A stretch of 64,000 nucleotides of DNA from Anaerolineales bacterium (lineage in GTDB: Bacteria; Chloroflexota; Anaerolineae; Anaerolineales; UBA4823): assembly GCA_020061105.1 (NCBI GenBank), contig JAGUYW010000034.1, forward strand, positions 1,173 to 65,172, in the 5' to 3' direction. A program made the position numbers and the translations under genes. Below the pieces are notes generated by a model that did no database searches, was not told where the DNA came from, and saw nothing but the letters and a program-made list of their open reading frames with translations. This document shows, in pieces, positions 1 to 64,000 of this stretch. How positions within the stretch are numbered: the stretch's first letter is position 1; each line of letters begins with the position of its first letter.

Positions 1-1407
1 GCTGGCTTCCAAATCTTCCAGTACATCCCGCAAAACCTGATCCAGCCCCAGCGCCTGGAAGGGTTGGGCGCGGGTCAGGATTTGCGAATAGCTCTGCAAG
101 TCCTGCACCAGGCGCTGCATGCGCCCGGCGCCGTTGTTCAGACTGTGGAGATAACGCTGGGCCTCTTCGTCCAGCTCGTCCTGGTAGCGCCGCAGCAGCA
201 GGCTGCTGTAGACCTGCAGTTTGCGCACCGGCTCTTGCAGGTCATGGGAGGCCAGGCTGTTGAAATCTTGCAGCTCACGGTTGGTGAGCTCCAGGTTGGC
301 GGCGTAGGCGCGAATGGCTTCTTCCGCCTGGCTGCGTTGGATTTCGTTTTCCAGCAGCGCCTGGCCCAGCTGATCGACCGCCTGCGCCAGGTCACCCAAT
401 TCACCTTGGTGGGAGGAAATTCCGCTGCGGGCCTGTAAATCGCCGGCTGCCAGGCGGTGGGTGGTAGAGACGATGGCCTGGGTCGGGCGCACGATATACA
501 CATTGCCAACTCGCCATGCCATTACCAGCGCCAGGCTGGTGGTGGCGGCAATCAGAGCCAGGTTGAACCAGGTCGAGCGGTTGACTGGGCCATAAGCCAC
601 ATCCGGCGGGATGCCCACCGCCAGGATGACAGTTTGATCGCCCTGCCACAGTGGCACGAAACCGTACAGGCGCTCGACGCCATCGAAGCCAACCCCTTCA
701 GTCACACCCTCGATGTTTTGCAACATATAGGTTGTCAGCGGATCTTCGGTTATCTTTTTACCCATCCAGACTTTGGTAGGAGGGTAATGCGCCAGGATGG
801 TGTAATCATCATTAAAAACCACCAGGTTCGAGCCTTCCGGGAGCGTGGCGTCTTCGGCTAGCTTGTTAAACCACACCAGGTCGATGCCAGCGTTGACCAC
901 TCCGATCATCTGCCCCTGTTCGTCGTAAATCGGGTAGCCCAGCGAAACGGTGCCTTCACCGGTGTTCTTGCACAGGTGGTAATCGCTCATCAAAAAATTT
1001 TGGCTGCGGATCAATTGTTTGTAATGGTCACAGTGTTTGATGAGCGGCGTTTCCCCCGGGGTATGGCACAACAAGTTAGCTTCCAAATCGGCCACAAAAA
1101 AACCGGTGTACTGGAAAAAGTGCTCATCCGCCAGGTGGGCAAAGATATCCTGGCAATTGCGGATGGTTTCCAGGTCCGTGCCCACGGTATGCGAGAGCGC
1201 CAGCAAGAATCCGCGCGCCTGCTCGAGCAAAAATTCCTGGTTCAGGGCAGCCACGCGCGCCAGCGACAAAGCGTCGCTCTGCACCGCCTCAGCCGCCAGC
1301 AGTCTTTGTTCGTAACCGGAGTACAGGGTCAGCGCGACCAAAGGCAAAACCACCATCAACAGCAGCCCAACCAAACGCGCCCGTAAACTAGCCCACCACT
1401 CGAACAT
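1..1407 (-). CDS. sensor histidine kinase, 5' part only (TM / extracytoplasmic sensor domain / TM / HAMP / HisKA); the 3' end runs off the window
   Basis: Not in the ORF track because there is no stop inside the window. My own reverse-strand translation from ATG 1407 (SD-like AAGGTGGA upstream) gives MFEWWASLRARLVGLLLMVVLPLVAL..., a second hydrophobic helix WFNLALIAATTSLALVMAW, a HAMP-like HRLAAGDLQARS, a coiled coil, and the H-box SLASHDLQEPVRKL. The short listed ORFs at 64-1386 are out-of-frame shadows. Confidence 0.8.
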   Translation of the reverse strand, partial: MFEWWASLRARLVGLLLMVVLPLVALTLYSGYEQRLLAAEAVQSDALSLARVAALNQEFLLEQARGFLLALSHTVGTDLETIRNCQDIFAHLADEHFFQYTGFFVADLEANLLCHTPGETPLIKHCDHYKQLIRSQNFLMSDYHLCKNTGEGTVSLGYPIYDEQGQMIGVVNAGIDLVWFNKLAEDATLPEGSNLVVFNDDYTILAHYPPTKVWMGKKITEDPLTTYMLQNIEGVTEGVGFDGVERLYGFVPLWQGDQTVILAVGIPPDVAYGPVNRSTWFNLALIAATTSLALVMAWRVGNVYIVRPTQAIVSTTHRLAAGDLQARSGISSHQGELGDLAQAVDQLGQALLENEIQRSQAEEAIRAYAANLELTNRELQDFNSLASHDLQEPVRKLQVYSSLLLRRYQDELDEEAQRYLHSLNNGAGRMQRLVQDLQSYSQILTRAQPFQALGLDQVLRDVLEDLEAS

Positions 1408-1691
1408 CACCATCCACCTTTTTTAAACAACGAGCAATTTGTGTGGCTGGGGCAGCCCATTGCAGCCAGATGCATCACCCCAGCACAAATTCTTTTTGAT
1501 CAATGATCGGTTGGCGTGGCAGGTGCAAGGCGCCGAAACCAGGCGCTGCGCACCCGCGCAGCTTATACAAGCCATCCAATTGACCGATAATGCAACCAGA
1601 ACACACACTTTTAAGAGTACGTTCTGCTATGAGAATAGTACAATTCAAATAAAAAGTCAACCCGCAATTCCCCTTCCGGCATCCCCGCAGT

Positions 1692-2456
1692 CTATTGAAT
1701 GGTTGTCAAAAAATCTCGCAAACCCATTGCCACGGCCTGGGGCTGCTCCAGCATCACCATGTGACCGGCGTTGGGGATGATCTCCAGCCGGGCGGTGGGG
1801 ATCTGGTCAGCCAGGTACTGTGAGTAGCGCACCGGCGTCATGCGATCCTCAGCCCCACAGGCCACCCAGGTTGGGCAGTGAATGTCACCCAGGCGATCAG
1901 TGACATCGAAGGCGTCACAGGCCAGAAAATCGCCGTGCAACACGCTCTGGCGGGTATCAGCCATGCGCTTAGCGGCCTGCTGCACCAACTGGGCAGGCGC
2001 CGAATCGGCAAACGAAGCGCGCGTCACCCCATCCACGCCGCTTTGGAAGGTGGCCGGCAGGGAAACGCGCTCCAGCAAATCGGGCGCCACGCGCAGGCGC
2101 GCCCCGCCGCCGATCAAGCCCAAAGCGCTGACCAGCTCCGGAAAATCCAAAGCCAGGGTCAGGGCGATGGCGCTGCCCATGGAATGGCCCGTCCACACCG
2201 CCCGGGATATCTGGATGGCTTGCATCCATTCCGCCAGGCGCATGGCATAGCCAGTGATGGACTGTGAACCTGCCCCGGCCGATTTGCCATGTCCGGGCAG
2301 GTCGAGGGCAAAAATATTGAAACCTTTCAAGCGGCGCACTTCAGATGGCCAGGAGAGATGCATTCCCCCTGCTCCATGCAGCAAAATCACCGGTAAACCG
2401 CGTCCATCCCCTCCGCCATCATACACATGGTAATAGATGTCTGCGGCAACCGGCAT
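1692..2456 (-). CDS. alpha/beta-fold hydrolase
   Basis: 254 aa. Shows LLHGAGG near the N-terminus, the nucleophile elbow GHSMGS, and a C-terminal NAGHMV histidine motif. Confidence 0.8.
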   Translation of the reverse strand: MPVAADIYYHVYDGGGDGRGLPVILLHGAGGMHLSWPSEVRRLKGFNIFALDLPGHGKSAGAGSQSITGYAMRLAEWMQAIQISRAVWTGHSMGSAIALTLALDFPELVSALGLIGGGARLRVAPDLLERVSLPATFQSGVDGVTRASFADSAPAQLVQQAAKRMADTRQSVLHGDFLACDAFDVTDRLGDIHCPTWVACGAEDRMTPVRYSQYLADQIPTARLEIIPNAGHMVMLEQPQAVAMGLRDFLTTIQ

Positions 2457-2463
2457 GCCGGCG

Positions 2464-4227
2464 TCACATTCCTCGCCGCAGGCGATCGGCGGCGTCTTCT
2501 GAAAGTGGGATAATCACCTGGATGCGCGTGCCGCGCCCGGGCGCTGAGTCGATGCGCAGTATGCCGTTGACCAGTTCGGCGCGCTCCCGCATGTTCACCA
2601 TCCCCAGGCTGCCGCGGTTCTCGTAGGTTTCGTCCACCTGCGAGGTGTTGAAGCCCACCCCATCGTCCTGGATTTCAAGCAGGCTGAGTTCATCGCGCAG
2701 CATCTTCAAACGCACCCAAATGTGCGGCGCCTGGGCGTGTTTGCGGGCATTGGTAACCGCCTCTTCGGCAATGTAAAAGACCACGGACTGTTTGCTGGCC
2801 TCCAGTTCATCCACCACGCGCTGATCGGCCTGGATAATGACTTCCTGGTTGTAGGTTTCACGAGTTTTTTCGGCCATCGATGCCCAGGCCGCAATCAAGC
2901 CCTGCGATTCTAAGACCAGCGGGCGCAAGGTGAACAGCATGTGGCGGATTTCTTTGGTGGTGCGGCGCGCCATCTCTTCGACTTTGTAGAGTTCTTCACC
3001 AGCCGCCTGGGCGTCGCGCTCCATTAAGCGCCGGGCGAAGTTCACCCGCATGGCAATGGCGGCGATCGATTGGGTGGGGCCATCATGAAGGTCACGCGCC
3101 AATTTTTTACGCGATTCTTCCAGCACTTCGGTCATGCGCTCTTTTTCCTGCGCCAGGTCCTGATACAGGCGGGCATTTTGCAGGGCGATCATCGATTGGT
3201 TGCCGATGATATCCAGAATTTCCGCTCGATCATCGCTGAAAAACTGGCGGTCGGGGTGGGCAAACAGCAAGATGCCGTAGGTTTCCAGCGCCGCCCGCAG
3301 GGGAATGCAATAGGCTGAACGGCAATCGTGCAGGGCGACAAAGCGGCTCAATTCGGGGTCCTGGTGAACATCCAGCGCCAGGACAGTCTGGCCTGATTCC
3401 AAAGCCTGGGCCAGGACGCCTTGTTCGCCGGGCAAAGTGATTTTTGAATCTTGAGGCAGCAAGCCGCGCGCCCCAGCTACTTGCATTAAGGGCGGGCTGG
3501 GTTCATCGTTGACAAACAGCAGGACAGCGCTGCGCAGGCGTTCGGCCGGCGCGCCAAGCTGGCTCAAGGCGTGGTTGCCCATATCCATGGCCGATTCCAA
3601 GACGCGTTGGTAGTTCAGCGAGGAACTGAGGGCGGAAATCAGCTGGTAGATGGTACGCTGGCGTTCGCGGTCATCGACCGGGCGTTTTGCAGGCCTTTGC
3701 TCTGGGGTTGGCGCAGCTTTGGGTTGCCCCTGGGCAACCCCCTCAACCGGGGAGAAAAAAGCTACCCCAGCGCCCACCAGGACGTGCAAGATGGCGCTGG
3801 CAGCCAGGTTGAGCGTTTGATCTGCCAGCAAGCCCACCCACCAGGCCAGCCCCACCTGCATGAGCAAGTTGGTCAGGATCACCAGCAGGATTCCCAGCCA
3901 ATGAAAATACAAACCGGCGGTGATCAAGGGCAGCAGACCGACCCACCCCATACTGGCCGGCGTTTGCAAGGTGACAGCGTATAGCAAATAGGCAAAAGCC
4001 ACATCGGCAAGCGCCAACCCGAGGTGCAGCGGGCGAATGCGGTAGCGCACCCCGGCCATCGACATGGCGAAGATATTGGTAACCAGCCCAAGCCCCAACA
4101 CCCACAGAGAAGCGGCGTTGAAATCAATGCTCAAGTACAACCACACAGCCGCTATGATCACAAACGCCCAGCGTATTGTGATCGAAATCCAATTCAAACG
4201 AGTCAGGCTGATTTTGCGCACACCCAT
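2464..4227 (-). CDS. membrane sensor histidine kinase with GAF-like domain (HisKA_3 / NarL-partner type)
   Basis: 587 aa. Has about 5 N-terminal hydrophobic helices, a central GAF-like region, the H-box LARDLHDGPTQSIAA, and ATPase boxes EEAVTNARKH, DDGVGF and GSLGMVNMRERA. Confidence 0.85.
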   Translation of the reverse strand: MGVRKISLTRLNWISITIRWAFVIIAAVWLYLSIDFNAASLWVLGLGLVTNIFAMSMAGVRYRIRPLHLGLALADVAFAYLLYAVTLQTPASMGWVGLLPLITAGLYFHWLGILLVILTNLLMQVGLAWWVGLLADQTLNLAASAILHVLVGAGVAFFSPVEGVAQGQPKAAPTPEQRPAKRPVDDRERQRTIYQLISALSSSLNYQRVLESAMDMGNHALSQLGAPAERLRSAVLLFVNDEPSPPLMQVAGARGLLPQDSKITLPGEQGVLAQALESGQTVLALDVHQDPELSRFVALHDCRSAYCIPLRAALETYGILLFAHPDRQFFSDDRAEILDIIGNQSMIALQNARLYQDLAQEKERMTEVLEESRKKLARDLHDGPTQSIAAIAMRVNFARRLMERDAQAAGEELYKVEEMARRTTKEIRHMLFTLRPLVLESQGLIAAWASMAEKTRETYNQEVIIQADQRVVDELEASKQSVVFYIAEEAVTNARKHAQAPHIWVRLKMLRDELSLLEIQDDGVGFNTSQVDETYENRGSLGMVNMRERAELVNGILRIDSAPGRGTRIQVIIPLSEDAADRLRRGM

Positions 4228-4274
4228 ATGATAACCGAAAACGATGTAACTGGAAACAGCAATTAACGGTTTTT

Positions 4275-4880
4275 TTAGGCGGAATTTTGCAAAACTTCTT
4301 TCAAAATCGGGCGCGCCGCCAGCACAGCCCGGGCGCGATGACTGAGGCGGTTTTTTTCCTCCATCTGCAATTCAGCCATCGTTTTGCCCAGCTCTGGCAG
4401 CCAGAAGATGGGGTCGTAGCCAAAGCCATTGGCGCCGCGTTCCTGGGGGATGATCTGCCCTTCGCACCGCCCTTCACAAAAGCGCATCTCGCCCTTGGGT
4501 AAGGCCAGCGCGATCACGCAGCGAAAGCGGGCCGTCCAGGGCTGCGGCACACCTGTCAGGTGTTCCAGCAAATAGGCGCGCCGGTCGGCGTCGCTGGCGC
4601 CCGGCAAGGGCGAGAAGCGCGCCGAATGCAGCCCGGGCTGGCCGTCCAGGGCGTCCACTTCCAGGCCGGAATCGTCCGCCAGGGTCAGCAGCCCGCTGGC
4701 CTGGGCAAAGGCCTGGGCTTTCAAGGCGGCGTTTTCGGCGTAGGTTTGGCCGTGTTCTTCCACCTCCATCTCCAGCCCAACCTGCTGGGGCGTGACCAGT
4801 TCCAGGTCGAAATCGCCCAGCAAGGCCTGGATCTCCTTCAATTTGCCGCGATTGTTGGTAGCTAATAATAATTTCATCAC
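4275..4880 (-). CDS. rdgB: non-canonical purine NTP (dITP/XTP) pyrophosphatase, RdgB/Ham1 family
   Basis: 201 aa. Shows KLLLATNNRGKLKEI at the N-terminus, the FGYDPIF motif and RLSHRARA near the C-terminus. The start is GTG 4880 or ATG 4877. Confidence 0.9.
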   Translation of the reverse strand: MMKLLLATNNRGKLKEIQALLGDFDLELVTPQQVGLEMEVEEHGQTYAENAALKAQAFAQASGLLTLADDSGLEVDALDGQPGLHSARFSPLPGASDADRRAYLLEHLTGVPQPWTARFRCVIALALPKGEMRFCEGRCEGQIIPQERGANGFGYDPIFWLPELGKTMAELQMEEKNRLSHRARAVLAARPILKEVLQNSA

Positions 4881-4902
4881 CGGCGCGCCTCGTGAAAACT
4901 GA

Positions 4903-4911
4903 TGTTATAAT
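4903..4911 (+). promoter_or_regulatory. candidate extended -10 promoter (TGtTATAAT) for the yceD-like gene
   Basis: TG at 4903-4904 and TATAAT at 4906-4911, about 70 nt upstream of the 4983 start. There is no good -35. Confidence 0.35.
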
Positions 4912-4982
4912 GATGCCACATTTTCTCACCAAATCAAGGTTTTGGCTCTGCCAATTTTCAGGCCCGCTTATCGCGGCGCAGT

Positions 4983-5522
4983 TTGGATTTTATCGTGTAC
5001 AGCCCCCGTAATCTTCTGATCCTCAATGTTGGTTTCATCGTCCACCAGACGGTCGGATACCTGCGCGACTTTCCGATCGAGGCGCCTTTTCTGCGCCTGC
5101 CTCCCGATCTCGAATTGCACAATTTCGCCGGCAACGTGCGCGTCACCCGCACCGCCCAGGGGCTGCTGCTGCAGGCAAACTTGAACGCTTCGATCCAGAT
5201 GCCCTGCGTACGCTGCCTGGCGGAAGTCTCCCAGATGCTGCAGGCCGAATTCACCGACCTGTACGCTTTCAATCGCAATTCGATGACCCAGGCAGGCTTG
5301 CTGCTGCCTGACACCGGCAAAATCGACCTGAGCGAGACGGTGCGCGAGGAGATGCTGCTGGCAACGCCGATCAACGCCCTGTGCTCCCATGATTGCAAGG
5401 GGTTGTGCCCGGTGTGCGGCGAGAACCTGAACACCACCAGCTGCTCTCACGAAAATGAGGAGCCGGATCCGCGTTTGGATGTGCTGCGCTCGCTGCTTGA
5501 TGACGACCAGCCGGCAACTTGA
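4983..5522 (+). CDS. YceD/DUF177 family protein
   Basis: 179 aa with a TTG start. The characteristic C-terminal Cys cluster is CSHDCKGLCPVCGENLN, followed by DPRLDVL. No rpmF-like ORF follows it. Confidence 0.8.
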   Translation: MDFIVYSPRNLLILNVGFIVHQTVGYLRDFPIEAPFLRLPPDLELHNFAGNVRVTRTAQGLLLQANLNASIQMPCVRCLAEVSQMLQAEFTDLYAFNRNSMTQAGLLLPDTGKIDLSETVREEMLLATPINALCSHDCKGLCPVCGENLNTTSCSHENEEPDPRLDVLRSLLDDDQPAT

Positions 5523-5533
5523 AAATTACTGGC

Positions 5534-5562
5534 TTGACAAATGACTGCAGCAGATATACAAT
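5534..5562 (+). promoter_or_regulatory. sigma70-type promoter TTGACA-N17-TACAAT (metG leader)
   Basis: TTGACA at 5534-5539, a 17-nt spacer, and TACAAT at 5557-5562. Confidence 0.55.
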
Positions 5563-5639
5563 CGCTGCATCTTTGGCCTTTGACGAACCATTTGAACACA
5601 CAAACGGCGACGCGCCGGCGTCGCGCAGGAGATTGGATT

Positions 5640-5753
5640 GTGACTGCTCGGATCCTGGCAATCAAAACGATTTACTCGATGGCGATGATGTGCACCATGC
5701 GCATGATGTTGCGCGCCAGCGACCGGGCAGCCAGTCTCGCCAGGGAGGCTTGA
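5640..5753 (+). promoter_or_regulatory. candidate Met-rich leader ORF (37 codons) in the metG 5' leader
   Basis: SD AGGAG at 5627-5631, GTG at 5640, stop TGA at 5751-5753. The peptide is (M)TARILAIKTIYSMAMMCTMRMMLRASDRAASLAREA, with six ATG codons within 5679-5708. GGGCAGCC at 5725-5732 duplicates the 3' arm of the downstream terminator. Confidence 0.45.
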
Positions 5754-5777
5754 TCTCCCAGACGATCAGGATCAGCA

Positions 5778-5809
5778 GGCTGTCCAGGTATGGGCAGCCT
5801 TTTTATTTT
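5778..5809 (+). terminator. intrinsic terminator / attenuator immediately upstream of metG
   Basis: An 8-bp stem GGCTGTCC (5778-5785) / GGGCAGCC (5792-5799), loop AGGTAT, then TTTTTATTTT (5800-5809). The metG SD GAGGTG lies at 5816-5821. Confidence 0.7.
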
Positions 5810-5825
5810 GCAAATGAGGTGTGAG

Positions 5826-7613
5826 ATGTCGAAAAATATACTCGTCGCAGTAGCCTGGCCCTATGCCAACTCGCAAATTCACGTCGGCAATATCACCGGC
5901 TCTTACCTGCCGGCAGATATCTTCGCCCGCTACCACCGCCTGGCAGGCGATCATGTGGCGATGGTTTCCGGCTCCGACGCCCACGGCACGCCGGTGACCG
6001 TGCGCGCCGACGCCGAGGGCACATCTCCGGTACAGGTCTACCAAAAATACCACCACGGTTTTCTGGAGCTTTTCCAGAAACTCGGGTTGACCTACGACCT
6101 CTTCACCAGCACACACACCGAAAATCACTTTCGCGTCTCTCAAGACATCTTCCGGGCTATCAAAGAGAATGGCTTTCTGTACACCGAACGCCAGTTGCAA
6201 TGGTTTGCGCCTTCGATCGGGCGATTCTTGCCCGACCGCTATGTGGAAGGCACCTGCTACCTGTGCGGCTATCCCAACGCCCGCGGCGACCAGTGCGACC
6301 AGTGCGGCAGCCTGCTGGACGCCACCCTGCTGATCGACCCGCACGCCAAGACCGACGGCTCGACCCCCGAACTGCGCGAAACCGAGCATTTCTTCCTCGA
6401 CCTGGGCGCTCTGGAACCGGCGATCACCGATTTCTTGAACCAGCGCGAGCATTACTGGCGCCAGAATGTCCTACGCCAATCGCTCGGCCAGATCGAGGCC
6501 AGCGGCCTGCACGGGCGCGCCATCACCCGCGACCTGGATTGGGGTATTCCCGTCCCGGTGGAAGGCTGGCAGGGAAAATGCCTGTATGTGTGGTTCGAGG
6601 CCGTGATTGGCTATCTCTCCGCCGCCATCGAATACACCCGACTGGAAGGCAAACCCGATGAATGGCAAAATTGGTGGTTCAACCTCGACGCCAAAGCCTT
6701 CTATTTTATTGGCAAGGACAATATCCCCTTCCACGCCGTGATCTGGCCAGCCCAGTTGATCGGGGCGGGCGTGTATTTCGCCAAATTCTTCATTGAGGAA
6801 GACAACAAACGCCTGGTCTTGCCCTATGATGTGCCTGCCAACGAGTTCATGAACATGCAAGGCTCGAAGATCTCTGGCAGCCGTAACTGGGCGGTGTGGG
6901 GACTGGATTTTCTCTCACGCTACGATCCCGATCCGCTGCGCTACTACCTGACGGTCAACATGCCGGAAAGCAAAGACACCGATTGGGATTGGACTGATTT
7001 TGTGCGGCGCAACAACGATGAGCTGGTAGCCACCTGGGGCAACCTGGCCAACCGCATGCTGTCTTTCTCGTACAAGCACTGGGAAGGGTGTGTACCGGAG
7101 CCGGACGAACTGCGCCCCGAAGACGAAGAACTGCTGGGTACGGTCGAGGGCGGCTTCCAGACAGTGGGCGAGCATTTCGAGGCGGTGCGCCTGCGGGCCG
7201 CCCTGGGCGAGGCCATGCGCCTGGCAACCGAGGTCAACCGCTACCTGGACCGCTGCGCCCCGTGGTTCGAAATCAAGAGCGACAAGGCTGCGGCGGCTAA
7301 GACAGTTTACACCGCCTTGCGGGCGATTGACTCGCTCAAGACCCTGTTTGCGCCTATCCTGCCCTTTAGCAGCCAGCGCCTGCACGAATACCTGGGCTAC
7401 AGCCAGCCGCTCTTTGGGGAGCAGTACACCGAAAACGTGACCGACAGCCTGGGCGAGCACACCGTGCTGCGCTACCGCCCGCTGGCATCCCATCCGGGCT
7501 GGTTGCCCAGCCGCCTGCCTGCCGGGCAGCCCTTGCTCAAGCCTGAGCCGCTCTTCCGCAAGCTCGACCCGATCGTGGCAGAACAGGAACTGGCGCGCAT
7601 GGGCGGCAGCTAG
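5826..7613 (+). CDS. metG: methionine--tRNA ligase
   Basis: 595 aa counted from ATG 5826 (SD GAGGTG); the ORF-track start at 5790 is probably too far upstream. Shows WPYANSQIHVGN (HIGH-type), the zinc knuckle CYLCGYPNARGDQCDQCG, and the KMSKS-type SKISGSR. Confidence 0.93.
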   Translation: MSKNILVAVAWPYANSQIHVGNITGSYLPADIFARYHRLAGDHVAMVSGSDAHGTPVTVRADAEGTSPVQVYQKYHHGFLELFQKLGLTYDLFTSTHTENHFRVSQDIFRAIKENGFLYTERQLQWFAPSIGRFLPDRYVEGTCYLCGYPNARGDQCDQCGSLLDATLLIDPHAKTDGSTPELRETEHFFLDLGALEPAITDFLNQREHYWRQNVLRQSLGQIEASGLHGRAITRDLDWGIPVPVEGWQGKCLYVWFEAVIGYLSAAIEYTRLEGKPDEWQNWWFNLDAKAFYFIGKDNIPFHAVIWPAQLIGAGVYFAKFFIEEDNKRLVLPYDVPANEFMNMQGSKISGSRNWAVWGLDFLSRYDPDPLRYYLTVNMPESKDTDWDWTDFVRRNNDELVATWGNLANRMLSFSYKHWEGCVPEPDELRPEDEELLGTVEGGFQTVGEHFEAVRLRAALGEAMRLATEVNRYLDRCAPWFEIKSDKAAAAKTVYTALRAIDSLKTLFAPILPFSSQRLHEYLGYSQPLFGEQYTENVTDSLGEHTVLRYRPLASHPGWLPSRLPAGQPLLKPEPLFRKLDPIVAEQELARMGGS

Positions 7614-7663
7614 AACCAGGCCCAGAGCGCCAACTGGCTGTCCACACATCACTCGGTTGCCTT

Positions 7664-7702
7664 AAAAAAAGGGGCGCGATTTTGCTCGCGCCCCTTGCTT
7701 TT
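7664..7702. terminator. bidirectional intrinsic terminator between the convergent metG and DUF4013 genes
   Basis: AAAAAAA, then GGGGCGCG (7671-7678), an 8-nt loop, CGCGCCCC (7687-7694), then TTGCTTTT. Confidence 0.7.
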
Positions 7703-7758
7703 ATCCGTCTTCGTCAGGGCGATGACTCGTACCGTTCAGATGCGGTCAGGCAGCGATC

Positions 7759-8424
7759 TTAGTAGGCGCTGGCCTGCTGAACCCGCCCACCCGCCTCGCG
7801 GTAGGCCTGGCCCCACAGGTGAGCCATGGCTGCGTTGGCGAAAGGAATGGTGACCAATACACCAATCACGCAGGCAATGACGCCCAAACCGCCGATGATG
7901 CTGGCAACAAAGCCACCCAGCAAGACCATGATGTACGCCATCGGGACAGCCCGCACCATGCTGATGACTTCCCCAAAGCGGAAGGCGGCTTTCAGTTCGC
8001 CCGTGGCGGCAAATTTACCAAAGGCAGCCGGCATCACCAGGCCAGCCAACAGGGAATAGAGAAACACCAGGCAGCCAAAGCACACGCTGACAAGCATGGC
8101 AATCGTCATGACGATGTCTTCGCCGGTTTCCTGCCCCAGAATGGTTAAGCCCTGGGTACAGGCAGACACCAGGATGACCGGCAGCAAATAAACCAGCGAG
8201 ATCACGACCACTTTCAGGCCTTTGACCAGCAAGCCCATGAAATCTTCCCACTGCGGCATGGGGTAAGCCTCGCCTTGAATCACGCGGCGCGTAATTTCAA
8301 TTGCCCAACCCATGACAAAAAGGCCGCCCACGATCGGAATGATCATCATCACTGCCGCAATGCCGAGTTTCTTCATCCAATCAGGGTCGTCAAACGGGTA
8401 AGTAAATGCTTTGCCTAGATTCAT
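7759..8424 (-). CDS. polytopic membrane protein, DUF4013-like
   Basis: 221 aa. The N-terminus KAFTYPFDDPDWMKKLGIAAVMMIIPIVG is followed by about 5 further hydrophobic helices. SD AAAGGAG lies upstream. The family call is from memory of the N-terminal motif. Confidence 0.6.
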   Translation of the reverse strand: MNLGKAFTYPFDDPDWMKKLGIAAVMMIIPIVGGLFVMGWAIEITRRVIQGEAYPMPQWEDFMGLLVKGLKVVVISLVYLLPVILVSACTQGLTILGQETGEDIVMTIAMLVSVCFGCLVFLYSLLAGLVMPAAFGKFAATGELKAAFRFGEVISMVRAVPMAYIMVLLGGFVASIIGGLGVIACVIGVLVTIPFANAAMAHLWGQAYREAGGRVQQASAY

Positions 8425-8475
8425 GACATTCTCCTTTACAAAATATGAATAATTGATGGTGTAGCAAGTCGCCCT

Positions 8476-8505
8476 ACTATAACAGATATTTACTCAGTCT
8501 GACAA
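8476..8505 (-). promoter_or_regulatory. candidate promoter TTGTCA-N18-TATAGT for the DUF4013 gene
   Basis: Reverse strand: TTGTCA (8505-8500), an 18-nt spacer, and TATAGT (8481-8476). Confidence 0.4.
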
Positions 8506-8517
8506 GGGATTTTGTTT

Positions 8518-8568
8518 AAAAAAATCGGGGTCAGGCGTTTTCCAGAAAACAGCAACGCCTGACCCCGA
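8518..8568 (-). terminator. intrinsic terminator after nrfA
   Basis: Reverse strand: a 15-bp stem TCGGGGTCAGGCGTT / AACGCCTGACCCCGA (8525-8539 / 8554-8568) followed by TTTTTTT. Confidence 0.75.
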
Positions 8569-8600
8569 CAAGAGGATATCAAGAAACCGGAGCAGCGGGT

Positions 8601-9899
8601 TTACTGCCCCTGCAAGGTCGTCGACCCATTGACAGCCTGGATGGCTTTTAGCTGCGCCTGGCGGGCCAGGTCGATGGCTTTGGAAAGGGCGCGCAGCGCT
8701 TCGCTGGGGTTGTGAAAGCCCATGCTGTTTTCGGCGGCGATGAAGTCCCAGTACATCTGGGCGTCGCGGTGCAGCTGGCGGGCTTCGTTGAGCAATTCGG
8801 CGTTCACGTTGGGCGAGGCGGCGGCAATCTTCATGGCGTCGATGGCGTCGATCAGGGCATCCTGGGCGGCATCCATGGTCTCGCGCACCTGCTGCTGAAT
8901 AATGGCAACCCGCCCGGTGGCGAATGCCACATCGGTATGGCATTGTCCACAGGCTGCCTGGGCGTTGAGGAGCGGGCTTTGAACGTTATGGGTCGAGAAT
9001 TTGGCGGCCCCATCGCGGGTATAGGGCATATGGCAATCGGCGCACGCCACGCCAGCGTTATAGTGGGTGCTGTTTTGCGTGTAAAGTTCATACTCCGGAT
9101 GTTGGGCTTTGAGCATGGGTGTTTCTGTTTCGGGGTAGGTCCAATCCTTGAAACCTATTTCGTTGTAATATGCAATGATTTGATCGATATTTGTACCTTT
9201 GTCCCACGGGAAAGTCAGGTACTTGCCTTCGCCTGCGAAATAATATTCCACATGGCAGTTGGCGCACACGACGGTGCGCATTTCCTGGCGGGTGAAGGTG
9301 CGCCAATCTTTGCCCTGTTCTTTCAGAGCTTCTTCCAGGGCTGGGTTGGTGACGATCAATTTCATCGTTCCAGCTTCGTGGCAGTTGGCGCAGCCAATCG
9401 GCTGTTCAATCTGCTCACCCAATTCGTAAAACTTAGTCTTATAAAAATCAGTCGGCCCCATTTTATCCCACAGGCTGGGGTTATTGGCCGATTTGCAGGA
9501 ATAGCACGTCCCTGGAGTGGTTTCGTCAACACGATCAATCTCACGCACATCCTGCAGGCTGTGCATGTGGCCGCGGTCTTCATTATACTCTTTGCTAAAC
9601 GCCATGCCGGCAAACAAGACTACCAGGCGCGGGTCGTCTTCCAGCTTGGAGAAGGGAACCGAGCCGCCAAAGACGGTGCGGTTGTTGTTCGTGGCGGTCA
9701 TTTGAAAAGTGGACCACTGGTTCGGGAAATTGATGCCCCATTGTTCCGAATTGGGTTCCATCGGGGCAATCTCCACCAGCGGTTGGATGCCGCGGTCTGC
9801 GATCGGTTGGTTCTTCATAAAAATCAGCACGCTAATCAGGCTTGCTGCCAGGATTACAATAATCCCAGTCAAGATTAAGGAAGATGTTGAGATTTTCAC
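8601..9899 (-). CDS. nrfA: pentaheme cytochrome c nitrite reductase (ammonia-forming), NrfA
   Basis: 432 aa with an N-terminal signal anchor. One CXXCK site (CYSCK) plus four CXXCH sites (CANCH, CANCH, CADCH, CGQCH) in the NrfA order, including CANCHVEYYF. Confidence 0.92.
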   Translation of the reverse strand: MKISTSSLILTGIIVILAASLISVLIFMKNQPIADRGIQPLVEIAPMEPNSEQWGINFPNQWSTFQMTATNNNRTVFGGSVPFSKLEDDPRLVVLFAGMAFSKEYNEDRGHMHSLQDVREIDRVDETTPGTCYSCKSANNPSLWDKMGPTDFYKTKFYELGEQIEQPIGCANCHEAGTMKLIVTNPALEEALKEQGKDWRTFTRQEMRTVVCANCHVEYYFAGEGKYLTFPWDKGTNIDQIIAYYNEIGFKDWTYPETETPMLKAQHPEYELYTQNSTHYNAGVACADCHMPYTRDGAAKFSTHNVQSPLLNAQAACGQCHTDVAFATGRVAIIQQQVRETMDAAQDALIDAIDAMKIAAASPNVNAELLNEARQLHRDAQMYWDFIAAENSMGFHNPSEALRALSKAIDLARQAQLKAIQAVNGSTTLQGQ

Positions 9900-10387
9900 T
9901 TGTACTCCTCCGAATGTTGGTAAGGCAAAATCGAAACGCCGCGCTCACCGTGCGCTACGCTGCGATGACATTGAAAACAATAGAATTCCGAGCCATCGCT
10001 CATCGGGCCATATTCGATATTGGCAATCGTATCGGCATGACAGCGCACGCAGTTCTCCTGCACTACCTGGCGTGAGCTTTCCTTGGCGCGGATGGCGTCG
10101 GGAATTGGGCTAAAGGCAAAGGCGGTGACGTGGTGGTAGCCGGATTGAGCCTTGACAATATACTTGGGGATCAGGGCATGGGGCGTATGGCAGTCGCTGC
10201 AAACAGCCCAGTTTTTATGCGCCCCGTGATACCAGCCTTCGTAGACGGCATCCATCACGTGGCAGTTGTTGCAAGTGGTAGGGTTATTGCCCAGGTAGGC
10301 CGTAAAGTCAGTCACGTACAGCCCCACCCCCATGACAGCCAATAAGGCCATGATTCCTATGATTAGAGGTATTTTCATCCCGATCAC
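9896..10387 (-). CDS. nrfH: tetraheme NapC/NirT-family quinol dehydrogenase NrfH
   Basis: 163 aa with an N-terminal TM helix and four CXXCH sites (CNNCH, CSDCH, CVRCH, CFQCH). It has a 4-nt ATGA overlap with nrfA. Confidence 0.9.
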   Translation of the reverse strand: MIGMKIPLIIGIMALLAVMGVGLYVTDFTAYLGNNPTTCNNCHVMDAVYEGWYHGAHKNWAVCSDCHTPHALIPKYIVKAQSGYHHVTAFAFSPIPDAIRAKESSRQVVQENCVRCHADTIANIEYGPMSDGSEFYCFQCHRSVAHGERGVSILPYQHSEEYK

Positions 10388-10471
10388 CTTGACAGATAGG
10401 CAGATAAATCAGTATTCTCTCATCGCTAACTTAATCTGGACTAATTTTACCAGTATCCATTCGATTTCGGG

Positions 10472-10487
10472 TGTGACTTTTGTCACA
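10472..10487. promoter_or_regulatory. CRP/FNR-family operator TGTGAC-TTTT-GTCACA upstream of nrfHA
   Basis: A perfect 16-bp palindrome matching TGTGA-N6-TCACA. On the nrf strand it is followed after 22 nt by TAAAAT (10449-10444), which puts the site centre near -41.5/-42.5. Confidence 0.55.
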
Positions 10488-10612
10488 TAGACAGAAAGAA
10501 GTGATTGGAAAGCCTGTACGCATCCTGACTCGGACCATTTCTCCATTCGAGGGCGCACTACTCACCTATCACTACCGCCGACAAGCTGCGAGTCTGGTAA
10601 AATTTCTATGCC

Positions 10613-11164
10613 ATGCAAACCCATGCCCCACGCCCGCTCGCCAGCTCAGATTTCGACGCCGCCGACCTGCTGGCGCGCGCCCGCCGCCTGGATCGCAACG
10701 CCATGGGTATTCTGCACGACCTGCATTACCCCGAAATTTACCGCTACGCCGCCTACCGCCTGGATGACCCGGCAACCTGCGAAGAAATCGCCGCCCAGGT
10801 GTTCATCCACTTCTTGGAGGCCTTACGGAAACGGCGCACCCCGCGCGCCAACCTGCCTGCCTGGCTGCTGGATAGCGCTGCAAAACTGGTAGACCAGTAT
10901 TTACAGCGCAACGCAAAACAAAACCCGCCAGCCAGCGCAGCGCTGCCATTACCGCAGAACGAGGCCGAGCGCCAACGCCGAAATTTCTACCTGGCTTTGC
11001 GCGCCTTGCCTCCCCAACAGCAGCATTTCCTGGCTTTGCGCTTTAGCGGGCCGCGTAGCATAAGCGAAACAGCCTTCCTGATGGGCCAATCTGAGGAGCG
11101 CCTGCGTCTGCTGCAGCAGCGCGCCCTGAGAGAACTGCTCAAACAACTGGGGAAAACCATATGA
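10613..11164 (+). CDS. ECF-type RNA polymerase sigma factor
   Basis: 183 aa. The region 2-like stretch is LHDLHYPEIYRYAAYRL...AAQVFIHFLEAL. The region 4 HTH is LPPQQQHFLALRFSGPRSISETAFLMGQSEERLRLLQQRALRELLKQL. Confidence 0.85.
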   Translation: MQTHAPRPLASSDFDAADLLARARRLDRNAMGILHDLHYPEIYRYAAYRLDDPATCEEIAAQVFIHFLEALRKRRTPRANLPAWLLDSAAKLVDQYLQRNAKQNPPASAALPLPQNEAERQRRNFYLALRALPPQQQHFLALRFSGPRSISETAFLMGQSEERLRLLQQRALRELLKQLGKTI

Positions 11165-12045
11165 GGTTGAAACGGCGCAGCGATCCAAAAGCCCGCGCTC
11201 TCGAAACCTGCCTGCAAGGCATCCAGGGCGGTATGGGGGTGGAACGGGTGCTTTCCGCCTATCCGCGCTGGGCTGACGAACTGCGCCCGCTGCTGTGGAC
11301 TGCCAGTATGGCTGGCGCGCATAACGCCGAGCTTGAAATTCCACAGACGGCGCAGCAGCACAGCCAGGCCGCTTTTTTGCAAATCTCACAGCGTATGCTG
11401 CCGGCGCCAGAACGGCCTTTCTTGCGCTCGATCCTGCGCTTGCTGTTGGTGGTTGCCATCCTGGCCGGTGTATTGGTTACCGCAGCGATCGGGATGCAGC
11501 GCAGCTCGGCTGCTGCCCTGCCCGGAGAAGCGCTCTACTCCGTCAAATTGGCCATCGAACGGTTAGCGCTGGCCTGGCCGAGCAGCCCGGCATACTCGCT
11601 GGCTTTGCAACTGGCGCAGGATGAAGAACGATTGCTCGAACTGCAAATCTTGCGCCAGCGCGCCCAAGAAGCCCAGATCAGCTTCAGCGGGGTGCTCGAA
11701 AGCATGCAAGGCGACCAATGGCTAGTCGGCGGGACGCCCGTGATGATCACCGGTAACAGTCAAATCATCGGCGATATGGAGATTGGCTTTTATATCGTCG
11801 TACAGGGAGAACTGCAAAGCGATGGGCAGATTACGGCGCAGCGCTTGCAAATGCGCGAATATGTGGTGCAGGGCAGGATCGAAAGTATCAGCGGAGAGGC
11901 GCTCTTGCTGGAAGACCAAATCATCAGCCTGAGCTTGCAGACCCTGGTGCAGGGCTTGCCTGAACCCGGCAGCCGGGGGCGCGTTATTTTACGACGCGCC
12001 CAGGATGGTCGGTTTATCGCCCGGTTGGTAGAAATCCTGCCCTAG
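11161..12045 (+). CDS. putative anti-sigma factor / membrane protein with DUF5667- and DUF5666-like extracytoplasmic region
   Basis: 294 aa. It has an ATGA overlap with the sigma gene, a single TM helix (LLLVVAILAGVLVTAAIG), LPGEALYSVKLAIERL, and a C-terminal beta-rich repeat (WLVGGTPVMITGNSQI...). Confidence 0.55.
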   Translation: MRLKRRSDPKARALETCLQGIQGGMGVERVLSAYPRWADELRPLLWTASMAGAHNAELEIPQTAQQHSQAAFLQISQRMLPAPERPFLRSILRLLLVVAILAGVLVTAAIGMQRSSAAALPGEALYSVKLAIERLALAWPSSPAYSLALQLAQDEERLLELQILRQRAQEAQISFSGVLESMQGDQWLVGGTPVMITGNSQIIGDMEIGFYIVVQGELQSDGQITAQRLQMREYVVQGRIESISGEALLLEDQIISLSLQTLVQGLPEPGSRGRVILRRAQDGRFIARLVEILP

Positions 12046-12049
12046 CCGG

Positions 12050-13384
12050 CTACTCCAGGTCGATCTCTACAAAAGCCGTCATCCCCCAATAGACCTGCGC
12101 AGCCTCTGCTTGTAAAGACAGCGTCACCGGATAGGTAACATTGCCGCGCCGGTCTTCGCCGAGATAGCCGATTTGGACGATCTGGCCTGCGAAAACCCGC
12201 CCGGGGAAGGCGTCCAGGCTGATGCGCGCCGGCATCCCAATCTTCAAATGTACAATATCAGCTTCCGCCAGGTCGATGGTCTCCACCTGCCATTGTGTCA
12301 GATCCGCCAGGACGATCAGCGGCGTTCCCGGCGCAATCACTTCGCCTGCTTCCACATTCACCTGTACGATCACGCCATCGAACTCAGCTGCCAGCGTGGC
12401 CTGCTTCAAAGCCACCTGGGCAGTCTCCACTGCCGCTTGCGCCTGGAGCACCGCCGCCTGGGCCTGTTCGACAGCGTCTTGAGCAGCGCGCACCTGAAAG
12501 GAGCGCTCGCCGGTCTGTAAAGCCGCCAGGCGATCCTGGCTGACGTCATAGATCTCCTGCGCAATAGCGGCTTGCGCCCGCGCTTCCAACACATCCTGGG
12601 CAGCCTGGGTGGTCAAAATCTGGTCATAGTAAGCCTGGGCGGCTTGCAATTCGTTCTTCGCCCAATCGTAGTTCTTCTGAGCCTGGTCGCGCAAGATTCG
12701 ATCGGGTGAGGCTTTGGACTGTTCCCAGACCTGCCGGGCTGCCAGAAAAGCTGCCTGGGCTTGCGCCAGGCGCCGCTCAGCCGCCAACAAATCGGCGCTG
12801 GAAGCCTTTCGCAGCACTTCGTTCAAATTATCGTTCGCCAGTTGCAATTCTGCGCTGGCATTTTCCAGGGCAGCCTGGGCAGCGGCGTACTCTTGCTCGG
12901 AGTCGAAATACCAGACCGGTTGCTCGATTTCGCTGGGCGGCCTGGCGCGCCAACGTGTGCTGCGCGCCTGGGCCTCAGCGGCATGCGCCGCAGTTTGCGC
13001 CATCTCGAATTGGGTCTCGGCGGTCTGTAAAGTGGCCTGGGCAGCCTGCAAGGCAGCCTCGGCCTGCTTGAGAGCGGCGCGCAAGCTTTCGCTTTCTTGC
13101 CTGGCCAGCGCTTCGCCGCGCCGCACAGCCTGCCCAGTGCTAACCAGCACTTCGGCTACTCGCCCACCCTGCACAAAACTTAATAACGCCTGGCGCGCTG
13201 GCTTTACCTTGGCTTCCGCCGATACCAGCTGCAGGTGATTTTCCTGCAGGCCGTTGGGCGCCGGGGGCGTGGTAGACTCCGGAACCGGCGCCAGAAAAGA
13301 CCAATACCCCCACAAGCCCAAGGCGGAAAGCCCGGCTACGATCAAAATGCTGAGCACAATTTTTAGACTACGGTTCATAGCCAC
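12050..13384 (-). CDS. HlyD-family membrane fusion (periplasmic adaptor) protein
   Basis: 444 aa. Shows an N-terminal TM anchor, a long A/Q-rich coiled-coil hairpin, and C-terminal beta-barrel motifs (PGTPLIVLADL, ARISLDAFPG). Confidence 0.8.
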   Translation of the reverse strand: MAMNRSLKIVLSILIVAGLSALGLWGYWSFLAPVPESTTPPAPNGLQENHLQLVSAEAKVKPARQALLSFVQGGRVAEVLVSTGQAVRRGEALARQESESLRAALKQAEAALQAAQATLQTAETQFEMAQTAAHAAEAQARSTRWRARPPSEIEQPVWYFDSEQEYAAAQAALENASAELQLANDNLNEVLRKASSADLLAAERRLAQAQAAFLAARQVWEQSKASPDRILRDQAQKNYDWAKNELQAAQAYYDQILTTQAAQDVLEARAQAAIAQEIYDVSQDRLAALQTGERSFQVRAAQDAVEQAQAAVLQAQAAVETAQVALKQATLAAEFDGVIVQVNVEAGEVIAPGTPLIVLADLTQWQVETIDLAEADIVHLKIGMPARISLDAFPGRVFAGQIVQIGYLGEDRRGNVTYPVTLSLQAEAAQVYWGMTAFVEIDLE

Positions 13385-13401
13385 AATTCTCTTTCTTTTT
13401 T

Positions 13402-16017
13402 TTATTCATGCTTGATGGCTTCGACAATATTCACCGCCGCCGCCCGCCGCGCCGGCAAAAGCGCAGCCAGCTGCACCACCACTACAGCAATTACCGCGCC
13501 GGTCAAAAATGGCGTAGCAGTGAACTGGAAAGTCAGGTCATATCCGATCATCATATTGGCGCCGCGAATGAGCACATTGGCGATCACAAACCCGACCACC
13601 AGCCCATACACACCGCCCATCGCTCCCAAAGCCAGGGCCTCGGCCAATACCATGCGCAGCACCTGGCTGCGCGTCATTCCCAGAGAGCGCAAACCGCCGA
13701 TCTCGCGCTGGCGCTCGAGCACATTCATCGTCAGGGTGTTGATCACGCCGAGCACCCCAATAATCACGCCAATCAGGCTGAGCACATCGAACAAACGAAA
13801 AGACTGGTCCATCAAATCCAGAATGCTGCGCTTGAACGACTCGCTGGTTTGAACGCTGATCTGGCGGCTGGCCTGGAAACGTTCGACCACCTGGTCGGCG
13901 ATGTCTTGAGCAGTGTAACCCGGAGCGACCTTCAGCGTAAAACGATCAACCCCCTGGCGAGCAAACCAGCGCTGCATGTCCTCGTAGCTGCCATACACGC
14001 TTTGCCCCAGGCCGCCAAAATCGATCACCACCGCGGCTACGCTAAAAGCCTTTTCGCCGCGGTTGGTAAGCAGAACAATTTCATCGCCCTGGCCCAGTTG
14101 GTACACATCTGCCACGCTGGTAGAGATGAAGAGCGCTCCGCCTTGCTGGAAACGCTGCCAGTTGGCCTGGGCGTCTCCCTGGTTGGCGGCGAATAACATG
14201 TCGCCGACCAGGCGAAACGTGGGTGGGTCGATGGCGGTGAAATAAAATTCCTGGCTGGCGTTCGAACGGGCGGCCAGCATGCCGGGCGCAGCCCGCACCG
14301 TCAACGTGCGCGCCGGCGTAACCGCCTGGACGCCGGGCATAGCAAGCAACTGGCGCCCGAACGATTCGCGCATCGGCAAGGCCGAGCGCACAAACAGATC
14401 GCCGCCCAGGGCGTTTTCCAGCCAATTGGTCATATCCTGTTCAAATGAATACGCCAGCGAGGCAATGCTGACGATCATGGTTAGCGACACCATCAGCGAA
14501 GCAACCGTCAATGTCGACCTGCCTACCGAGCGGTGGATATTGCTGGACCCGATCATGCCCTCGTTCCCGTACAGGCCGGTCGCCAACGGGCGCGCCACAG
14601 GTTCCAGCCAACCCGCCACCAGTGGCACCGTCAGCGTTGCGCCCAGGAAGATACTGACCAGGGCGATATTGCCCGCCAGGAAGATGACTTCGTCGCGCCA
14701 CTGCAAGCCGTAGATCACCGCCAGCCCAACGCCAAATAAGACCAACCCGCTAAACCACACCAGCGGGCGAATTTGCTCGCCGCTGCGCCCGCTGATTCGC
14801 AGCGCATCCAGGGGCGAAATGCGCGCCGCCTGCGCGCCTGGCAGGGCGGCCGCCAGTAACGTAACACCCACCCCGACCGCCAGGCTGTACAGCAGCCCTT
14901 CCAGCGGTACACTCAGGTAGCCCTGTTTTGCCGTAACGGCGTCGCCCAACAGCCAGATCAGACCGCGGGCGATCACGATCCCGACCCCCAGGCCGAGCGT
15001 CGAGCCAGCCAATGAGAGTAAGAGCGCTTCGGCCAACACCATATTAAGCACATTCTGCCGGTTCATACCGATCGCCCGCAGCATACCAATTTCACGGGTA
15101 CGTTCGACGATGGTCATCGAAAAGGCATTGTAGATTAGAAACGCTCCGACAAAAATTGCAATCAATGAAAAAAAGGTCAGGCCTAACTGGTAAGTAGCTA
15201 ACATCTGGCTGACAAGTTGGCCGCGACCGGCCGGGTAAAGCACCTGCGCTTCGCCTTGCAAACGCTCATCCAGGAGCAAGCGTAAATTTTCCAACTGCTC
15301 CGGCGCTTCGCTGATCTGGCGATCGACTTGCAATGCGATCTCATCCAGTTCATCACCGCGCCCGAATAGATCTTGCACTACTTCGAGTGGCGCAAACGCC
15401 GCTGCGCCGTCATTGATCAAAGAGACGCCTTGCTCGTTCAATAATCCCACAATCTTCAGGCGCACCAGGCCATCTGGAACTAAGAACACCAGGTGATCCA
15501 ACAACTTCAAGCCATTCTCTTCAGCATAATTGAGTGGGATGACCACTTCATACTTATCATAGTCGGGCATGCGCCCGCTGGTCAGTTCATAGACGCGCAC
15601 TTGCTGATCTACTAGCGGATCGACGCCATACACTTGCAGCAGGTTGCCAGCCGCCACGCCAGTCATGCTGAAGGCAATTTGCCACGAACCGGCCTGGCTG
15701 GCCAGCAAAGTGAACTGGCGCACCATCGGAGCGGCGCTTTGAACACCAGGCGCTTTTTCCAGGCGCTCCAAAAAGTCCACCTGGAAAGCCGGGTCGCCGG
15801 CGCTCAGCGGCGTCACCACCAGGTTGGCGCCCCCGGTCGCCCGGTCAAATACTTGGCGCAGCGAATCCAAAGTGGTCTGGTTGGTGATCTGGATCGCCAA
15901 AACTACCGCCACGCCGAGCACGATCCCCAACAGCGTCAGGGCGGTGCGCCCACGCCGGGCTTTCATGTTGCGGCGCGCCAGGAAAAATGGCGCAGTAAAA
16001 GAAGCCAGCCAACCCAT
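13402..16017 (-). CDS. ABC transporter permease with two FtsX/MacB-type domains
   Basis: 871 aa. The FtsX signature is duplicated (ERTREIGMLRAIGM and ERQREIGGLRSLGM), each preceded by a large extracytoplasmic domain. Confidence 0.85.
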   Translation of the reverse strand: MGWLASFTAPFFLARRNMKARRGRTALTLLGIVLGVAVVLAIQITNQTTLDSLRQVFDRATGGANLVVTPLSAGDPAFQVDFLERLEKAPGVQSAAPMVRQFTLLASQAGSWQIAFSMTGVAAGNLLQVYGVDPLVDQQVRVYELTSGRMPDYDKYEVVIPLNYAEENGLKLLDHLVFLVPDGLVRLKIVGLLNEQGVSLINDGAAAFAPLEVVQDLFGRGDELDEIALQVDRQISEAPEQLENLRLLLDERLQGEAQVLYPAGRGQLVSQMLATYQLGLTFFSLIAIFVGAFLIYNAFSMTIVERTREIGMLRAIGMNRQNVLNMVLAEALLLSLAGSTLGLGVGIVIARGLIWLLGDAVTAKQGYLSVPLEGLLYSLAVGVGVTLLAAALPGAQAARISPLDALRISGRSGEQIRPLVWFSGLVLFGVGLAVIYGLQWRDEVIFLAGNIALVSIFLGATLTVPLVAGWLEPVARPLATGLYGNEGMIGSSNIHRSVGRSTLTVASLMVSLTMIVSIASLAYSFEQDMTNWLENALGGDLFVRSALPMRESFGRQLLAMPGVQAVTPARTLTVRAAPGMLAARSNASQEFYFTAIDPPTFRLVGDMLFAANQGDAQANWQRFQQGGALFISTSVADVYQLGQGDEIVLLTNRGEKAFSVAAVVIDFGGLGQSVYGSYEDMQRWFARQGVDRFTLKVAPGYTAQDIADQVVERFQASRQISVQTSESFKRSILDLMDQSFRLFDVLSLIGVIIGVLGVINTLTMNVLERQREIGGLRSLGMTRSQVLRMVLAEALALGAMGGVYGLVVGFVIANVLIRGANMMIGYDLTFQFTATPFLTGAVIAVVVVQLAALLPARRAAAVNIVEAIKHE

Positions 16018-16040
16018 TCGCTTGCTCTCCAGGTTATCTC

Positions 16041-16781
16041 TTACAAGTCAATGGCAGACATCACGGCCGTGATGTCTTGAACCGCCACCCCATGGCCTTC
16101 TCCATCCAACTGACGGACAATCCGGCCATCTTTCAAAAAAACAATCCGGTTGGTGTAAGAAGCCGCCCGGGCATCATGCGTTACCATCACAATGGTGGCA
16201 GAAAACTCCCGGCACGTCTGGCGCAAGAGGTCCAGGATCGCCGCTCCGGAACGCGAGTCCAGGTTGCCGGTTGGCTCATCAGCCAGGACAATCTCCGGCT
16301 GGTTGACAAACGCCCGGGCAATCGCCACGCGCTGCTGCTGGCCGCCGGAAAGCTGGTCTGGGCGGTGATCAGAACGCTCTGCCAGCCCGACCAGCGCCAG
16401 CAATTGATCGATCTGCTCACGCTTCGCTGCCAGGGGTTGCCCATCGATCAATAAAGGCAAGGCCACGTTTTCAGCGGCGGTCAGAGTGGGCAGCAGGTTA
16501 TAAAATTGAAAAATAAAACCCACTTTGCGGCGTCGCAAACGGGTGATCTCTTCATCATTCAAACCGGAAAGGGCTTCGCCGTTCAAAAAAATCTCGCCCG
16601 AGGTTGGCGTATCCAGGCCACCCAAGAGATGCAGCAAGGTGGATTTTCCTGAACCGGAGGGCCCCATGATAGCCGTGAATTCGCCGCGCCCAATGGAAAA
16701 ATCAACCCCAGCCAGGGCATCGACAACCACTTTGCCCATCAGGTATTGCTTCGTCAATTGGTGGGTTTCGAGCACAACCAT
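16041..16781 (-). CDS. ABC transporter ATP-binding protein (MacB/LolD-like)
   Basis: 246 aa. Shows Walker [10 protein letters not shown], the signature LSGGQQQR, Walker [12 protein letters not shown], and the H-loop VTHD. Confidence 0.92.
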   Translation of the reverse strand: MVVLETHQLTKQYLMGKVVVDALAGVDFSIGRGEFTAIMGPSGSGKSTLLHLLGGLDTPTSGEIFLNGEALSGLNDEEITRLRRRKVGFIFQFYNLLPTLTAAENVALPLLIDGQPLAAKREQIDQLLALVGLAERSDHRPDQLSGGQQQRVAIARAFVNQPEIVLADEPTGNLDSRSGAAILDLLRQTCREFSATIVMVTHDARAASYTNRIVFLKDGRIVRQLDGEGHGVAVQDITAVMSAIDL

Positions 16782-16785
16782 TTTT

Positions 16786-17526
16786 TCAGGTTAACGGTAT
16801 TCCCATGATTTGCTGCGCCAGGTTTTGGAAAGCCTGTTCTACCCCCGTGCCCGTTTTGGCGCTGGTAGTGAACCAGCTTGCGCCAGTTTGCTCGGCCAAA
16901 TCAGCCAGGCGCTGCGGCGAGATTTCGCAATGTTCTTGCAGGTCTTCTTTATTGCCGGCAATCACAATGGCAACCTGCGGAGAAACTTTGCGTAAACGTT
17001 GGACATAGGTTGATATCGAAGCCAGAGTGGCGCGGCGCGTCAGGTCGCACACCAGCAAAGCCCCACTGGCGCCCTGTAAATAACTGGCCTGCGCCCCAGA
17101 GAACTCTTCGCTGCCCGCCAGATCCCATAACAGCATGTTGAAAACGGGCAAATCTGGCAGATTAATTGACCGGCGCGAAATCTTTACCCCGATCGTGCTG
17201 AGATAGCGGTCATCGAACTGCCCTTCGACAAATCGACGCGTCAGGCTGGTTTTGCCAACTGCAAAATCTCCCAACATGCAAATTTTCTTTTGGATCACAG
17301 TGCTTAGATCACTCAAGGCGTCTCTCGCTTTTTTGAGCCATCGCTCAAGGTCAATCAATCTAGAGTATAATGCGATTATACCAGTAGGAAGCAAGCATTC
17401 TCCTGTCATACCCAGAACAACACTGGGCAATCCGTTCACAATACATCTATAGGCATCCCCAATGGAGGTAGACATGAGCGAGGGGACATCATCGACGATC
17501 AACGAGCTGGAGCGTTTACGAGACAT
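16786..17526 (-). CDS. Ras-superfamily (Rab-like) small GTPase; N-terminal boundary uncertain
   Basis: G1 GDFAVGKT, G2 STIGV, G3 WDLAGSEEF, G4 GNKED, G5 TSAKTG. The stop lies 4 nt before the ABC ATPase start. Possible starts are 17526, 17409, 17316 (TTG) and 17298 (GTG). Confidence 0.8.
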   Translation of the reverse strand: MSRKRSSSLIVDDVPSLMSTSIGDAYRCIVNGLPSVVLGMTGECLLPTGIIALYSRLIDLERWLKKARDALSDLSTVIQKKICMLGDFAVGKTSLTRRFVEGQFDDRYLSTIGVKISRRSINLPDLPVFNMLLWDLAGSEEFSGAQASYLQGASGALLVCDLTRRATLASISTYVQRLRKVSPQVAIVIAGNKEDLQEHCEISPQRLADLAEQTGASWFTTSAKTGTGVEQAFQNLAQQIMGIPLT

Positions 17527-18028
17527 TCTCTATGGCGAGCAAGCCCGCGTCACCCAATCTCGCCTGGACGAACTGGAACAGAACCTGGAAAACGTCCGGC
17601 GAGCGCTTCTCAACTCCCTGGAAGACAAAGTCAAGCAACTCTCCGACCAACTGTCTGAACAAAACGCTCGCCTGGAACAGCGCCTGGATGATCAACGCGC
17701 CCAATTGACCCAGCAAGGCCAAAATGGTTTAAGAAATCTGAACCAAACTCTGGATGGGCAGGTGCTTTTGCTACAAACTGGCATCAACACATTACAACAA
17801 GAATTGCACCAGGAGATCAAAACGCGCTATGCCCAACAATCCGAGAGCCTGCAAAACGCCAAGAAGGCTCTACAAGCCCAGATGGAGCAGCAGCACCAGA
17901 ACCTTAGCCAACAACTGCGCCAGGCAGCAGAAGCGCTCGAACAAAACAAAGTTTCACGCCTCGAACTCGGCCAGGCGCTGATCGCCCTCGGCAACCAGTT
18001 ACAAGAACAGCCAGACCAAGAATCCTGA
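17474..18028 (+). CDS. Q/L/E-rich coiled-coil protein, function unknown
   Basis: 184 aa counted from ATG 17474 (SD GGAGG at 17464-17468). It is heptad-like throughout (ELERLRDILYGEQARVTQSRLDELEQNLENV...). Confidence 0.6.
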   Translation: MSEGTSSTINELERLRDILYGEQARVTQSRLDELEQNLENVRRALLNSLEDKVKQLSDQLSEQNARLEQRLDDQRAQLTQQGQNGLRNLNQTLDGQVLLLQTGINTLQQELHQEIKTRYAQQSESLQNAKKALQAQMEQQHQNLSQQLRQAAEALEQNKVSRLELGQALIALGNQLQEQPDQES

Positions 18029-18037
18029 TCAACAGGT

Positions 18038-19606
18038 ATGGATCACCTTAAGCCAACCGGCAACGACCCGCTTCAGGATATTCGCGCTATCTTGTTGACG
18101 GAGCTTGAAGAACAGTTCCGGCTGCTCGAAGAACGCCTGGCGGCTTTGCAACAACACAACCAGAGCAGCGAGCAAGAACAACAAGCCCAATGGCAAGCCA
18201 TCCGCCAGCAACTTCAGGCCATCCAACGCCTGGCAGAAGAAAAAGAGCGCGCCCTGCAAAGCAGCCTGGATGACCTGGAGCAGCGCGCCCTGACCGATCC
18301 CGAGAAGATCACCAACCGGCTGACGCCAATGATGACCAATCTGATCCGGCGCACGATCGTCGAATCGCCCGAGGAGATGGCGGAGGCGATTGGCCCGGTG
18401 ATGGGCGAGGCGGTACGGGTGCAAATTCGCGATTCGCGCCAGGGGATGATCGACGCCCTGTACCCGATCATCGGTCAAACTGTGCAGAGGGCGATCTCCG
18501 AATTCGCTCGCGAACTACAGCGCAACATCGACGCCCGCCTGAAATCCACCTTCGGTCCGCAAGGATTACTGCGCACTCTGAGCGCCCGTTTGCGGGGCGT
18601 GTCGGCGGGTGAACTGGCGCTGCGCGACGCCATGCCGTTCCAAATCAGCGAAATCTTTCTGATCCAGCAAAATACCGGGCTGCTGATGGCCCACATCCGC
18701 CCGGGCAGCGAGGAACTGACCAGCCCCGACCTGGTCAGTTCCATGCTCACCGCCATTCGCAGCTTTATTCAGGATGCATTTGGGCAAGAGCAGGGCAAAG
18801 AATTGGATGAAATCCAATACGGCGATGAGAGCATCATCATTTACGGTGGAAAACACACCTATGTGGCGGTTGCAATCAAAGGCGTCGAACCGGAGGGCTT
18901 GCGCAACCAATTGCGCGAATTGGTTTCAGAGCTGCACATCCGTTTTGGCAATGCCTTGCGAGATTATGACGGCAGCCCTGACAGCCTGCCCAACGTACAG
19001 CCGCCGGTCCAACAATTCATTGATTCAATCACTGGCGCAAGCGCCCAAGCGCCCCAAAAAATCCCCGCTCAGCAGCGCCTGATCCTGGCTGCTGGTTCAT
19101 TCCTGCTCCTGCTGATCCTGGCGGGCGGCTGTTTTTCATTGGTTTTCGCGTCCCGCTTATGGCCGGTGGCCTTCCCAGGCCCGAGCGCCGCCCCCAGCGC
19201 CAGCGCCACCCTCACGCCAACTGCCCCCCCTACTGCCACCCTGACACCTACCCCCACCGCCACATTTACAGCCACGCCAACCTCAACCTTCACCCCGACC
19301 GCAGTCGCAACCAACACCCCCACTTCCAGCCCCAGCCCAGGCCCCACCATCACTGCTACCCCTCACTTTGTATCGGGCTATATCATCGGCGATGTGTGGG
19401 CGCGCACCCAACCCAGCGAACTATCTCCCAGGCATAGCATCCTGTTCGTCAACACCCCGGTAAAAATCCTGGCAGTATTTGGTTATTGGGTACAAGTCGA
19501 GTGGATCAACGTCGATGGCCCGCAGCAGGCCTGGATTCTGGCGCGCTGGGTGGTCCCGCTGGAATCGATACCGGCATATTTAATCACCCCAACCCCCAGC
19601 CCATAA
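18038..19606 (+). CDS. single-pass membrane protein: coiled coil / conserved alpha region / longin-roadblock-like region / TM / PT-rich linker / SH3b-like domain
   Basis: 522 aa. Shows ISEIFLIQQNTGLLMAHI...VSSMLTAIRSFIQDAFG...YVAVAIKG, the TM helix LILAAGSFLLLLILAGGCFSLVFA, a TPT repeat linker, and a C-terminal GYIIGDVWARTQP...VKILAVFGYWVQVEW. Confidence 0.65.
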   Translation: MDHLKPTGNDPLQDIRAILLTELEEQFRLLEERLAALQQHNQSSEQEQQAQWQAIRQQLQAIQRLAEEKERALQSSLDDLEQRALTDPEKITNRLTPMMTNLIRRTIVESPEEMAEAIGPVMGEAVRVQIRDSRQGMIDALYPIIGQTVQRAISEFARELQRNIDARLKSTFGPQGLLRTLSARLRGVSAGELALRDAMPFQISEIFLIQQNTGLLMAHIRPGSEELTSPDLVSSMLTAIRSFIQDAFGQEQGKELDEIQYGDESIIIYGGKHTYVAVAIKGVEPEGLRNQLRELVSELHIRFGNALRDYDGSPDSLPNVQPPVQQFIDSITGASAQAPQKIPAQQRLILAAGSFLLLLILAGGCFSLVFASRLWPVAFPGPSAAPSASATLTPTAPPTATLTPTPTATFTATPTSTFTPTAVATNTPTSSPSPGPTITATPHFVSGYIIGDVWARTQPSELSPRHSILFVNTPVKILAVFGYWVQVEWINVDGPQQAWILARWVVPLESIPAYLITPTPSP

Positions 19607-19629
19607 ACGACTGCAATTTAATAAACACA

Positions 19630-19667
19630 GCGCGCTTCAGGCAATGACGAACCTGCCTGAAGCGCGC
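19630..19667. terminator. 14-bp perfect hairpin between convergent genes (likely terminator, mainly for moeZ)
   Basis: GCGCGCTTCAGGCA (19630-19643) / TGCCTGAAGCGCGC (19654-19667). A T-rich tract is present only on the reverse-strand side. Confidence 0.55.
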
Positions 19668-19683
19668 CAGAAATACCAGCCGC

Positions 19684-20853
19684 TTAGTAGATTGGCAAGC
19701 TGGGGTCAACCTCGCTCGCCCAGGCGTTGATGCCGCCCTTCAGATTCTTCACCTTGCGAAAGCCAGCGCTTACCAACAATTCCAGCGCTCGGGCCGAGCG
19801 CGTTCCAGATTTACAGAAAACAACCATCTCCTTGGCGCTGTCCAGCTCCGACAGGCGCGAGGCCAGCTGCCCCAACGGCACCAACTGGGCGCCCGACAGT
19901 TGGGAAATTTGCAGCTCATGCGGCTCGCGCACGTCCAACAAGGTGATTGAATTGCCTTCTTGCAAGCGCTGAGCTAGCTGGCTCACCTGAATATCCCATT
20001 CACCGCCTGCCGAGCCATCCTCATGGTCGCGCCCAGGCACACCACAGAAGGCGTCATAATCGATCAGTTCGACCACCTCGGGCTTCTCGCCGCACACCTT
20101 GCAGTTGGGGTTTTTACGCAGCTTGACAAACTCAAACGACATATCCAGGGCGTTATAGAGCAAGAGTTTTCCAATCAGCGGCTCGCCAATCCCCAGGATC
20201 ACCTTGAGCGCCTCGGTGGCTTGCAGCGTGCCAATCGTGCCAGGCAAAACACCTAAGACGCCTCCTTCGGCGCAGGACGGCACCAACCCAGGCGGCGGCG
20301 GCTCTGGGAAGAGGCAGCGGTAACACGGTCCTCTTTGGGCGTCGAATACGCTCACCTGGCCGTCGAAGCGAAAGATCGAGCCATATACATTCGGCTTACC
20401 CGTTAATACGCACAGGTCGTTCGTCAGGTAGCGGGTTGGGAAATTGTCGGTCCCATCAATAATCAAATCATAACTCGCGGCGATCTCCCGAGCATTGGCG
20501 GAAGTGAAAGGCTCGTTATAAACTTCCACCTGGATGTCGGGGTTCAGATCGAGCATACGGGCACGCGCCGATTCGACTTTTAACACACCTAACGTGGATA
20601 CGCCATGGATGACCTGGCGTTGTAAATTTGAGCGATCTACCACATCGAAATCTACCAGGCCAATCCGACCAACGCCTGCCGCCGCCAGGTAGAGCGCTAC
20701 CGGCGAACCCAACCCACCTGTCCCAACCACCAGGATCGAGGCCGCTTTGAGCTTGCGCTGTCCATCCAGGCCGACCTCTGGAATTAGCAGGTGGCGCGAG
20801 TAACGCATAATTTCTTCGTGCGAAAGCGCTGGCAGCATTTCAGCCTCCCGCAA
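19684..20853 (-). CDS. moeZ: MoeB/ThiF-type adenylyltransferase fused to rhodanese (MoeZ-like sulfur-carrier activating enzyme)
   Basis: 389 aa. Shows GTGGLGSP in the nucleotide fold, CxxC pairs (CYRC, CKVC), and a C-terminal rhodanese domain with the active-site loop FCKSGTRS. Confidence 0.9.
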   Translation of the reverse strand: MREAEMLPALSHEEIMRYSRHLLIPEVGLDGQRKLKAASILVVGTGGLGSPVALYLAAAGVGRIGLVDFDVVDRSNLQRQVIHGVSTLGVLKVESARARMLDLNPDIQVEVYNEPFTSANAREIAASYDLIIDGTDNFPTRYLTNDLCVLTGKPNVYGSIFRFDGQVSVFDAQRGPCYRCLFPEPPPPGLVPSCAEGGVLGVLPGTIGTLQATEALKVILGIGEPLIGKLLLYNALDMSFEFVKLRKNPNCKVCGEKPEVVELIDYDAFCGVPGRDHEDGSAGGEWDIQVSQLAQRLQEGNSITLLDVREPHELQISQLSGAQLVPLGQLASRLSELDSAKEMVVFCKSGTRSARALELLVSAGFRKVKNLKGGINAWASEVDPSLPIY

Positions 20854-21112
20854 TGCTGGGGATCAACAGCACCCGGTCATCCGTTTTGAGGGGCGTTTGC
20901 AGGCCTTGCAAATCTTTAACATTTTCCTCGCCCAGGAAAAGATTGACAAAAGGTCGCAGGCTGCCCTGGTCGTTGACCAGATGCGGTTTCAGGGCCGGGT
21001 ATTGCAGCAGCAGATCATCCATCAATTCAGCCACGGTCTGACCTTGCAGGGCAAGTTCACTCTGCCCGGCTGTATAAGCCCGCAGCGGCGTTGGGACGCG
21101 TAAAGTTGGCAT
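20840..21112 (-). CDS. cysO: MoaD/ThiS-family sulfur carrier protein, CysO-like
   Basis: 90 aa ending in IAGG (C-terminal Gly-Gly). It has FVNLFLGEENV like CysO, and overlaps moeZ by 14 nt. Confidence 0.8.
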   Translation of the reverse strand: MPTLRVPTPLRAYTAGQSELALQGQTVAELMDDLLLQYPALKPHLVNDQGSLRPFVNLFLGEENVKDLQGLQTPLKTDDRVLLIPSIAGG

Positions 21113-21124
21113 ACAGATAACTCC

Positions 21125-21547
21125 TTAGAAAATTTCCGATAGTTGTTGCATCAGTTTCTCGGCCGTTGTCACGCCATGGTTGATGTGGCGTGGGCGGCCG
21201 TTGGCATCGATCAAAAACGTGGTGGGAACGCTCATCACGCCCCACTCCTGGGCTGTGTGCGGGTCGCCGGCAGCGTCGATCTCGACCACCTGTAAGCGTT
21301 CACCCAGCACATCCTGCAAGCGACGAATAGCCGGGCGCTGAACAGTTTTGCAAGGCGCGCAGGTCGGCGTAGTAAAGTATACCAGAGCAGGCTTACCCGG
21401 TTGAAAAGCTGCCAGGTTGCGCACTTTGCTACTCGCCCGCGTTAAAACCAGGCGATTTGCCAACCCAAACAGGATCAGACCAGCCGCGATCACTGCCGCC
21501 GCCCAGAAGAAGCGCGCCAACATTTCATTGCCCAAGATATCAGGCAT
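21125..21547 (-). CDS. membrane-anchored thioredoxin-like protein
   Basis: 140 aa. Shows an N-terminal TM helix, the CxxC motif TPTCAPCK, and the cis-Pro region MSVPTTFL. Confidence 0.8.
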   Translation of the reverse strand: MPDILGNEMLARFFWAAAVIAAGLILFGLANRLVLTRASSKVRNLAAFQPGKPALVYFTTPTCAPCKTVQRPAIRRLQDVLGERLQVVEIDAAGDPHTAQEWGVMSVPTTFLIDANGRPRHINHGVTTAEKLMQQLSEIF

Positions 21548-22040
21548 CGAACACCTTCGTATCTGGGCGCATGCCCGGGAAAGCGCCGCCCGGCGGCGTC
21601 TGGGTAAAGCCCGGCGCTTTCAATCGCGCCAGCCAATAATACAGCATGCAGCCAACGCAAAAGCCAGCCAGGGCGTTCAACGCTGCCAGCCCTGCTACTA
21701 ACCACACCAGCCCCCAGCCCAATAGCGGCGTTCCTGCCAGCAAAGCTATGCTGCCCAGCGCCATAAACAGCCCCCCCAGAGCCTGTGCGAAACGGTGCGG
21801 CTGCGGGTGATCGAGCAAAATAACCGGCTTGACGATCCCAGCTGGCTTCAAGATAGCCTGGTAGAGCAATCCAAACCCCGGTTTACCTAAAAGCGCCCCC
21901 AGCAGCATAACCAGCGTGGTCAACATCACCAGGCCCGGTGCGTTCAACACAAAAGCCAGGATATTCAAGCCAATGATGACCAGTTGGTTAACCTTGAGTG
22001 ACGAATGATCAATTTTTCTGAGTTGTTCTTGGTTGTCCAT
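21540..22040 (-). CDS. DUF4395-like integral membrane protein
   Basis: 166 aa counted from ATG 22040 (MDNQEQLRKIDHSSLKVNQL...), with 4 hydrophobic helices and CVGC near the C-terminus. The ORF-track start at 22214 would overlap mec and is rejected. Confidence 0.65.
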   Translation of the reverse strand: MDNQEQLRKIDHSSLKVNQLVIIGLNILAFVLNAPGLVMLTTLVMLLGALLGKPGFGLLYQAILKPAGIVKPVILLDHPQPHRFAQALGGLFMALGSIALLAGTPLLGWGLVWLVAGLAALNALAGFCVGCMLYYWLARLKAPGFTQTPPGGAFPGMRPDTKVFDA

Positions 22041-22054
22041 AACATTTTTCTCGC

Positions 22055-22513
22055 TTATCGATCGAGATTTGCAATCAGCGCCTGCTCGGGCGTAATCACA
22101 AGCTCTTCTTCGATGAACTGCGTGCGTTCTTCGCTCAAAAGCCAGCAGCGGCTTTCCACTGCCTGTCCGGAATACACGCTGGTGATGATATAGGAAAGAA
22201 AGGGTAAAGCCCATTCACGGTCGAATTCCGATGGTGAATTGGGATGGTCCGGATGGGAGTGAAATACTCCCAGAACATCCAACCCCAATCGAGCGGCTTG
22301 CAACTCGCCCTGCAGGTAATCCTCTGCTGTTAACAAATAGCGGTTGTGCCGAGCAGTTTGTTCGCGGGAATTTTCGAAAGCCATGATCATGGTCACACGC
22401 TTCTCCTGCGCGCCAAGACTACCCAATAACAGGCCGGCCCCTTCTTCCGGGTAACTGGCCTGGCCATGGGCGTGAATTTGGGACAGAATATCGGGTGAAA
22501 TTCGCACAGTCAT
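22055..22513 (-). CDS. mec: JAMM/MPN+ metalloprotease, Mec-like (CysO-cysteine hydrolase)
   Basis: 152 aa. Shows EEGAG and the JAMM motif HSHPDHPNSPSEFD. Confidence 0.85.
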   Translation of the reverse strand: MTVRISPDILSQIHAHGQASYPEEGAGLLLGSLGAQEKRVTMIMAFENSREQTARHNRYLLTAEDYLQGELQAARLGLDVLGVFHSHPDHPNSPSEFDREWALPFLSYIITSVYSGQAVESRCWLLSEERTQFIEEELVITPEQALIANLDR

Positions 22514-22523
22514 ATTCGCCTCG

Positions 22524-23477
22524 TCAATCTGCCTGCCACAAGTCTTTATCGCTCAAGTACTTATATCCAGCGTCTGGGAAGACGGTGACCACCAGCCCGC
22601 TTTCTAATTCCTGGGCCAACTTCAAAGCTGCCACGGCTGCCGCACCGGCCGAAATGCCCACAAACAAACCTTCCTGGCGCGCCAGCCGGCGCACCATGGC
22701 ATAAGCTTCTTCGGTGGACACTTCAAGCGTGCGATCTGGGATGGTCTCATCAAAAATTCCGGGCTTAAGGGCAGTCGGTAAGTGCTTCAAACCTTCCAGG
22801 CCGTGAAAAGGGCCATCCGGTTGAACCGCTGCCAGCTGAATATGCGGGTTATAAGCCTTCAAATAGCGGCCAACTCCGGTCAGCGTGCCCGTAGTGCCCA
22901 ACCCGGCGACGAAATGCGTCACACAGCCGCCGGTCTGCTGCACAATCTCCGGCCCGGTAGTCAGGTAATGGGCCTGCCAATTGGCCGGGTTCTCATATTG
23001 CCGGGCATAGTAATAGCGCTCAGGATGCTCCGCAGCTAAACGGCGGGCTACCAGAATAGCGCCATCTGAACCTTCCAAAGGATCGGTCAAGATCAGTTCT
23101 GCTCCCAAAGCGCGCAGGATGCTGATGCGTTCTGGGCTGGCAATGGCTGGCAAGGCCAATGTCACCGGCACGCCGAGCGCCGCCCCAAAGGTAGCATAGG
23201 AGATGCCCATATTTCCAGAAGTGGAGTCGAGCAAGCGCTTCCCACCAGCCAACGCCCCTTCAGCCAAAGCTGCGCGCAAGATACTCAACGCCGGGCGATC
23301 TTTGATGGAGCCGCCTGGGTTGAACCATTCCGCTTTGGCAAACACCTGCACTCCGGCAGGTAAATCAGCCCCAATGCGTTCCAACGGCAGCAGAGGTGTG
23401 TTGCCCACCGCGGCCTGTAAACCGCCAATCGCCGGGGCTGCCACCTGAATATCGGATACTGTTAGCATGTCCATCAA
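22524..23477 (-). CDS. cysM: PLP-dependent cysteine synthase, CysM/CysK family
   Basis: 317 aa. Shows the PLP lysine motif NPGGSIKDRPA, TSGNMG, and the GTTGTLTG loop. The start is more likely ATG 23474 (SD AGGAG 9 nt upstream). Confidence 0.88.
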   Translation of the reverse strand: MMDMLTVSDIQVAAPAIGGLQAAVGNTPLLPLERIGADLPAGVQVFAKAEWFNPGGSIKDRPALSILRAALAEGALAGGKRLLDSTSGNMGISYATFGAALGVPVTLALPAIASPERISILRALGAELILTDPLEGSDGAILVARRLAAEHPERYYYARQYENPANWQAHYLTTGPEIVQQTGGCVTHFVAGLGTTGTLTGVGRYLKAYNPHIQLAAVQPDGPFHGLEGLKHLPTALKPGIFDETIPDRTLEVSTEEAYAMVRRLARQEGLFVGISAGAAAVAALKLAQELESGLVVTVFPDAGYKYLSDKDLWQAD

Positions 23478-23601
23478 ACAATTCTCCTGCGATAAACCTC
23501 AATGAATCTCTTAAACAACAAACGACCAGTAGATAAACAAAAAGAGCGCTGCACAGTGTCAAAAACACAACACGTTTCCACGCGGCGAACCAGGTTCGCC
23601 A

Positions 23602-23707
23602 GCGGGACTGCAAGCCGCTCCTCGTCTACGGTCGTTTGATCAGTTGCTGATTGACGAGACGGCGACTAGCAGCCCCGCCTCAGACACATGCAAGAAAAAA
23701 GAGACAT
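23602..23707 (-). promoter_or_regulatory. structured 5' leader of the cysM operon with a 13-codon Cys-containing mini-ORF
   Basis: Reverse strand: GGAG (23720-23717), then ATG 23707 to TAG 23666, encoding MSLFSCMCLRRGC. The last codons overlap the 5' arm of a ~77-nt rod-like hairpin (GCGGGGCTGC 23678-23669 pairs with GCAGTCCCGC 23611-23602). Confidence 0.35.
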
Positions 23708-23748
23708 TCGGTATCGCTCCAAGAATATTTATGATTAACTTGATAATA

Positions 23749-23776
23749 ATTGTACACAAACAACCAGTTCTGTCAA
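23749..23776 (-). promoter_or_regulatory. sigma70-type promoter TTGACA-N16-TACAAT for the cysM operon
   Basis: Reverse strand: TTGACA (23776-23771), a 16-nt spacer, and TACAAT (23754-23749). It lies about 265 nt upstream of cysM. Confidence 0.5.
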
Positions 23777-23797
23777 GGGGGAAGTTACCCGATCGAG

Positions 23798-24631
23798 CTA
23801 GCCTTCATATACTTCTAATCCGGTCAAATAATAATGCAGCCGGTCGTCCATATCCTGGATGGTAAAACCTGCCAGGTATTTGCCTGGGAATAGCGCGTAT
23901 GTTGAACTATGAAGCTCGCGCCCTCCGGCAACCAGCGTATTGCTCTGAGCAATTTCCTCCTGCCAGCTTTCGCCCGAGCGACGCAGCAGGCCAACGAATG
24001 GCGTGAAGAGGTCGCCTTCCGCCAGTGTAACCGGTCGATAACCGCCAGCGGGGCCAGGCCGGGCCTGCACCTGGGTTTGCTGCAACCGCCCATTGGAACT
24101 AAAATACAAAATCGCGCGTCGAGCCGTCCCTTCATCCGGTGAGCGCAGCGCGCCCTGCACGAGATACAGGGCTGTTCTTAACGGAACCCCATACCGTTCG
24201 GGCAACAGGCGCCCCAATGCAATTTGCTGTCCATCGTCGAGGGCATGCCAGGCAGGCGAAAAGGTGACCGAGAGGCGCTGCTCAGGCTGCCACTTCGGCG
24301 CTTTCACACCTCCCACCAGGCGTTGGCTGGGCGCTTTCACATAGCGACGCCAGATTGGCCCGTAAGCCAGATCGTTGCCGGGGTCGAATAGCCACAGGTC
24401 GGCAAAAACGTAAGCAAAATTTCGCCCTGCCAATTGCGCGGAGAACGTCAACTTCTCCGCCCGTGTCACTTTCTTGTCGGAAAGATGCAAGTCGCTCACT
24501 TCGAAAAGGCCGGCGCCCGGGGCGGAGATGCGCCCTGCCCCTGTCGATGCACCTGGCGCCCATTGTGCGCCATCCACCTCAGCGATTTCAAACGAACGAC
24601 AGGAATACTGGTACCTGCGCAAGATTGCCAT
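23798..24631 (-). CDS. hypothetical protein, paralogous to the C-terminal region of the upstream C11 peptidase
   Basis: 277 aa with no signal peptide. APGAGLFEVSDL...LTFSA...NFAYVFADLWLFDP...GFTIQDMDDRLHYYLTGLEVYE parallels APGAGQATVAPLTFSA...HIAYIYLYVFWHDP...GIVVEDMDGNFTYEIKPITVYE in the peptidase. Confidence 0.6.
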   Translation of the reverse strand: MAILRRYQYSCRSFEIAEVDGAQWAPGASTGAGRISAPGAGLFEVSDLHLSDKKVTRAEKLTFSAQLAGRNFAYVFADLWLFDPGNDLAYGPIWRRYVKAPSQRLVGGVKAPKWQPEQRLSVTFSPAWHALDDGQQIALGRLLPERYGVPLRTALYLVQGALRSPDEGTARRAILYFSSNGRLQQTQVQARPGPAGGYRPVTLAEGDLFTPFVGLLRRSGESWQEEIAQSNTLVAGGRELHSSTYALFPGKYLAGFTIQDMDDRLHYYLTGLEVYEG

Positions 24632-24647
24632 CGCGCCTCCCTATTCC

Positions 24648-26912
24648 TTACTCGTACACTGTTATCGGCTTGATTTCATATGTGAAATTGCCGTCCATAT
24701 CTTCAACCACAATTCCCAGGATATAGTAACCGCCGACAGGAGTGTAATCGATGAAAACCATAGGCTGATCGGTAAAGACTAGCGTTCCACCCTCATATTC
24801 TACCAATTCCCCATCCGGATTCTGGTCATATTCCAGCCAAAACTCGATGACCGTGAACTCATCTCCCTGCTCCGGATAGACCTCGCGCGGGGCGGCGTTG
24901 TCTCGATCGCTATAGACCCACACGCTGTCAAAATCGCCGTAGGCATTGAAAACCATTTCAGCGTACATCTGTTGACCGCTGCGGGCAAATGTGTAGTAGC
25001 CGCTGACGCGATAGAAGGTATCTTCGGCGCCTAAGCCATAGGTATCCGCCTCAAACAAGGCAAAGACCTCCTCATCACCATTACTCAAATAGAAGACCGT
25101 CGGCTGCCATTCATATTCCAAAGAGAAAGGCTCGCGCCCCCAATCCGGGAAATATACCCCGTTGATCTCTTTGATGGTTTTGGCGTCCACGTATTCGATA
25201 TCCATCACCACCACCGCTTCGGAGTCGGGGTCATGCCAAAAAACATACAGGTAAATGTAGGCAATGTGATTGCCCTGCACCTCAGTGCTGATCAGGACGG
25301 AGTCTTCATTGCCAATTTCTTCGGCTGAAAAGGTCAAAGGCGCCACAGTTGCCTGTCCGGCGCCAGGGGCGGTAACCAGTTCTGGCTCTTGCGGCGCCGG
25401 GGTAGCCAAAGCCACAGGCGCCCCCACCAGCGGGTTCAACACGGTCAGGTCCGCCCCACCAGTGTGGATCGAGACGCCGGTATAGTGGAACCGCAAAAAA
25501 TCATCCCAAAGCGAGGCGGCGGCAAAACGCCCGATCGAACTGGCATAATCTGGAAAGCCGGATTGTGAACCCGTGGTATCGGCAAACAACGCTGAATTCG
25601 GGAAGAAAATCGACAAGCCGGTGGAACCCGGGCGCGCCGGGCCGTGTTTCTCGGCAATCACGGCTCTGCCTAAAGCGCTTTGCACCTGGGCGACGCCCTG
25701 GCGAATACCTGCCTGATCGGGAAAGATATCCAGCAGCATGCTGGTGAAATGTCCCAAATCCATGAAGTGCTTGGGATATTCGGTAAATATTTGCGAGTAC
25801 ATTTGCGCATACGCCCGCGCCGCAGCCACGTCGCTTTGTTCGACTCGCTCGAGAGCCGACAATAATTCGTTCACCGCCCGGTGCAAATCCGGCAAAGCCG
25901 AAAGGTCGATGGCGCTCAAGGTAATATCCTGGTACGAGGCGGCTAACTCATCCGGCGAGGTATCCAGGGGTAAGTTTCTGCCGCGCAGCAAAACCTGGCG
26001 CCCTTGCTCATACTCGATCATACCATCGCCGCGGATATAAGTCTCGACAAACAGGCTGGCCAGATGTCCGGCGTCCATTTTCGGATTGGCGCTCAGTTGC
26101 GCCAGCGGTTCGGTATATGCCCATCCCAGAGTGGGTTCGTTCTCCTGCGAAATAACGGCGTAACGAGCATAAGGCGCCAGGGCGCTGACCACCTCAAGCT
26201 GCCCCATCAAGCACGCGTCGAAGCCAACAATATCAAATTGACCGATCCCGGTGCGAGTGATGATTTCAGCTAAAGCCTGGTCGATCTGATTCATCGTCAT
26301 TTGAGAGTTGTCGGGGTTGGGATCCATGTCGGAGTTGGCGCCCAGCCAGGCCGAACCGTGGTCGGACATCACCAGCACGTAATGATCGGCTGAGTATGTC
26401 TCGATCGCCCAGATGGCAAAATCCACCAAGGTGCGCCAATCACCGCTATCCAATTCTCCTAAATCTTCGATCAACTCCGAACCTATGCTGAACAGGTCGT
26501 CATCCTGGGTAATGAAATAGCGACGCGTGGTAGTCCAATCGCCATCCAGGTCGAAACCGCCCTGGTAGCGATCGATTTGCGAGACGATCTTGACTTTCTC
26601 GGAAGAACCTACCAGTTCCGCTTCATTCAAGTCGATGAAGATTCCGCCCTCTGTCACTTCATCGTCCGCATCCTGGTAGAGCATGATTAACCAGGTATCG
26701 CCCTCGCCGCTGGTTGGCGTACGGGTGGGAACCGGCGTCAGTGTTTCCCCTGCAAGCGGCGGGTCGTTCGACGCAGCCTCTTGGGTTGGCGGGTTGTTTT
26801 GTCCGGGCGGCTGAACGGGCTGCGCTGGCTCACCGCGCACCGCATTACATGATAACTGAACAATCGCAACGATCAGAAAAACGACCCAAAATTTCCTCGC
26901 CAGCGCTTTCAT
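24648..26912 (-). CDS. secreted clostripain-like cysteine peptidase (family C11) with C-terminal beta-rich domains
   Basis: 754 aa. Shows a signal peptide, a P-rich linker, the catalytic His context VLVMSDHGSAW, and the catalytic Cys context VGFDACLMG. Confidence 0.8.
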   Translation of the reverse strand: MKALARKFWVVFLIVAIVQLSCNAVRGEPAQPVQPPGQNNPPTQEAASNDPPLAGETLTPVPTRTPTSGEGDTWLIMLYQDADDEVTEGGIFIDLNEAELVGSSEKVKIVSQIDRYQGGFDLDGDWTTTRRYFITQDDDLFSIGSELIEDLGELDSGDWRTLVDFAIWAIETYSADHYVLVMSDHGSAWLGANSDMDPNPDNSQMTMNQIDQALAEIITRTGIGQFDIVGFDACLMGQLEVVSALAPYARYAVISQENEPTLGWAYTEPLAQLSANPKMDAGHLASLFVETYIRGDGMIEYEQGRQVLLRGRNLPLDTSPDELAASYQDITLSAIDLSALPDLHRAVNELLSALERVEQSDVAAARAYAQMYSQIFTEYPKHFMDLGHFTSMLLDIFPDQAGIRQGVAQVQSALGRAVIAEKHGPARPGSTGLSIFFPNSALFADTTGSQSGFPDYASSIGRFAAASLWDDFLRFHYTGVSIHTGGADLTVLNPLVGAPVALATPAPQEPELVTAPGAGQATVAPLTFSAEEIGNEDSVLISTEVQGNHIAYIYLYVFWHDPDSEAVVVMDIEYVDAKTIKEINGVYFPDWGREPFSLEYEWQPTVFYLSNGDEEVFALFEADTYGLGAEDTFYRVSGYYTFARSGQQMYAEMVFNAYGDFDSVWVYSDRDNAAPREVYPEQGDEFTVIEFWLEYDQNPDGELVEYEGGTLVFTDQPMVFIDYTPVGGYYILGIVVEDMDGNFTYEIKPITVYE

Positions 26913-26964
26913 CTCCGGGCCTCCTGGTAATTAACGAAATATTGCACAACGAACAATTCGCATT

Positions 26965-26993
26965 ATTATCATTTAATAGGGTAATATTGTCAA
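26965..26993 (-). promoter_or_regulatory. sigma70-type promoter TTGACA-N17-GATAAT for the C11 peptidase operon
   Basis: Reverse strand: TTGACA (26993-26988), a 17-nt spacer, and GATAAT (26970-26965). Confidence 0.5.
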
Positions 26994-27017
26994 ATTAGAA
27001 AAGCACAGCCCCCCAGG

Positions 27018-27051
27018 CAAAGAAAAACGGCTGGAGCATGTCCAGCCGTTT
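27018..27051 (-). terminator. intrinsic terminator after kamA
   Basis: Reverse strand: AAACGGCTGGA / TCCAGCCGTTT forms an 11-bp stem with a 5-nt loop, followed by TTCTTTG. Confidence 0.75.
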
Positions 27052-27075
27052 CGAGTACCAACAAGCAGAACGAAC

Positions 27076-28425
27076 TTATTCGGCCGGCTCGCTCTTTTCT
27101 TTCCCTTCTCCAATTCCAAGCGGCACCCATTTTTTCGGGTCTTTCAGGCGATGCTGGATGCCGCTGCGGTCATGTATTTCATCAAAGCCTTCCGGTTTGA
27201 CAAATAAACGCTCGCCATCGAGCAGCCCAAACACACCACTTTGGCCTGGTTCAGGTCGTTTCTCGCCAAGATACTTCGCTGCGTGGCTGGGAAGGTAATC
27301 GGTGGGCTCTTCGTAGGTGGTGATAAAGCCTTCGAAGTTGCGCAGCACCACTTTGTGATCCGACATGCTCATCAGGTAATTGGGCATGACAGGAATCTTC
27401 CCGCCCCCACCAGGCGCATCGATAATATATTGGTGAACCGCGTAACCGGAGGTGTGGCCGCGTAAACCTTCCATGATCTCGATGCCTTTCGCGACCGGGG
27501 TACGGAAATGCCCGGCGCCTTCTACCAAGTCGCATTGGTACAGGTAGTACGGACGAACGCGGATGCGCACCAGGTCATGCACCAGTTGGCGCTGGATATG
27601 CACGTTATCGTTGACGCCTGCCAATAAAACGGCCTGGTTGCCCAAAGGAATACCGGCGCGCGTCATGCAATCGGTAGCCTGGGCCAGTTCGGCAGTAATT
27701 TCATTCGGATGATTGACATGAATGTTCAACCACAACGGGTGGTATTTTTGCAGAATGTCGCATAGTTCGTCGGTTACGCGCATGGGCATGAAGACCGGCA
27801 CGCGCGAGCCAATCCGCACAATCTCGATATGGGGAATCTCGCGCAGGCGGCGCAAGATTTCTTCCAAGATTTTCGGCGCCAGAACCAGCGGATCGCCGCC
27901 CGAAAGCAGCACATCGCGTACCTGGGGTGTGCGCTTGAGGTATTCAATTTGCATCTCGAATTCAGCCCGCGAGAATGTGGCCGATGGATCGCCAACGATC
28001 CGAGAACGCGTGCAATAGCGACAGTAAGAGGCGCACTGGGTGGTGACCAACATTAACACCCGGTCTGGATAACGGTGCACCAACCCTGGCACGGGAGAGT
28101 GGCGATCTTCTGCCAGGGAATCCTCCATCATCGCCGTGAAAGGCACCATCTCTTTACTGGTGGGCACAACTTGCTTACGGATCGGGTCATCCGGGTCATT
28201 GGGGTCGATCAACGAGATATAGTAAGGGGTAATATCGACGCGGAACAAATCGGCTGCAGAGAGCGCTTCACGTTCGCTATCGGTCAGTGGGATGACCTTC
28301 TCGAACTCTTCCACAGTATTGATGCGGTTGCTCAACTGCCAGCGCCAGTTATTCCACTGTTCGTCGGTCACACCGGCATAAAACGGGGCTCGCTTAGAAA
28401 CAAAGGGGGTAATTGCCATCATCAT
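27076..28425 (-). CDS. kamA: lysine 2,3-aminomutase (KamA-family radical SAM enzyme)
   Basis: 449 aa. Shows the radical-SAM cluster motif CASYCRYCTRS, LLSGGDPL, and the N-terminal WNNWRWQL typical of KamA. Confidence 0.9.
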   Translation of the reverse strand: MMMAITPFVSKRAPFYAGVTDEQWNNWRWQLSNRINTVEEFEKVIPLTDSEREALSAADLFRVDITPYYISLIDPNDPDDPIRKQVVPTSKEMVPFTAMMEDSLAEDRHSPVPGLVHRYPDRVLMLVTTQCASYCRYCTRSRIVGDPSATFSRAEFEMQIEYLKRTPQVRDVLLSGGDPLVLAPKILEEILRRLREIPHIEIVRIGSRVPVFMPMRVTDELCDILQKYHPLWLNIHVNHPNEITAELAQATDCMTRAGIPLGNQAVLLAGVNDNVHIQRQLVHDLVRIRVRPYYLYQCDLVEGAGHFRTPVAKGIEIMEGLRGHTSGYAVHQYIIDAPGGGGKIPVMPNYLMSMSDHKVVLRNFEGFITTYEEPTDYLPSHAAKYLGEKRPEPGQSGVFGLLDGERLFVKPEGFDEIHDRSGIQHRLKDPKKWVPLGIGEGKEKSEPAE

Positions 28426-28458
28426 CTCCTGAATAAATAGATATCACGGTCGAAATGT

Positions 28459-29523
28459 TCACGGCGCTAAAACAACTTCGATGCTTGTCAGGTGCGCGTA
28501 TTCTGAAAGCAGCCCACCGCTCTCGAACACCACTAAGAGGGCAGGAGTCATCTCCGTCACCGAGTAGGCGACATCGGCAAAGAAAACGCCATACCCACCC
28601 GGAATGGGAATTTGCACGCCAGCCAGGCGTTGCCCTAACACACGTCCATCTTCAGCAATCAAGACCACTTTCAAGGGTTGCTCTTCAAAGGGTTTGGCAA
28701 TCCCGCTAACATAAGCTACGCCGCCCACAATGAGCGCCTTCGGTTGTGGGTCTTGAATCACAATCGCCTCGTACAGGGCGCCGGGTGGATTATATTCGGT
28801 CGTCCCAGAAGACATCAGCAGAACATTCACCGAATTGACATCCATCATGCGACCAAAGGCATCTTCAACGCTGACCACCAGGCGGCCCAATTCTGCCGCA
28901 ACGCTGATCTCGAAATCCAACGACATGGTCAGGGTTGCGACATGCCAAGGCAGATCGTTGTAGACTCGCAGTTGGCGCGCCAGCAAGCGCCCATCTTCGC
29001 CATGCAAATCAAAACGCACCACCTTACCCCAACGCGAGGTCAAGCGCGCCGTTGCAACCAGCGGGGAAACGACTTTGGAAAGTTCACCCAACCGGAATAT
29101 CTGCACCCGGGCTTGCTGCGCCTGGGGAAACGGCGTGGGCGTATCGGCAAGGACGGCCGGCAAGGTCAGCACAGGTTGCGTTGGAAGTAAGGTCGGCGCC
29201 TCAGTAGGGGTATCCGTGACTTCGACCGGCGTAGGGCTGGGCAGGGGCGTCTCGCTTGGCGGCGCGGTATGGCTGGCAAGCGCAGTTGGACTGGCCGGCT
29301 TTGTCTCGGCGCTTCCTGGCTCTGGGCTGGCAGGCGCAACAGTAGCAGTTGCCGGCATTTGTGAGCCGCGCGCTTGCAAGGTCTGAGCGATGGCGGTCGG
29401 AAGAAGTTCCGTCGCCAGCGGCGCAACAGCCTGTGGCGCCACCAATTGGTCGCAACCAGCTAACCCGAACAACAAGGTTAGGGCTGCCAGGATCGAGACA
29501 ACCGATCGCGCTTTATAAATCAT
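28459..29523 (-). CDS. putative lipoprotein with P/T/A-rich linker and two Ig-like (Gmad2-like) domains
   Basis: 354 aa. Shows the lipobox LFGLAGC, a low-complexity linker, and a repeated beta-rich C-terminal half. The family call is tentative. Confidence 0.6.
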   Translation of the reverse strand: MIYKARSVVSILAALTLLFGLAGCDQLVAPQAVAPLATELLPTAIAQTLQARGSQMPATATVAPASPEPGSAETKPASPTALASHTAPPSETPLPSPTPVEVTDTPTEAPTLLPTQPVLTLPAVLADTPTPFPQAQQARVQIFRLGELSKVVSPLVATARLTSRWGKVVRFDLHGEDGRLLARQLRVYNDLPWHVATLTMSLDFEISVAAELGRLVVSVEDAFGRMMDVNSVNVLLMSSGTTEYNPPGALYEAIVIQDPQPKALIVGGVAYVSGIAKPFEEQPLKVVLIAEDGRVLGQRLAGVQIPIPGGYGVFFADVAYSVTEMTPALLVVFESGGLLSEYAHLTSIEVVLAP

Positions 29524-31015
29524 AAACCTGGCTATATTTTTTCCGCAGATAATGCATATAAGGCTGGGCGTCGATTTTGGAACCGGTCACTTGCTGCACC
29601 AATTCTTGCGGCTCGAACTTGGCGCCATGCTGGTGGATATTCTTTCGCAACCAGCCCAACAGGTATGAAAATTCACCCTGGCGAATTTGATCGTCCAGAT
29701 CAGGCAAGTCACGCTGGATACATTCCCACAACTGGGCGGAAACCAGGTTGCCAAGCGCATAGGTGGAGAAATAACCGACCAGGCCCATCGACCAATGCAC
29801 ATCTTGCAGCACGCCCAGGCTGTCATTCGGCGGAAGCAAACCCAGGTATTCCTGCATACGGCTGTTCCAGGCTTCTGGCAGATCTTTCACAGCCAGGCTG
29901 CCTTCCATCAAGGCGATCTCCAATTCCAGGCGCAGCATGATATGAAGGTTGTAGGTCGCCTCATCCGCCTCGACGCGAATCAAGGACGGCTGCACCTTAT
30001 TGATCGCCCGGTAGAACTGCTGGAGCGAGACATCGCCAAGTTGTTCTGGGAAGAGACTCTGGAAGCGCGCATAGAAATGCTCCCAAAACGGCATAGAACG
30101 CCCGATCAAGTTTTCCCACATGCGCGATTGCGACTCGTGTACCGCCAGCGAGGCGCCGCCTACCAGCGGCGAACGATTCAGCGCCGGATCGCAGCCCAGT
30201 TCATATAAGGCATGTCCGGCCTCATGCATCGTGCTGAACAAAGCCGATACGCCATTGTCTTTGGCGAAGCGCGTGGTAATGCGCACATCATCGCTGCTGG
30301 AGCCGCCTGTGAAGGGATGCGGAGAGCGATCCAGACGACCACGATGCCAATCGTAACCAAATTTGGTGATCACTTCGACTCCGAAATCCCACTGCTTTTG
30401 CTCATCATATTCCTGGTGTAGAAAAGAGTTTCCGATTTCTGGTTTTCCAGCAATCTGCTTGATCAATTCGACCTGCTGAGGGCGAAGCGCATTGAAAATC
30501 GCCTTAACATCCGCTGTTTTTAGCCCCGGTTCGAAATCATCTAACAGCGGATCATAAACATGTTCGTAAGGAGCAAAGAAGCCGGCATAACGGCGGCGCA
30601 TTTCCAAGATTTTTTCCAGGGTAGGTTGAAATTTTGGGAAATTATTATCCGCTCGCGCCTCGGCCCAGGCTGGATGAGCAGCCGACCGGGCTTGGGCATA
30701 TTCCGCAACCCAATCGCTGGGCACTTTGACTTCTTTGTCGTACTGGCGGCGGGTAACCTTAACCAGGCGCGCGTCGCTTGAGTCGGGCGATAACTGCGAC
30801 GCGTAGGGCTCCAAATCATCCAGTAAATTGCCAATCTCCTTGGAGGTCAATTTCTGGTGCGCCAGGCGAGCAATTGTGGCTGCCTGGTAGCCGCGCTGCT
30901 CTGTCGCCCCTGGCGGCATATAGGTCTGCTGGTCCCAACCCAACAGGCCTTCAACCCCATTCAGATCGTAAATTTCTGCCAGCAATTCTTTCAAGCGATC
31001 GAGTTTCTTTTCCAT
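29513..31015 (-). CDS. M32 family carboxypeptidase (Taq-type)
   Basis: 500 aa. Shows the HEXXH motif HEAGHALYE, HPFT, and DRSPHPF-type motifs. Confidence 0.9.
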   Translation of the reverse strand: MEKKLDRLKELLAEIYDLNGVEGLLGWDQQTYMPPGATEQRGYQAATIARLAHQKLTSKEIGNLLDDLEPYASQLSPDSSDARLVKVTRRQYDKEVKVPSDWVAEYAQARSAAHPAWAEARADNNFPKFQPTLEKILEMRRRYAGFFAPYEHVYDPLLDDFEPGLKTADVKAIFNALRPQQVELIKQIAGKPEIGNSFLHQEYDEQKQWDFGVEVITKFGYDWHRGRLDRSPHPFTGGSSSDDVRITTRFAKDNGVSALFSTMHEAGHALYELGCDPALNRSPLVGGASLAVHESQSRMWENLIGRSMPFWEHFYARFQSLFPEQLGDVSLQQFYRAINKVQPSLIRVEADEATYNLHIMLRLELEIALMEGSLAVKDLPEAWNSRMQEYLGLLPPNDSLGVLQDVHWSMGLVGYFSTYALGNLVSAQLWECIQRDLPDLDDQIRQGEFSYLLGWLRKNIHQHGAKFEPQELVQQVTGSKIDAQPYMHYLRKKYSQVYDL

Positions 31016-31040
31016 TCAAAATCTCCTGTAGAAAATAAAA

Positions 31041-31982
31041 TTAGGCCACTCGCCAACGCAGCGCTTTTTCTTGCAATGCCGCCAGGACTTCATCGGCGAT
31101 ATCCTGGGCAGCGCGTTCTTGCGCTTCAGAGGTTTGCGCTCCGATATGCGGGGTGGCGATCACTTTGGGGTGCGTCACCAACAGTGTAGCGCCAGGCGGT
31201 TCCACAGCAAATACATCCAACGCTGCTCCGGCAACCTGCCCAGACTGCAACGCCTGGACTAACGCTTCTTCGTCGATTATGCTGCCACGGGCGGCGCATA
31301 CAATCCGCACCCCCGGCTTCATCTGGCTGAAAGCGCCCTCATTGAGCATATGGCGCGTTTCAGGCAACAGGGGGGTATGGATGGTTAGAAAATCGGCCCG
31401 GGCGTAGACTTCTTCAAGTGTAAGCGGTAATGCGGAACGGCGTTGAATCTCTTCGGCGCTCAATAGTGCATCAAATCCAACCACATTCATCCCTAAAGCC
31501 AGCGCCCGCTGCGCCACCGCAGCGCCGATATTGCCCATTCCGATAACCCCCAAAGTTTTCCCATTCAGCTCAATTCCGCTCAACTCTTTCTTTAACCATT
31601 GCCCTTGCTTCATCCCGGCATCGGCGCGAGGGACTTCGCGCGCCAGAGCAAACAGCAACCCCAGCGCCAATTCCGCCACCGCCAGGGTGGTGGAAACCGG
31701 AGCGTTGACAACCGCGACGCCGCCTTCACGAGCAGCCGGCAGGTCGATATTATCCACCCCCACCCCGGCTCTCCCGATCACTTTCAAGCGGCTCCCGGCT
31801 TGAATGATCGCTTGAGTCACTTTCGTGCGCCCGCGCACGATCAATGCATCATAACCAGCGATGGCGGCGAGCAGTTCATCACCACTCATGCCATTGCGGT
31901 CATCCACCTGCCCTGCAAGTCGTAAGCGGGCCTGTCCACTTTCTTCTAAACCGTCCGTAATCAGGATTTTCCAACCAGCCAT
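31041..31982 (-). CDS. D-isomer-specific 2-hydroxyacid dehydrogenase (SerA-like, no ACT domain)
   Basis: 313 aa counted from ATG 31982 (SD GGAGAAAGA). Shows the NAD fold GVIGMGNIGAAVA and the catalytic region PHIGAQT. Confidence 0.85.
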   Translation of the reverse strand: MAGWKILITDGLEESGQARLRLAGQVDDRNGMSGDELLAAIAGYDALIVRGRTKVTQAIIQAGSRLKVIGRAGVGVDNIDLPAAREGGVAVVNAPVSTTLAVAELALGLLFALAREVPRADAGMKQGQWLKKELSGIELNGKTLGVIGMGNIGAAVAQRALALGMNVVGFDALLSAEEIQRRSALPLTLEEVYARADFLTIHTPLLPETRHMLNEGAFSQMKPGVRIVCAARGSIIDEEALVQALQSGQVAGAALDVFAVEPPGATLLVTHPKVIATPHIGAQTSEAQERAAQDIADEVLAALQEKALRWRVA

Positions 31983-32020
31983 TCTTTCTCCATACAAAGA
32001 TTGATCTTCTCTCTGCCGCC

Positions 32021-33631
32021 TCATTTCACCGCCTGGTGAATACGGCAGGTGGTCGATCCAACTATGGGGCGATTTTTACATAGCTGCCCCGATTTCGTAC
32101 GCGCGCTGCAGTGCGCCCCCACGATGGTCTGTGGCGGGATGTTTTTCGCATGGGGTATCATGGGTTTCGGTGTACTTGCGGTGATTTGCCTGGCGCCTGG
32201 CCTGATTGGACGCCCCCAGCGCTTCATGTCTTCCAATTCGCTGACAAATGCGTCCAATACCACTTGCGGATCCGGAATCAAGCCTTCGTCCGTCGCCAAT
32301 CCCAATACAACCTGGTTGGCATAACTGACAATACTGACGCCCAAGGCCAGGTTTGCAGGTGTGGGCACCCAAAACATCAAGCCATCGATGCGCCCACCAG
32401 CCAGGTAAAGCGGCTGGCGTGGTCCTGGCACATTGGTCATCACTCCCGTGGCCTTCAGGCCGAAGATCGCCACCAGGATATTCTCGACCTGAACGGGAGT
32501 CATCCCAAAAGCGCCTAATAACCCAAAAGCCACCAGCGCTTCCGGGGAGTCTTTAATAGCATTCATGCGCCGGCGCAAAGTTACCAGGCGCTTCAAGGGG
32601 TCGCGGATGCCAACCGGCAAAGACAGGAAAACTAAGCCAAAGCGGTTGCCCATTAAACTGTCGTCTTTGGCAGCGTTGGCCGTTAAAATAGGGCGCAGAT
32701 TGACCGGCACGACTACCCGGATATCGACGCCCTCTGTCATCTCGCCATGCTCTTCCAGATAGCGGCGTAAAGCGCCTGTCAAAGCGCTCAACACGATATC
32801 GTTGACTGTGCCCCCCATCATGCCCCCTACCGCTTTGACATCTTGCAAGCCAACCGGGGAGGACCAGGCAGCCTTTTTAGGAATATCGCATTTGCCGCGC
32901 AGGATAGTCTTGCGATCGGGCCCGATGAGCAGCAGCTTGCTCAGCGCCATCAACCCATCCATGCCCTTGCGAGCAGCTTGCATGGTTTGAGCCGGGCTGA
33001 ATAAAGTTTCCAACCCCTCATGCACCAAATCGTTGGCTGCTCGCATCGATTGTTCGGCGATCGCAGCGGTTTCGATTGCCGGTCGCAGCCAGCGCATTGC
33101 CCAACCCTTTTCTGATCGTGGCTCGAGCGGCGGTTGAGGCCATGGCGCTTGCGGATCGTCGTCTGTGGTATCCAGCAGCACCTGCACCAAAGCCAGCCCA
33201 TCGGCAATGCAATGGTGCAAACGACAGATCAGGGCTGAACCTGTCTCGTAATTCTCTACATAGTGAAATTGCCACAGCGGGCGAGATCGATCCAGGGGTT
33301 GGCACATCAACTCGCTCACCCGGTTTTGCAAGACCCCCTGGTCGGCCGGTTCGGGCAGGCGCGTGGGAATGAGGTGATAATTGAAGTCAAATTGATCATC
33401 CAACTGCCAGCGTGGCAGGCCCAACCCCATGACCGGCTCATGGATGCGCTGGCGAAAACGGCGATGCACCAACAAGCGGTAGACCAGGGTAGCTTTCAGG
33501 CGCTCGAAATCCAAACGCCGGTCGAAAGACAGCACCCCCGTGATCGTCGCCAGATTGGACGGGGTATCCATGTGCAGCCAGGCTGCATCTACGCTAGAAA
33601 AAAGCTCACGATCGCGCTCTGAGGGACTCAC
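32021..33631 (-). CDS. wax ester synthase / diacylglycerol acyltransferase (WS/DGAT) with C-terminal Cys3-His tail
   Basis: 536 aa with a GTG start after SD AGGAGG. Shows the active-site motif HHCIADG, NVPGP, and the C-terminal tail HCSARTKSGQLCKNRPIVGSTTCRIH. Confidence 0.85.
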   Translation of the reverse strand: MSPSERDRELFSSVDAAWLHMDTPSNLATITGVLSFDRRLDFERLKATLVYRLLVHRRFRQRIHEPVMGLGLPRWQLDDQFDFNYHLIPTRLPEPADQGVLQNRVSELMCQPLDRSRPLWQFHYVENYETGSALICRLHHCIADGLALVQVLLDTTDDDPQAPWPQPPLEPRSEKGWAMRWLRPAIETAAIAEQSMRAANDLVHEGLETLFSPAQTMQAARKGMDGLMALSKLLLIGPDRKTILRGKCDIPKKAAWSSPVGLQDVKAVGGMMGGTVNDIVLSALTGALRRYLEEHGEMTEGVDIRVVVPVNLRPILTANAAKDDSLMGNRFGLVFLSLPVGIRDPLKRLVTLRRRMNAIKDSPEALVAFGLLGAFGMTPVQVENILVAIFGLKATGVMTNVPGPRQPLYLAGGRIDGLMFWVPTPANLALGVSIVSYANQVVLGLATDEGLIPDPQVVLDAFVSELEDMKRWGRPIRPGARQITASTPKPMIPHAKNIPPQTIVGAHCSARTKSGQLCKNRPIVGSTTCRIHQAVK

Positions 33632-33728
33632 ACAGTACCTCCTAGTTGAGGAGATAAAAAACCGCAGGCAGCCTCACCTGACATCTTTTCCATTATACCG
33701 TATCCAGGCCCACAAAAAGCGATCTCAC

Positions 33729-34955
33729 CTACTCGTATCGCAACGCCTCCACCGGTTCCAGACTGGCAGCCCGATTAGCGGGGTAAATTCCAAAGAACAG
33801 GCCCACTGCTGTAGAAAACAAAGTCGCCAAAAGCACGGTATCGATCCCAATCGATGGATCGATCGGCGTACCGCGTGATAGTGCAATCTGCCCAACTGCA
33901 AAGGAAATCAGCGCCCCTAAAGCAATTCCCACCAGGCCGCCAATCATACTCAACAAGGAAGACTCAGTGAGGAATTGCACCAGGATATCCAGACGCCGCG
34001 CCCCCAGCGCTTTACGCAATCCGATTTCCCGCGTCCGTTCGGTGACCGACACCAGCATGATATTCATGATCCCAATGCCGCCGACCAGCAACGAAATAGC
34101 GGCAATCCCGCCCAGGAAGATCGTCAAGACGCTGGTAATTGTCGCCGCGGTAGCCAGGAAATCCTGTTGGGTGAGCACGGTGAAGTCATCGGCGCCGATT
34201 GCCGTGCGGTGACGCAAGCGCAAGATTTGCGAGATTTCATCACCGGCGCGGGAAACCGACTCAGCATCGGTTGCCTGGACGATCAACAAATCCACCCGGT
34301 CACGCGTGGCGCGGCGGATCAAGCGCGTTTGGGCAGTACTGAAGGGCACCAGAATGCGGTCGTCTTCATTGCCGAAGCCGCCGCCGCCTTTCGACTCGAG
34401 CACACCGATCACCCGAAATGGGCGTCCTTCTATGCGCACTGTCTCGCCCACCAGCCCAGAAGTTCGTCCGAATAGTTTTTCGGCCACATTGGGCCCCAGC
34501 AGCACAACGGAGGCCTGCCCAAGGATATGTTCTTCGGTAATAAACTCCCCTTCGGTGACACCCAGGTTACGCACCGGGCCGTAATCTGGGGTAACCCCCT
34601 CGACACGCGTGCTGGTGTTCTCTCCCCCAGCCGCCACACGAGCTTCGCCGCGCAAAACAGGCGCCACCGCGGCGATAGCAGTGGTTTGGAAAGGATCAGC
34701 AATCGCTTCGGCGTCTCCCAGGGTCAGCGGTTTGGGGTTGCGCACTTCTTGCGAGCCGCCCCGAAAAACAAACAACAAGTTTGTGCCAATATCCTGGATG
34801 GAGCCCGTGATAGTATTCTCAGCGCCGCGCCCGATTGATACAATAGCAATGACCGCTGCAACACCAATCACGATTCCAATAATGGTCAGCGCGGAGCGCA
34901 GTTTATTGCTGGCAAGGCTTTCCAGCGCCTCTAGTACAGCCTGTCCGAAATTCAT
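33729..34955 (-). CDS. ABC transporter permease, MacB/FtsX type
   Basis: 408 aa. Shows an N-terminal TM helix, a large extracytoplasmic domain, and the FtsX motif ERTREIGLRKALGA. Confidence 0.88.
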   Translation of the reverse strand: MNFGQAVLEALESLASNKLRSALTIIGIVIGVAAVIAIVSIGRGAENTITGSIQDIGTNLLFVFRGGSQEVRNPKPLTLGDAEAIADPFQTTAIAAVAPVLRGEARVAAGGENTSTRVEGVTPDYGPVRNLGVTEGEFITEEHILGQASVVLLGPNVAEKLFGRTSGLVGETVRIEGRPFRVIGVLESKGGGGFGNEDDRILVPFSTAQTRLIRRATRDRVDLLIVQATDAESVSRAGDEISQILRLRHRTAIGADDFTVLTQQDFLATAATITSVLTIFLGGIAAISLLVGGIGIMNIMLVSVTERTREIGLRKALGARRLDILVQFLTESSLLSMIGGLVGIALGALISFAVGQIALSRGTPIDPSIGIDTVLLATLFSTAVGLFFGIYPANRAASLEPVEALRYE

Positions 34956-35668
34956 GCCTGATCCTCCACCGCGCCATCGCGAATGCGAATGATGCGCTGA
35001 GTCTGAGAAGCCACACTGGGATCGTGCGTGACGATCACCAGCGTTGTGCCGCGTTCCTGGTTGAGCGAAAGCAGCAGGTTGAGAATTTCTGCGCCCGATT
35101 TGCTATCCAGGTTGCCGGTTGGTTCATCCGCCAGGATGATAGCCGGGTTATTGACCAGGGAGCGCGCAATCGCCACGCGCTGCATCTGCCCGCCTGAGAG
35201 CTCATTGGGGCGGTGGTAAATCCGGTCGCCCAGGCCAACCGCCTCCAGCGAAGCGCGAGCGCGATCTTTACGCCCACTGCTGGCCCCCGCGTAGCGCATG
35301 GGAAGTTCGACGTTCGCCAACGCTGTGGCGCGCGGCAGCAAGTTGAAACTTTGAAAGATGAAACCCACCTTGCGATTGCGGATTGACGCCAACTGGTCAT
35401 CTCGCATATTCGAAGCCAGTTCGCCATCCAGAAAATAATCGCCTGAAGTGGGGTGATCCAGGCAGCCGATGATATTCATCAAGGTAGATTTTCCCGAACC
35501 AGACGGCCCCATGACCGCCACCACTTCTCCACGCCTGACTTTAGCAGTCAGGCCGCGCAAAGCGTGCACCTGCACATCGCCCATTTGGTACACTTTCGTC
35601 AGTTCATGCGCTTCGATGACCCAGTCATCTGCAGATGGGGCAGCCTTTTCAAGATTCGTGTTTTCCAT
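34952..35668 (-). CDS. ABC transporter ATP-binding protein (MacB-like)
   Basis: 238 aa. Shows Walker [29 protein letters not shown] and VTHD. It overlaps the permease gene by 4 nt. Confidence 0.92.
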
Positions 35669-35679
35669 AACTTTTACCT

Positions 35680-37077
35680 CTATCGTACGAAAGGCGGCGG
35701 GCCATTGCCCTCGAAGACCAGCGGCGGGTTGAGCACCAGCAGGTCGCCGGCTGACAAATTGCCTTCCAGGACTTCGCTGTTCAATTCAGACGATGCGCCG
35801 AGCTTGATCTCGACCGCCAGCAGTTGGTCGTTGCGCAGGATATAAACTACGCGCCGGCCCTCTTGCACACGGACTGCCCGGTTTGGAACCTGGAGCACAT
35901 TTTCGAACTGCTCTACGATGATATTCACAGCCGACGTCATTCCGGGTTTCACCGCCTCGTCGGCGTCGGTCAACTCGATGGTGACAGTAAAATCAACCAC
36001 GCCTTGAATGGAACTGCCCACCCGGTCTACCGTCATCACCACACCCTGGTATTGTTTGCCGGGAATGGCGTCGAAGGTCATGGTCGCCGGCTGGCCGACC
36101 TGCACCCGGTTTATATCTACTTCAGAGATGCGCACATCCACCAGCAAGCGTGACAAATCATCGATTTGAAAGGCAACTGAGCCCGGGGCTACCCGGTCGC
36201 CCGGGCGAGAGGATAGCGCCGTGATGCTACCGGCAAAGGGGGCGAGCACATTGGCCAATTTCAAAGTGGCCTGTGCGGCGGCAATGCGGGCTTCCGCATT
36301 GGTGATATCTTGCGGGTCTGGGCCGTTTTTCAGGCGCTCGACTTCGCGCTCGGCGTCAGCCAGGCGCGCCTGGGCGGCCTCTAAGGCGGCTTTGGCCTGA
36401 TCATGCTGCAGCAGCAATAGATCCCGCTGTCGAATAGCGTCTTCATACCGCAACTGGGCATCCTGTAAGTCCTTCTCCAGGCGCTTGCGAACCGAATTCT
36501 CCGGGTCAACATCTTCATACGGCTCAAAAGCTTTTTCGGCATCTTCGACAGACTTCTTAGTGCTGACAACCCGGTTTTCAGCGCGTTCCAGTTCGTTTTT
36601 ATAACGATCTTCGCTAAATCGCACCAAGGCTTGCTCGGCTTCGATCACCAGGCGGCGGGCTTCCAAGAGCGCCTGGGTGGATTGCGTTTTGGCCAACTGC
36701 GAATTCTTTAACTCTTGTAATGCTTTTTCGGCGTTATTCAGGTCAATTTGCGCCAGAATTACATTCTGCGGCAAGGAGGTGCGCTCAAGAGATGCCAGAA
36801 CTTGCTCTGCCCGAACCTGATCACCCAATTCAAAATTGACCTGTCCAACAGTTCCGGAGGTCTGCCAGGTCAAGAGCGCTGTTTGATTGGAATGCACCAC
36901 CCCAGTTGCGCCAATTGTGGATGTCAGGTTGCCACGCACTGCAGCAACGGTCTGGTAGGAGTCCAATTGCAAACGCGCCTGGCGAACCTGCCATTGCCAA
37001 ACAGCCAACGCAGCTAAGGCTAAAACTGCGATAATTATCAGAATGTTGATCCATTTCTTCATTGTATTCCTCTTCAA
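35680..37077 (-). CDS. HlyD-family membrane fusion protein
   Basis: 465 aa with an N-terminal TM anchor, a long coiled coil, and a C-terminal beta-barrel region. Confidence 0.8.
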   Translation of the reverse strand: MKRNTMKKWINILIIIAVLALAALAVWQWQVRQARLQLDSYQTVAAVRGNLTSTIGATGVVHSNQTALLTWQTSGTVGQVNFELGDQVRAEQVLASLERTSLPQNVILAQIDLNNAEKALQELKNSQLAKTQSTQALLEARRLVIEAEQALVRFSEDRYKNELERAENRVVSTKKSVEDAEKAFEPYEDVDPENSVRKRLEKDLQDAQLRYEDAIRQRDLLLLQHDQAKAALEAAQARLADAEREVERLKNGPDPQDITNAEARIAAAQATLKLANVLAPFAGSITALSSRPGDRVAPGSVAFQIDDLSRLLVDVRISEVDINRVQVGQPATMTFDAIPGKQYQGVVMTVDRVGSSIQGVVDFTVTIELTDADEAVKPGMTSAVNIIVEQFENVLQVPNRAVRVQEGRRVVYILRNDQLLAVEIKLGASSELNSEVLEGNLSAGDLLVLNPPLVFEGNGPPPFVR

Positions 37078-37276
37078 TATTTTTACAAAATCTAAGCAAA
37101 CTCTACTATTCTAACCCAAAAGGTTTGCTAGATAATCAAAGGAAGATTAATGTCGACTATAAAGTGACAACTGTCAGAAAAAAACGTGACATCTGGGACT
37201 GAAGCAGAACCGGTTTCCTCGTTATTATTTAATAGCCAAAATGGTTCATTTTGATCAAATCTTTGGAGGTAAACGA

Positions 37277-38713
37277 ATGAGGAAAATCCCCGGCGAGTTT
37301 CTTGCTATCGACCGAAAAGCGCGCGCCCGCAGCTTCTCTACGGATGTTCAGACCAGACCGGTCGCTGAAAGAATTTGTGATTTTAACGATGTAGTCATCT
37401 ACCTGACGCCTGAACTGGCGATGCAAGAGGCAGCGCGTTGTGTACAATGCCCCGATCCTGCGCCGTGTATGCTGGCCTGCCCAGCGCACAACGATATCCC
37501 ATCGGCAATGTGGCTGATCGAGCAAGGCCGGTTTCTGGAAGCCGCCGCCATCTACCGGCAGACCAGTTCACTGCCAGAGATCTGCGGCCGGGTTTGCCCT
37601 CACGAACAACTCTGCCAGGGTTCCTGCTCGCATAATAAGGCTACTGCACCGGTGATGACCGGCCCGCTGGAGGCTTTTGTCACCGATTACGAACGCCAGT
37701 TGTTAGGGGTGTCAATTCCGGTCGGTCAACCAAGCGGCAAGCACGTCGCCATCATCGGCGCCGGACCGGCAGGGCTGGCCTGCGCCGAGCAATTGGTGCA
37801 GCAAGGCCACCAGGTCACCATTTTCGAAGCCAAGCCCGGCCCGGGTGGCATGATCACCTACGGTATCCCGAACTTCAAACTGCCAAAGGAAGTTGTTTTC
37901 GAGCGCATTCACGACCTGGAAAAAGCAGGCGTCAAGATCGTCTACAACACCTATGTCGGCCCAGAAATGACCATCGACGACTTACTGGAAGGCGATTTCG
38001 ACGCCGTCTTTGTGGGCGTAGGCGCTCAGATCGACGCACCGATGGAAGTGCCCGGAGAAGACCTGCCAGGCGTCTATAAAGCCACCGAATTTTTGATGCG
38101 CGGCAACGTTGACCTGGAACTGCTGCCCCCCGAACTGCGTTCACTGCCCGAGGTTGGCAGAAAAGTGGTGGTGATCGGCGGCGGCGATACCGCCTCTGAC
38201 TGCCTGCGCACTGCCCTGCGGATGGGCGCTGAGGAAGTTGTCTGCCTGTACCGGCGCACCGAGAAAGAAATGCCCGGCGGCAGACACGATCGCGATCTGG
38301 CAAAAGAAGAAGGCGCTCAATACCAGTTCCTTACCCAACCGATCCGCTTTATTGCCGGACCTGACGGGCGCCTGGCCCAGGTTGAATGCATTCGCATGGT
38401 GTTGGGCGAGCCCGACGCCAAAGGCCGCCGCCGGCCTGTGCCGGTGGAAAACTCCAATTTCATCGTCGAAGCAGACTGCGCTGTCACTGCTGTCAGTTAT
38501 TGGCCTGATCCCACCATCGGCAAGACCACCCCTGACCTAAAAACCGACAAATGGGGCCTGATCTACGCCGATACCGAAACAGGCGCCACCTCCCGCCCAG
38601 GCGTCTATGCCGGCGGCGATGATGTTACTGGACCCAGCCTGGTGGTTACCGCAATGGTGGCAGGCCGCAAAGCCGCTGCAGCGATCGACCAATACCTGGC
38701 ATCCATCGAATAA
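37277..38713 (+). CDS. glutamate synthase small-subunit-like NAD(P)H oxidoreductase (GltD/NfnB/SudA family)
   Basis: 478 aa counted from ATG 37277 (SD GGAGGT). Shows two Fe-S Cys clusters (CVQCPDPAPCMLACP and CGRVCPHEQLCQGSC), the FAD fold IIGAGPAGLACA, and the second dinucleotide fold VIGGGDTASDC. Confidence 0.85.
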   Translation: MRKIPGEFLAIDRKARARSFSTDVQTRPVAERICDFNDVVIYLTPELAMQEAARCVQCPDPAPCMLACPAHNDIPSAMWLIEQGRFLEAAAIYRQTSSLPEICGRVCPHEQLCQGSCSHNKATAPVMTGPLEAFVTDYERQLLGVSIPVGQPSGKHVAIIGAGPAGLACAEQLVQQGHQVTIFEAKPGPGGMITYGIPNFKLPKEVVFERIHDLEKAGVKIVYNTYVGPEMTIDDLLEGDFDAVFVGVGAQIDAPMEVPGEDLPGVYKATEFLMRGNVDLELLPPELRSLPEVGRKVVVIGGGDTASDCLRTALRMGAEEVVCLYRRTEKEMPGGRHDRDLAKEEGAQYQFLTQPIRFIAGPDGRLAQVECIRMVLGEPDAKGRRRPVPVENSNFIVEADCAVTAVSYWPDPTIGKTTPDLKTDKWGLIYADTETGATSRPGVYAGGDDVTGPSLVVTAMVAGRKAAAAIDQYLASIE

Positions 38714-38773
38714 ACGAAAGCCTTGCTGCGCGACACGATTGGTGGTTGCAGCGCTTGAAACAAAAAATCAAAC

Positions 38774-38808
38774 CGGGCCTGGCTGAGCAACGTACTCAGC
38801 CAGGCCCG
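38774..38808 (+). terminator. 14-bp hairpin after the gltD-like gene
   Basis: CGGGCCTGGCTGAG / CTCAGCCAGGCCCG with a 7-nt loop. The T-tract after it is weak (ACGATTT). Confidence 0.55.
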
Positions 38809-38911
38809 ACGATTTAACACGCCCCAGAGCGAACCAGTCTGGCACACTGCGGTATAATAGAACGCCGTGCGCTATGGGCGTGCAATCCGAATTGCCACGA
38901 AAGAGACCCTT

Positions 38912-41377
38912 ATGGATATTGGTACCGTCGAGAACATGGATATTAACGAGCAAATGCGCGCCTCCTACCTGGATTACGCCATGAGCGTGATTGTGGCGCG
39001 TGCCTTGCCTGACGCCCGAGACGGGTTAAAGCCGGTGCACCGCCGCATTCTGTTTGCCATGCATGATATGGGCATTCGTTCCAATACGGCCTACAAGAAA
39101 TCTGCCCGCATTGTTGGCGAGGTGCTTGGAAAGTATCATCCGCACGGCGATGCGGCGGTTTATGACAGCATGGCGCGCATGGCGCAAGATTTCTCAATGC
39201 GCTACCTGTTGGTCGATGGGCAAGGCAACTTTGGCTCGGTCGACGGCGACGCCCCGGCCGCCATGCGTTACACCGAAGCGCGCCTGGCAGCTATTTCTGA
39301 AGAAATGCTGGCCGATATCGATAAACAAACCGTCGATTTTAGCGATAACTTCGACAGCTCTCTGAAAGAGCCACGGGTGCTGCCCGCCCGTCTGCCAAAC
39401 CTGCTGCTCAACGGCGCATCCGGGATTGCCGTGGGGATGGCGACCAATATCCCGCCGCATAACTTACGTGACCTGGCAGCAGCCATCACTTACGTGATCG
39501 AGCATTATGCTCGTATCGACGAAATCACCGTTGATGAACTGCTGCCCCTGGTGCCCGGGCCAGATTTTCCAACCGGCGGCATCATCATTGGCGACGAAGG
39601 CATTTTGCAAGCTTACAGCACGGGGCGTGGGCGGATTGTCCTGCGCGGTATGGCGCACATCGAAGAAATGGGCAGCAACCGCCATCGCATTGTGATCACA
39701 GAAATTCCCTACCAACTGAACAAATCCAGCCTGATCGAACGGATTGCCGAACTGGCGCGCGCTGAAAAGCTGGGCGATATCAGCGATTTGCGCGATGAAT
39801 CGGATCGCCGTGGTATGAGCATCGTAATCGAGTTAAAGCGCGGCGCGCAGCCGAAAAAAGTACTCAACCAGCTTTACAAATTCACCCCTTTGCAATCTAC
39901 ATTTGGTGTACAAATGCTGGCTTTGGTGAACGGCGAGCCGCGCTTGGTTTCGCTCAAACGCGCCCTGCAGATCTTCATCGAGCACCGCCAGGAAGTGATC
40001 ACCCGCCGGTCGCAGTATGAACTCGATAAGGCGCGCGAGCGCGCCCATATTCTGCAAGGATTACTGATCGCCCTGGCTAACCTGGATGATGTCATCCAGA
40101 CTATTCGTCAATCACCCGACGCCGATACAGCGAAAGAGCGCCTGATGGAGCGCTTCAAGCTCAGCGAACGCCAGGCGCAAGCCATCCTGGATATGCAGTT
40201 GCGCCGCCTGGCGGCTTTGGAGCGCCAAAAGATCGAAGATGAGCACAAACAGGTGCTTGAACGCATCGCTAACCTGGAAGACTTGCTCGCCAGCCCGTCG
40301 AAGATTCTCGATGTGATTCGCCAGGATACACAAGAAATAGCTGATAAATTTGGCGATGAGCGCCGCACACGCATTGCCCGCGACGCCCGCGAAGATTTTA
40401 GCGAGGCTGACCTGGTGGCTGATGAATTTGTGCTGATCAGCATCACCGAGCGCGGCTATGTCAAGCGCATGGCAGCCAAAGCCTTCCGCGCCCAGAGCCG
40501 TGGCGGGCGCGGCGTTACCGGGCACGCCACCAAAGATGAAGACGAGGTGCTAATCATCTTCCCCGCCCGAACCCTGGATACGGTGCTGTTCTTCTCGAAC
40601 CGCGGCAAGGTGTATTCCGAGAAGGCTTATCAGATACCAGACACAGACCGCGCTGGACGTGGTATTCCGATCGTCAATGTGCTCGATCTCAGCCCCGGCG
40701 AAACCATCACTGCGGCTGTGGCTGTGCCGAAGTTTGATGAAGGGCATTTTTGCGTCATGGCAACCCGCAACGGGCGCATTAAGCGCATCGCTTTGAGCGA
40801 ATTTGCCTCTGTGCGCCCTTCTGGCTTGATCGCCATCAACATAGATAACGGCGATGAACTGGGCTGGGTGCGCCCGACAGACGGCAACAATGAAATTATA
40901 CTGGTCACAGAGAAGGGGCAGGCCTTACGTTACGCAGAGACAGAAGTGCGCTCGATGGGACGCACCGCAGCCGGCGTGGCGGGTATTCGCCTGGAGAAAG
41001 GCGACTATGTGACAAGCATGGAAGTAATTGAGCCCAATGGAGATTTGCTGGTCATCACCAACGCCGGTTACGGAAAACGCACCTCGCTGCAAGAATACAC
41101 GCCCAAAGGGCGCGCCACAGGTGGGATTGCCACCATCGATAAGAAGAATCTGTCAAAGATTGGCTTGCTGGCATCTGCACGCGTTGTCCAGGAAGCGGAC
41201 GATCTGACAATTATTTCTACCGGGGGAGTGGCGCTGCGCACCCAGGTGAAGGATATTTCACAAACCGGGCGCGCTACCCGCGGCGTATTACTGATCAACC
41301 TGCAAGCGGGAGACAACGTGGCATCGCTTGCCCGCGTCGCCGCGGCAGACCTGCGCCGCATTGGCGCTACGGATTGA
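38912..41377 (+). CDS. gyrA: DNA gyrase subunit A
   Basis: 821 aa counted from ATG 38912. Shows [17 protein letters not shown], the catalytic region [10 protein letters not shown], and C-terminal beta-pinwheel repeats. Confidence 0.95.
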
Positions 41378-41378
41378 A

Positions 41379-41621
41379 CTAAATTCCGGGAACTACTTTG
41401 CCGGTGATGAGCAAGACCAGGATGCTCCCCAGGCCTGTCAACACCAACAGCAAAAAAGACAGGATAAAGCGCTGGGCTGCCGTCAACCCCAGGATGCGCC
41501 GGTCAAAGGACAAAATGCGCGTGATAGGGTTGGGCTTGCGCGGCTCATCAAAGGCATCTTTATCAGGCTCTTCATCGAAGAAGGAGGCCTGGTCTGCTTG
41601 TTGGCGAAAATCGTCTAGCAT
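41379..41621 (-). CDS. small membrane protein, unknown function
   Basis: 80 aa with an acidic N-terminus and a single C-terminal TM helix (FILSFLLLVLTGLGSILVLLI). It lies directly downstream of birA on the same strand. Confidence 0.45.
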   Translation of the reverse strand: MLDDFRQQADQASFFDEEPDKDAFDEPRKPNPITRILSFDRRILGLTAAQRFILSFLLLVLTGLGSILVLLITGKVVPGI

Positions 41622-41639
41622 ATTGCGACTCCGTTTTGA

Positions 41640-42434
41640 TCAATCATCCAAAGGTCTCAGGCTCAACTCGCCCGTCACAAGGGTAGAAATTCGCCCATCC
41701 TGCTCGCGCACCTGCAACTGCCCGAATTCATCCAGGCCCAACACCTGCACCTGGCGGACGAGAGATTGAGCGCCTTCATTATATATCAAATTGACCCATT
41801 CATCACGAAAAGCCAGGCGCTCTTGCCAACGTCGCAAGAACTGCGCCTGGTCAATCCGCCGTCTCCAGATCACAATTTCTGCCAGGATCGCCCGCAGCAA
41901 TTCCCAACGCTCAATTTGCCGGTCTAAAGCGGCCTGGATGCTGATTGCCGGAAAACCCAATTCGCTGGTCGGCGGTTTTGCCGAGAGCCCGACATTGATG
42001 CCTACCCCTAAAATTGCTGCTTGCAACTGCGCCCCTTGCCAGCGCGCTTCTACCAGAACGCCCGCCACCTTGCGCTCGGATAATAAGACATCGTTCGGCC
42101 ATTTGATGTGCGCCTGCAGGCCATAGAGATCTTCCAACGCTTCGCATACTGCCAAAGCGCCCAATGCGGTCAGCTTGGCTGCCCAGCGCTCTGCCATATC
42201 CGGCTGGCGCAACACCAGGCTGAAAGCCAGCGCCGATCCTGGCGGGGTGAACCAGGCGCGTCCCAGGCGGCCGCGGCCGGCAGTTTGCTGGTCGGCTACC
42301 ACCAGGGATAGATCAGCAGCGCCCTGTTCAGCCCACAAGCCGGCGTCATCATTGGTCGAGCCAGTGGCTTCAAAATAGCGCACTTCTCCAAGCGGCAGTC
42401 CTTGCAAAATCTGCTCAAGCTGCTGGTTGTCCAT
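41640..42434 (-). CDS. birA: biotin--[acetyl-CoA-carboxylase] ligase (group I, no HTH)
   Basis: 264 aa. Shows the GRGRLGRAW biotin-binding motif and KWPNDV. Confidence 0.88.
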   Translation of the reverse strand: MDNQQLEQILQGLPLGEVRYFEATGSTNDDAGLWAEQGAADLSLVVADQQTAGRGRLGRAWFTPPGSALAFSLVLRQPDMAERWAAKLTALGALAVCEALEDLYGLQAHIKWPNDVLLSERKVAGVLVEARWQGAQLQAAILGVGINVGLSAKPPTSELGFPAISIQAALDRQIERWELLRAILAEIVIWRRRIDQAQFLRRWQERLAFRDEWVNLIYNEGAQSLVRQVQVLGLDEFGQLQVREQDGRISTLVTGELSLRPLDD

Positions 42435-42637
42435 GATAGGATTTTACCGCAAAAATAGGTCTGGTAAGATTACAACCCTTGTGGTATACTCTTGGGCGCT
42501 CCCGCCCCAGGCGGGAGATATCTTGCCTGAAAAAGGCCATATCCCACACGCTTCCCGATCGGACGAGGCGTGCCGCGCAAGCGGTGATCGTCCGAGTTGA
42601 AGGATGCGGCAGAACAACGCAAAGGAGAATATTTCGT

Positions 42638-43594
42638 ATGTCCCTAATCCCCATGAAGGCGCTTCTGGAGAGCGGCGTGCATTTTGGTCACCGCACCCAC
42701 AAATGGCACCCGTCCATGAAGCCGTACATCTTCACCGAACGCAACAGCATCCACATCATCGACCTGCAAAAGACCGTCAAAGCGCTCGACCAGGCTTACG
42801 CACTGGTGCGTGACACCGCGGCAGACGGCGGTAGCCTGCTCTTTGTAGGCACCAAACGACAGGCTCAAGAAACCATCCAGGAAGAAGCCATGCGGGCAGG
42901 TATGCCCTATGTGACGAATCGCTGGTTGGGTGGTATGCTCACCAACTGGCGCACGATCCGCGCCCGCATCAACGAGCTCGAACGCCTGGAACGCATGCGC
43001 GACAAGGGCGATTTCGAGCGCATTACCAAGAAAGAGGCCCTGCTGCTCACCCGCCAGATTGAACGCCTGGAAGTGCTTCTGGGTGGCATTCGCAACATGG
43101 CGCGCGTGCCCGAACTGCTTTTTGTGGTGGATGTCCGGCGTGAAGCAACCGCTATCCATGAAGCCAATCTTCTGAATATCCCGGTGATCGCCCTGGTGGA
43201 TACCAACTGCGACCCACGTGATGTGGATTATGTTATCCCATCTAATGATGATGCGATTCGCGCTATCAAGCTCCTGGTTGCAAAAATTGCCGATGGCGTG
43301 ATCGAAGGTAAAGCCATGCGCAAGGATATTGAAGAAGAACAGATTCAACCGGCTGCAGTTGCCATGCCAGGCATCGAAGAACCAGACCTGACCGATGAAG
43401 AACTGCTCGGCGCTGCAACGCTGGCAAAGATTTCCTCCAGTCGCCCGCCCGTCGCTGAATCTGAAGATGAGAAAACCGAAGAAGAGAATATCGTTGCCAA
43501 CGATGACGGCGAAGTCGATGAGCATGAGAAAGTTCAAGAAGAAGAAGAAGTAGAAGAAGAAGTAGAAATCAACGATGAAGAGGATGAAGAATAA
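42638..43594 (+). CDS. rpsB: 30S ribosomal protein S2 with long acidic C-terminal extension
   Basis: 318 aa counted from ATG 42638 (SD AAAGGAG). Shows [17 protein letters not shown] and VDTNCDP. The tail ends [18 protein letters not shown]. Confidence 0.95.
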
Positions 43595-43596
43595 TC

Positions 43597-44978
<1,382 letters not shown>

Positions 44979-45113
44979 ATAGAGCTTTCCCCTTTCACTG
45001 CCTTCCCACTTTGGCATTTTTCGGGTATCCTATAGGTAAGTTGGAGAAACCCGCTTTTTTGGATATCTCCAATCATTAGGCAGATGACAACAGCCCGAGG
45101 TATGGAGGTATTG

Positions 45114-45671
45114 ATGCTTAAAGACATCTATAAAGAAGCCGAAGCGCGCATGAAAGGCGCCATCCAGGCATTGGAAGAAGATCTTTCGGGCATTCGCACC
45201 GGCCGCGCTCACCCCGCCCTGGTCGAAAAGCTGTCGGTCGAATATTTTGGCATGCCAACCCCCCTGATGCAGCTTGCCACGATCAGCGTGCCTGAGCCGC
45301 GCCAGATTCTCATCCGACCTTTCGACGCCTCCACCACACGCGCCATCGAACGCGCCATCCAGGCCTCCGATTTGGGTTTGACCCCCAATAACGATGGAAA
45401 GGCTATCCGCCTGAACCTGCCTCCCTTGACTGAAGAGCGCCGTCGCGACCTGGTGAAGGTGGTTCACCAGCGTGTGGAAGATGGGCGGGTGGCCGTGCGC
45501 AATGTGCGCCGTGACTTGATGAAGGATTTGCAGGAATTCGAAAAAGAGAAAATGATTTCAGAAGACGAGCAAAAAAAAGGCGAGGAAGAAATTCAAAAAA
45601 TTACCGATCGTTTCATCGAAGATATCGGCGCGGTTGGAGAACGCAAAGAAATAGAGATTCTCGAGGGGTAG
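45114..45671 (+). CDS. frr: ribosome recycling factor
   Basis: 185 aa counted from ATG 45114 (SD GGAGGT). Shows IRTGRAHPALVE, LNLPPLTEERR and NVRRD. Confidence 0.95.
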   Translation: MLKDIYKEAEARMKGAIQALEEDLSGIRTGRAHPALVEKLSVEYFGMPTPLMQLATISVPEPRQILIRPFDASTTRAIERAIQASDLGLTPNNDGKAIRLNLPPLTEERRRDLVKVVHQRVEDGRVAVRNVRRDLMKDLQEFEKEKMISEDEQKKGEEEIQKITDRFIEDIGAVGERKEIEILEG

Positions 45672-45689
45672 CCAAACCACGGCGAATGT

Positions 45690-46469
45690 ATGGATCAAAA
45701 AAATATGCCTGTTTTTCCTGAGCGACAGGATTCTGGAAGCGCTTTCCCCATTCCAACCCATATTGCCATTATTATGGATGGCAATGGACGTTGGGCGTTA
45801 TCACGCGGGTTGCCGCGCCTGGCCGGCCACCGCGCCGGCACAGAAAACCTGCGCCGCATCATCGAAGCCTGCATCGAGTTTGGCATCCGATACCTGACGA
45901 TTTACGCCTTCTCGACCGAGAACTGGGGGCGACCGAAGGAAGAAGTCGAAGGTTTGATGGAAATCTTCGAGGATGTCATCGATCACGAATTGCAAGAATT
46001 GCAAGACCAGGGCGTTCAACTGCGCCACATTGGACGCCTGGATCGTCTCGACCCGGTCTTCCGCAATAAAGTATTGCACGCCTTGCAATACACCAGCGAC
46101 AATTCACGCCTGGTGCTGAACGTGGCGTTCAACTACGGCGGGCGAGACGAAATTGTCAACGCCATCCAACGCATCATCCAGGATAAGATCGACCCTCAAG
46201 AAATCACCGCCGAACTGGTCAACCGCTATCTGTTCACGGCTGGCGTGCCCGACCCTGACCTGATCATTCGCACTTCGGGAGAATTGCGTGGCAGCAACTT
46301 TTTGATCTGGCAGGGCGCCTATTCCGAATGGTACTTCCCCCCCGTCTACTGGCCTGATTTCGACAAGGAGCAACTGCGCCTGGCGCTGGAAGAATATGGA
46401 CATCGCGAACGGCGTTATGGGCGCGTTGACCAGCCGCGTGAAGAACAGGTAGACGGTCATGCTCACTAA
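45690..46469 (+). CDS. uppS: undecaprenyl (isoprenyl) diphosphate synthase
   Basis: 259 aa. Shows HIAIIMDGNGRWA, FSTENWGRP and RTSGELRGSNFLIWQ. Confidence 0.93.
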   Translation: MDQKNMPVFPERQDSGSAFPIPTHIAIIMDGNGRWALSRGLPRLAGHRAGTENLRRIIEACIEFGIRYLTIYAFSTENWGRPKEEVEGLMEIFEDVIDHELQELQDQGVQLRHIGRLDRLDPVFRNKVLHALQYTSDNSRLVLNVAFNYGGRDEIVNAIQRIIQDKIDPQEITAELVNRYLFTAGVPDPDLIIRTSGELRGSNFLIWQGAYSEWYFPPVYWPDFDKEQLRLALEEYGHRERRYGRVDQPREEQVDGHAH

Positions 46470-47277
46470 ACGTACCATCGTTTCTCTCATCCTACTGCCC
46501 ATCGGGTTGATCATCATCCACCTTGGGGATTGGCCTTACGCGCTGTTGATCACCCTGATTCTGGCGTTGGCGGCCCGAGAATACGTAAAATTGTTCAAGG
46601 CGGCCGCCTGGCAGCCCTCCGAAATCCTGACGGTCGGAGGGGTTGTGCTGCTGGCCTTGTCACGATTATTGACTGGTTTTGCGGCTGCAGATTGGATCAT
46701 TGCCTTACTGCTTTTATTGAGCATGGGCTACCACCTGTTCTCCTATGAGCGCGGCCGCGACCAGGCTGCCAGCGATTTCGCCGTGACAGTAGCCGGTATT
46801 TTCTATATCGGCTGGTTGGGCAGCTACATGATCTCTCTGCGCCAGATACCTGATGGCGAATGGTGGCTGCTGACGGTTTTGGTGGCGGTCTGGCTGGCCG
46901 ACTCAGCCGCCTATCTGTATGGGTCGCGCTTTGGCAAACACAAACTTAGCCCACGCTTGAGCCCCAAGAAAACCTGGGAAGGTTATATCGCCGGCGTGGT
47001 TGCTTCCACCTTGATCACACCGCTCTTCGCAGCTTTATGGCGCATCGGGGCCGGCCCAGACAGCAACATCACGATGCTGAACGGGTTGATCATCGGCCTG
47101 GTGATCAGTATCCTGACCACCCTAGGCGACCTGGGTGAGAGCATGATCAAACGCCAGGTGGGCGCCAAAGATTCCAGCCAACTGATCCCCGGTCATGGAG
47201 GCGTGCTCGACCGCATCGACTCGTGGATCTGGGCTGCCAGCATCGGTTATTACATGGTTATGTGGCTGTTCGTATAA
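46459..47277 (+). CDS. cdsA: phosphatidate cytidylyltransferase
   Basis: 272 aa and polytopic. Shows SPKKTWEG and the C-terminal signature GDLGESMIKRQVGAKDSSQLIPGHGGVLDRID. Confidence 0.88.
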   Translation: MLTKRTIVSLILLPIGLIIIHLGDWPYALLITLILALAAREYVKLFKAAAWQPSEILTVGGVVLLALSRLLTGFAAADWIIALLLLLSMGYHLFSYERGRDQAASDFAVTVAGIFYIGWLGSYMISLRQIPDGEWWLLTVLVAVWLADSAAYLYGSRFGKHKLSPRLSPKKTWEGYIAGVVASTLITPLFAALWRIGAGPDSNITMLNGLIIGLVISILTTLGDLGESMIKRQVGAKDSSQLIPGHGGVLDRIDSWIWAASIGYYMVMWLFV

Positions 47278-47350
47278 ATTGCTCGGGGGCGACGCACCAG
47301 GGCACGACGCGTTACAACTCCTATACGAAATGATCATTGATCAAAAATGA

Positions 47351-47378
47351 ATGCAGGGCGCTCCCCTGCATTTTATAT
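47351..47378 (+). terminator. intrinsic terminator after cdsA
   Basis: ATGCAGGG / CCCTGCAT forms an 8-bp stem with loop CGCTC, followed by TTTATATT. Confidence 0.6.
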
Positions 47379-47400
47379 TAACCTATTTATCTCCAATTAA

Positions 47401-47429
47401 TTGACATCTGGGAATACTCGTGGTATGAT
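47401..47429 (+). promoter_or_regulatory. sigma70-type promoter TTGACA-N17-TATGAT (metK)
   Basis: TTGACA at 47401-47406, a 17-nt spacer ending in TGG, and TATGAT at 47424-47429. Confidence 0.6.
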
Positions 47430-47462
47430 CACGTTTACAAATTAATATGCCCCTACAAGGCA

Positions 47463-47596
47463 CTCTTATCCAGAGAGGCGGAGGGACCGGCCCGATGAAG
47501 CCTCGGCAACCTCAAAAGCCTGCCACAGCAAGAACCGGCTAGTGCGGCTTTAGAACGGTGCCAATTCCGGCAGACGGATGTTCTGGTAGATGAGAG
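47463..47596 (+). promoter_or_regulatory. SAM-I (S-box) riboswitch aptamer
   Basis: CTCTTATCCAGAGAGGCGGAGGGACCGGCCCGATGAAGCCTCGGCAACC...GGTGCCAATTCCGGCAGACGG...GATGAGAG. The P1 arms are CTCTTATC / GATGAGAG. It matches the S-box core consensus, with a long P3 insertion. Confidence 0.9.
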
Positions 47597-47618
47597 GGCG
47601 ACTGTCTTTAGTATTGCG

Positions 47619-47659
47619 TTTTGCCCTTTCTCAATCGCTAGAAGGGGCAAAATCTTTTT
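47619..47659 (+). terminator. riboswitch expression-platform terminator
   Basis: TTTTGCCCTTT (47619-47629) / AAGGGGCAAAA (47642-47652), followed by TCTTTTT. The metK SD GGAGG lies at 47664-47668. Confidence 0.8.
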
Positions 47660-47676
47660 AGACGGAGGACAAAACC

Positions 47677-48909
47677 TTGAGTACAACTTTTATGAATTCC
47701 CCCAGCCTGATGTTCACTTCTGAATCAGTGACCGAAGGCCATCCCGATAAATTGTGCGACCAGATCAGCGACGCCGTGTTGGACGCCTGTCTCGAACAGG
47801 ACCCCGCCTCGCGAGTAGCCTGCGAAGCAGCCGCCAAGACGGGCTTTGTGTTGGTGCTGGGAGAAATCACCACCAAGGCGCAAATCAACTTCGATGACCT
47901 GGTGCGAGATACGCTGGTACGCACCGGCTACGACTCGAGCGAAAAAGGCATGGACGGCAGCACCTGCGGGGTGTTGGTAGCGCTGGCAAAACAGTCTGGC
48001 GATATTGCTATGGGCGTTAACAAAGCCCTGGAAGCCAAAAATGGCAATATGACCGAGGCGGAAGTCGAGGCGATTGGCGCCGGAGACCAGGGCATGATGT
48101 TCGGTTTCGCCTGCGATGAAACCCCCACCCTGATGCCGATGCCGATCTATCTGGCTCATAAGCTGGCCCGGCGTTTGAGCGAAGTGCGCAAAGACGGAAC
48201 CTTGCCGTGGTTGCGCCCAGACGGTAAGACCCAGGTCACGGTTGAATACCGCTTTGGAAGACCTCACCGGGTCGACACAGTTCTGATCAGCACCCAGCAC
48301 GCCCCAGAGATCGGCCAGGAGCACATTCGCGAGGCCTTGATCGAGCATGTGATCAACCCGATCTTGCCAGCTGAGATGGTGGATGACAAGATCAAAATCT
48401 ACACCAACCCCACCGGGCGTTTTGTAATCGGCGGCCCACAGGGCGACGCCGGCCTGACCGGGCGCAAGATCATCGTCGATACCTACGGCGGCATGGGCCG
48501 GCATGGCGGAGGCGCTTTTAGCGGTAAAGACCCGACAAAAGTAGACCGCTCCGCTGCCTACGCCGCTCGCTGGGCTGCCAAGAATGTTGTCGCGGCTGGT
48601 CTGGCGCGGCGCTGTGAAATCCAGGTTGCTTACGCCATCGGCGTGGCGCGCCCGTTGAGCGTCAATGTCGAGACTTTCGGCACCGGCGAAATCCCCGACG
48701 AGGAAATTGCCCAGCTGGTGCAGGAGACTTTCGATCTGCGACCGGGCGCCATTATCCGCGACCTCGACCTGCGCCGCCCGATCTACCGCCAGATTGCTGC
48801 CTACGGCCACTTCGGGCGGGACGATCTAGACCTGCCTTGGGAGCGCACCAACAAAGCCGACCTGCTGCGGCGCAAAGCGGGCCTTTCTCAACCCGTTGCT
48901 GCTGACTGA
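47677..48909 (+). CDS. metK: S-adenosylmethionine synthetase
   Basis: 410 aa with a TTG start. Shows [44 protein letters not shown]. Confidence 0.95.
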
Positions 48910-48932
48910 GTTGCGAAATTTTTTTAGAGCAA

Positions 48933-48968
48933 AAGGCGCAGCTTGCAAAATTATGCAGGCTGCGCCTT
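48933..48968. terminator. hairpin between the convergent metK and cbiO genes
   Basis: AAGGCGCAGC / GCTGCGCCTT forms a 10-bp stem, flanked by AAA on one side and ATTGATT on the other. Confidence 0.55.
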
Positions 48969-48995
48969 ATTGATTCGCTTGTGTGACCTTAATCT

Positions 48996-49721
48996 CTATG
49001 GTTTTTCTAACCCGTGGGCGTTGAGCAGCGCTTCGTCTTTCATAATTACCTCAGTCTGCCCGTCCGCCACGATGCGCCCATCATCCATAATCACCATCCG
49101 CTCGAACAATTCCCGCACCATCAACATATCGTGCGTCGACACCAACATGGTGATTGGGAGATCGCGCAGCAAATTGATCAACGAGCGTCGGGCACGCGGA
49201 TCCATCCCTGCGGTCGGCTCATCCAGCACCAACACCTCCGGCTTCATCGAGAGCACTGTCGCAATGGCGATGCGCTTCTTCTCGCCTACGCTGAGGTGGT
49301 GCGAAACGCGCCTGGAGTAATCTGCCATGCGCACTGTCTCCAACGCTTCGCTCACCCGGTTTTGCACCTCATCCGGCGGAAGCCCCTGGTAGAGTGGGCC
49401 ATAAGCCACATCTTCATACACGGTCGGTGAGAACAACTGGTCGTCTGGGTTCTGAAACACCAGCCCGACGCGCGCCCGCACCTTGCCCAGGTTGGACTTG
49501 ATGACCGGCAACCCCGCCACGCAGATCAACCCCTTGCCGATCAGGATGCCGTTGAGATGCAAAATCAAGGTCGATTTTCCCGCCCCGTTTGGCCCCACCA
49601 GGGCAACCTTCTCGCAGGGCTCGATATGCAGCGATACCCCCTGCAGCGCCTTTCGCCCATCTGGGTAAGCAAAATACAGATCGTCAACTTCTATCGAATG
49701 ATGCATAAATACTCTCAGCAC
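48996..49721 (-). CDS. cbiO: ECF/CbiO-type cobalt/nickel transporter ATP-binding protein
   Basis: 241 aa. Shows Walker A GPNGAGKST, the signature LSVGEKKR, LVLDEPTAGMD, and STHD. Confidence 0.88.
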   Translation of the reverse strand: MLRVFMHHSIEVDDLYFAYPDGRKALQGVSLHIEPCEKVALVGPNGAGKSTLILHLNGILIGKGLICVAGLPVIKSNLGKVRARVGLVFQNPDDQLFSPTVYEDVAYGPLYQGLPPDEVQNRVSEALETVRMADYSRRVSHHLSVGEKKRIAIATVLSMKPEVLVLDEPTAGMDPRARRSLINLLRDLPITMLVSTHDMLMVRELFERMVIMDDGRIVADGQTEVIMKDEALLNAHGLEKP

Positions 49722-49751
49722 AAACCAGAATGCCTGGTTAATCCCTATCGA

Positions 49752-50552
49752 TTACAACCAGTAAGCCAGGCCCAGCAGGATTGCCAACACTGCCAGACCA
49801 GACCCAAGCGCCAACCAGCTACCGGCGTGTAAGGGCGGCAGAGGCGCAACGCGCACTTCGCCGTCATAGCCGCGCGCCACCATCGCCATATAAATGCGGT
49901 CGCTGCGCTCGAAACCGCGCAAGAACAGGTTACCCGCCATCCCTCCGGCAATGCGCGCCCGCCAGGTTACGCTGCCGCCGTTCTTCAGTCCGGGTTGGTC
50001 GGCTTGGCCGCTGCGCGCCGCCCGCGCCCGCAATAAACGCAGGGCTTCATCTGCCAGCACAAACAGGTAGCGCCACATCAAGCCAAAGATCGCCACCAAC
50101 AAGCGCGGCACGCCAACAGCTCGCATTGCCATCATCAAATCGGGAAAGGGCGTGCTGCTTGCCAGCACAATCGCCGCTTGAACGGAGATCCATGATTTCA
50201 AGGCCACGCTGATAAAACGCTCCAGCCCGCTTTGCGAAACCGTCAAGGTCCAATCGCCAATTGAAAAGCTGGTCAACGCCGGTCCCGGCAGCGTGAAGAT
50301 AACCGGCAAAGCCGCCAACACGAAAGGAAAGGCCAGCGCCGCTCGCCCTAAAACAAAGCCAATTCCCAGCTCGGAAAGCAGCGTCGCCGCCAGGATGGTC
50401 GCAAACAACAGGATATATACCGGCCAGGCCGCATGAGGCGTCAGAGCCGTGGTTAAGATGAAGGCAATCGTCAACACGAATTTGACGCGTGCATCCAGGC
50501 TGTGAACCAGGCTGATGCGATGATGGTACGGGTCAAGAAAATGAATGTGCAC
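49752..50552 (-). CDS. cbiQ: CbiQ-type transmembrane (T) component
   Basis: 266 aa and polytopic, with an ARAARS-type Arg-rich cytoplasmic loop and RGYDG near the C-terminus. It sits between the CbiM-like and CbiO-like genes. Confidence 0.8.
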   Translation of the reverse strand: MHIHFLDPYHHRISLVHSLDARVKFVLTIAFILTTALTPHAAWPVYILLFATILAATLLSELGIGFVLGRAALAFPFVLAALPVIFTLPGPALTSFSIGDWTLTVSQSGLERFISVALKSWISVQAAIVLASSTPFPDLMMAMRAVGVPRLLVAIFGLMWRYLFVLADEALRLLRARAARSGQADQPGLKNGGSVTWRARIAGGMAGNLFLRGFERSDRIYMAMVARGYDGEVRVAPLPPLHAGSWLALGSGLAVLAILLGLAYWL

Positions 50553-50559
50553 GCTGCGC

Positions 50560-51510
50560 TCAGGCTGTCAGGCGCTTTTTGCGGCTGTAAGCGACACCAG
50601 CCGCCACGCCAAACACAATGACGACGCCGATAATGCCGGCGATAATGGTGGCCACCGCCTCATTCGACACCCCGGGAAATACATAATCCGGGATAATCTC
50701 ATACAAAGGCCCCTGAGCGGCGTCCAGAAAGCCCTTCTCCTCCGCCACCCATTCCAGGCCATCCGGGTTAGACGAGGCCAGCGGCGAAGCAATCGCCAGG
50801 GCAATCGCAATCGCCAGGCCAGCGAACCAAACTATCGCCCCACCGGTTTGCTGCTTTTCACCGGCTTCGATCAGGTCGCGCCGGGAAGCGTAGATAAAGA
50901 CCAGCGCGCCGACCGTGATCAGCCCTTCGCCAACCCCAATCAGAGCGTGGATGCCAGCCATGGCCGGGATGGCGATGTTGGCGGGAGAAATTCCGGACAA
51001 GGCCAACTGCAACCCCACCGCCAGGGCAGCGATGAAAATCGAAAGCCAGGCCGCCGAAAAGCCGCCCACATACAGGCCCCATTTTTGCCCGCCAGCGACT
51101 TTTTGAACGGCGCGATAAACCGTGTAAGAAACCAGGACGCCGATCACTCCCATGTTGAAGATATTGCCGCCCAAAGCCAGCAAACCACCATCTTGAAACA
51201 CCAGCGCCTGGACGCCTACCACTGTGGTCATGACCAGGATAGCCGCCCATGGCCCCAGCAGGATTGTGGCAAGCGCCGCGCCCATCAGGTGGCCAGAGGT
51301 GCCGCCGGCGACGGTGAAATTCAACATCTGCCCGGCAAAGATGGCCGCCGCCAACACACCCATCATCGGCACGCGCCGCTCATCCAGGTCGGCGCTGACC
51401 CGGCGCAGTGAAATTGCCACGGCAATGACAGTCAAAACCCACAAAACAACCGAGACCGCGACAGAGAGAAAACCATCGGGAATATGCATGGGAAGGGGAG
51501 CGTATAACAT
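50560..51510 (-). CDS. CbiM/NikM substrate-capture component with fused C-terminal PDGLE (CbiN/NikN-like) segment
   Basis: 316 aa counted from ATG 51510 (SD CAGGAGG). The N-terminus is MLYAPLPMHIPDGFLS, it has 6-7 TM helices, and the C-terminal part contains SNPDGLEW. Metal specificity (Co versus Ni) cannot be decided from the sequence. Confidence 0.85.
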   Translation of the reverse strand: MLYAPLPMHIPDGFLSVAVSVVLWVLTVIAVAISLRRVSADLDERRVPMMGVLAAAIFAGQMLNFTVAGGTSGHLMGAALATILLGPWAAILVMTTVVGVQALVFQDGGLLALGGNIFNMGVIGVLVSYTVYRAVQKVAGGQKWGLYVGGFSAAWLSIFIAALAVGLQLALSGISPANIAIPAMAGIHALIGVGEGLITVGALVFIYASRRDLIEAGEKQQTGGAIVWFAGLAIAIALAIASPLASSNPDGLEWVAEEKGFLDAAQGPLYEIIPDYVFPGVSNEAVATIIAGIIGVVIVFGVAAGVAYSRKKRLTA

Positions 51511-51530
51511 TTGAGCCTCCTGAAAGAAAT

Positions 51531-51962
51531 TTACTGATGATCCTGGCAACCAGGGCAAAGCCCAAAAAATGTGACATGCATGCCATCGATCTGGTATCCT
51601 GTTTTGTGTTGAAATTGAGAAAAAAGCGCTTCGAGCAAATCATGCGGGATTTCATGGGTTGCGCCGCACTTGCGACAAACCAGGTGGTGGTGGTCGCGCT
51701 CACCGGTTTCATAAACTAACTGCCCGCTGCCCACATGCGCCGCCAAAGCCAGCCTTTGCTCATGTAGAAAATTCAAAGTCCGGTAGACAGTTGGCTCGGT
51801 CAGACCTGGCAGCATCTCCTGCGCTCGTTCACAAATTTCGATCGGGGTCAAGTGCCCATGCGCTTCGTGCAAAACGCGCAAGACCACCATGCGCTGGGGA
51901 GTCAAGCGAAAACCACGCAAGCGTAATTCTTTCATACAAGTTTCGAGCAAGTTAGCGGTCAT
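51531..51962 (-). CDS. Fur-family metalloregulator
   Basis: 143 aa. Shows the winged-helix N-terminus (LTPQRMVVLRVL), HHHLVCRKCG, and C-terminal CPGC. Its stop lies 20 nt upstream of the cbiM start. Confidence 0.88.
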   Translation of the reverse strand: MTANLLETCMKELRLRGFRLTPQRMVVLRVLHEAHGHLTPIEICERAQEMLPGLTEPTVYRTLNFLHEQRLALAAHVGSGQLVYETGERDHHHLVCRKCGATHEIPHDLLEALFSQFQHKTGYQIDGMHVTFFGLCPGCQDHQ

Positions 51963-52007
51963 ATTGGGCTTCGTCCTGGTCTGCTACGGATACTGGCTTT
52001 TGGAATT

Positions 52008-52039
52008 AAATACTATTGCAAGTAGTTACAATAGTATTT
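52008..52039. promoter_or_regulatory. 11-bp perfect inverted repeat (candidate Fur-family operator) upstream of fur-cbiMNQO
   Basis: AAATACTATTG (52008-52018), 10 nt, then CAATAGTATTT (52029-52039). It is AT-rich and lies 46-77 nt upstream of the fur ATG. Confidence 0.45.
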
Positions 52040-52095
52040 TATCACAATTAATTCGCTTCTTTTTTGCCCGATTGTTTCCCTGTCGCTGCCCCCGG

Positions 52096-52123
52096 AAAAC
52101 AAAAAGCGGGCTTTGCAGCCCGC
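52096..52123 (-). terminator. intrinsic terminator after trxA
   Basis: Reverse strand: GCGGGC TGCAAA GCCCGC followed by TTTTTGTTTT. Confidence 0.7.
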
Positions 52124-52143
52124 CAAAATCAATCGCTAAAGTT

Positions 52144-52470
52144 TCAATTCAAATGCGGCAGGAATTTCTTCTCGAGGCGATCTTTGGGTTGGTAACCGGT
52201 CACCCGCTCGACAGGTTGCCCGCCTTTAAACAACATCAATGTCGGCACGCCCATGATCTGGTAATCCATTGCCAGGTTGGGGCTGTCATCGACATCCAAC
52301 TTAACCACCTTTATCTTGCCCTGCCAGGATTGCGCCAGCTGCTGCAGGATCGGATCGAGCATCTTGCAGGGGCCACACCATACCGCTGTAAAATCTACCA
52401 GCACAGGCAGTGAACTCTCCAGCACCTCCAACTGAAACGTCGCTTCGCTCAATTTTGGAATATCCGTCAT
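52144..52470 (-). CDS. trxA: thioredoxin
   Basis: 108 aa counted from ATG 52470 (SD GAGGAGGAG). Shows the active site WCGPCK and GVPTLMLFKGG. The ORF-track start at 52626 overlaps the upstream kinase and is rejected. Confidence 0.92.
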   Translation of the reverse strand: MTDIPKLSEATFQLEVLESSLPVLVDFTAVWCGPCKMLDPILQQLAQSWQGKIKVVKLDVDDSPNLAMDYQIMGVPTLMLFKGGQPVERVTGYQPKDRLEKKFLPHLN

Positions 52471-52522
52471 TTCTCCTCCTCGCTCCTCTCTGTGTGAATG
52501 GTAACAAGCATATTCGAAAACG

Positions 52523-55500
52523 TCAAGGATGGGAGGGCGGGGTTGCAACTTTGGCGACTGTCTCCATGGTAGCTGCCAGCCAACTTTCGACCGATTCGAG
52601 CAGCGCCGTGTCGGGATTTGTTTCATTGGCTAACAAAGCCTGTTCTAACGCTTGAGCGGCCTGGCTAAGATCGACAGCCCCAATCACGCCAGCGGTGCTT
52701 TTTAGAGTGTGAGCCAGTCGTAATGCTGTTTTGTGGTCTGCCGTTTCGAGCGCGGCGCGGATTTTGCGCGCTGCATCGGCCTGATCGCTCTGGAACATGC
52801 GCAGCAATCGTTCGTACAAAGCCTGGTTGCCAAGCCGCCGAAGGGCTTGCTTCGTATCCAGAATAACAGATGGGGTGGGCGACTGGACGGCAAGCGATTG
52901 TTCGAAAGGCCTATCTGTGTGGGAATTCATAGCCGGGTTACCCAACCAGTGCATCAGAACCTGTGTGAGGCGATCGACATCAATGGGTTTCGAGATGTAA
53001 TCATCCAGCCCAGCTCGCAATGCTTTTTCGCGTTCACCCGCCAGGGCATGGGCAGTCATGGCTATGATAGGAAGTTTTCCGATAGCGAAACGGGGGTCTC
53101 GGCGAATCATGGCCGTCGTCTCATAACCATCCATAACGGGCATTTGGATATCCATCAGCACAGCATCGAAAGCCTGTTGGGTAATCATTTCAGTAGCTTC
53201 AATTCCATTGTTGGCTACTTGCACCTGTATACCCATCCTCGCTAGAAGCTCAACGGCAACCAGTTGGTTAATCTCATTATCTTCTACCAACAATACATGT
53301 TTGTCTTTCAGGTTTTCCAGGAGATGGCTGGCGTCTTGCAGTTGCGAGGGTTGCGCCTCGATCAGGTTCTGATCGGCAAACACAGGCGCGCCAGTGTCGC
53401 TCTTCTCAATCGCAAGCTGAAGCATTAAGTTGACAGTAAATGTGAAGATACTACCCTGCCTGGCAACGCTATGAACGATAATTTCCCCACCCATCATTTT
53501 CACCAGGCGTTGGCTGATGGTCAGCCCCAGACCGGTGCCGCCAAACTTACGGCTGGTGGAGCTATCGGCCTGCATGAAGGGTTGGAACAGCCTGGCAACC
53601 TGCTCGGCAGTCATTCCCATACCGGTATCCCGTACGGAAAATTCCAGCGTGGTCTCGCCAAGCGTGGATGCAACCTGTCGCACCTGCAATGAGATTTCGC
53701 CCTGCTCAGTGAACTTAATAGCATTGCTCAGCAGGTTGATCAGAATTTGTCCCAAACGAGCAGGGTCGCCTACCAGAAGGCGCGGGGTATCCGGGGATTT
53801 ATCGAAGTTGATTGAATTGCCTTTTTCCTGGGCGCGGTGCACAAACATGCCAGTCAATTTGTGCAGAATTTCATCAAGATTAAAACTGGCGATTTCCAGC
53901 TCCATCTTTCCGGCTTCAATCTTCGAGAAGTCTAAAATATCGTTGATTATCGCCAGCAAGGTTTCGCCAGAAATTTGGATGTTGGACAAATAAGCGCTTT
54001 GTTTTTCATCTAACTCGGTTTGCATAGCCAGATAAGTCAGGCCGAGGATGCCGTTCAACGGCGTACGGATTTCGTGGCTCATGACAGCCAGGAAATCGCT
54101 CTTCGCGCGGTTGGCGGCTTCTGCCTGTTCCTTAGCATCCACCAACTGGGCGGTGCGTTCTTCGACCAGGTCCTCCAGATGCTGCCGGTAACGAAGCAAC
54201 TCCTCTTCGGCTTGTTTACGCTCCTGGATGTTGCGAAAGTTTATCACCAGACCTTCCAGGTTGGGATCGGATAACAAATTGGTAAAAGTGCTCTCGATCC
54301 ACAGCCATGAGCCATCTTTACACTCAAAGCGATACTCCAGGCTGGGCGTGTGAGATGGGTTCTGAAGAACATCCATAATCACATCCAGCACGCGCGGTAA
54401 ATCTTCCGGGTGAGTCAATGTCCCTGGATTCGCTTCTGCAACATCCGGATAATCAGCCATCGAATAGCCGAGCATTCTCAATGCAGATGGGCTGATGTAT
54501 TTGAACTTATCTTCGAGGCTAATCAGTACGATGCCATCAGGCGCATTTTCGGTCAGAGCTTTGAAGTATCGTTCGGCTTGCCGGATTTTCTCGTCGGCCT
54601 GCTTTCGCTCGCTGATGTCACGGGTCTGAACAACAAAGCGGTTCTTTCCACCGATTACAGTGAACCGGATCGAAATTTCGGCCCAGAAATGACTGCCATC
54701 CTCGCGCTTTGCCAACCATTCAAAAGTCTGCGGCCCAACCTGGCGCGCCCTTCTCTGCCATTCCATGATTTCCGGCAGGGAATAAGGCGACTCACCCATG
54801 CTCAGACTGCCTGCAGCCAGGTTCAGAGCTTCCTGGCGAGTATAGCCATACATCTCACACATGCGCTGGTTGACATCCAGGATTTGTCCGGTATCGGCGT
54901 CATGCACGAAGATTGCATCACCGGCAGAATCAAGCACCGCCTGCAAATAGTCGCTGGCTTCTTCTAGAGCAGTTTGGGTGAGTTTTCGATCGCGAATTTC
55001 CTGTTGGGCAGACGAATACAGGCGCGCGTTGTGAATGGCTAAAGCCAAAAGGTTGGCAACGCTGCTTAAAACCTGGGCATCCTCTTCGTTATATATGCCA
55101 GGCTCATAGTGCTGCATCTGCACCACGCCCAGGACCTGCTCATTCACAAACATGGGGACAGTCAGGATAGAACGAGCAACCCGCTGGTCTGAAGTTTCAA
55201 TCACGATATAGGTTTTTAGTTTTTCCCGATCAAGGCTCAGATCATCGACAATATCGGCTTTCTTACTCAGGATGGCGCGGCTGTTGGGACCAGCTTGACC
55301 ATCCAGCGGAATTGCCGGCAAATTTCTAGCATCGACCGGTTGACCATCTGCCATGATGAACATCGGCGAAATGGTCTGTTGGCTTTCATCATACAAAATA
55401 ATTTCGAAATTGGAATTGGGGACGAAGTTTTGAATTTCCCGGTAAGCAATCTGGCAGATTTCTTCCAGATCGAGGCTGCCGCCCAGGCTCAATCCAAGCC

Positions 55501-57211
55501 GGTAAAGGGCGTTTTGCCTGGATAGCAGCTTTTTTAATTGTTGTTGATTGGCTTTGCTTTCTGTGATATCGGTATGCGTGCCTAACATGCGGCGAGAATT
55601 GCCCTCGGCATCCCACTCAATGAGTTTGCCTATGGACAAAATCCACTTCCAGCGGCCTGATTTGGCGCGCTGGCGAAATTCCACCCGGTACTCGGGAATC
55701 TTTCCAGCCAGGTAGGCGCGATAGATTTTCTCGACCGGCTCGCGATCCTCAGGATGCAAACGTTCGATCGAACTTGAGACAGTCTCTTCGAATTCTCCAG
55801 GCTGGTATTCTAACATCCGAAAATAATCATCATTGACAATTACCTTCCCAGAGGGAATATCCAGATCATACAACCCTTGCTTCGAAGCGCTAAGCGCCAG
55901 GCGCAGGCGGGTTTCGCTCTCACGCAAGGCCGCCTCGCTGCGCAGCCGGCGCAGCGCAATAGAGGCCTGGATCATGATGGTTTCAACCATTTCCTGATAA
56001 GGCGCCAGATCACGGCGGGCCAGAATGATCAGCGCTCCAAAATGATGATTTTCCCAATAGAAACTGATGCTGTAAATCGCATAAAGATTGAGTTGTTTTT
56101 CGATCGCACGGCACACTTCTTCAGACGCCTGGCGGGATATTAGTTGGTGTAGCCCACCTTCGGCCTTGAGCAAGCGATTGCTATGATACGATTGCAATTC
56201 CTCTGGGGTTGCTTCGGACAAGAGATAATCGTGATCAGCGGGATCGAGACCCAACTGGCGTGTAAGTTGCGCATATTGCGAGCCGAAGCCATACATTCCA
56301 ACCACGCGCTCGGCCTGCAAGGCATCATCAACAAGGGTCACAACGGTCTGCCCTTCACCGAGCAAGGTTTGCGCCTTTTCACCCACTAATTGCACAATCT
56401 CTTCAACTCGATCAAGCCGGGCAATCTGGTACTGGGTGTCCGACATTGTGAGCATGGCTTTTTCCATGCGTTTGCGTTCGGTGATGTCGTGCGCCATACC
56501 CCGCACGATGGGTTCAGCGACGCCCTCTGTGCGCAAGGAATTATGATATTCCCAAATCCGCCGCTCCCCGCTGTGGGTCAACATCGTCAATTCGCCGCTC
56601 GCAGCGCCATCCCGGCTTATTTTACGCAGGTACAATGGGAAAGCTCGCATCACCTCCGGATCTAAAAAATCACGGATATTTCTGTTCAACGTTTCGTCCA
56701 GGTCATATCCCAACGCTCGCTCTGCTGCCGGATTTATTGAAAGGATGACTCCATCCAAATTATGGGTGTAGATCAAATCCTGGCTGTGCTCGATCAGGTC
56801 TCGATAGCGCGCTTCGCTCTCGAACAGGGCTTTCGCAGCGCGGCGGCGTTCGAGGGCGTGGTTTAGCGAGACTAAAAGCTGTTCAATATCAATGGGTTTT
56901 TTCAGGTAGAAATAAGCGCCGGCGTTGACAGCGGCAATGGCGGTCTCTTCGGAAGCGTATCCGGTGAGTACAATACATTCGATGCGCGGCCAGCGCCGTT
57001 TGAGGGCATGCAAGACTTCTAAGCCAGGCATATCGCCCAGGCGCAAATCCAGAAGCGCCGCGGCAGGTTCAGCCTGTTCGGCAAGATGCAGCGCCTCTAC
57101 ACCGGTCCCCGCACAAACAGGGTCAAAGCCCTTGAGACTCAGAATATCGTGCAGCGTATGGCATAGATGAGGTTCATCATCCACAATCAGGATTCGCAGC
57201 GAATGGCTCAT
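52523..57211 (-). CDS. hybrid sensor histidine kinase: REC / PAS / GAF / multiple PAS and GAF / HisKA / HATPase / REC / HPt
   Basis: 1562 aa. Shows the N-terminal REC (ILIVDDEP...[11 protein letters not shown]), the H-box [15 protein letters not shown], the ATPase boxes ([25 protein letters not shown]), a second REC ([11 protein letters not shown]...[12 protein letters not shown]), and the C-terminal HPt motif HTLKSTAG. Confidence 0.9.
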
Positions 57212-57960
57212 GGATGCCCCAACGCTTTCTTCAACTGGCGTGAGCGGATCTCCGCCAGGGCATTGAATAATTCTGACATCACCAGCGGCTTGTACAGGCA
57301 GGCATAGGCGTTAATATCGAGCGCTTTTTCAATGGCAGTAGCCATCTCCCGGCCAAAAGCCGTAACCAGCAAAACAGGTAATTTGGGATAACGTTGGCGA
57401 ATTCTTTGTAGAACTTCGTGCCCATCGACGCTTTTCAACTTCATATCCAGCAAGATGACTTGCTCTTCCCCATCGATGCTGCTCAAGGCCTGGTAGGCGT
57501 CGATGATGACCTTGACGGTATAGCCGCGCTGGGATAATATATCGCCCAGTGTACGACAAAAGACCTGGTCATCGTCGACGATGGCGATCAATTGCGTCTC
57601 GCTCAAAAGCGCCAGAAAATTCAACACCTGGGAGAGATCGAGCGGCTTGTCCAACACCGCCAGGGCCCCCATTTCCATGCCATGGGCAGTCAGTTCTTCT
57701 GAAGCGTAGGCGGTCATTAGCACCACTGGCAAGTCAGGTTGAATTTGATGCAAAGCAGCGCATAATTCAGCGCCGTTCATGCCTGGCATGACGATATCGC
57801 TAATGACACAGAAGAATTCAAATTTGTGAGCAAGTTCCAGGGCGGCTTCTGCGCTATGCGCCTGGATCGTCTGGTAGCCTTGCATACCCAGTATATCGGC
57901 CAATGTTGAGGCCATGCTGGGCTCATCATCGACAACAAGAACTCGCAGCGTTTCATTCAT
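57208..57960 (-). CDS. response regulator with two tandem receiver domains, no output domain
   Basis: 250 aa. REC1 is LVVDDEP...[12 protein letters not shown] and REC2 is IAIVDDDQ...[12 protein letters not shown]. It has 4-nt overlaps with both neighbouring genes. Confidence 0.85.
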
Positions 57961-60900
57961 GGGTGAACCTCCTCGATAATTGGCAACGTGATGGTAAAGG
58001 CGCTGCCAGCGCCAACTGCGCTCTGAAAATCGATCCTACCGCCGTTAGCTTCGGTCAGTTTGCGGCTGACAGCCAGCCCCAAACCAATGCCACGCGGTTT
58101 GGTGGAAAACAGCGGCTCGAAGACTTTGGCCAGATTTTCTGAGGCAATGCCTTCGCCATGATCCTGGATAGAAATCGCCAGCCAGCCAGCTTCTGCGCGC
58201 TGCGCCGAGAAGATCACTTCTCCTCCGCCTGGCATAGCTTGATAGGCGTTCACCAACAGGTTGCCCAGCACCTGCGCCATCTGCTGCAAGTCAATATGCA
58301 GGCTGGGCAGGTCGTCTGGCAGGCGGCGGTCGATGGCAACGTTGGCTGGCGGTGGGAAGCGAGCCAGCGCATCATCTGCCAGCCTGGCAAGCGAGACATG
58401 TTCCAGGTCGACAGAACGGGAGCGCCCATAGAGCAACAGATCGCCGATAATTTTATCGGCGATGCGTACCTGGCCTTCGATGACCCCAAGGTATTCCTTG
58501 ACCTTGTCTGCTGCGCCAGGCTGGATCAGGCGCAGGAAATAGACAGCGTTGCTGATCACACCTAACGGATTGCGTAATTCGTGGCCCACGCCGCCTGCCA
58601 ACTGACCAAGACCGCCAGTCGCTCTTGGCGCACCAGTTTCTCCTGAGCATCTCTGAGTTCGAGGGTGCGCTCCTCTACCATTTCTTCAAGCCGCTCGGAG
58701 TAGGCTTTGAGGGATTCTTCAGATTGCTTGCGTTCAGTAATGTCCTGAATGACAGCCAGGAAGGCATGCTCTTTTTCGAAATATTGTAAGTGCACTTCAA
58801 CCGGGTAAAGATCGCCATTCATACGGCGATGGACGGTCTCAAAGACCTGGACAGTTTTTTCCCGCCTCAATAATGACCCCAATACCTGCTCAAAATCTTC
58901 CGGTGTGAACTGTGGTTTAATGTCCAGCGGGGTAAGCTGCCGAGCCTGCTCGAAATCGATCAACAAATTTTTCAGAGCGCCTGAGTTGACGAAACGGAAT
59001 TTCAAGGTGTCGGCGTCGAAAACATAAATCTCATTCAGGCTGGCAGCCAGGATATTGAAAAGCAATTCGCGCTCGGCGTCGGCTTTCTTAAGATCGGTGA
59101 TGTCCGTAGAGATGCCGCCAACGCCATAAATATCATCTTCGGAAGCAACGAGGGGAAATTTAATTGAAAGATAGATGTGCTTGCCATCCGGTTGCTCGTT
59201 CTCTTCTTCAATCATGTAGGGTTGGCGACTTTCGATCACATGAAGGTCGTTGGCGCGATGGGATTCGGCGATCTCGGCGGGCAAAATCGCCTGGCGGGTC
59301 TTTGAAATCAGCGTCTGGCGCGGCACACCGAACAACGTTTCCAAAGCGCGGTTGATCAAAAGGAAGCGGCCTTCTAAATCCAGAGCATATACCAGAGAGG
59401 CGCTGTTGTCGGTAATATCTTCGAGAAGTTTACGGCTTTCCTTGAGCGCCTGTTCCGCTTGAATGCGCTCGGTGATATCCTGGACAAAAACCAAAGCGCC
59501 ATGTTCACCGCCGTAGAAAAACGGCACAGCCGATTCTTCAACGTCAACGCTGCTGCCATCCAATCTCAAGATCTTTTCCACGATCATAGGGACTGCTTTG
59601 CGCTCTTCATTCAACTGCCTGATGCGCACGTTTACCTGTTCACGGCAGGCAAGATGAAAGTAGTCAGTCACCGTCTGTCCCAACAACTGCCCGGTATTTT
59701 GCACGCCAAAAAGTTGTAGGCCAGCCGGGTTGATGTAGGCAAATTTCTTCCTGGTCTGAACAAAGATTACAGTTGGGGCCTGCTCTACCAGCGTGCGAAA
59801 ACGCTCTTCACTCTCCCGCAAGGCATCTTCGGCGCGTTTACGCTCGGTTATATCGCGGACGGTGTTCAGAATATATTGTTCTCCATCGATTTCGATGAGC
59901 GCAGCAGACAGTAAACCCTGATGGATGGCGCCATCTTTGGAACGAAACTGGGATTCAAAGTTCACAGCGTTGTCGCCAGATTGCAAGACGGCGACGATTT
60001 TCTCGCGGTCAACAAGGTTGTCCCAGATGCCAAGTTCAATAGAAGTATTTCCAAGCACTTCTTGCTCCGAAAAGCCAAGAATGCGCTCGAAGCCTTGGTT
60101 AATCGAAGCAAACCGCCCATCAGACAAACGGGTGATCGAAACAGCATCGGGCGTAATCATGAAAGCTTTCTTGAATTTCTCTTCGCTAGCGCGCAACGCT
60201 TCAGCCGCCTGGTAGCGCTCCAGGCGATACCGCCAGCGTTGGCGCCCCCATAACACATACAACCCAGCGCCAGAGGCGACAACCAGGGCAGAAAAGAAGA
60301 TCACCGTTTGCCATAACCGCTCTTGCAAGGGAGCGAAAGCCTCGTCCTGATCCAGGCGCGCCACCAGGAACCAGGGTGAATTGGGCACCGGAGCGATCGC
60401 GCCAACCACAGCCTGACCGCGATAGTCAATCCCCTCTACTACACCGCTCTGCCCGAGGGCAGCTTTGGCCGCCAGGATGCGTGTTTCTTCCATCGATATG
60501 CCCAGAGTCAGAGCAGCGTCCTTTCGAAAGCGCAAGGGATTCAAGAACACAACCTCATTACCTTCACGCCGCACAAGCAACGTCTCGGCGCTCTCGCTGG
60601 CAGTGGGCCACTGAACGATATAGGGATAAAGATAAGTTTCTGGATTGATCATCAGAACCAGGATGCCCAATGGCTGGCCCAAGTCTTGCCCGGCGTAAAT
60701 GGGTACCAAAAGCGAAAGAACAATGCTCTGGTCGACCTGGTGAAAGTGAAAATCGAGAAATACCACCTGCCCTGCTTGTAGAGTGGGAGCCACTTGTTCA
60801 AGCATGTGGGCATCGATTGGCTCGAAAACAGGGGGCGCTGCAATCCGTTCGCTCCCGCCAGTGTCCAGCAGGTAAATCTGGCTGTAGTGATAAGACTCGA

Positions 60901-61954
60901 CCAGGTTTTCCATCCAGTTCTGAAGCTGCTCCTCTACGATGGCGTCACTCGGATTTTCCAGGTAATTTTTCACTAAAGCGGCAAATGCGACGTTTTTTTG
61001 CAAAGCCTGGGCGTCTCCCAACCGTTCGGCGCGCCAGCTCTGTAATTCGCTTACTTTCAGCCCGGCGATAGCCGACAATTGGCTTTCCACCTGAGCGCGA
61101 AAATCCCGCTCGAAATTACGATAGGAAAGGTAACCCGCAACGGCCAATCCGGTCGCCAGGATTGCCAGAGTTAACAAAAACATTGCCTGGGAGCGCTTTT
61201 CCTGGGGATCGAGCCGTCCTGCGGAGGGGGCTGGCTGGGGCCTGCGCTTCAGAAAATCGAAGCGAAATACCGCCACAGCCGCAAGCGCTGCGCCTAGCGC
61301 AAAGCCCGGTATGGCGGGGTTGAATGCACCTTGCGGGAGCCAGTTGAAAACAGTAAGCAAGGTGATCATGAATGGGACCAAAGCTGAAGCAGTCAAGAAA
61401 ACCGCCTGCAAGCGGTAGCGGCGTGCGGCGCGCCATGCTGACCATAGCAGCACACAAGAACCTGCCAACAGGAGCAACTGCCCATAGAAGAGATGCACCA
61501 AAAACCACGGCCCGGTGACGCGCACGGCAGTCTCGGCGATCCAAAAAGGCCCGTCCTGGTGAAAGCCCACCTCTTGCTGCACCCAAAAGAAATGGAAACC
61601 GCTCGTCCAAACCATCGCTTGGGTAATGAGCGGAATGATAAATAAAACGCCTAAAAACGTTTTAGAAAACCAGGCCCGCCGCCCGCTGTATTCCAATGCA
61701 AAAAGCAGCCACAACGGGAAGAGCGCAGCAAAGGGCAAAAAGCGGGTCTTGAACCAGAATAAGGCCAGGGCTTCGTTCGGACTGAGCATCAAGAATACTT
61801 CTTGCAAGGCAGCCAGTCCCAAGACCAGCGCCAGCCAGAAGTAAATTTGATTGCTCAAAACAGCGCGCTGCCGCCAGGCCTGCCAGGCCAAAAAGCCAGA
61901 TACGAGCAGCGCAGCCAGCACCGCCCCGAAATAAACCCCAGTTTGCCAGGTCAC
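57957..61954 (-). pseudogene. 7TM / Cache-like / 5x PAS sensor histidine kinase split by a 1-nt frameshift just before the H-box
   Basis: ORF 58562-61954 ends ...RQERLAVLVSWQAAWATNYAIR*. ORF 57957-58601, in another frame, starts LAGGVGHELRNPL. The adjacent paralog reads QRLAVMGQLAGGVGHELRNPL in a single frame. One extra G in the GG run (CC at 58606-58607 on the + strand) would restore a single ORF. Confidence 0.7.
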
Positions 61955-64000
61955 CTTTCGGCCTCCTCCCAGGTGGGCAAGAACACGCTAAAAACTGCCC
62001 CTTCACCCGCTTGGCTTTGCAGCTCGATCCGCCCGCCGTTGGCCTCGACCAGCTTCTTGCTGACCGCCAACCCCAACCCAATGCCCTTGGGCTTGGTGGT
62101 AAAAAGCGGCTCGAACATTTTTGGCAGATTCTCAGGTGAGATGCCCGAACCGCTATCTTCGACAGCGATGCAAATTTCCTTACCGTATGAAACGGCAGAG
62201 ATCGTCAGGCTGCCGCCCTGGGGCATAGCCTGGCAGGCATTCACCACCAGGTTACCCAGTACCTGTTCGATCTGGAGCCGGTCGGCATAGATTTTTGGCA
62301 AACTTACGGGGATTGCCTGCGAGACATTCACAGTTGCGTGAACTGGGTAACGACTCAAGACACTCTGGATAAGGTCGGCAACTTGGACGGGCTCAGGTTC
62401 AACCGATTTGGCGCGTGCAAAATCGAGTAGATCGGCAATGATCCGTTCAGCTGTGCGCACTTCCTTTTCGATTATGCCGAGATACTCTTTGATCTTCTCG
62501 CCGGCGTCAGGCTGGGTAATTTGCAGGTAATAAACCGCGTTATTAATAACCGCTAACGGGTTGCGCAGTTCATGCCCCACACCGCCAGCCAGTTGGCCCA
62601 TCACAGCCAGGCGCTGTTGGCACAAGAGTTGTTCTTGCGTCTCGTGTAACTGACGGGTGCGCTCTTCTACGTCTGCTTCCAGGCGCGCCTCGTATTCTTC
62701 GCGCAGCCTCTCTGTACGTTTGCATTCGGTAATATCACGGCAGAAACACGCCAATTGGCCAGCGCCGATTTCCAGGTAGGTGATAGAAATTTCTACCTCA
62801 ATAAGGCTGCCATCTTTGCGCCGGTGGCAGGTTTCGAATAAATCCGAACCGTTGGTGAGGATACGCGCCATACGTTGGCGCGTTTCGGCAGCGTTCTCAT
62901 CCACATCAATATCCCATACACTCAGCTCCAGGATTTCTGCGCGGCTGTAGCCGCTTATATCGCAATAGGCCTGGTTTACTTCTATGAAGCGACCTTCCAG
63001 ATTGACCATCCAAAAGCCGTCCTGAGCGGTTTGCAGAATAGCGCTGAGGAATTTTTCTTTCTCCGCTAACCGGGCATGCGTTTCCTTGATCTGGCTGATA
63101 TCAATAAATACAGCCAGGTTGCCAACGTACTTACCATCCTGGTAGCGCGGGCTGCCGCTAACCTGAACGGGCAGCAGCGAGCCATCTTTACGAAGCAGAG
63201 TCAATTCATAACGGCTGGCAATGCCTTGCGCGCGCTGGCGGTTGATTTCTTGTACTTTTTGAATCTGATCGGGTGGCATTACTTCACGGATGTGCTTTCC
63301 AAGCATCTCTTGCGGGGTGTAACCAAGCATGGCAGCGGCAGCTGGGTTTACAAAAGAAAAGCATCCATCTAGATCCTCGACAACGATGCCTTCGCCCATC
63401 GTTTCGATGAGGCCGGTGTGGAACAATCGTAGTGTTTCTAACTCGGATTGCATTTCCTTGCGCCAGGTGATATCGCGCAACGAAGCCAGCCAGGCCGGCT
63501 GGCCATGCCATTCAATGCGGCGAGCGCGGAATTCCACAATCCGTTCTTTCTGGCCAGGACGGTGTAAAGTGATCTCAGTAAATTCTCCACTGTCAAGAGG
63601 CAAGCCAATCTCCTGACCAGCCAGATCGTCGGAAGACAAGTTGAGCAATTCACAGGCCGCCGGATTGGCAAACAACCCGCGACCGCTCTCGTCTACTACC
63701 ACCATACCATCCGTGTTGTTGGCAATCAAATCGCTCAGTTGAGCTTCTTTTTCGCGCGCCGCGTCTTCGGCGGCTTTAATCCGCAGCATCGATTTGACCC
63801 GCGCCACCAGTTCGCGATTCGAGATGGGGCGGATCAAGTAGCCATCGGCGCCAGTTTCTAATCCTTGCACCCGGCTTTCGATATCGATGCGGGAACCAGA
63901 GACAATCACCACAAAGATAGATGCCAATTCCGGATCAGATTTGATACGGCGACAGACTTCCAGCCCATCCATCACGGGCATACTGATATCCAGGAGCATC
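61951..64000 (-). CDS. REC / 3x PAS / HisKA / HATPase hybrid-type histidine kinase; the 5' end lies beyond the window
   Basis: 682 aa or more. The window-edge residues LLDISMPVMDGLEV are mid-receiver domain, so the true start is upstream of 64000. Shows the H-box LAGGVGHELRNPL and the ATPase boxes NLVVNACQAM, DSGSGI and GIGLGLAVS. Confidence 0.85.
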   Translation of the reverse strand, partial: MLLDISMPVMDGLEVCRRIKSDPELASIFVVIVSGSRIDIESRVQGLETGADGYLIRPISNRELVARVKSMLRIKAAEDAAREKEAQLSDLIANNTDGMVVVDESGRGLFANPAACELLNLSSDDLAGQEIGLPLDSGEFTEITLHRPGQKERIVEFRARRIEWHGQPAWLASLRDITWRKEMQSELETLRLFHTGLIETMGEGIVVEDLDGCFSFVNPAAAAMLGYTPQEMLGKHIREVMPPDQIQKVQEINRQRAQGIASRYELTLLRKDGSLLPVQVSGSPRYQDGKYVGNLAVFIDISQIKETHARLAEKEKFLSAILQTAQDGFWMVNLEGRFIEVNQAYCDISGYSRAEILELSVWDIDVDENAAETRQRMARILTNGSDLFETCHRRKDGSLIEVEISITYLEIGAGQLACFCRDITECKRTERLREEYEARLEADVEERTRQLHETQEQLLCQQRLAVMGQLAGGVGHELRNPLAVINNAVYYLQITQPDAGEKIKEYLGIIEKEVRTAERIIADLLDFARAKSVEPEPVQVADLIQSVLSRYPVHATVNVSQAIPVSLPKIYADRLQIEQVLGNLVVNACQAMPQGGSLTISAVSYGKEICIAVEDSGSGISPENLPKMFEPLFTTKPKGIGLGLAVSKKLVEANGGRIELQSQAGEGAVFSVFLPTWEEAER

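Follow-up and report, generated by a model that had tools for sequence, protein, structure and literature searches.

A methionine-codon-rich leader upstream of metG in Anaerolineales: a candidate ribosome-mediated transcription attenuator

What sets the expression of metG, the gene for methionyl-tRNA synthetase (MetRS), in Anaerolineales? The question is raised by a 64-kb stretch of DNA, analysed as a whole and referred to below as the window, in which metG (5816-7613, on the + strand like all other features described here; SD GAGGTG at 5816-5821, ATG at 5826, stop at 7611-7613) is preceded by a short open reading frame (ORF) packed with Met codons. The metG product is a MetRS, matching the Pfam family tRNA-synt_1g with E=5e-135 as well as Anticodon_3. 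We assign a probability of roughly 0.78 to the reading that the element before metG is a ribosome-mediated (leader-peptide) transcription attenuator, by which the availability of charged elongator Met-tRNA would set metG expression. Under this reading, the output of MetRS most likely goes up when charged methionine-tRNA is low. A search of public sequencing runs returned no RNA run with a useful share of the window, L031 or L006. The regulatory function is inferred; what sequence and comparison provide is a promoter, an ORF, a Met-specific codon enrichment, three nearly invariant arms, fixed spacings, and two pairings, 2:3 and 3:4, that are mutually exclusive.

Transcription of the element probably begins near 5569, downstream of a sigma-70-type promoter (5534-5562) composed of a -35 box TTGACA (5534-5539), a 17-nt spacer and a -10 box TACAAT (5557-5562). 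With a score of 11/12, it is the best promoter-like site between 4800 and 8000, and TTGACA-N17 followed by TAGACT, TAAACT or TACACT lies 5' of the leader ORF in 30 of 33 homologues. There is no promoter-like site between the terminator and the metG ATG (5800-5826). Predicted folds of the 5' UTR contain a GC-rich hairpin, GCGACGC-GCCG-GCGTCGC (5607-5624), directly before the leader SD. This hairpin is specific to the window, and most homologues have no room for it because their -35 box begins just 54-77 nt before the leader start.

The leader SD, AGGAG (5627-5631), is located 8 nt ahead of a GTG at 5640, which opens an ORF of 37 codons (V/M-TARILAIKTIYSMAMMCTMRMMLRASDRAASLAREA-stop; 5640-5753) that closes with TGA at 5751-5753. 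A purine-rich SD together with an aligned ATG, GTG or TTG is found in 31 of 34 homologous leaders; the frame is open with an in-frame start in 29 of 31, with a median length of, again, 37 codons. The leader ORF is presumably translated. Ten of its consecutive codons include six ATG (5679-5708; namely at 5679, 5685, 5688, 5697, 5703 and 5706), and these form the putative regulatory codon cluster. The earlier note on this DNA, made from the sequence alone, had judged the Met run to be far above chance, and it proved to be the sole site with at least 5 ATG per 10 stop-free codons in the six frames of the window; the promoter, SD, leader ORF and duplicated arm that the note had described are likewise present where it had placed them.

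The preference for Met extends to the homologous leaders, in which the median number of internal Met codons is 5 (range 2 to 9, at varying positions). Met makes up 15.4% of their residues compared to 2.6% in the window's proteins, a 5.9-fold enrichment that is maintained across three leader layouts of differing sequence, and the enrichment of any other residue never exceeds 1.6-fold. RNA pairing fails to explain the ATG run, because RNAalifold shows no conserved structure across it. Variation in how many Met codons a leader has, and in exactly where they lie, would suit a leader that senses general translation capacity, or stalling whatever its origin (antibiotics or global starvation, for instance), in the manner of erm/cat-type or coupling-dependent terminators; any stall upstream of arm 2 (see below) would act through the ORF, terminator and antiterminator in the same way. 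However, it is Met alone that is strongly enriched, and in all three layouts, and in every case the gene under control is the synthetase for Met. We thus consider general sensing improbable and retain the attenuator specific for Met-tRNA.

Downstream of the Met run and still inside the leader ORF is arm 2 (GGGCAGCC, 5725-5732), the candidate 5' strand of an antiterminator: it is an exact copy of terminator arm 4 and complementary to arm 3. The window contains 11 copies of the 8-mer where 5.4 are expected, so that a chance copy inside the ORF has a likelihood of roughly 1-2% and the 8-mer alone is weak evidence. At the level of sequence, the copy owes its weight to being conserved in 34/34 homologous leaders rather than to the 8-mer match. 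The motif GG[A/G]CAGC of arm 2 is nearly invariant in all of them, third codon positions included, and yet the amino acids specified there differ (R/W/L/Q/G/E, then A/T). Conserved third positions combined with varying amino acids indicate selection on the RNA.

These observations also bear on what the ORF encodes. Public records name the homologous leader ORFs merely 'hypothetical protein', the annotation given by gene callers, and the ORF might be a gene for a real small Met-rich protein, often hydrophobic (e.g. membrane- or metal-binding), with the hairpin as its terminator and only a positional link to metG. The N-terminal half is hydrophobic in many homologues, the tail ...SPxxILAAVRxKKDR is alike within subgroups, and MxMxM motifs are found in Cu(I)-binding proteins. 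Yet the peptide matches no Pfam family, hydrophobicity is missing from its versions in the window, L001, L002 and L040, and the conservation of arm 2 extends to third codon positions whereas the residues it encodes differ. Beyond the Met run and arm 2, the peptide lacks conservation across leaders: what persists across subgroups is the Met residues and two arm-2-encoded residues, and a conserved small protein was dismissed on these grounds. Between near-identical strains (compared as DNA contigs), two leader codon changes are non-synonymous, namely K to E and one Met to Ile, and the arms are unchanged. In addition, the ORF occurs solely upstream of metG, which has no promoter of its own past the terminator and whose start codon lies about 17-50 nt past the T-tract in most leaders (17 nt in the window). 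A protein-coding role for the ORF is, in our estimation, a degree less probable than general sensing, and the attenuator remains the preferred reading.

The attenuator reading depends on two competing uses of arm 3 (AGGCTGTCCA, 5777-5786; core GGCTGTCC at 5778-5785), which would pair with arm 2 in the predicted antiterminator and with arm 4 in the terminator and whose GCTGTCC is invariant in 33 of 34 leaders. Arm 4 (TGGGCAGCCT, 5791-5800; core GGGCAGCC at 5792-5799) and the T-tract TTTTTATTTT (5800-5809) together span 5791-5809 and, with arm 3, constitute an intrinsic terminator. The hairpin had previously been described as having 8 bp; it is present, and its GC-rich stem is in fact 10 bp long (5777-5786 / 5791-5800) with a 4-nt loop and a hairpin energy of -18.1 kcal/mol. 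In all homologues the hairpin is conserved and a T-run follows. Across the alignment, 91% of cells of the 3:4 helix are paired, and 3 pairs have changes on both sides. We presume that this terminator is efficient. L003 has an additional GGCTGTCC hairpin, which was set aside as an ordinary terminator downstream of an aldehyde:ferredoxin oxidoreductase-like gene.

The proposal that the arm copy provides an antiterminator is supported by folding and comparison. With arm 4 omitted, the 2:3 helix is the minimum free energy (MFE) structure in 34/34 leaders, and likewise in 11/11 extra leaders. At equilibrium, the terminator state of the window is favoured by 5.6 kcal/mol, which is what kinetic control would predict. 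The energy of the 2:3 duplex is -17.0 kcal/mol in cis vs. -15.4 kcal/mol in trans, and 0 of 10,000 permutations is as low, in tests that ignore phylogenetic relatedness. The flank of arm 2 covaries with the first terminator loop bases, with pairs UA16/CG3/GC2/AU1 and CG12/AU5/UG2/GC1 at two positions that are unpaired in 12-14 of the 34 sequences, in an A2 alignment registered by hand. Covariation is restricted to the flanks because arm 3 is almost invariant, and its support for the 2:3 pairing, as read from the alignment, is modest. L008 and L031 carry concerted variants across the three arms. No antiterminator was identified in the MFE folds of the second layout (L014, L017 and L027, with MMM).

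We propose that the element would operate as follows. Transcription would begin from the promoter at 5534-5562, and a ribosome would load onto the 37-codon leader ORF (5640-5753). When Met-tRNA is plentiful, the ribosome would pass the six Met codons, cover arm 2 (5725-5732) and halt on the UGA between arms 2 and 3; arm 3 (5778-5785) would then be free to pair with arm 4 (5792-5799), and RNA polymerase would terminate at the T-tract (5800-5809). When Met-tRNA is scarce, owing to low methionine or low MetRS activity, the ribosome would stall at 5679-5708 with its footprint ending before arm 2. Arm 2 could then pair with arm 3 as soon as the latter is made, the terminator would be blocked, and polymerase would read into metG. 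Both the stalling at the Met codons and the coupling of transcription to translation in this organism are presumed here.

The spacing of Met codons, stop codon and arms fits ribosome footprints, the sizes of which are general knowledge. In the window, the last Met codon is separated from arm 2 by 16 nt, arm 2 from the stop by 18 nt and the stop from arm 3 by 24 nt; the corresponding distances in homologues are mostly 13-31, mostly 21 and mostly 22-25 nt. The earlier note had assumed that smooth translation covers the arm copy. A second subgroup, whose leader ORF ends 4 nt past the arm, is arranged in the classical way. In the main group and the window, the ORF extends 18-21 nt beyond arm 2 and the terminating ribosome would thus be positioned between arms 2 and 3, just 3' of arm 2 and not on it. 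Because a ribosome at the stop codon leaves arm 2 uncovered, blocking of the 2:3 helix in the main group relies on steric and timing arguments.

Two further predicted structures surround this arrangement in the window. In the absence of a ribosome, region 1 (5637-5659), which covers the leader start codon, would form a strong 1:2 helix with 5716-5735, including arm 2. This helix is window-specific: in homologues the partner of arm 2 is different or missing, and their predicted folds contain no conserved 1:2 anti-antiterminator or pause hairpin. A small hairpin, CUUGAUC/GAUCAGG (5748-5769), is predicted between arms 2 and 3, with the leader stop UGA (5751-5753) in its 5' strand. By eye, UGAUU...AAUCA hairpins resembling it can be seen in several homologues.

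How widespread is the element? The leader unit is found upstream of metG in 34 Anaerolineales genome loci, in L031 and in 10 metagenome contigs (~45 sequences); in the 34 genome loci, MetRS is 64-78% identical. Homologous metG leaders retain the Met run, ORF, terminator and duplicated arm that had first been pointed out in the window, an outcome that favours the note's reading, as does that of the Rfam scan described below. Among about 150 copies of the hairpin in metagenomes, MetRS is encoded downstream in 10/10 of those with a Met run vs. 0 of ~135 without. The element is absent in the relatives L034-L039 and L050 and degenerate in L007. In a metagenome subgroup (L088, L096, L153, L168, L193, L198 and L189) and in the L014 type, the -10 box is located only ~7 nt before the leader ATG, so that their regulatory ORFs look leaderless. 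A regulon beyond metG was considered and rejected, as the non-metG Met-run hits in the metagenome hairpin scan are C-termini resembling, by eye, those of DnaN and GroEL.

Known RNA families do not account for the leader. An Rfam cmscan of 5000-6200 with 4227 families at E<=10 returned chance-level matches only, with no T-box, SAM or Trp, His, Leu or Thr leader among them, in keeping with the earlier note, which had seen no T-box or S-box elements. Nor is there a T-box (RF00230) upstream of metG in 20 related loci. A lone T-box match among the related loci, in L077, is on the opposite strand and elsewhere in the locus. The only SAM-I riboswitch of the window is at 47463-47596, upstream of metK, and none (e.g. 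RF00162) is present at the metG leader. On the basis of these covariance-model scans, T-box, SAM and other Rfam families were dismissed, and so was a MetRS-binding tRNA mimic, since no CAU is conserved in the terminator loop, which varies. Least probable of all is that a ligand, a tRNA or MetRS is sensed directly by the leader RNA (as a riboswitch, T-box-like element or tRNA mimic) with the ORF incidental: the unusually invariant hairpin could mark a binding site and aminoacyl-tRNA synthetase (aaRS) genes elsewhere are under T-boxes or operator mimicry, e.g. E. coli thrS (general knowledge; PMC2965389), but the terminator is the sole conserved structure, its loop varies in sequence and length without a CAU anticodon mimic, and the conserved SD, start codon, open frame and fixed stop-codon spacing would be left unexplained.

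The proposed leader-peptide attenuator has a close counterpart in E. coli pheST, whose synthetase is induced when its own product, the charged tRNA, is scarce. As in the pheST leader (pheM), a short ORF rich in cognate codons precedes an aaRS gene, with an intrinsic terminator downstream of the ORF and an antiterminator that competes with it. The metG leader differs in its amino acid, as Met has a single codon that also serves for initiation, whereas pheST uses Phe; in its host, Chloroflexota rather than gamma-proteobacteria; and in lacking both sequence or structure homology (no Rfam match) and a conserved 1:2 anti-antiterminator. Moreover, the main-group ORF continues for 7 codons beyond arm 2. 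The trp, his, leu, thr and ilv attenuators (Rfam Trp_leader, His_leader, Leu_leader, Thr_leader) share the principle that stalling at specific codons chooses between a 2:3 antiterminator and a 3:4 terminator, and a 1:2 helix is likewise predicted in the window. However, they control biosynthetic operons and not an aaRS gene, and their covariance models are unmatched here. The Met-specific T-box of Firmicutes metS/metG has the same regulated gene, signal (tRNA-Met charging) and output (antitermination at an intrinsic terminator), but it binds uncharged tRNA directly and needs no translation, whereas the metG leader has no specifier loop or T-box sequence and its proposed sensor is the translating ribosome.

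We know of no report of Met as the regulatory codon of a leader-peptide attenuator, and for classical ribosome-mediated attenuation both the specificity (Met) and the phylum (Chloroflexota) are most likely new. Neither a Met leader nor an attenuator of metG emerged from a full-text literature search, whose scope did not extend to the study by Lopatovskaya et al. (2010) of attenuated operons for amino acids and aminoacyl-tRNAs. In PMC1262725, the pheST attenuator is cited as precedent and leader-peptide attenuators are predicted by comparative genomics for trpS and leuS in Streptomyces; His-leader ORFs were predicted in the same way for hisS paralogues in bacilli (PMC2965389). Like the metG leader, these predictions place leader-peptide attenuation of aaRS genes outside Proteobacteria, but they concern other amino acids and phyla and unrelated sequences. 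In mycobacteria, leaderless polycysteine short ORFs are Cys-responsive attenuators (bioRxiv 10.1101/834739). The leaderless-looking ORFs of the metagenome subgroup and L014 type are similarly rich in a single amino acid, whereas the window leader has a ~70-nt 5' UTR and an SD; the amino acid and target gene also differ.

Beyond the window, a broader claim is tentative and, on balance, doubtful: the metG leader may represent a so far undescribed family of sensors of Met-tRNA charging that spans the order Anaerolineales, with at least two to three layouts that include leaderless-looking leader ORFs. Given that there is no conserved anti-antiterminator, the untranslated default of such a family would be read-through. 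A shortage of fMet-tRNA that prevents initiation would thus likewise switch metG on, and the element, by responding to low elongator charging as well as failed initiation, would report both MetRS products. If this is true, the family would be the first methionine-specific leader-peptide attenuator, and Chloroflexota would use transcription-translation coupling for gene control.

To our knowledge, cis-regulation in Chloroflexota is almost unstudied. With the metG leader, methionine would become one of the few amino acids known to be sensed through leader-peptide attenuation, and the mechanism would reach an aaRS gene in this phylum. Because the element is compact (~240 nt) and has a sigma-70-type promoter and an SD, it should be directly testable in E. 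coli or in a reconstituted coupled system, and it might serve as a reporter of Met-tRNA charging. Dozens of short ORFs that are now unnamed or called 'hypothetical protein' would receive a functional annotation, and the metG leaders could serve directly as the seed alignment of a new RNA family. Finally, labour would be divided within one genome, metK being controlled by a SAM riboswitch and metG by a Met-tRNA sensor.

The gene downstream of the leader encodes a class-I methionyl-tRNA synthetase (MetRS) according to Pfam, with its SD at 5816-5821 and its ATG at 5826 (+). The promoter proposed in the earlier note (TTGACA 5534-5539, 17-nt spacer, TACAAT 5557-5562, +) is present base for base; it scores 11/12 in a consensus scan and ranks first in 4800-8000, and the stretch from the terminator to metG holds no promoter-like site in that scan. 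The leader ORF is likewise in place on the same strand (AGGAG 5627-5631, GTG 5640, in-frame TGA 5751-5753). Its six ATG codons within 5679-5708 (+), described as exceeding chance, are the sole instance of at least five ATG in 10 stop-free codons in the six frames of the 64-kb window. The terminator consists of GGCTGTCC (5778-5785, arm 3) and GGGCAGCC (5792-5799, arm 4) followed by TTTTTATTTT (5800-5809), all on the + strand; its position stands, and its stem is called by the scan as 10 bp (5777-5800) instead of the 8 bp first given. The second GGGCAGCC, claimed to lie inside the leader ORF, is found at 5725-5732 (+, arm 2). This 8-mer alone is not rare (11 copies in the window vs 5.4 expected), and the duplicated arm therefore requires comparative support.

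Upstream of the leader, 4983-5522 (+) encodes a YceD (DUF177) protein by Pfam, whose gene precedes rpmF in many bacteria. No terminator separates it from the metG leader, so some of its transcription possibly runs into the leader. On the other side, an 11-bp hairpin with T-runs on both strands (7669-7696) separates the metG end from a convergent DUF4013 gene (7759-8424, -) and is probably a bidirectional terminator. Further on, a homologue of cytochrome c552 (NrfA-type nitrite reductase; 8601-9899, -; Pfam E=5e-133) suggests that the organism is capable of dissimilatory nitrite ammonification.

With the MetRS protein as query, 80 loci were collected from species-representative genomes, the nearest relatives being Anaerolineales/Chloroflexota MAGs with up to 78% identity. 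A hairpin of the form GGCTGTCC-loop-GG[A/G]CAGC plus T-run precedes metG in 33 genome loci, those that entered an alignment of 34 leaders. About 25 loci have in-frame, stop-free Met runs (4-7 ATG per 10 codons) ahead of metG, mostly 150-190 nt from the gene (230-310 nt in L002, L004 and L031), and across the 575 kb of DNA examined all but two clusters of at least five ATG fall in metG leaders. Within the alignment, a TTGACA-N17-TAGACT promoter is conserved in 31 of 34 leaders, a purine-rich SD accompanies an aligned ATG, GTG or TTG, and the frame is open to a stop codon in 29 of 31. The ORF has a median of 37 codons and five internal Met codons; arm 2 lies 21 nt before the stop in most leaders, and arm 3 22-25 nt after it. 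The Met run, the terminator and the duplicated arm are thus all kept in homologous leaders.

Met accounts for 15.4% of leader residues vs 2.6% in the window's proteins, a 5.9-fold excess, while the second most enriched residue reaches only 1.6-fold. The only conserved positions in the peptide alignment are the Met residues and the two residues encoded by arm 2; some subgroups have hydrophobic N-terminal halves and others, the window among them, hydrophilic ones. The arm 2 pattern is xGG-[A/G]CA-GCx, with the third-position G and A invariant and the encoded residues variable, which indicates selection on it as RNA rather than as protein. Strain contigs (X1-X3) that share about 98.5% identity with the window differ from it twice in the leader ORF, at 5664 (Lys to Glu) and at 5705 (ATG to ATC, which leaves five Met codons instead of six); the T-tract has one additional T and the arms are unchanged. 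These variants, small in number, fit a peptide free of sequence constraint.

Two further hairpins were observed in the window's leader. A GC-rich one (GCGACGC-GCCG-GCGTCGC, 5607-5624, +) adjoins the 5′ side of the leader SD in the long 5′ UTR; homologues lack it, and in most of them the -35 begins only 54-77 nt before the leader start. In one of the close strains, C5622G would disrupt one of its pairs. A small hairpin (CUUGAUC/GAUCAGG, 5748-5769, +) has a 5′ strand that includes the leader stop codon and may hold arms 2 and 3 close until a ribosome arrives there; by eye, similar UGAUU...AAUCA hairpins surround the stop codon in L012, L018, L019 and L052.

As an independent control, a metagenome scan for the GGCTGTCC-type terminator hairpin plus T-run yielded 120 contigs with about 150 such hairpins. 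Most are ordinary terminators from unrelated organisms. Ten hairpins have MetRS downstream, all 10 with an upstream Met run (3-7), and in one more case the contig breaks off; the remaining ~135 hairpins all lack a following MetRS. Elsewhere, Met runs of at least four occur near hairpins only in what look, by eye, like C-terminal ends of DnaN-like and GroEL-like proteins.

Seven of the metagenome metG cases (L088, L096, L153, L168, L193, L198 and L189) form a subgroup of the main family, with a -10 box TAAAAT 7 nt before the leader ATG; their ORFs therefore look leaderless. Only 4 nt separate arm 2 from the end of the ORF (…TGGATAGCACGTTAG), and a ribosome at the stop would cover arm 2, as in classical trp attenuation. 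Another type of metG leader is seen in L014 (2760-2915), L017 (2794-2950) and L027 (2768-2930), where the -10 box TGGTAAAAT is ~7 nt upstream of an ORF of 20-25 codons that ends in ...SSLG[I/T]MMMR..PA* and is followed by a different terminator, ACAGGTCGGCC...GGCCGGCCTGT. A long hairpin takes up the MMM codons in its 5′ strand, and MFE folds gave no antiterminator for this layout. Between this terminator and the metG SD is a tandem 9-nt repeat, TGACTACCC (~7 copies, 92% matches; L027 2929-2989, also L014 ~2915-2990).

In L007 the GGCTGTCC-type hairpin upstream of metG belongs to a degenerate leader (2730-2900) with only two internal Met codons, GGGCACC as arm 2 and the hairpin 106 nt before metG. 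L034, L035, L037, L039 and L050 have no leader, and metG there has only a short 5′ UTR behind a -10 box of the TATACT type. Within Anaerolineales, the leader therefore has a patchy distribution. The relatives without the leader have no T-box upstream of metG.

A known regulatory RNA does not account for the leader. Run on 5000-6200 at a permissive threshold (E<=10), cmscan with Rfam 15 returned no T-box, SAM riboswitch or amino-acid leader family, only chance-level matches; the leader belongs to no curated family, and the earlier note had likewise seen no T-box core or S-box elements. Nor is the ATG cluster explained by base pairing, since the RNAalifold consensus structure comprises the terminator only, with nothing over the Met run.

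With arm 4 left out, to mimic the nascent transcript, the arm 2-arm 3 segment has an MFE fold with an 8-10-bp helix between these arms in 34 of 34 leaders and in 11 additional ones, as predicted for an arm copy able to act as antiterminator. For the window, this state has a predicted energy of -29.2 kcal/mol prior to arm 4; the full segment folds at -37.0 kcal/mol with the terminator vs -31.4 kcal/mol with the antiterminator forced. These modelled energies are the kinetic-switch pattern expected of an attenuator. Because two partners constrain it, arm 3 is nearly invariant, so covariation is limited to the flanks. There, in a hand-registered alignment, covariation links the pair of bases 5′ of arm 2 to loop positions 1 and 2 of the terminator (UA16/CG3/GC2/AU1 and CG12/AU5/UG2/GC1, with 12-14 sequences unpaired). 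Cis duplexes of arms 2 and 3 are more stable than trans ones (-17.0 vs -15.4 kcal/mol), an energy as low being reached in 0 of 10,000 permutations, which ignore relatedness. All three arms change in concert in L008 (T to C in arm 3, G opposite in both partner arms) and L031 (arm 3 one base shorter, GGCAGC in both partners). In the terminator helix, 91% of cells are paired and three pairs show both-side changes.

Taken together, homologue conservation and predicted pairings support the ribosome-mediated attenuator first proposed for metG, to which we assign a probability of nearly four in five. Transcription would start ~7 nt after the -10 box, and the SD, start codon and ORF conservation point to ribosome initiation at GTG 5640. 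With ample Met-tRNA, the ribosome would clear the Met codons, cover arm 2 while decoding roughly 5712-5745 and halt on UGA 5751, melting the 5748-5769 hairpin; by generally known footprint sizes it would occupy about 5733-5766, between arms 2 and 3, so that arms 3 and 4 could pair and polymerase terminate at 5800-5809. With scarce Met-tRNA, it would stall once a Met codon occupies the A site; even on the final Met codon (5706-5708) it would extend only to about 5718-5721 at its leading edge, short of arm 2, which could capture the emerging arm 3, pre-empt the terminator and allow metG transcription. The window also has a strong predicted helix that takes in arm 2 (5637-5659 with 5716-5735), which would favour termination of an untranslated leader. 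It is not conserved among homologues, so the untranslated default in most of them would be read-through.

The metG leader would share its mode of action with the pheST (pheM) attenuator of E. coli and with the trp/his/leu/thr leaders; Met T-boxes in Firmicutes have the same physiological output with a different sensor. Attenuators have been predicted for trpS and leuS in Streptomyces (PMC1262725), and leader attenuation for hisS paralogues in bacilli (PMC2965389). Full-text literature searches, in keeping with the earlier note, returned no methionine leader peptide or metG attenuator, and an earlier description is possible; in public annotation the homologous ORFs are unnamed or ‘hypothetical protein’ only. 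The mechanism is familiar; what appears new is the amino-acid specificity and the phylum, and there is no homology to known leaders.

The window's sole family at gathering score is a SAM-I riboswitch (RF00162, 47463-47596, +, 86.6 bits), ~80 nt upstream of metK (47677-48909, +; S-adenosylmethionine synthetase by Pfam). Within one genome, metK thus seems to respond to SAM and metG to Met-tRNA. As MetRS makes Met-tRNA, the control of metG would be a homeostatic loop, and defaulting to read-through would make sense here, since initiation too depends on the gene product.

Follow-up and report, generated by a model that had tools for sequence, protein, structure and literature searches.

Rup GTPases of Group 1 were described computationally in 2014 as the centre of a system consisting of Rup, DUFY and DUFX, with hosts that include Chloroflexi (Wuichet & Sogaard-Andersen, Genome Biol Evol 7:57, PMC4316618). 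In that system a Rab/Ras-like GTPase of ~170 aa without the G3 glutamine is encoded beside a cytoplasmic coiled-coil protein and a membrane protein that combines a conserved cytoplasmic domain with a single transmembrane (TM) helix and a wall-binding domain at its C-terminus, and a fourth gene can encode a histidine kinase or a cyclic-nucleotide enzyme, these outputs having an N-terminal domain in common. The wall-binding domain of the described DUFX:OmpA is OmpA, although Table S2 of PMC4316618 lists Chloroflexi members without it, and the cytoplasmic domain of DUFX was left unassigned. The functional analogy proposed there is with the actinobacterial conservon (CvnA-D / MfpA-D), likewise a multi-gene unit joining a membrane sensor, a roadblock-fold protein and a small GTPase. 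In Myxococcus xanthus and Thermus thermophilus, the gene of another bacterial Ras-superfamily GTPase, MglA, lies beside that of its regulator MglB, which has the roadblock/longin superfold. None of the Rup genes in the 2014 survey was coupled to MglB (PMC4316618).

Here we analyse a 64-kb stretch of Anaerolineales DNA (the window), in which a Rab-like GTPase gene runs into the operon of a MacB-type exporter. An earlier note on this DNA had proposed that six genes may form one module in which the GTPase switch and its membrane-anchored partner control the exporter. We find that the locus probably consists of two independent units side by side, a Group 1 Rup core and the exporter, and that the neighbourhood of GTPase, coiled-coil and membrane-protein genes is the one already described in PMC4316618.

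Results

The six open reading frames are all present where the earlier note had placed them. On the minus strand lie, in order, the genes for the GTPase, an ABC ATPase, a double FtsX/MacB permease and a HlyD adaptor, and a coiled-coil gene and the gene for a 522-aa membrane protein form a divergent pair on the plus strand. The GTPase gene, rup (16786..17316, minus strand; Pfam Ras PF00071, E = 6e-39), is shorter than was thought. Homologues are 160-180 aa long and in alignment their N-termini begin '..S(T)VIQKKICMLGDFAVGKTS', so that the start at 17526 (a 246-aa ORF) is over-extended; we place it at TTG 17316 (176 aa), a start column shared with related loci L085 (TTG) and L086 (GTG), with GTG at 17298 as an alternative. 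The motifs are GDFAVGKT (G1), YLSTIG (switch I), WDLAGS (G3), NKED (G4) and TSAK (G5). The closest solved relatives are Rabs, namely Rab21 (E = 1.9e-28), Rab14, Rab2A and a Thorarchaeota Rab; unlike eukaryotic Rabs, Rup has no cysteine at its C-terminus that could be prenylated, carries Ser where the catalytic Gln would be and has an aromatic residue, Phe, at the position of Ras Gly12. In a motif census of relatives, none of the 12 commonest G3 motifs has Gln after DxxG, and the Gly12 position is F/Y in the 8 commonest G1 motifs. The canonical G3 aspartate, absent from MglA, is present, and the GTPase falls in the Rup clade and not in the MglA clade. The conservon GTPase, by contrast, belongs to MglA group 2, and the conservon further has a histidine kinase, CvnA, as its sensor and a DUF742 protein, all of which are absent here.

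DUFY (17462..18028, plus strand) is 188 aa long, or 184 aa if ATG 17474 is used; it is a helical coiled-coil protein, for which a domain search gave a weak apolipoprotein-like match and nothing else. In most loci the gene directly before the 522-aa gene is a DUFY homologue (67 members in the blastp cluster), and DUFY is the counterpart of the 'coiled-coil cytoplasmic protein' reported from the neighbourhoods of Group 1 Rup. The control region that rup and DUFY share had been put at ~60-170 nt, and with the corrected start it spans 145-157 nt (17317 to 17461 or 17473). It contains a palindromic pair of candidate -10 boxes, read from the sequence by consensus match (17366..17383): TATAAT at 17366-17371 on the plus strand, facing DUFY/DUFX, and an extended TGgTATAAT at 17383-17375 on the minus strand, facing rup. 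The stretch TGGTATAATC..ATTATACT of this region is kept in L084 and in L085, where the GTPase is just 70% identical and the surrounding intergenic DNA is otherwise diverged.

That the GTPase and the 522-aa protein (DUFX; 18038..19606, plus strand) belong together, as the earlier note had supposed, is borne out by their relatives. DUFX has more than 700 homologues, and of 600 stretches that matched a pattern search of the species-genome collection, 583 code for a DUFX relative. We fetched 80 species-level DUFX loci, 79 from Chloroflexota MAGs and one labelled Cellvibrionaceae, and 70 of them have a GTPase gene no further than 3.5 kb from the DUFX homologue; of the nine loci with no GTPase near DUFX, five are cut off no more than 350 nt from the anchor gene. 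Canonically the genes run (response regulator) > DUFY > DUFX > rup > output, and in the Roseiflexus locus L071 the gene order is identical to that of Rcas_3601 listed in PMC4316618. The output gene encodes a protein whose N-terminus, common to all recognised outputs, gives a weak PAS_4 match and is joined to HisKA/HATPase, Guanylate_cyc, GGDEF or GAF+HD-GYP domains. Such a gene follows rup in 55 of 64 loci of a first set (median gap, -4 nt) and is the next gene in 102 of 124 relatives, an ABC ATPase being next in 4. On these sequence criteria, window rup, DUFY and DUFX match Group 1 Rup, missing G3 Gln included. They depart from it in that rup is divergent from DUFY-DUFX and in that no PAS-like output N-terminus is found at the locus or anywhere in the window (best E = 0.0047).

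Full-length DUFX has no Pfam or NCBIfam match, and an AlphaFold2 model agrees with the architecture guessed earlier. The model has a cytoplasmic part of helices and an alpha/beta domain followed by a TM helix, a PT linker and a beta-barrel. Residues 95-170 (18320..18547, plus strand) comprise two copies of a helical repeat with the consensus …MAEAxGPVMGEAxRVQIRDSR… and …DALYPIIGxTVQRA…, and by alignment are the most invariant stretch of the family (P97, A115, E116, G119, P120, R127, V128, R131, R134, A140, P143, G146, V149, Q150); the homologue P0240 has additional tandem copies. The model renders this stretch as helical at low confidence (pLDDT 53-66). The TM helix (aa 344-378; 19067..19171, plus strand), a hydrophobic helix in the model with C365, F366 and F370 conserved, leads to an extracytoplasmic Pro/Thr-rich linker (aa 383-440; 19184..19357, plus strand) with pLDDT below 50, indicating disorder. 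Behind the linker, aa 445-507 (19370..19558, plus strand) form a predicted SH3b-like beta-barrel (pLDDT ~95) that superposes on 3npf_B with an rmsd of 1.6 A over 67 columns (Foldseek). PF08239 is precomputed on the homologues P0134, P0155, P0156, P0162, P0180 and P0208, and NCBI names DUFX homologues 'SH3 domain-containing protein'; the earlier SH3b guess for the external part thus finds support in structure prediction and fold search. This SH3b-like domain, which stands in place of OmpA, likely binds the cell wall.

Between the repeats and the TM helix, aa 190-308 (18605..18961, plus strand) are predicted to fold as a longin/roadblock-type domain with the topology alpha-beta-beta-alpha-beta-beta-beta-alpha (pLDDT mostly above 90; pTM of a domain-only model, 0.72). 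In a Foldseek search of the PDB the domain aligned with the Sec22b longin domain 1ifq_B with a TM score of 0.76 on the target and 0.59 on the query (rmsd 2.9 A, 129 columns). At E <= 1e-3 the domain-only model has 41 matches, every one a longin or roadblock protein, among them AP sigma, zeta-COP, TRAPP, Mon1-Ccz1, Rag C-terminal domains, LAMTOR and Ego3; MglB comes next (E = 1.4e-3; 1j3w_C, TM 0.50 on target), and the top 50 matches of the full-length model are essentially all longin or roadblock proteins. We found no link to these families at the level of sequence profiles, and the assignment rests on predicted structure, which backs the 'longin-like' call made earlier. We consider this prediction the most useful new point of the analysis.

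The exporter is encoded by three genes on the minus strand. The first specifies a MacB/LolD-type ATPase (16041..16781; 246 aa; ABC_tran) closest to LolD/MacB/FtsE/DevA-type ATPases, and the domain search assigns the others to a fused double permease (13402..16017; 871 aa; 2 x MacB_PCD + FtsX; more than 1400 homologues with E <= 1e-50) and a HlyD/RND_mfp, YknX-type membrane-fusion adaptor (12050..13384; 444 aa), whose orthologues in L086 and L167 carry YknX-type Pfam matches. Judged by its domains, this is an ordinary MacB-type (type VII ABC) exporter, akin to MacAB-TolC and YknXYZ, from which it differs in that the permease is a fused duplicate separate from the ATPase and that a small GTPase gene precedes it, a trait foreign to the exporter family; no outer-membrane duct gene lies nearby. 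Convergent on the adaptor gene, and outside the Rup module, are genes assigned by domain search to an ECF sigma factor (10613..11164, plus strand) and a DUF5667/DUF5666 anti-sigma-like protein (11161..12045, plus strand), and the exporter belongs to a conserved block NrfHA / ECF sigma / anti-sigma / exporter / MoeB.

The spacing of 4 nt between rup and the ATPase gene reported earlier is correct (stop TGA 16786-16788, AAAA, ATPase ATG at 16781), and the junction holds nothing terminator-like. The same junction occurs in the near-identical strain L084 (gap, 3 nt) and in two organisms clearly distinct from it, L086 (7 nt; GTPase 64%, ATPase 76% identical to the window) and L081/L085 (119 nt in L085; 70% and 80%). 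Loci of this sub-clade have MoeB on one side of the Rup genes and the exporter on the other, which brings the end of rup this close to the ATPase gene. The 3-7 nt gap in three of four junction loci looks like operon integration and counts against two separate units; together with the conserved extended -10 upstream of rup, the 4-nt gap suggests that rup and the exporter are probably co-transcribed in the window from the rup promoter.

Synteny with the exporter is nevertheless not conserved, the junction being found for 4 of 124 rup genes, and this, which the note itself had named among the outcomes that would refute it, speaks against a single six-gene module. L082, collinear with the window on either side, has rup beside the anti-sigma gene and no exporter. 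L167 has the order ThiS > MoeB > ABC > FtsX2 > HlyD < anti-sigma < ECF, NrfH > NrfA, with exporter proteins as similar to those of the window (75/66/55%) as those of L086 are (76/69/54%), and tblastn found no GTPase, DUFY or DUFX in it. Within one collinear block there is thus a double dissociation, Rup without exporter and exporter without Rup. ATPase orthologues 74-80% identical occur in L085, L086, L167, L168 and L169; no Rup genes were found in the fetched or listed flanks of L168, L169 or the JGI contig with P0245, and exporter orthologues without Rup in such flanks have permease identities of 63-66%. Across the 80 DUFX-anchored loci (1.27 Mb in total), a MacB-type ATPase at least 45% identical was found in three, in none of them behind rup.

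Discussion

We think it probable that the locus combines two independent units, with the exporter a separate one that lies behind the GTPase gene in a few close relatives only. DUFX would be anchored in the membrane by its one helix, with the PT linker and SH3b domain outside and the coiled coil, the two invariant repeats and the longin-type domain on the cytoplasmic face. By analogy with MglB, Ragulator, Mon1-Ccz1 and TRAPP, the longin domain may be a binding platform for the Rab-like GTPase, through which a cue from the envelope or the cell wall would set the nucleotide state or location of Rup. With Ser for the catalytic Gln and Phe at the Gly12 position, Rup should hydrolyse GTP poorly alone, and it would need a partner supplying catalytic residues. 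The presumed target of Rup-GTP in relatives is the product of the gene directly downstream, which joins a PAS-like N-terminal domain to a histidine kinase, nucleotidyl cyclase, GGDEF or HD-GYP domain. We find nothing that points to control of the exporter by the GTPase, and we read their probable co-transcription as transcriptional hitch-hiking.

DUFX differs from MglB in being a 522-aa membrane protein and not a small soluble dimer, and the DUFX domain matches longin proteins better than roadblock proteins. A further comparison is with eukaryotic Rab GTPases and their longin-domain GEFs (Mon1-Ccz1, TRAPP, DENN): in its predicted fold the domain superposes on Mon1/Ccz1 (TM ~0.5) and on TRAPP Bet5/Trs23, LAMTOR and Rag C-terminal domains. 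As in Rag-Ragulator, the platform would be membrane-anchored, but by a TM helix of its own and with an extension to the cell wall.

It is possible, if doubtful, that the exporter is an envelope-stress detoxification unit under the control of the neighbouring ECF sigma/anti-sigma pair, with rup merely in its leader region. The pair adjoins the exporter in the window, L086, L167 and L169, thus in orthologues with and without Rup; yet L082 keeps the pair without the exporter, the exporters of L168 and the P0245 contig lack it, and in the window there is no space for an ECF-type promoter between rup and the ATPase gene. Such control is compatible with two independent units and is not a strict alternative to them.

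A beta-sheet and helices in a similar layout are common to longin, roadblock, GAF and PAS folds, and the alpha/beta domain of DUFX could instead be a small-molecule or protein sensor of the PAS/GAF/profilin-like class, with Rup binding elsewhere, for example to the aa 95-170 repeats or to DUFY. The repeats are conserved more strongly than the domain, their low-confidence model would suit a segment that takes up its fold when it meets a partner, and the domain's kinship is not seen in sequence. We consider a sensor unlikely, since neither Foldseek search returned a PAS or GAF sensor among its top matches (41 and 50), most of those matches are known partners of small GTPases, and the coupling of DUFX with a small GTPase at the gene level is near-universal.

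Also unlikely is a reading along the lines of the earlier note, in which wall-contacting DUFX sets the state of Rup and Rup-GTP switches the exporter on or off, the exporter having replaced the usual signalling output in the window sub-clade: the exporter does occupy exactly the slot of the output gene, behind tight gaps and across three species-level lineages, and with the cyclase output lost from the window and L085 (it is retained in L082, L083 and L086) it is the only candidate effector nearby, no other output gene being present in the 64 kb, but the double dissociation, four further exporter orthologue loci without a Rup gene and the retention of the cyclase in L086 besides the exporter all stand against it, as does the ATPase, whose residues 3-222 of 246 cover a 221-position LolD-type model end to end and so leave no space for the PAS-like N-terminal domain of all recognised outputs, and since the functionally unrelated flanks (NrfHA, MoeB-ThiS) are equally conserved, that the junction has persisted shows nothing beyond background synteny.

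Lastly, we note that a terminator scan, which overall found 18 candidates against 11.4 +/- 3.7 expected from shuffled sequence and so lies barely above expectation, includes a 17-bp GC-rich hairpin at 19628..19669, between the convergent DUFX and MoeB genes. This candidate bidirectional terminator likely ends the DUFY-DUFX transcription unit.

Results

All six open reading frames described in the earlier note are present in the sequence. By domain searches, the minus-strand products are an adaptor of the HlyD/RND_mfp type (12050-13384), a permease of 871 aa that contains two MacB_PCD + FtsX units (13402-16017), an ABC ATPase nearest to the LolD, MacB, FtsE and DevA types (16041-16781) and, from the ORF at 16786-17526, a GTPase of the Ras family (Pfam Ras, E 6e-39). 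The plus strand encodes a helical protein of coiled-coil type (17462-18028) and a protein of 522 aa (18038-19606) to which no Pfam or NCBIfam model matches, even at E <= 1. A gap of 4 nt (TGA-AAAA-ATG) separates the stop codon of the GTPase gene from the start codon of the ATPase gene, and a scan shows no terminator-like site between them, both as had been claimed. The GTPase gene itself stands, but its start at 17526 does not: homologues in our alignments are 160-180 aa long, and we place the start at TTG 17316, the start column common to the related loci L085 and L086, which gives a product of 176 aa. With this start, the divergent control region is 145-157 nt long.

We placed the GTPase in the Rup clade by its motifs, by Pfam and by the nearest solved sequences, which are Rabs. 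It is a single-domain protein within the 150-240 aa range of the Group 1 Rup GTPases, and it carries Ras-like G1 to G5 motifs (G1 GDFAVGKT, switch I YLSTIG, G3 WDLAG, G4 NKED, G5 TSAK), including the G3 aspartate. The catalytic glutamine of G3 (DxxGQ) is absent, the window reading WDLAGSEEF, and in the 12 commonest G3 motifs of 64 linked GTPases the residue after DxxG is S, G or D and never Q. Ser or Gly replaces Gln in G3, and Phe or Tyr occupies the Ras-Gly12 position in G1. Although the overall sequence similarity of Rup is highest to Rabs, it differs from the eukaryotic Rab family in that Ser replaces the catalytic Gln of switch II and in that the prenylatable C-terminal Cys motif is missing, the C-terminus (…QQIMGIPLT) having no Cys. 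Rup also differs from the MglA/MglB system: the G3 Asp that is absent from MglA-type GTPases is present here (WDLAG), and whereas MglB is a small soluble roadblock partner, the partner of Rup is a 522-aa membrane protein. We found no MglB-like gene here, and in the 2014 survey none of 121 Rup genes was coupled to MglB (PMC4316618).

We found more than 700 homologues of the 522-aa protein. Its family is a large one, a relative being encoded by at least 583 stretches (583 of the 600 pattern-matching stretches listed from a species-representative genome collection). We fetched 80 loci anchored on this protein, 79 of them from Chloroflexota metagenome-assembled genomes, mostly Anaerolineae. The remaining one (L049), a contig labelled Cellvibrionaceae, has the typical Chloroflexota-type order of coiled-coil gene, 522-aa protein gene, rup and output, and may reflect a binning error or horizontal transfer. 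In 70 of the 80 loci the anchor has a related GTPase gene no more than 3.5 kb away; this gene is directly downstream and co-directional in 59, divergent as in the window in seven, and upstream and co-directional in four. Five of the nine GTPase-less loci extend no more than 350 nt beyond the anchor gene. Clustering of the neighbouring proteins gives a canonical unit that runs from an OmpR-type response regulator (not always present) through the coiled-coil protein, the 522-aa protein and the GTPase to a signalling output, and in most loci a homologue of the coiled-coil gene at 17462-18028 is directly upstream of the 522-aa protein gene. Common to the outputs is a weakly PAS-like N-terminal domain, some 130 aa long and ending in a Q.RNELRL helix; the outputs are modular, with four types of enzyme attached to this domain: HisKA/HATPase kinase, class III nucleotidyl cyclase, GGDEF, and GAF + HD-GYP. 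A PAS-like output is the next same-strand gene after 102 of the 124 related GTPase genes fetched, with a median rup/output gap of -4 nt in the first set. Two loci (L055 and L074) carry two tandem GTPase-output pairs behind the 522-aa protein gene, which indicates duplication of switch and output with a single membrane partner, and in another (L083) one rup is flanked by two outputs, a GGDEF protein and a cyclase.

This neighbourhood and the G3 motif match the description of Group 1 Rup, and we therefore assign the coiled-coil protein as DUFY, the 522-aa protein as DUFX and the GTPase as Rup. Group 1 Rup proteins are Ras/Rab-like GTPases without the G3 glutamine, from Bacteroidetes, Chloroflexi, Cyanobacteria and Proteobacteria, and their partners are DUFY, a cytoplasmic coiled-coil protein; DUFX, a membrane protein that combines a conserved domain of unassigned type with a single TM helix and, in many cases, an OmpA domain at the C-terminus; and a signalling output with a common N-terminal domain (PMC4316618). 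The Chloroflexi members listed in Table S2 of that paper have the order Rup, DUFY, DUFX, without OmpA. Hosts named in the table include Nostoc punctiforme (Npun_F1891), Anabaena, Chloroflexus aurantiacus (Caur_1236) and Flavobacterium. A search with the window DUFX retrieved a Roseiflexus sp. contig (38% identity, E 9e-65) in which GTPase, DUFY and DUFX follow one another in this order; in gene order the contig agrees with the listing for R. castenholzii Rcas_3601. The core of the window locus is thus a member of a known, computationally described and experimentally untouched system; no member of Group 1 Rup had been experimentally studied (PMC4316618), and in our literature search the term 'Group 1 Rup' was used in that one paper only. 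The window variant differs from the described system in that it has an SH3b anchor rather than OmpA and no local output gene, the exporter occupying the output slot. An HMM of the output N-terminal domain found no histidine kinase or c-di-GMP enzyme carrying that domain at the locus or in the 64-kb window; its best match (E 0.0047) was a multi-PAS sensor at 58565-61987. We note that a large phosphorelay cluster occupies 52523-63999 on the minus strand, with a 1562-aa hybrid kinase (several PAS domains, GAF, HisKA/HATPase, two receiver domains and Hpt), a double-receiver protein, a short kinase and a 1130-aa 7TM/dCache/multi-PAS sensor, the last being the only, weak, match to the HMM.

The architecture of DUFX was taken from a full-length AlphaFold2 model (70-sequence alignment, mean pLDDT 76.7). 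In this model long N-terminal helices precede a confident alpha/beta domain at aa 190-308 of order alpha-beta-beta-alpha-beta-beta-beta-alpha, followed by a TM helix (aa 344-378), a disordered PT linker and a confident beta-barrel (aa 445-507). The barrel matches the SH3b-containing peptidase 3npf_B with an rmsd of 1.6 A over 67 columns in a Foldseek search against the PDB, which agrees with the external SH3b-like domain and PT linker that the earlier note had read in the sequence. The full-length model retrieves almost only longin and roadblock proteins from the PDB, among them Rag/Gtr C-terminal domains, AP sigma subunits, TRAPP Bet5/Trs23, Mon1-Ccz1, LAMTOR, Sec22b and MglB. A domain-only model of aa 170-340 (pTM 0.72) has as its best match the longin domain of Sec22b (TM 0.76 on the target and 0.59 on the query, rmsd 2.9 A, 129 columns); Ykt6, AP sigma, TRAPP and Mon1-Ccz1 also match, and all 41 matches at E <= 1e-3 belong to the longin/roadblock superfold. 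The DSSP order of both models corresponds to the longin fold, a five-stranded antiparallel sheet of order beta-beta-alpha-beta-beta-beta-alpha(-alpha) superposable on solved longins. We conclude that aa 190-308 form a predicted longin-type domain, and the two structural methods together lend support to the 'longin-like' label that this part of the protein had been given. A search of the family profile against PDB sequences returned only the PT linker and apolipoprotein-like coiled-coil noise; PF27998 is precomputed on three DUFX homologues, an assignment that our local Pfam copy does not reproduce. Within DUFX, invariance is highest outside the longin domain, in two helical repeats at aa 95-170 (window 18320-18547) with the motifs AEAxGPxMGEAxRVQIRDS and ALYPxIGxTVQRA and invariant Arg, Gln, Gly and Pro; these repeats are modelled with low confidence, and one homologue (P0240) has several extra copies.

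The exporter is of the MacB type (type VII ABC), with a MacB/LolD-family ATPase, an FtsX TM domain with MacB periplasmic core and a membrane-fusion adaptor, and no specific orthologue (LolCDE, MacB, DevCBA or FtsEX) can be named because all scores fall below the equivalog cut-offs. The 871-aa permease has more than 1400 homologues at E <= 1e-50. No TolC-like outer-membrane exit duct was found among the genes examined at 9-23 kb; Chloroflexota are usually considered single-membrane, as in the YknXYZ case. The ATPase follows rup in four loci: the window; the near-identical strain L084, whose ATPase is 100% identical over 151 aa; L085 (GTPase 70% and ATPase 80% identical to those of the window, gap 119 nt); and L086 (GTPase 64% and ATPase, permease and adaptor 76/69/54% identical, gap 7 nt), which retains a cyclase output. 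L085 is probably from the same organism as a further locus, L081, since both have a 269-aa DUFY and neighbouring sample accessions. The junction thus spans three species-level lineages, and the view that L084 alone would give, of a strain-level arrangement, is ruled out by L085 and L086.

The persistence of this junction in three lineages, the tight rup/ATPase spacing and the loss of the cyclase in two of the three lineages would all fit a functional link in which the GTPase controls the exporter. Against such a link, however, the genes around the junction are equally syntenic, and Rup and exporter dissociate in both directions within one syntenic block. L082 has Rup and no exporter, in the order NrfA < NrfH < ECF > anti-sigma > rup < / cyclase > DUFY > DUFX > MoeB < ThiS < …; its NrfA is 73% identical to that of the window (74% in L086). 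L167 has the exporter (75/66/55% identical for ATPase, permease and adaptor), in the order ThiS > MoeB > ABC > FtsX2 > HlyD > < anti-sigma < ECF, NrfH > NrfA >, and no GTPase, DUFY or DUFX by tblastn. Nor is there a Rup gene in the fetched or listed flanks of three further loci (L168, L169 and the P0245 contig) whose permeases are 63-65% identical. Among the 80 DUFX-anchored loci (1.27 Mb), a MacB-type ATPase at 45% identity or more occurs in three, none of them behind rup, a frequency that by our own estimate, rather than a computed expectation, is roughly that of chance for a common transporter family. The window ATPase (246 aa) aligns with LolD-type ATPases over residues 3-222 and therefore has no room for the PAS-like N-terminal domain of a Rup output. 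We accordingly consider control of the exporter by the GTPase to be quite improbable. The linkage is best explained by local genome history and is not evidence for GTPase-gated export. Of the single six-gene module that had been proposed, the core of GTPase, coiled-coil protein and 522-aa protein holds, being conserved in 70 of 80 loci, but the exporter has to be set apart from it, given the dissociation in L082 and L167 and the output that follows rup in 102 of 124 cases.

In the divergent region between rup and DUFY is a palindrome, TATAAT-gcg-ATTATA (17366-17380), that offers two perfect -10 boxes, one per strand and placed back to back, and an extended -10 (TGnTATAAT) that faces rup, the whole element spanning 17366-17383. 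The palindrome is kept in L084 and also in L085, where the surrounding DNA has diverged, and may, to judge from its sequence, serve as a compact promoter for both directions or as an operator. A sigma-70 promoter scan gave no match in the control region; the extended -10 towards rup was recognised by eye and by its conservation. Because 4 nt leaves no room for a promoter, rup and the exporter are probably co-transcribed in the window lineage, and their co-expression is likely. None of the RNA runs searched contains the window sequence. In three metatranscriptomes from a study whose DNA runs contain part of it, the only matches are to the universal ABC signature/Walker B stretch (16295-16367) and come from unrelated genes.

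Discussion

Our analysis points to a conserved three-gene core, joined by an output gene in relatives, with a partner that is predicted to be membrane-anchored, wall-reaching and of longin type. By analogy with MglA-MglB, Rag-Ragulator and Rab/longin GEFs, DUFX might recruit Rup to the membrane through its longin domain, and the SH3b/PT/TM segment, on sensing a cue from the envelope or wall, could then shift the nucleotide state of Rup or its release. Rup-GTP might in turn act on the PAS-like N-terminus of a downstream kinase or cyclic-nucleotide enzyme. Both classical catalytic features are missing from Rup, so that its own GTP hydrolysis should be very slow and a partner would have to contribute catalytic residues. 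For this role an invariant Gln of the outputs was suggested in 2014 (PMC4316618), and the invariant Arg and Gln of the DUFX helical repeats are other candidates. The data do not point to control of the pump by the GTPase; the adjacency of rup and exporter in the window lineage would result from the position of the Rup genes in a block of NrfHA, ECF, exporter and MoeB genes.

Among bacterial proteins, the Group 1 Rup GTPases stand closest to eukaryotic Rab/Ras, and it has been proposed that Rab, Ras, Rho and Ran derived from them by horizontal transfer. We regard the longin-fold assignment in DUFX as the most useful result here, in that it makes the Rup system a testable bacterial counterpart of Rab/longin regulation, with a wall-tethered platform for a Rab-like switch as the predicted mechanism, and bears on the origin of the Rab/longin partnership. 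Roadblock/longin proteins are described as mainly archaeal and sporadic in bacteria (2024 paper), and our literature search found no paper linking a longin domain with prokaryotic Rup and Rab. A bolder reading, to which we give a small probability, is that the DUFX longin domain serves as nucleotide-state regulator or membrane platform of Rup, and that the Rab-like GTPase/longin pair is a widespread bacterial invention homologous to the eukaryotic Rab/longin-GEF pairs. If this were true, and were combined with the horizontal-transfer proposal, switch and regulator would have reached eukaryotes together, from bacteria and not from archaea.

Lastly, the genes flanking the locus deserve comment. 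ECF sigma and DUF5667/DUF5666 anti-sigma-like genes (10613-12045) converge on the adaptor gene, the facing stop codons being 4 nt apart in the window. This pair accompanies the exporter oftener than Rup does (in the window, L086, L167 and L169), though not always; since it is found beside exporter orthologues both with and without Rup, it may be the exporter's real regulator. The conserved block beside the exporter includes genes for an NrfA/NrfH-type cytochrome c nitrite reductase (8601-10387), whose orthologues in L082 and L086 match Cytochrom_C552 and Cytochrom_NNT. On the other side, DUFX and MoeB converge precisely on a 17-bp GC-rich hairpin (19628-19669), which is followed by a string of MoeB/ThiF-rhodanese, ThiS, thioredoxin, DUF4395, Prok-JAB and PALP genes (19684-23477), conserved in L081 and L082, that resembles sulfur-carrier (CysO/CysM/Mec-type) cysteine biosynthesis. 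The DUF4395 ORF (21540-22214) overlaps the JAB gene (22055-22513) by about 160 nt and its Pfam domain begins only at aa 68; L081 and L082 have homologues of 161-164 aa, and the start of this ORF is probably over-called.
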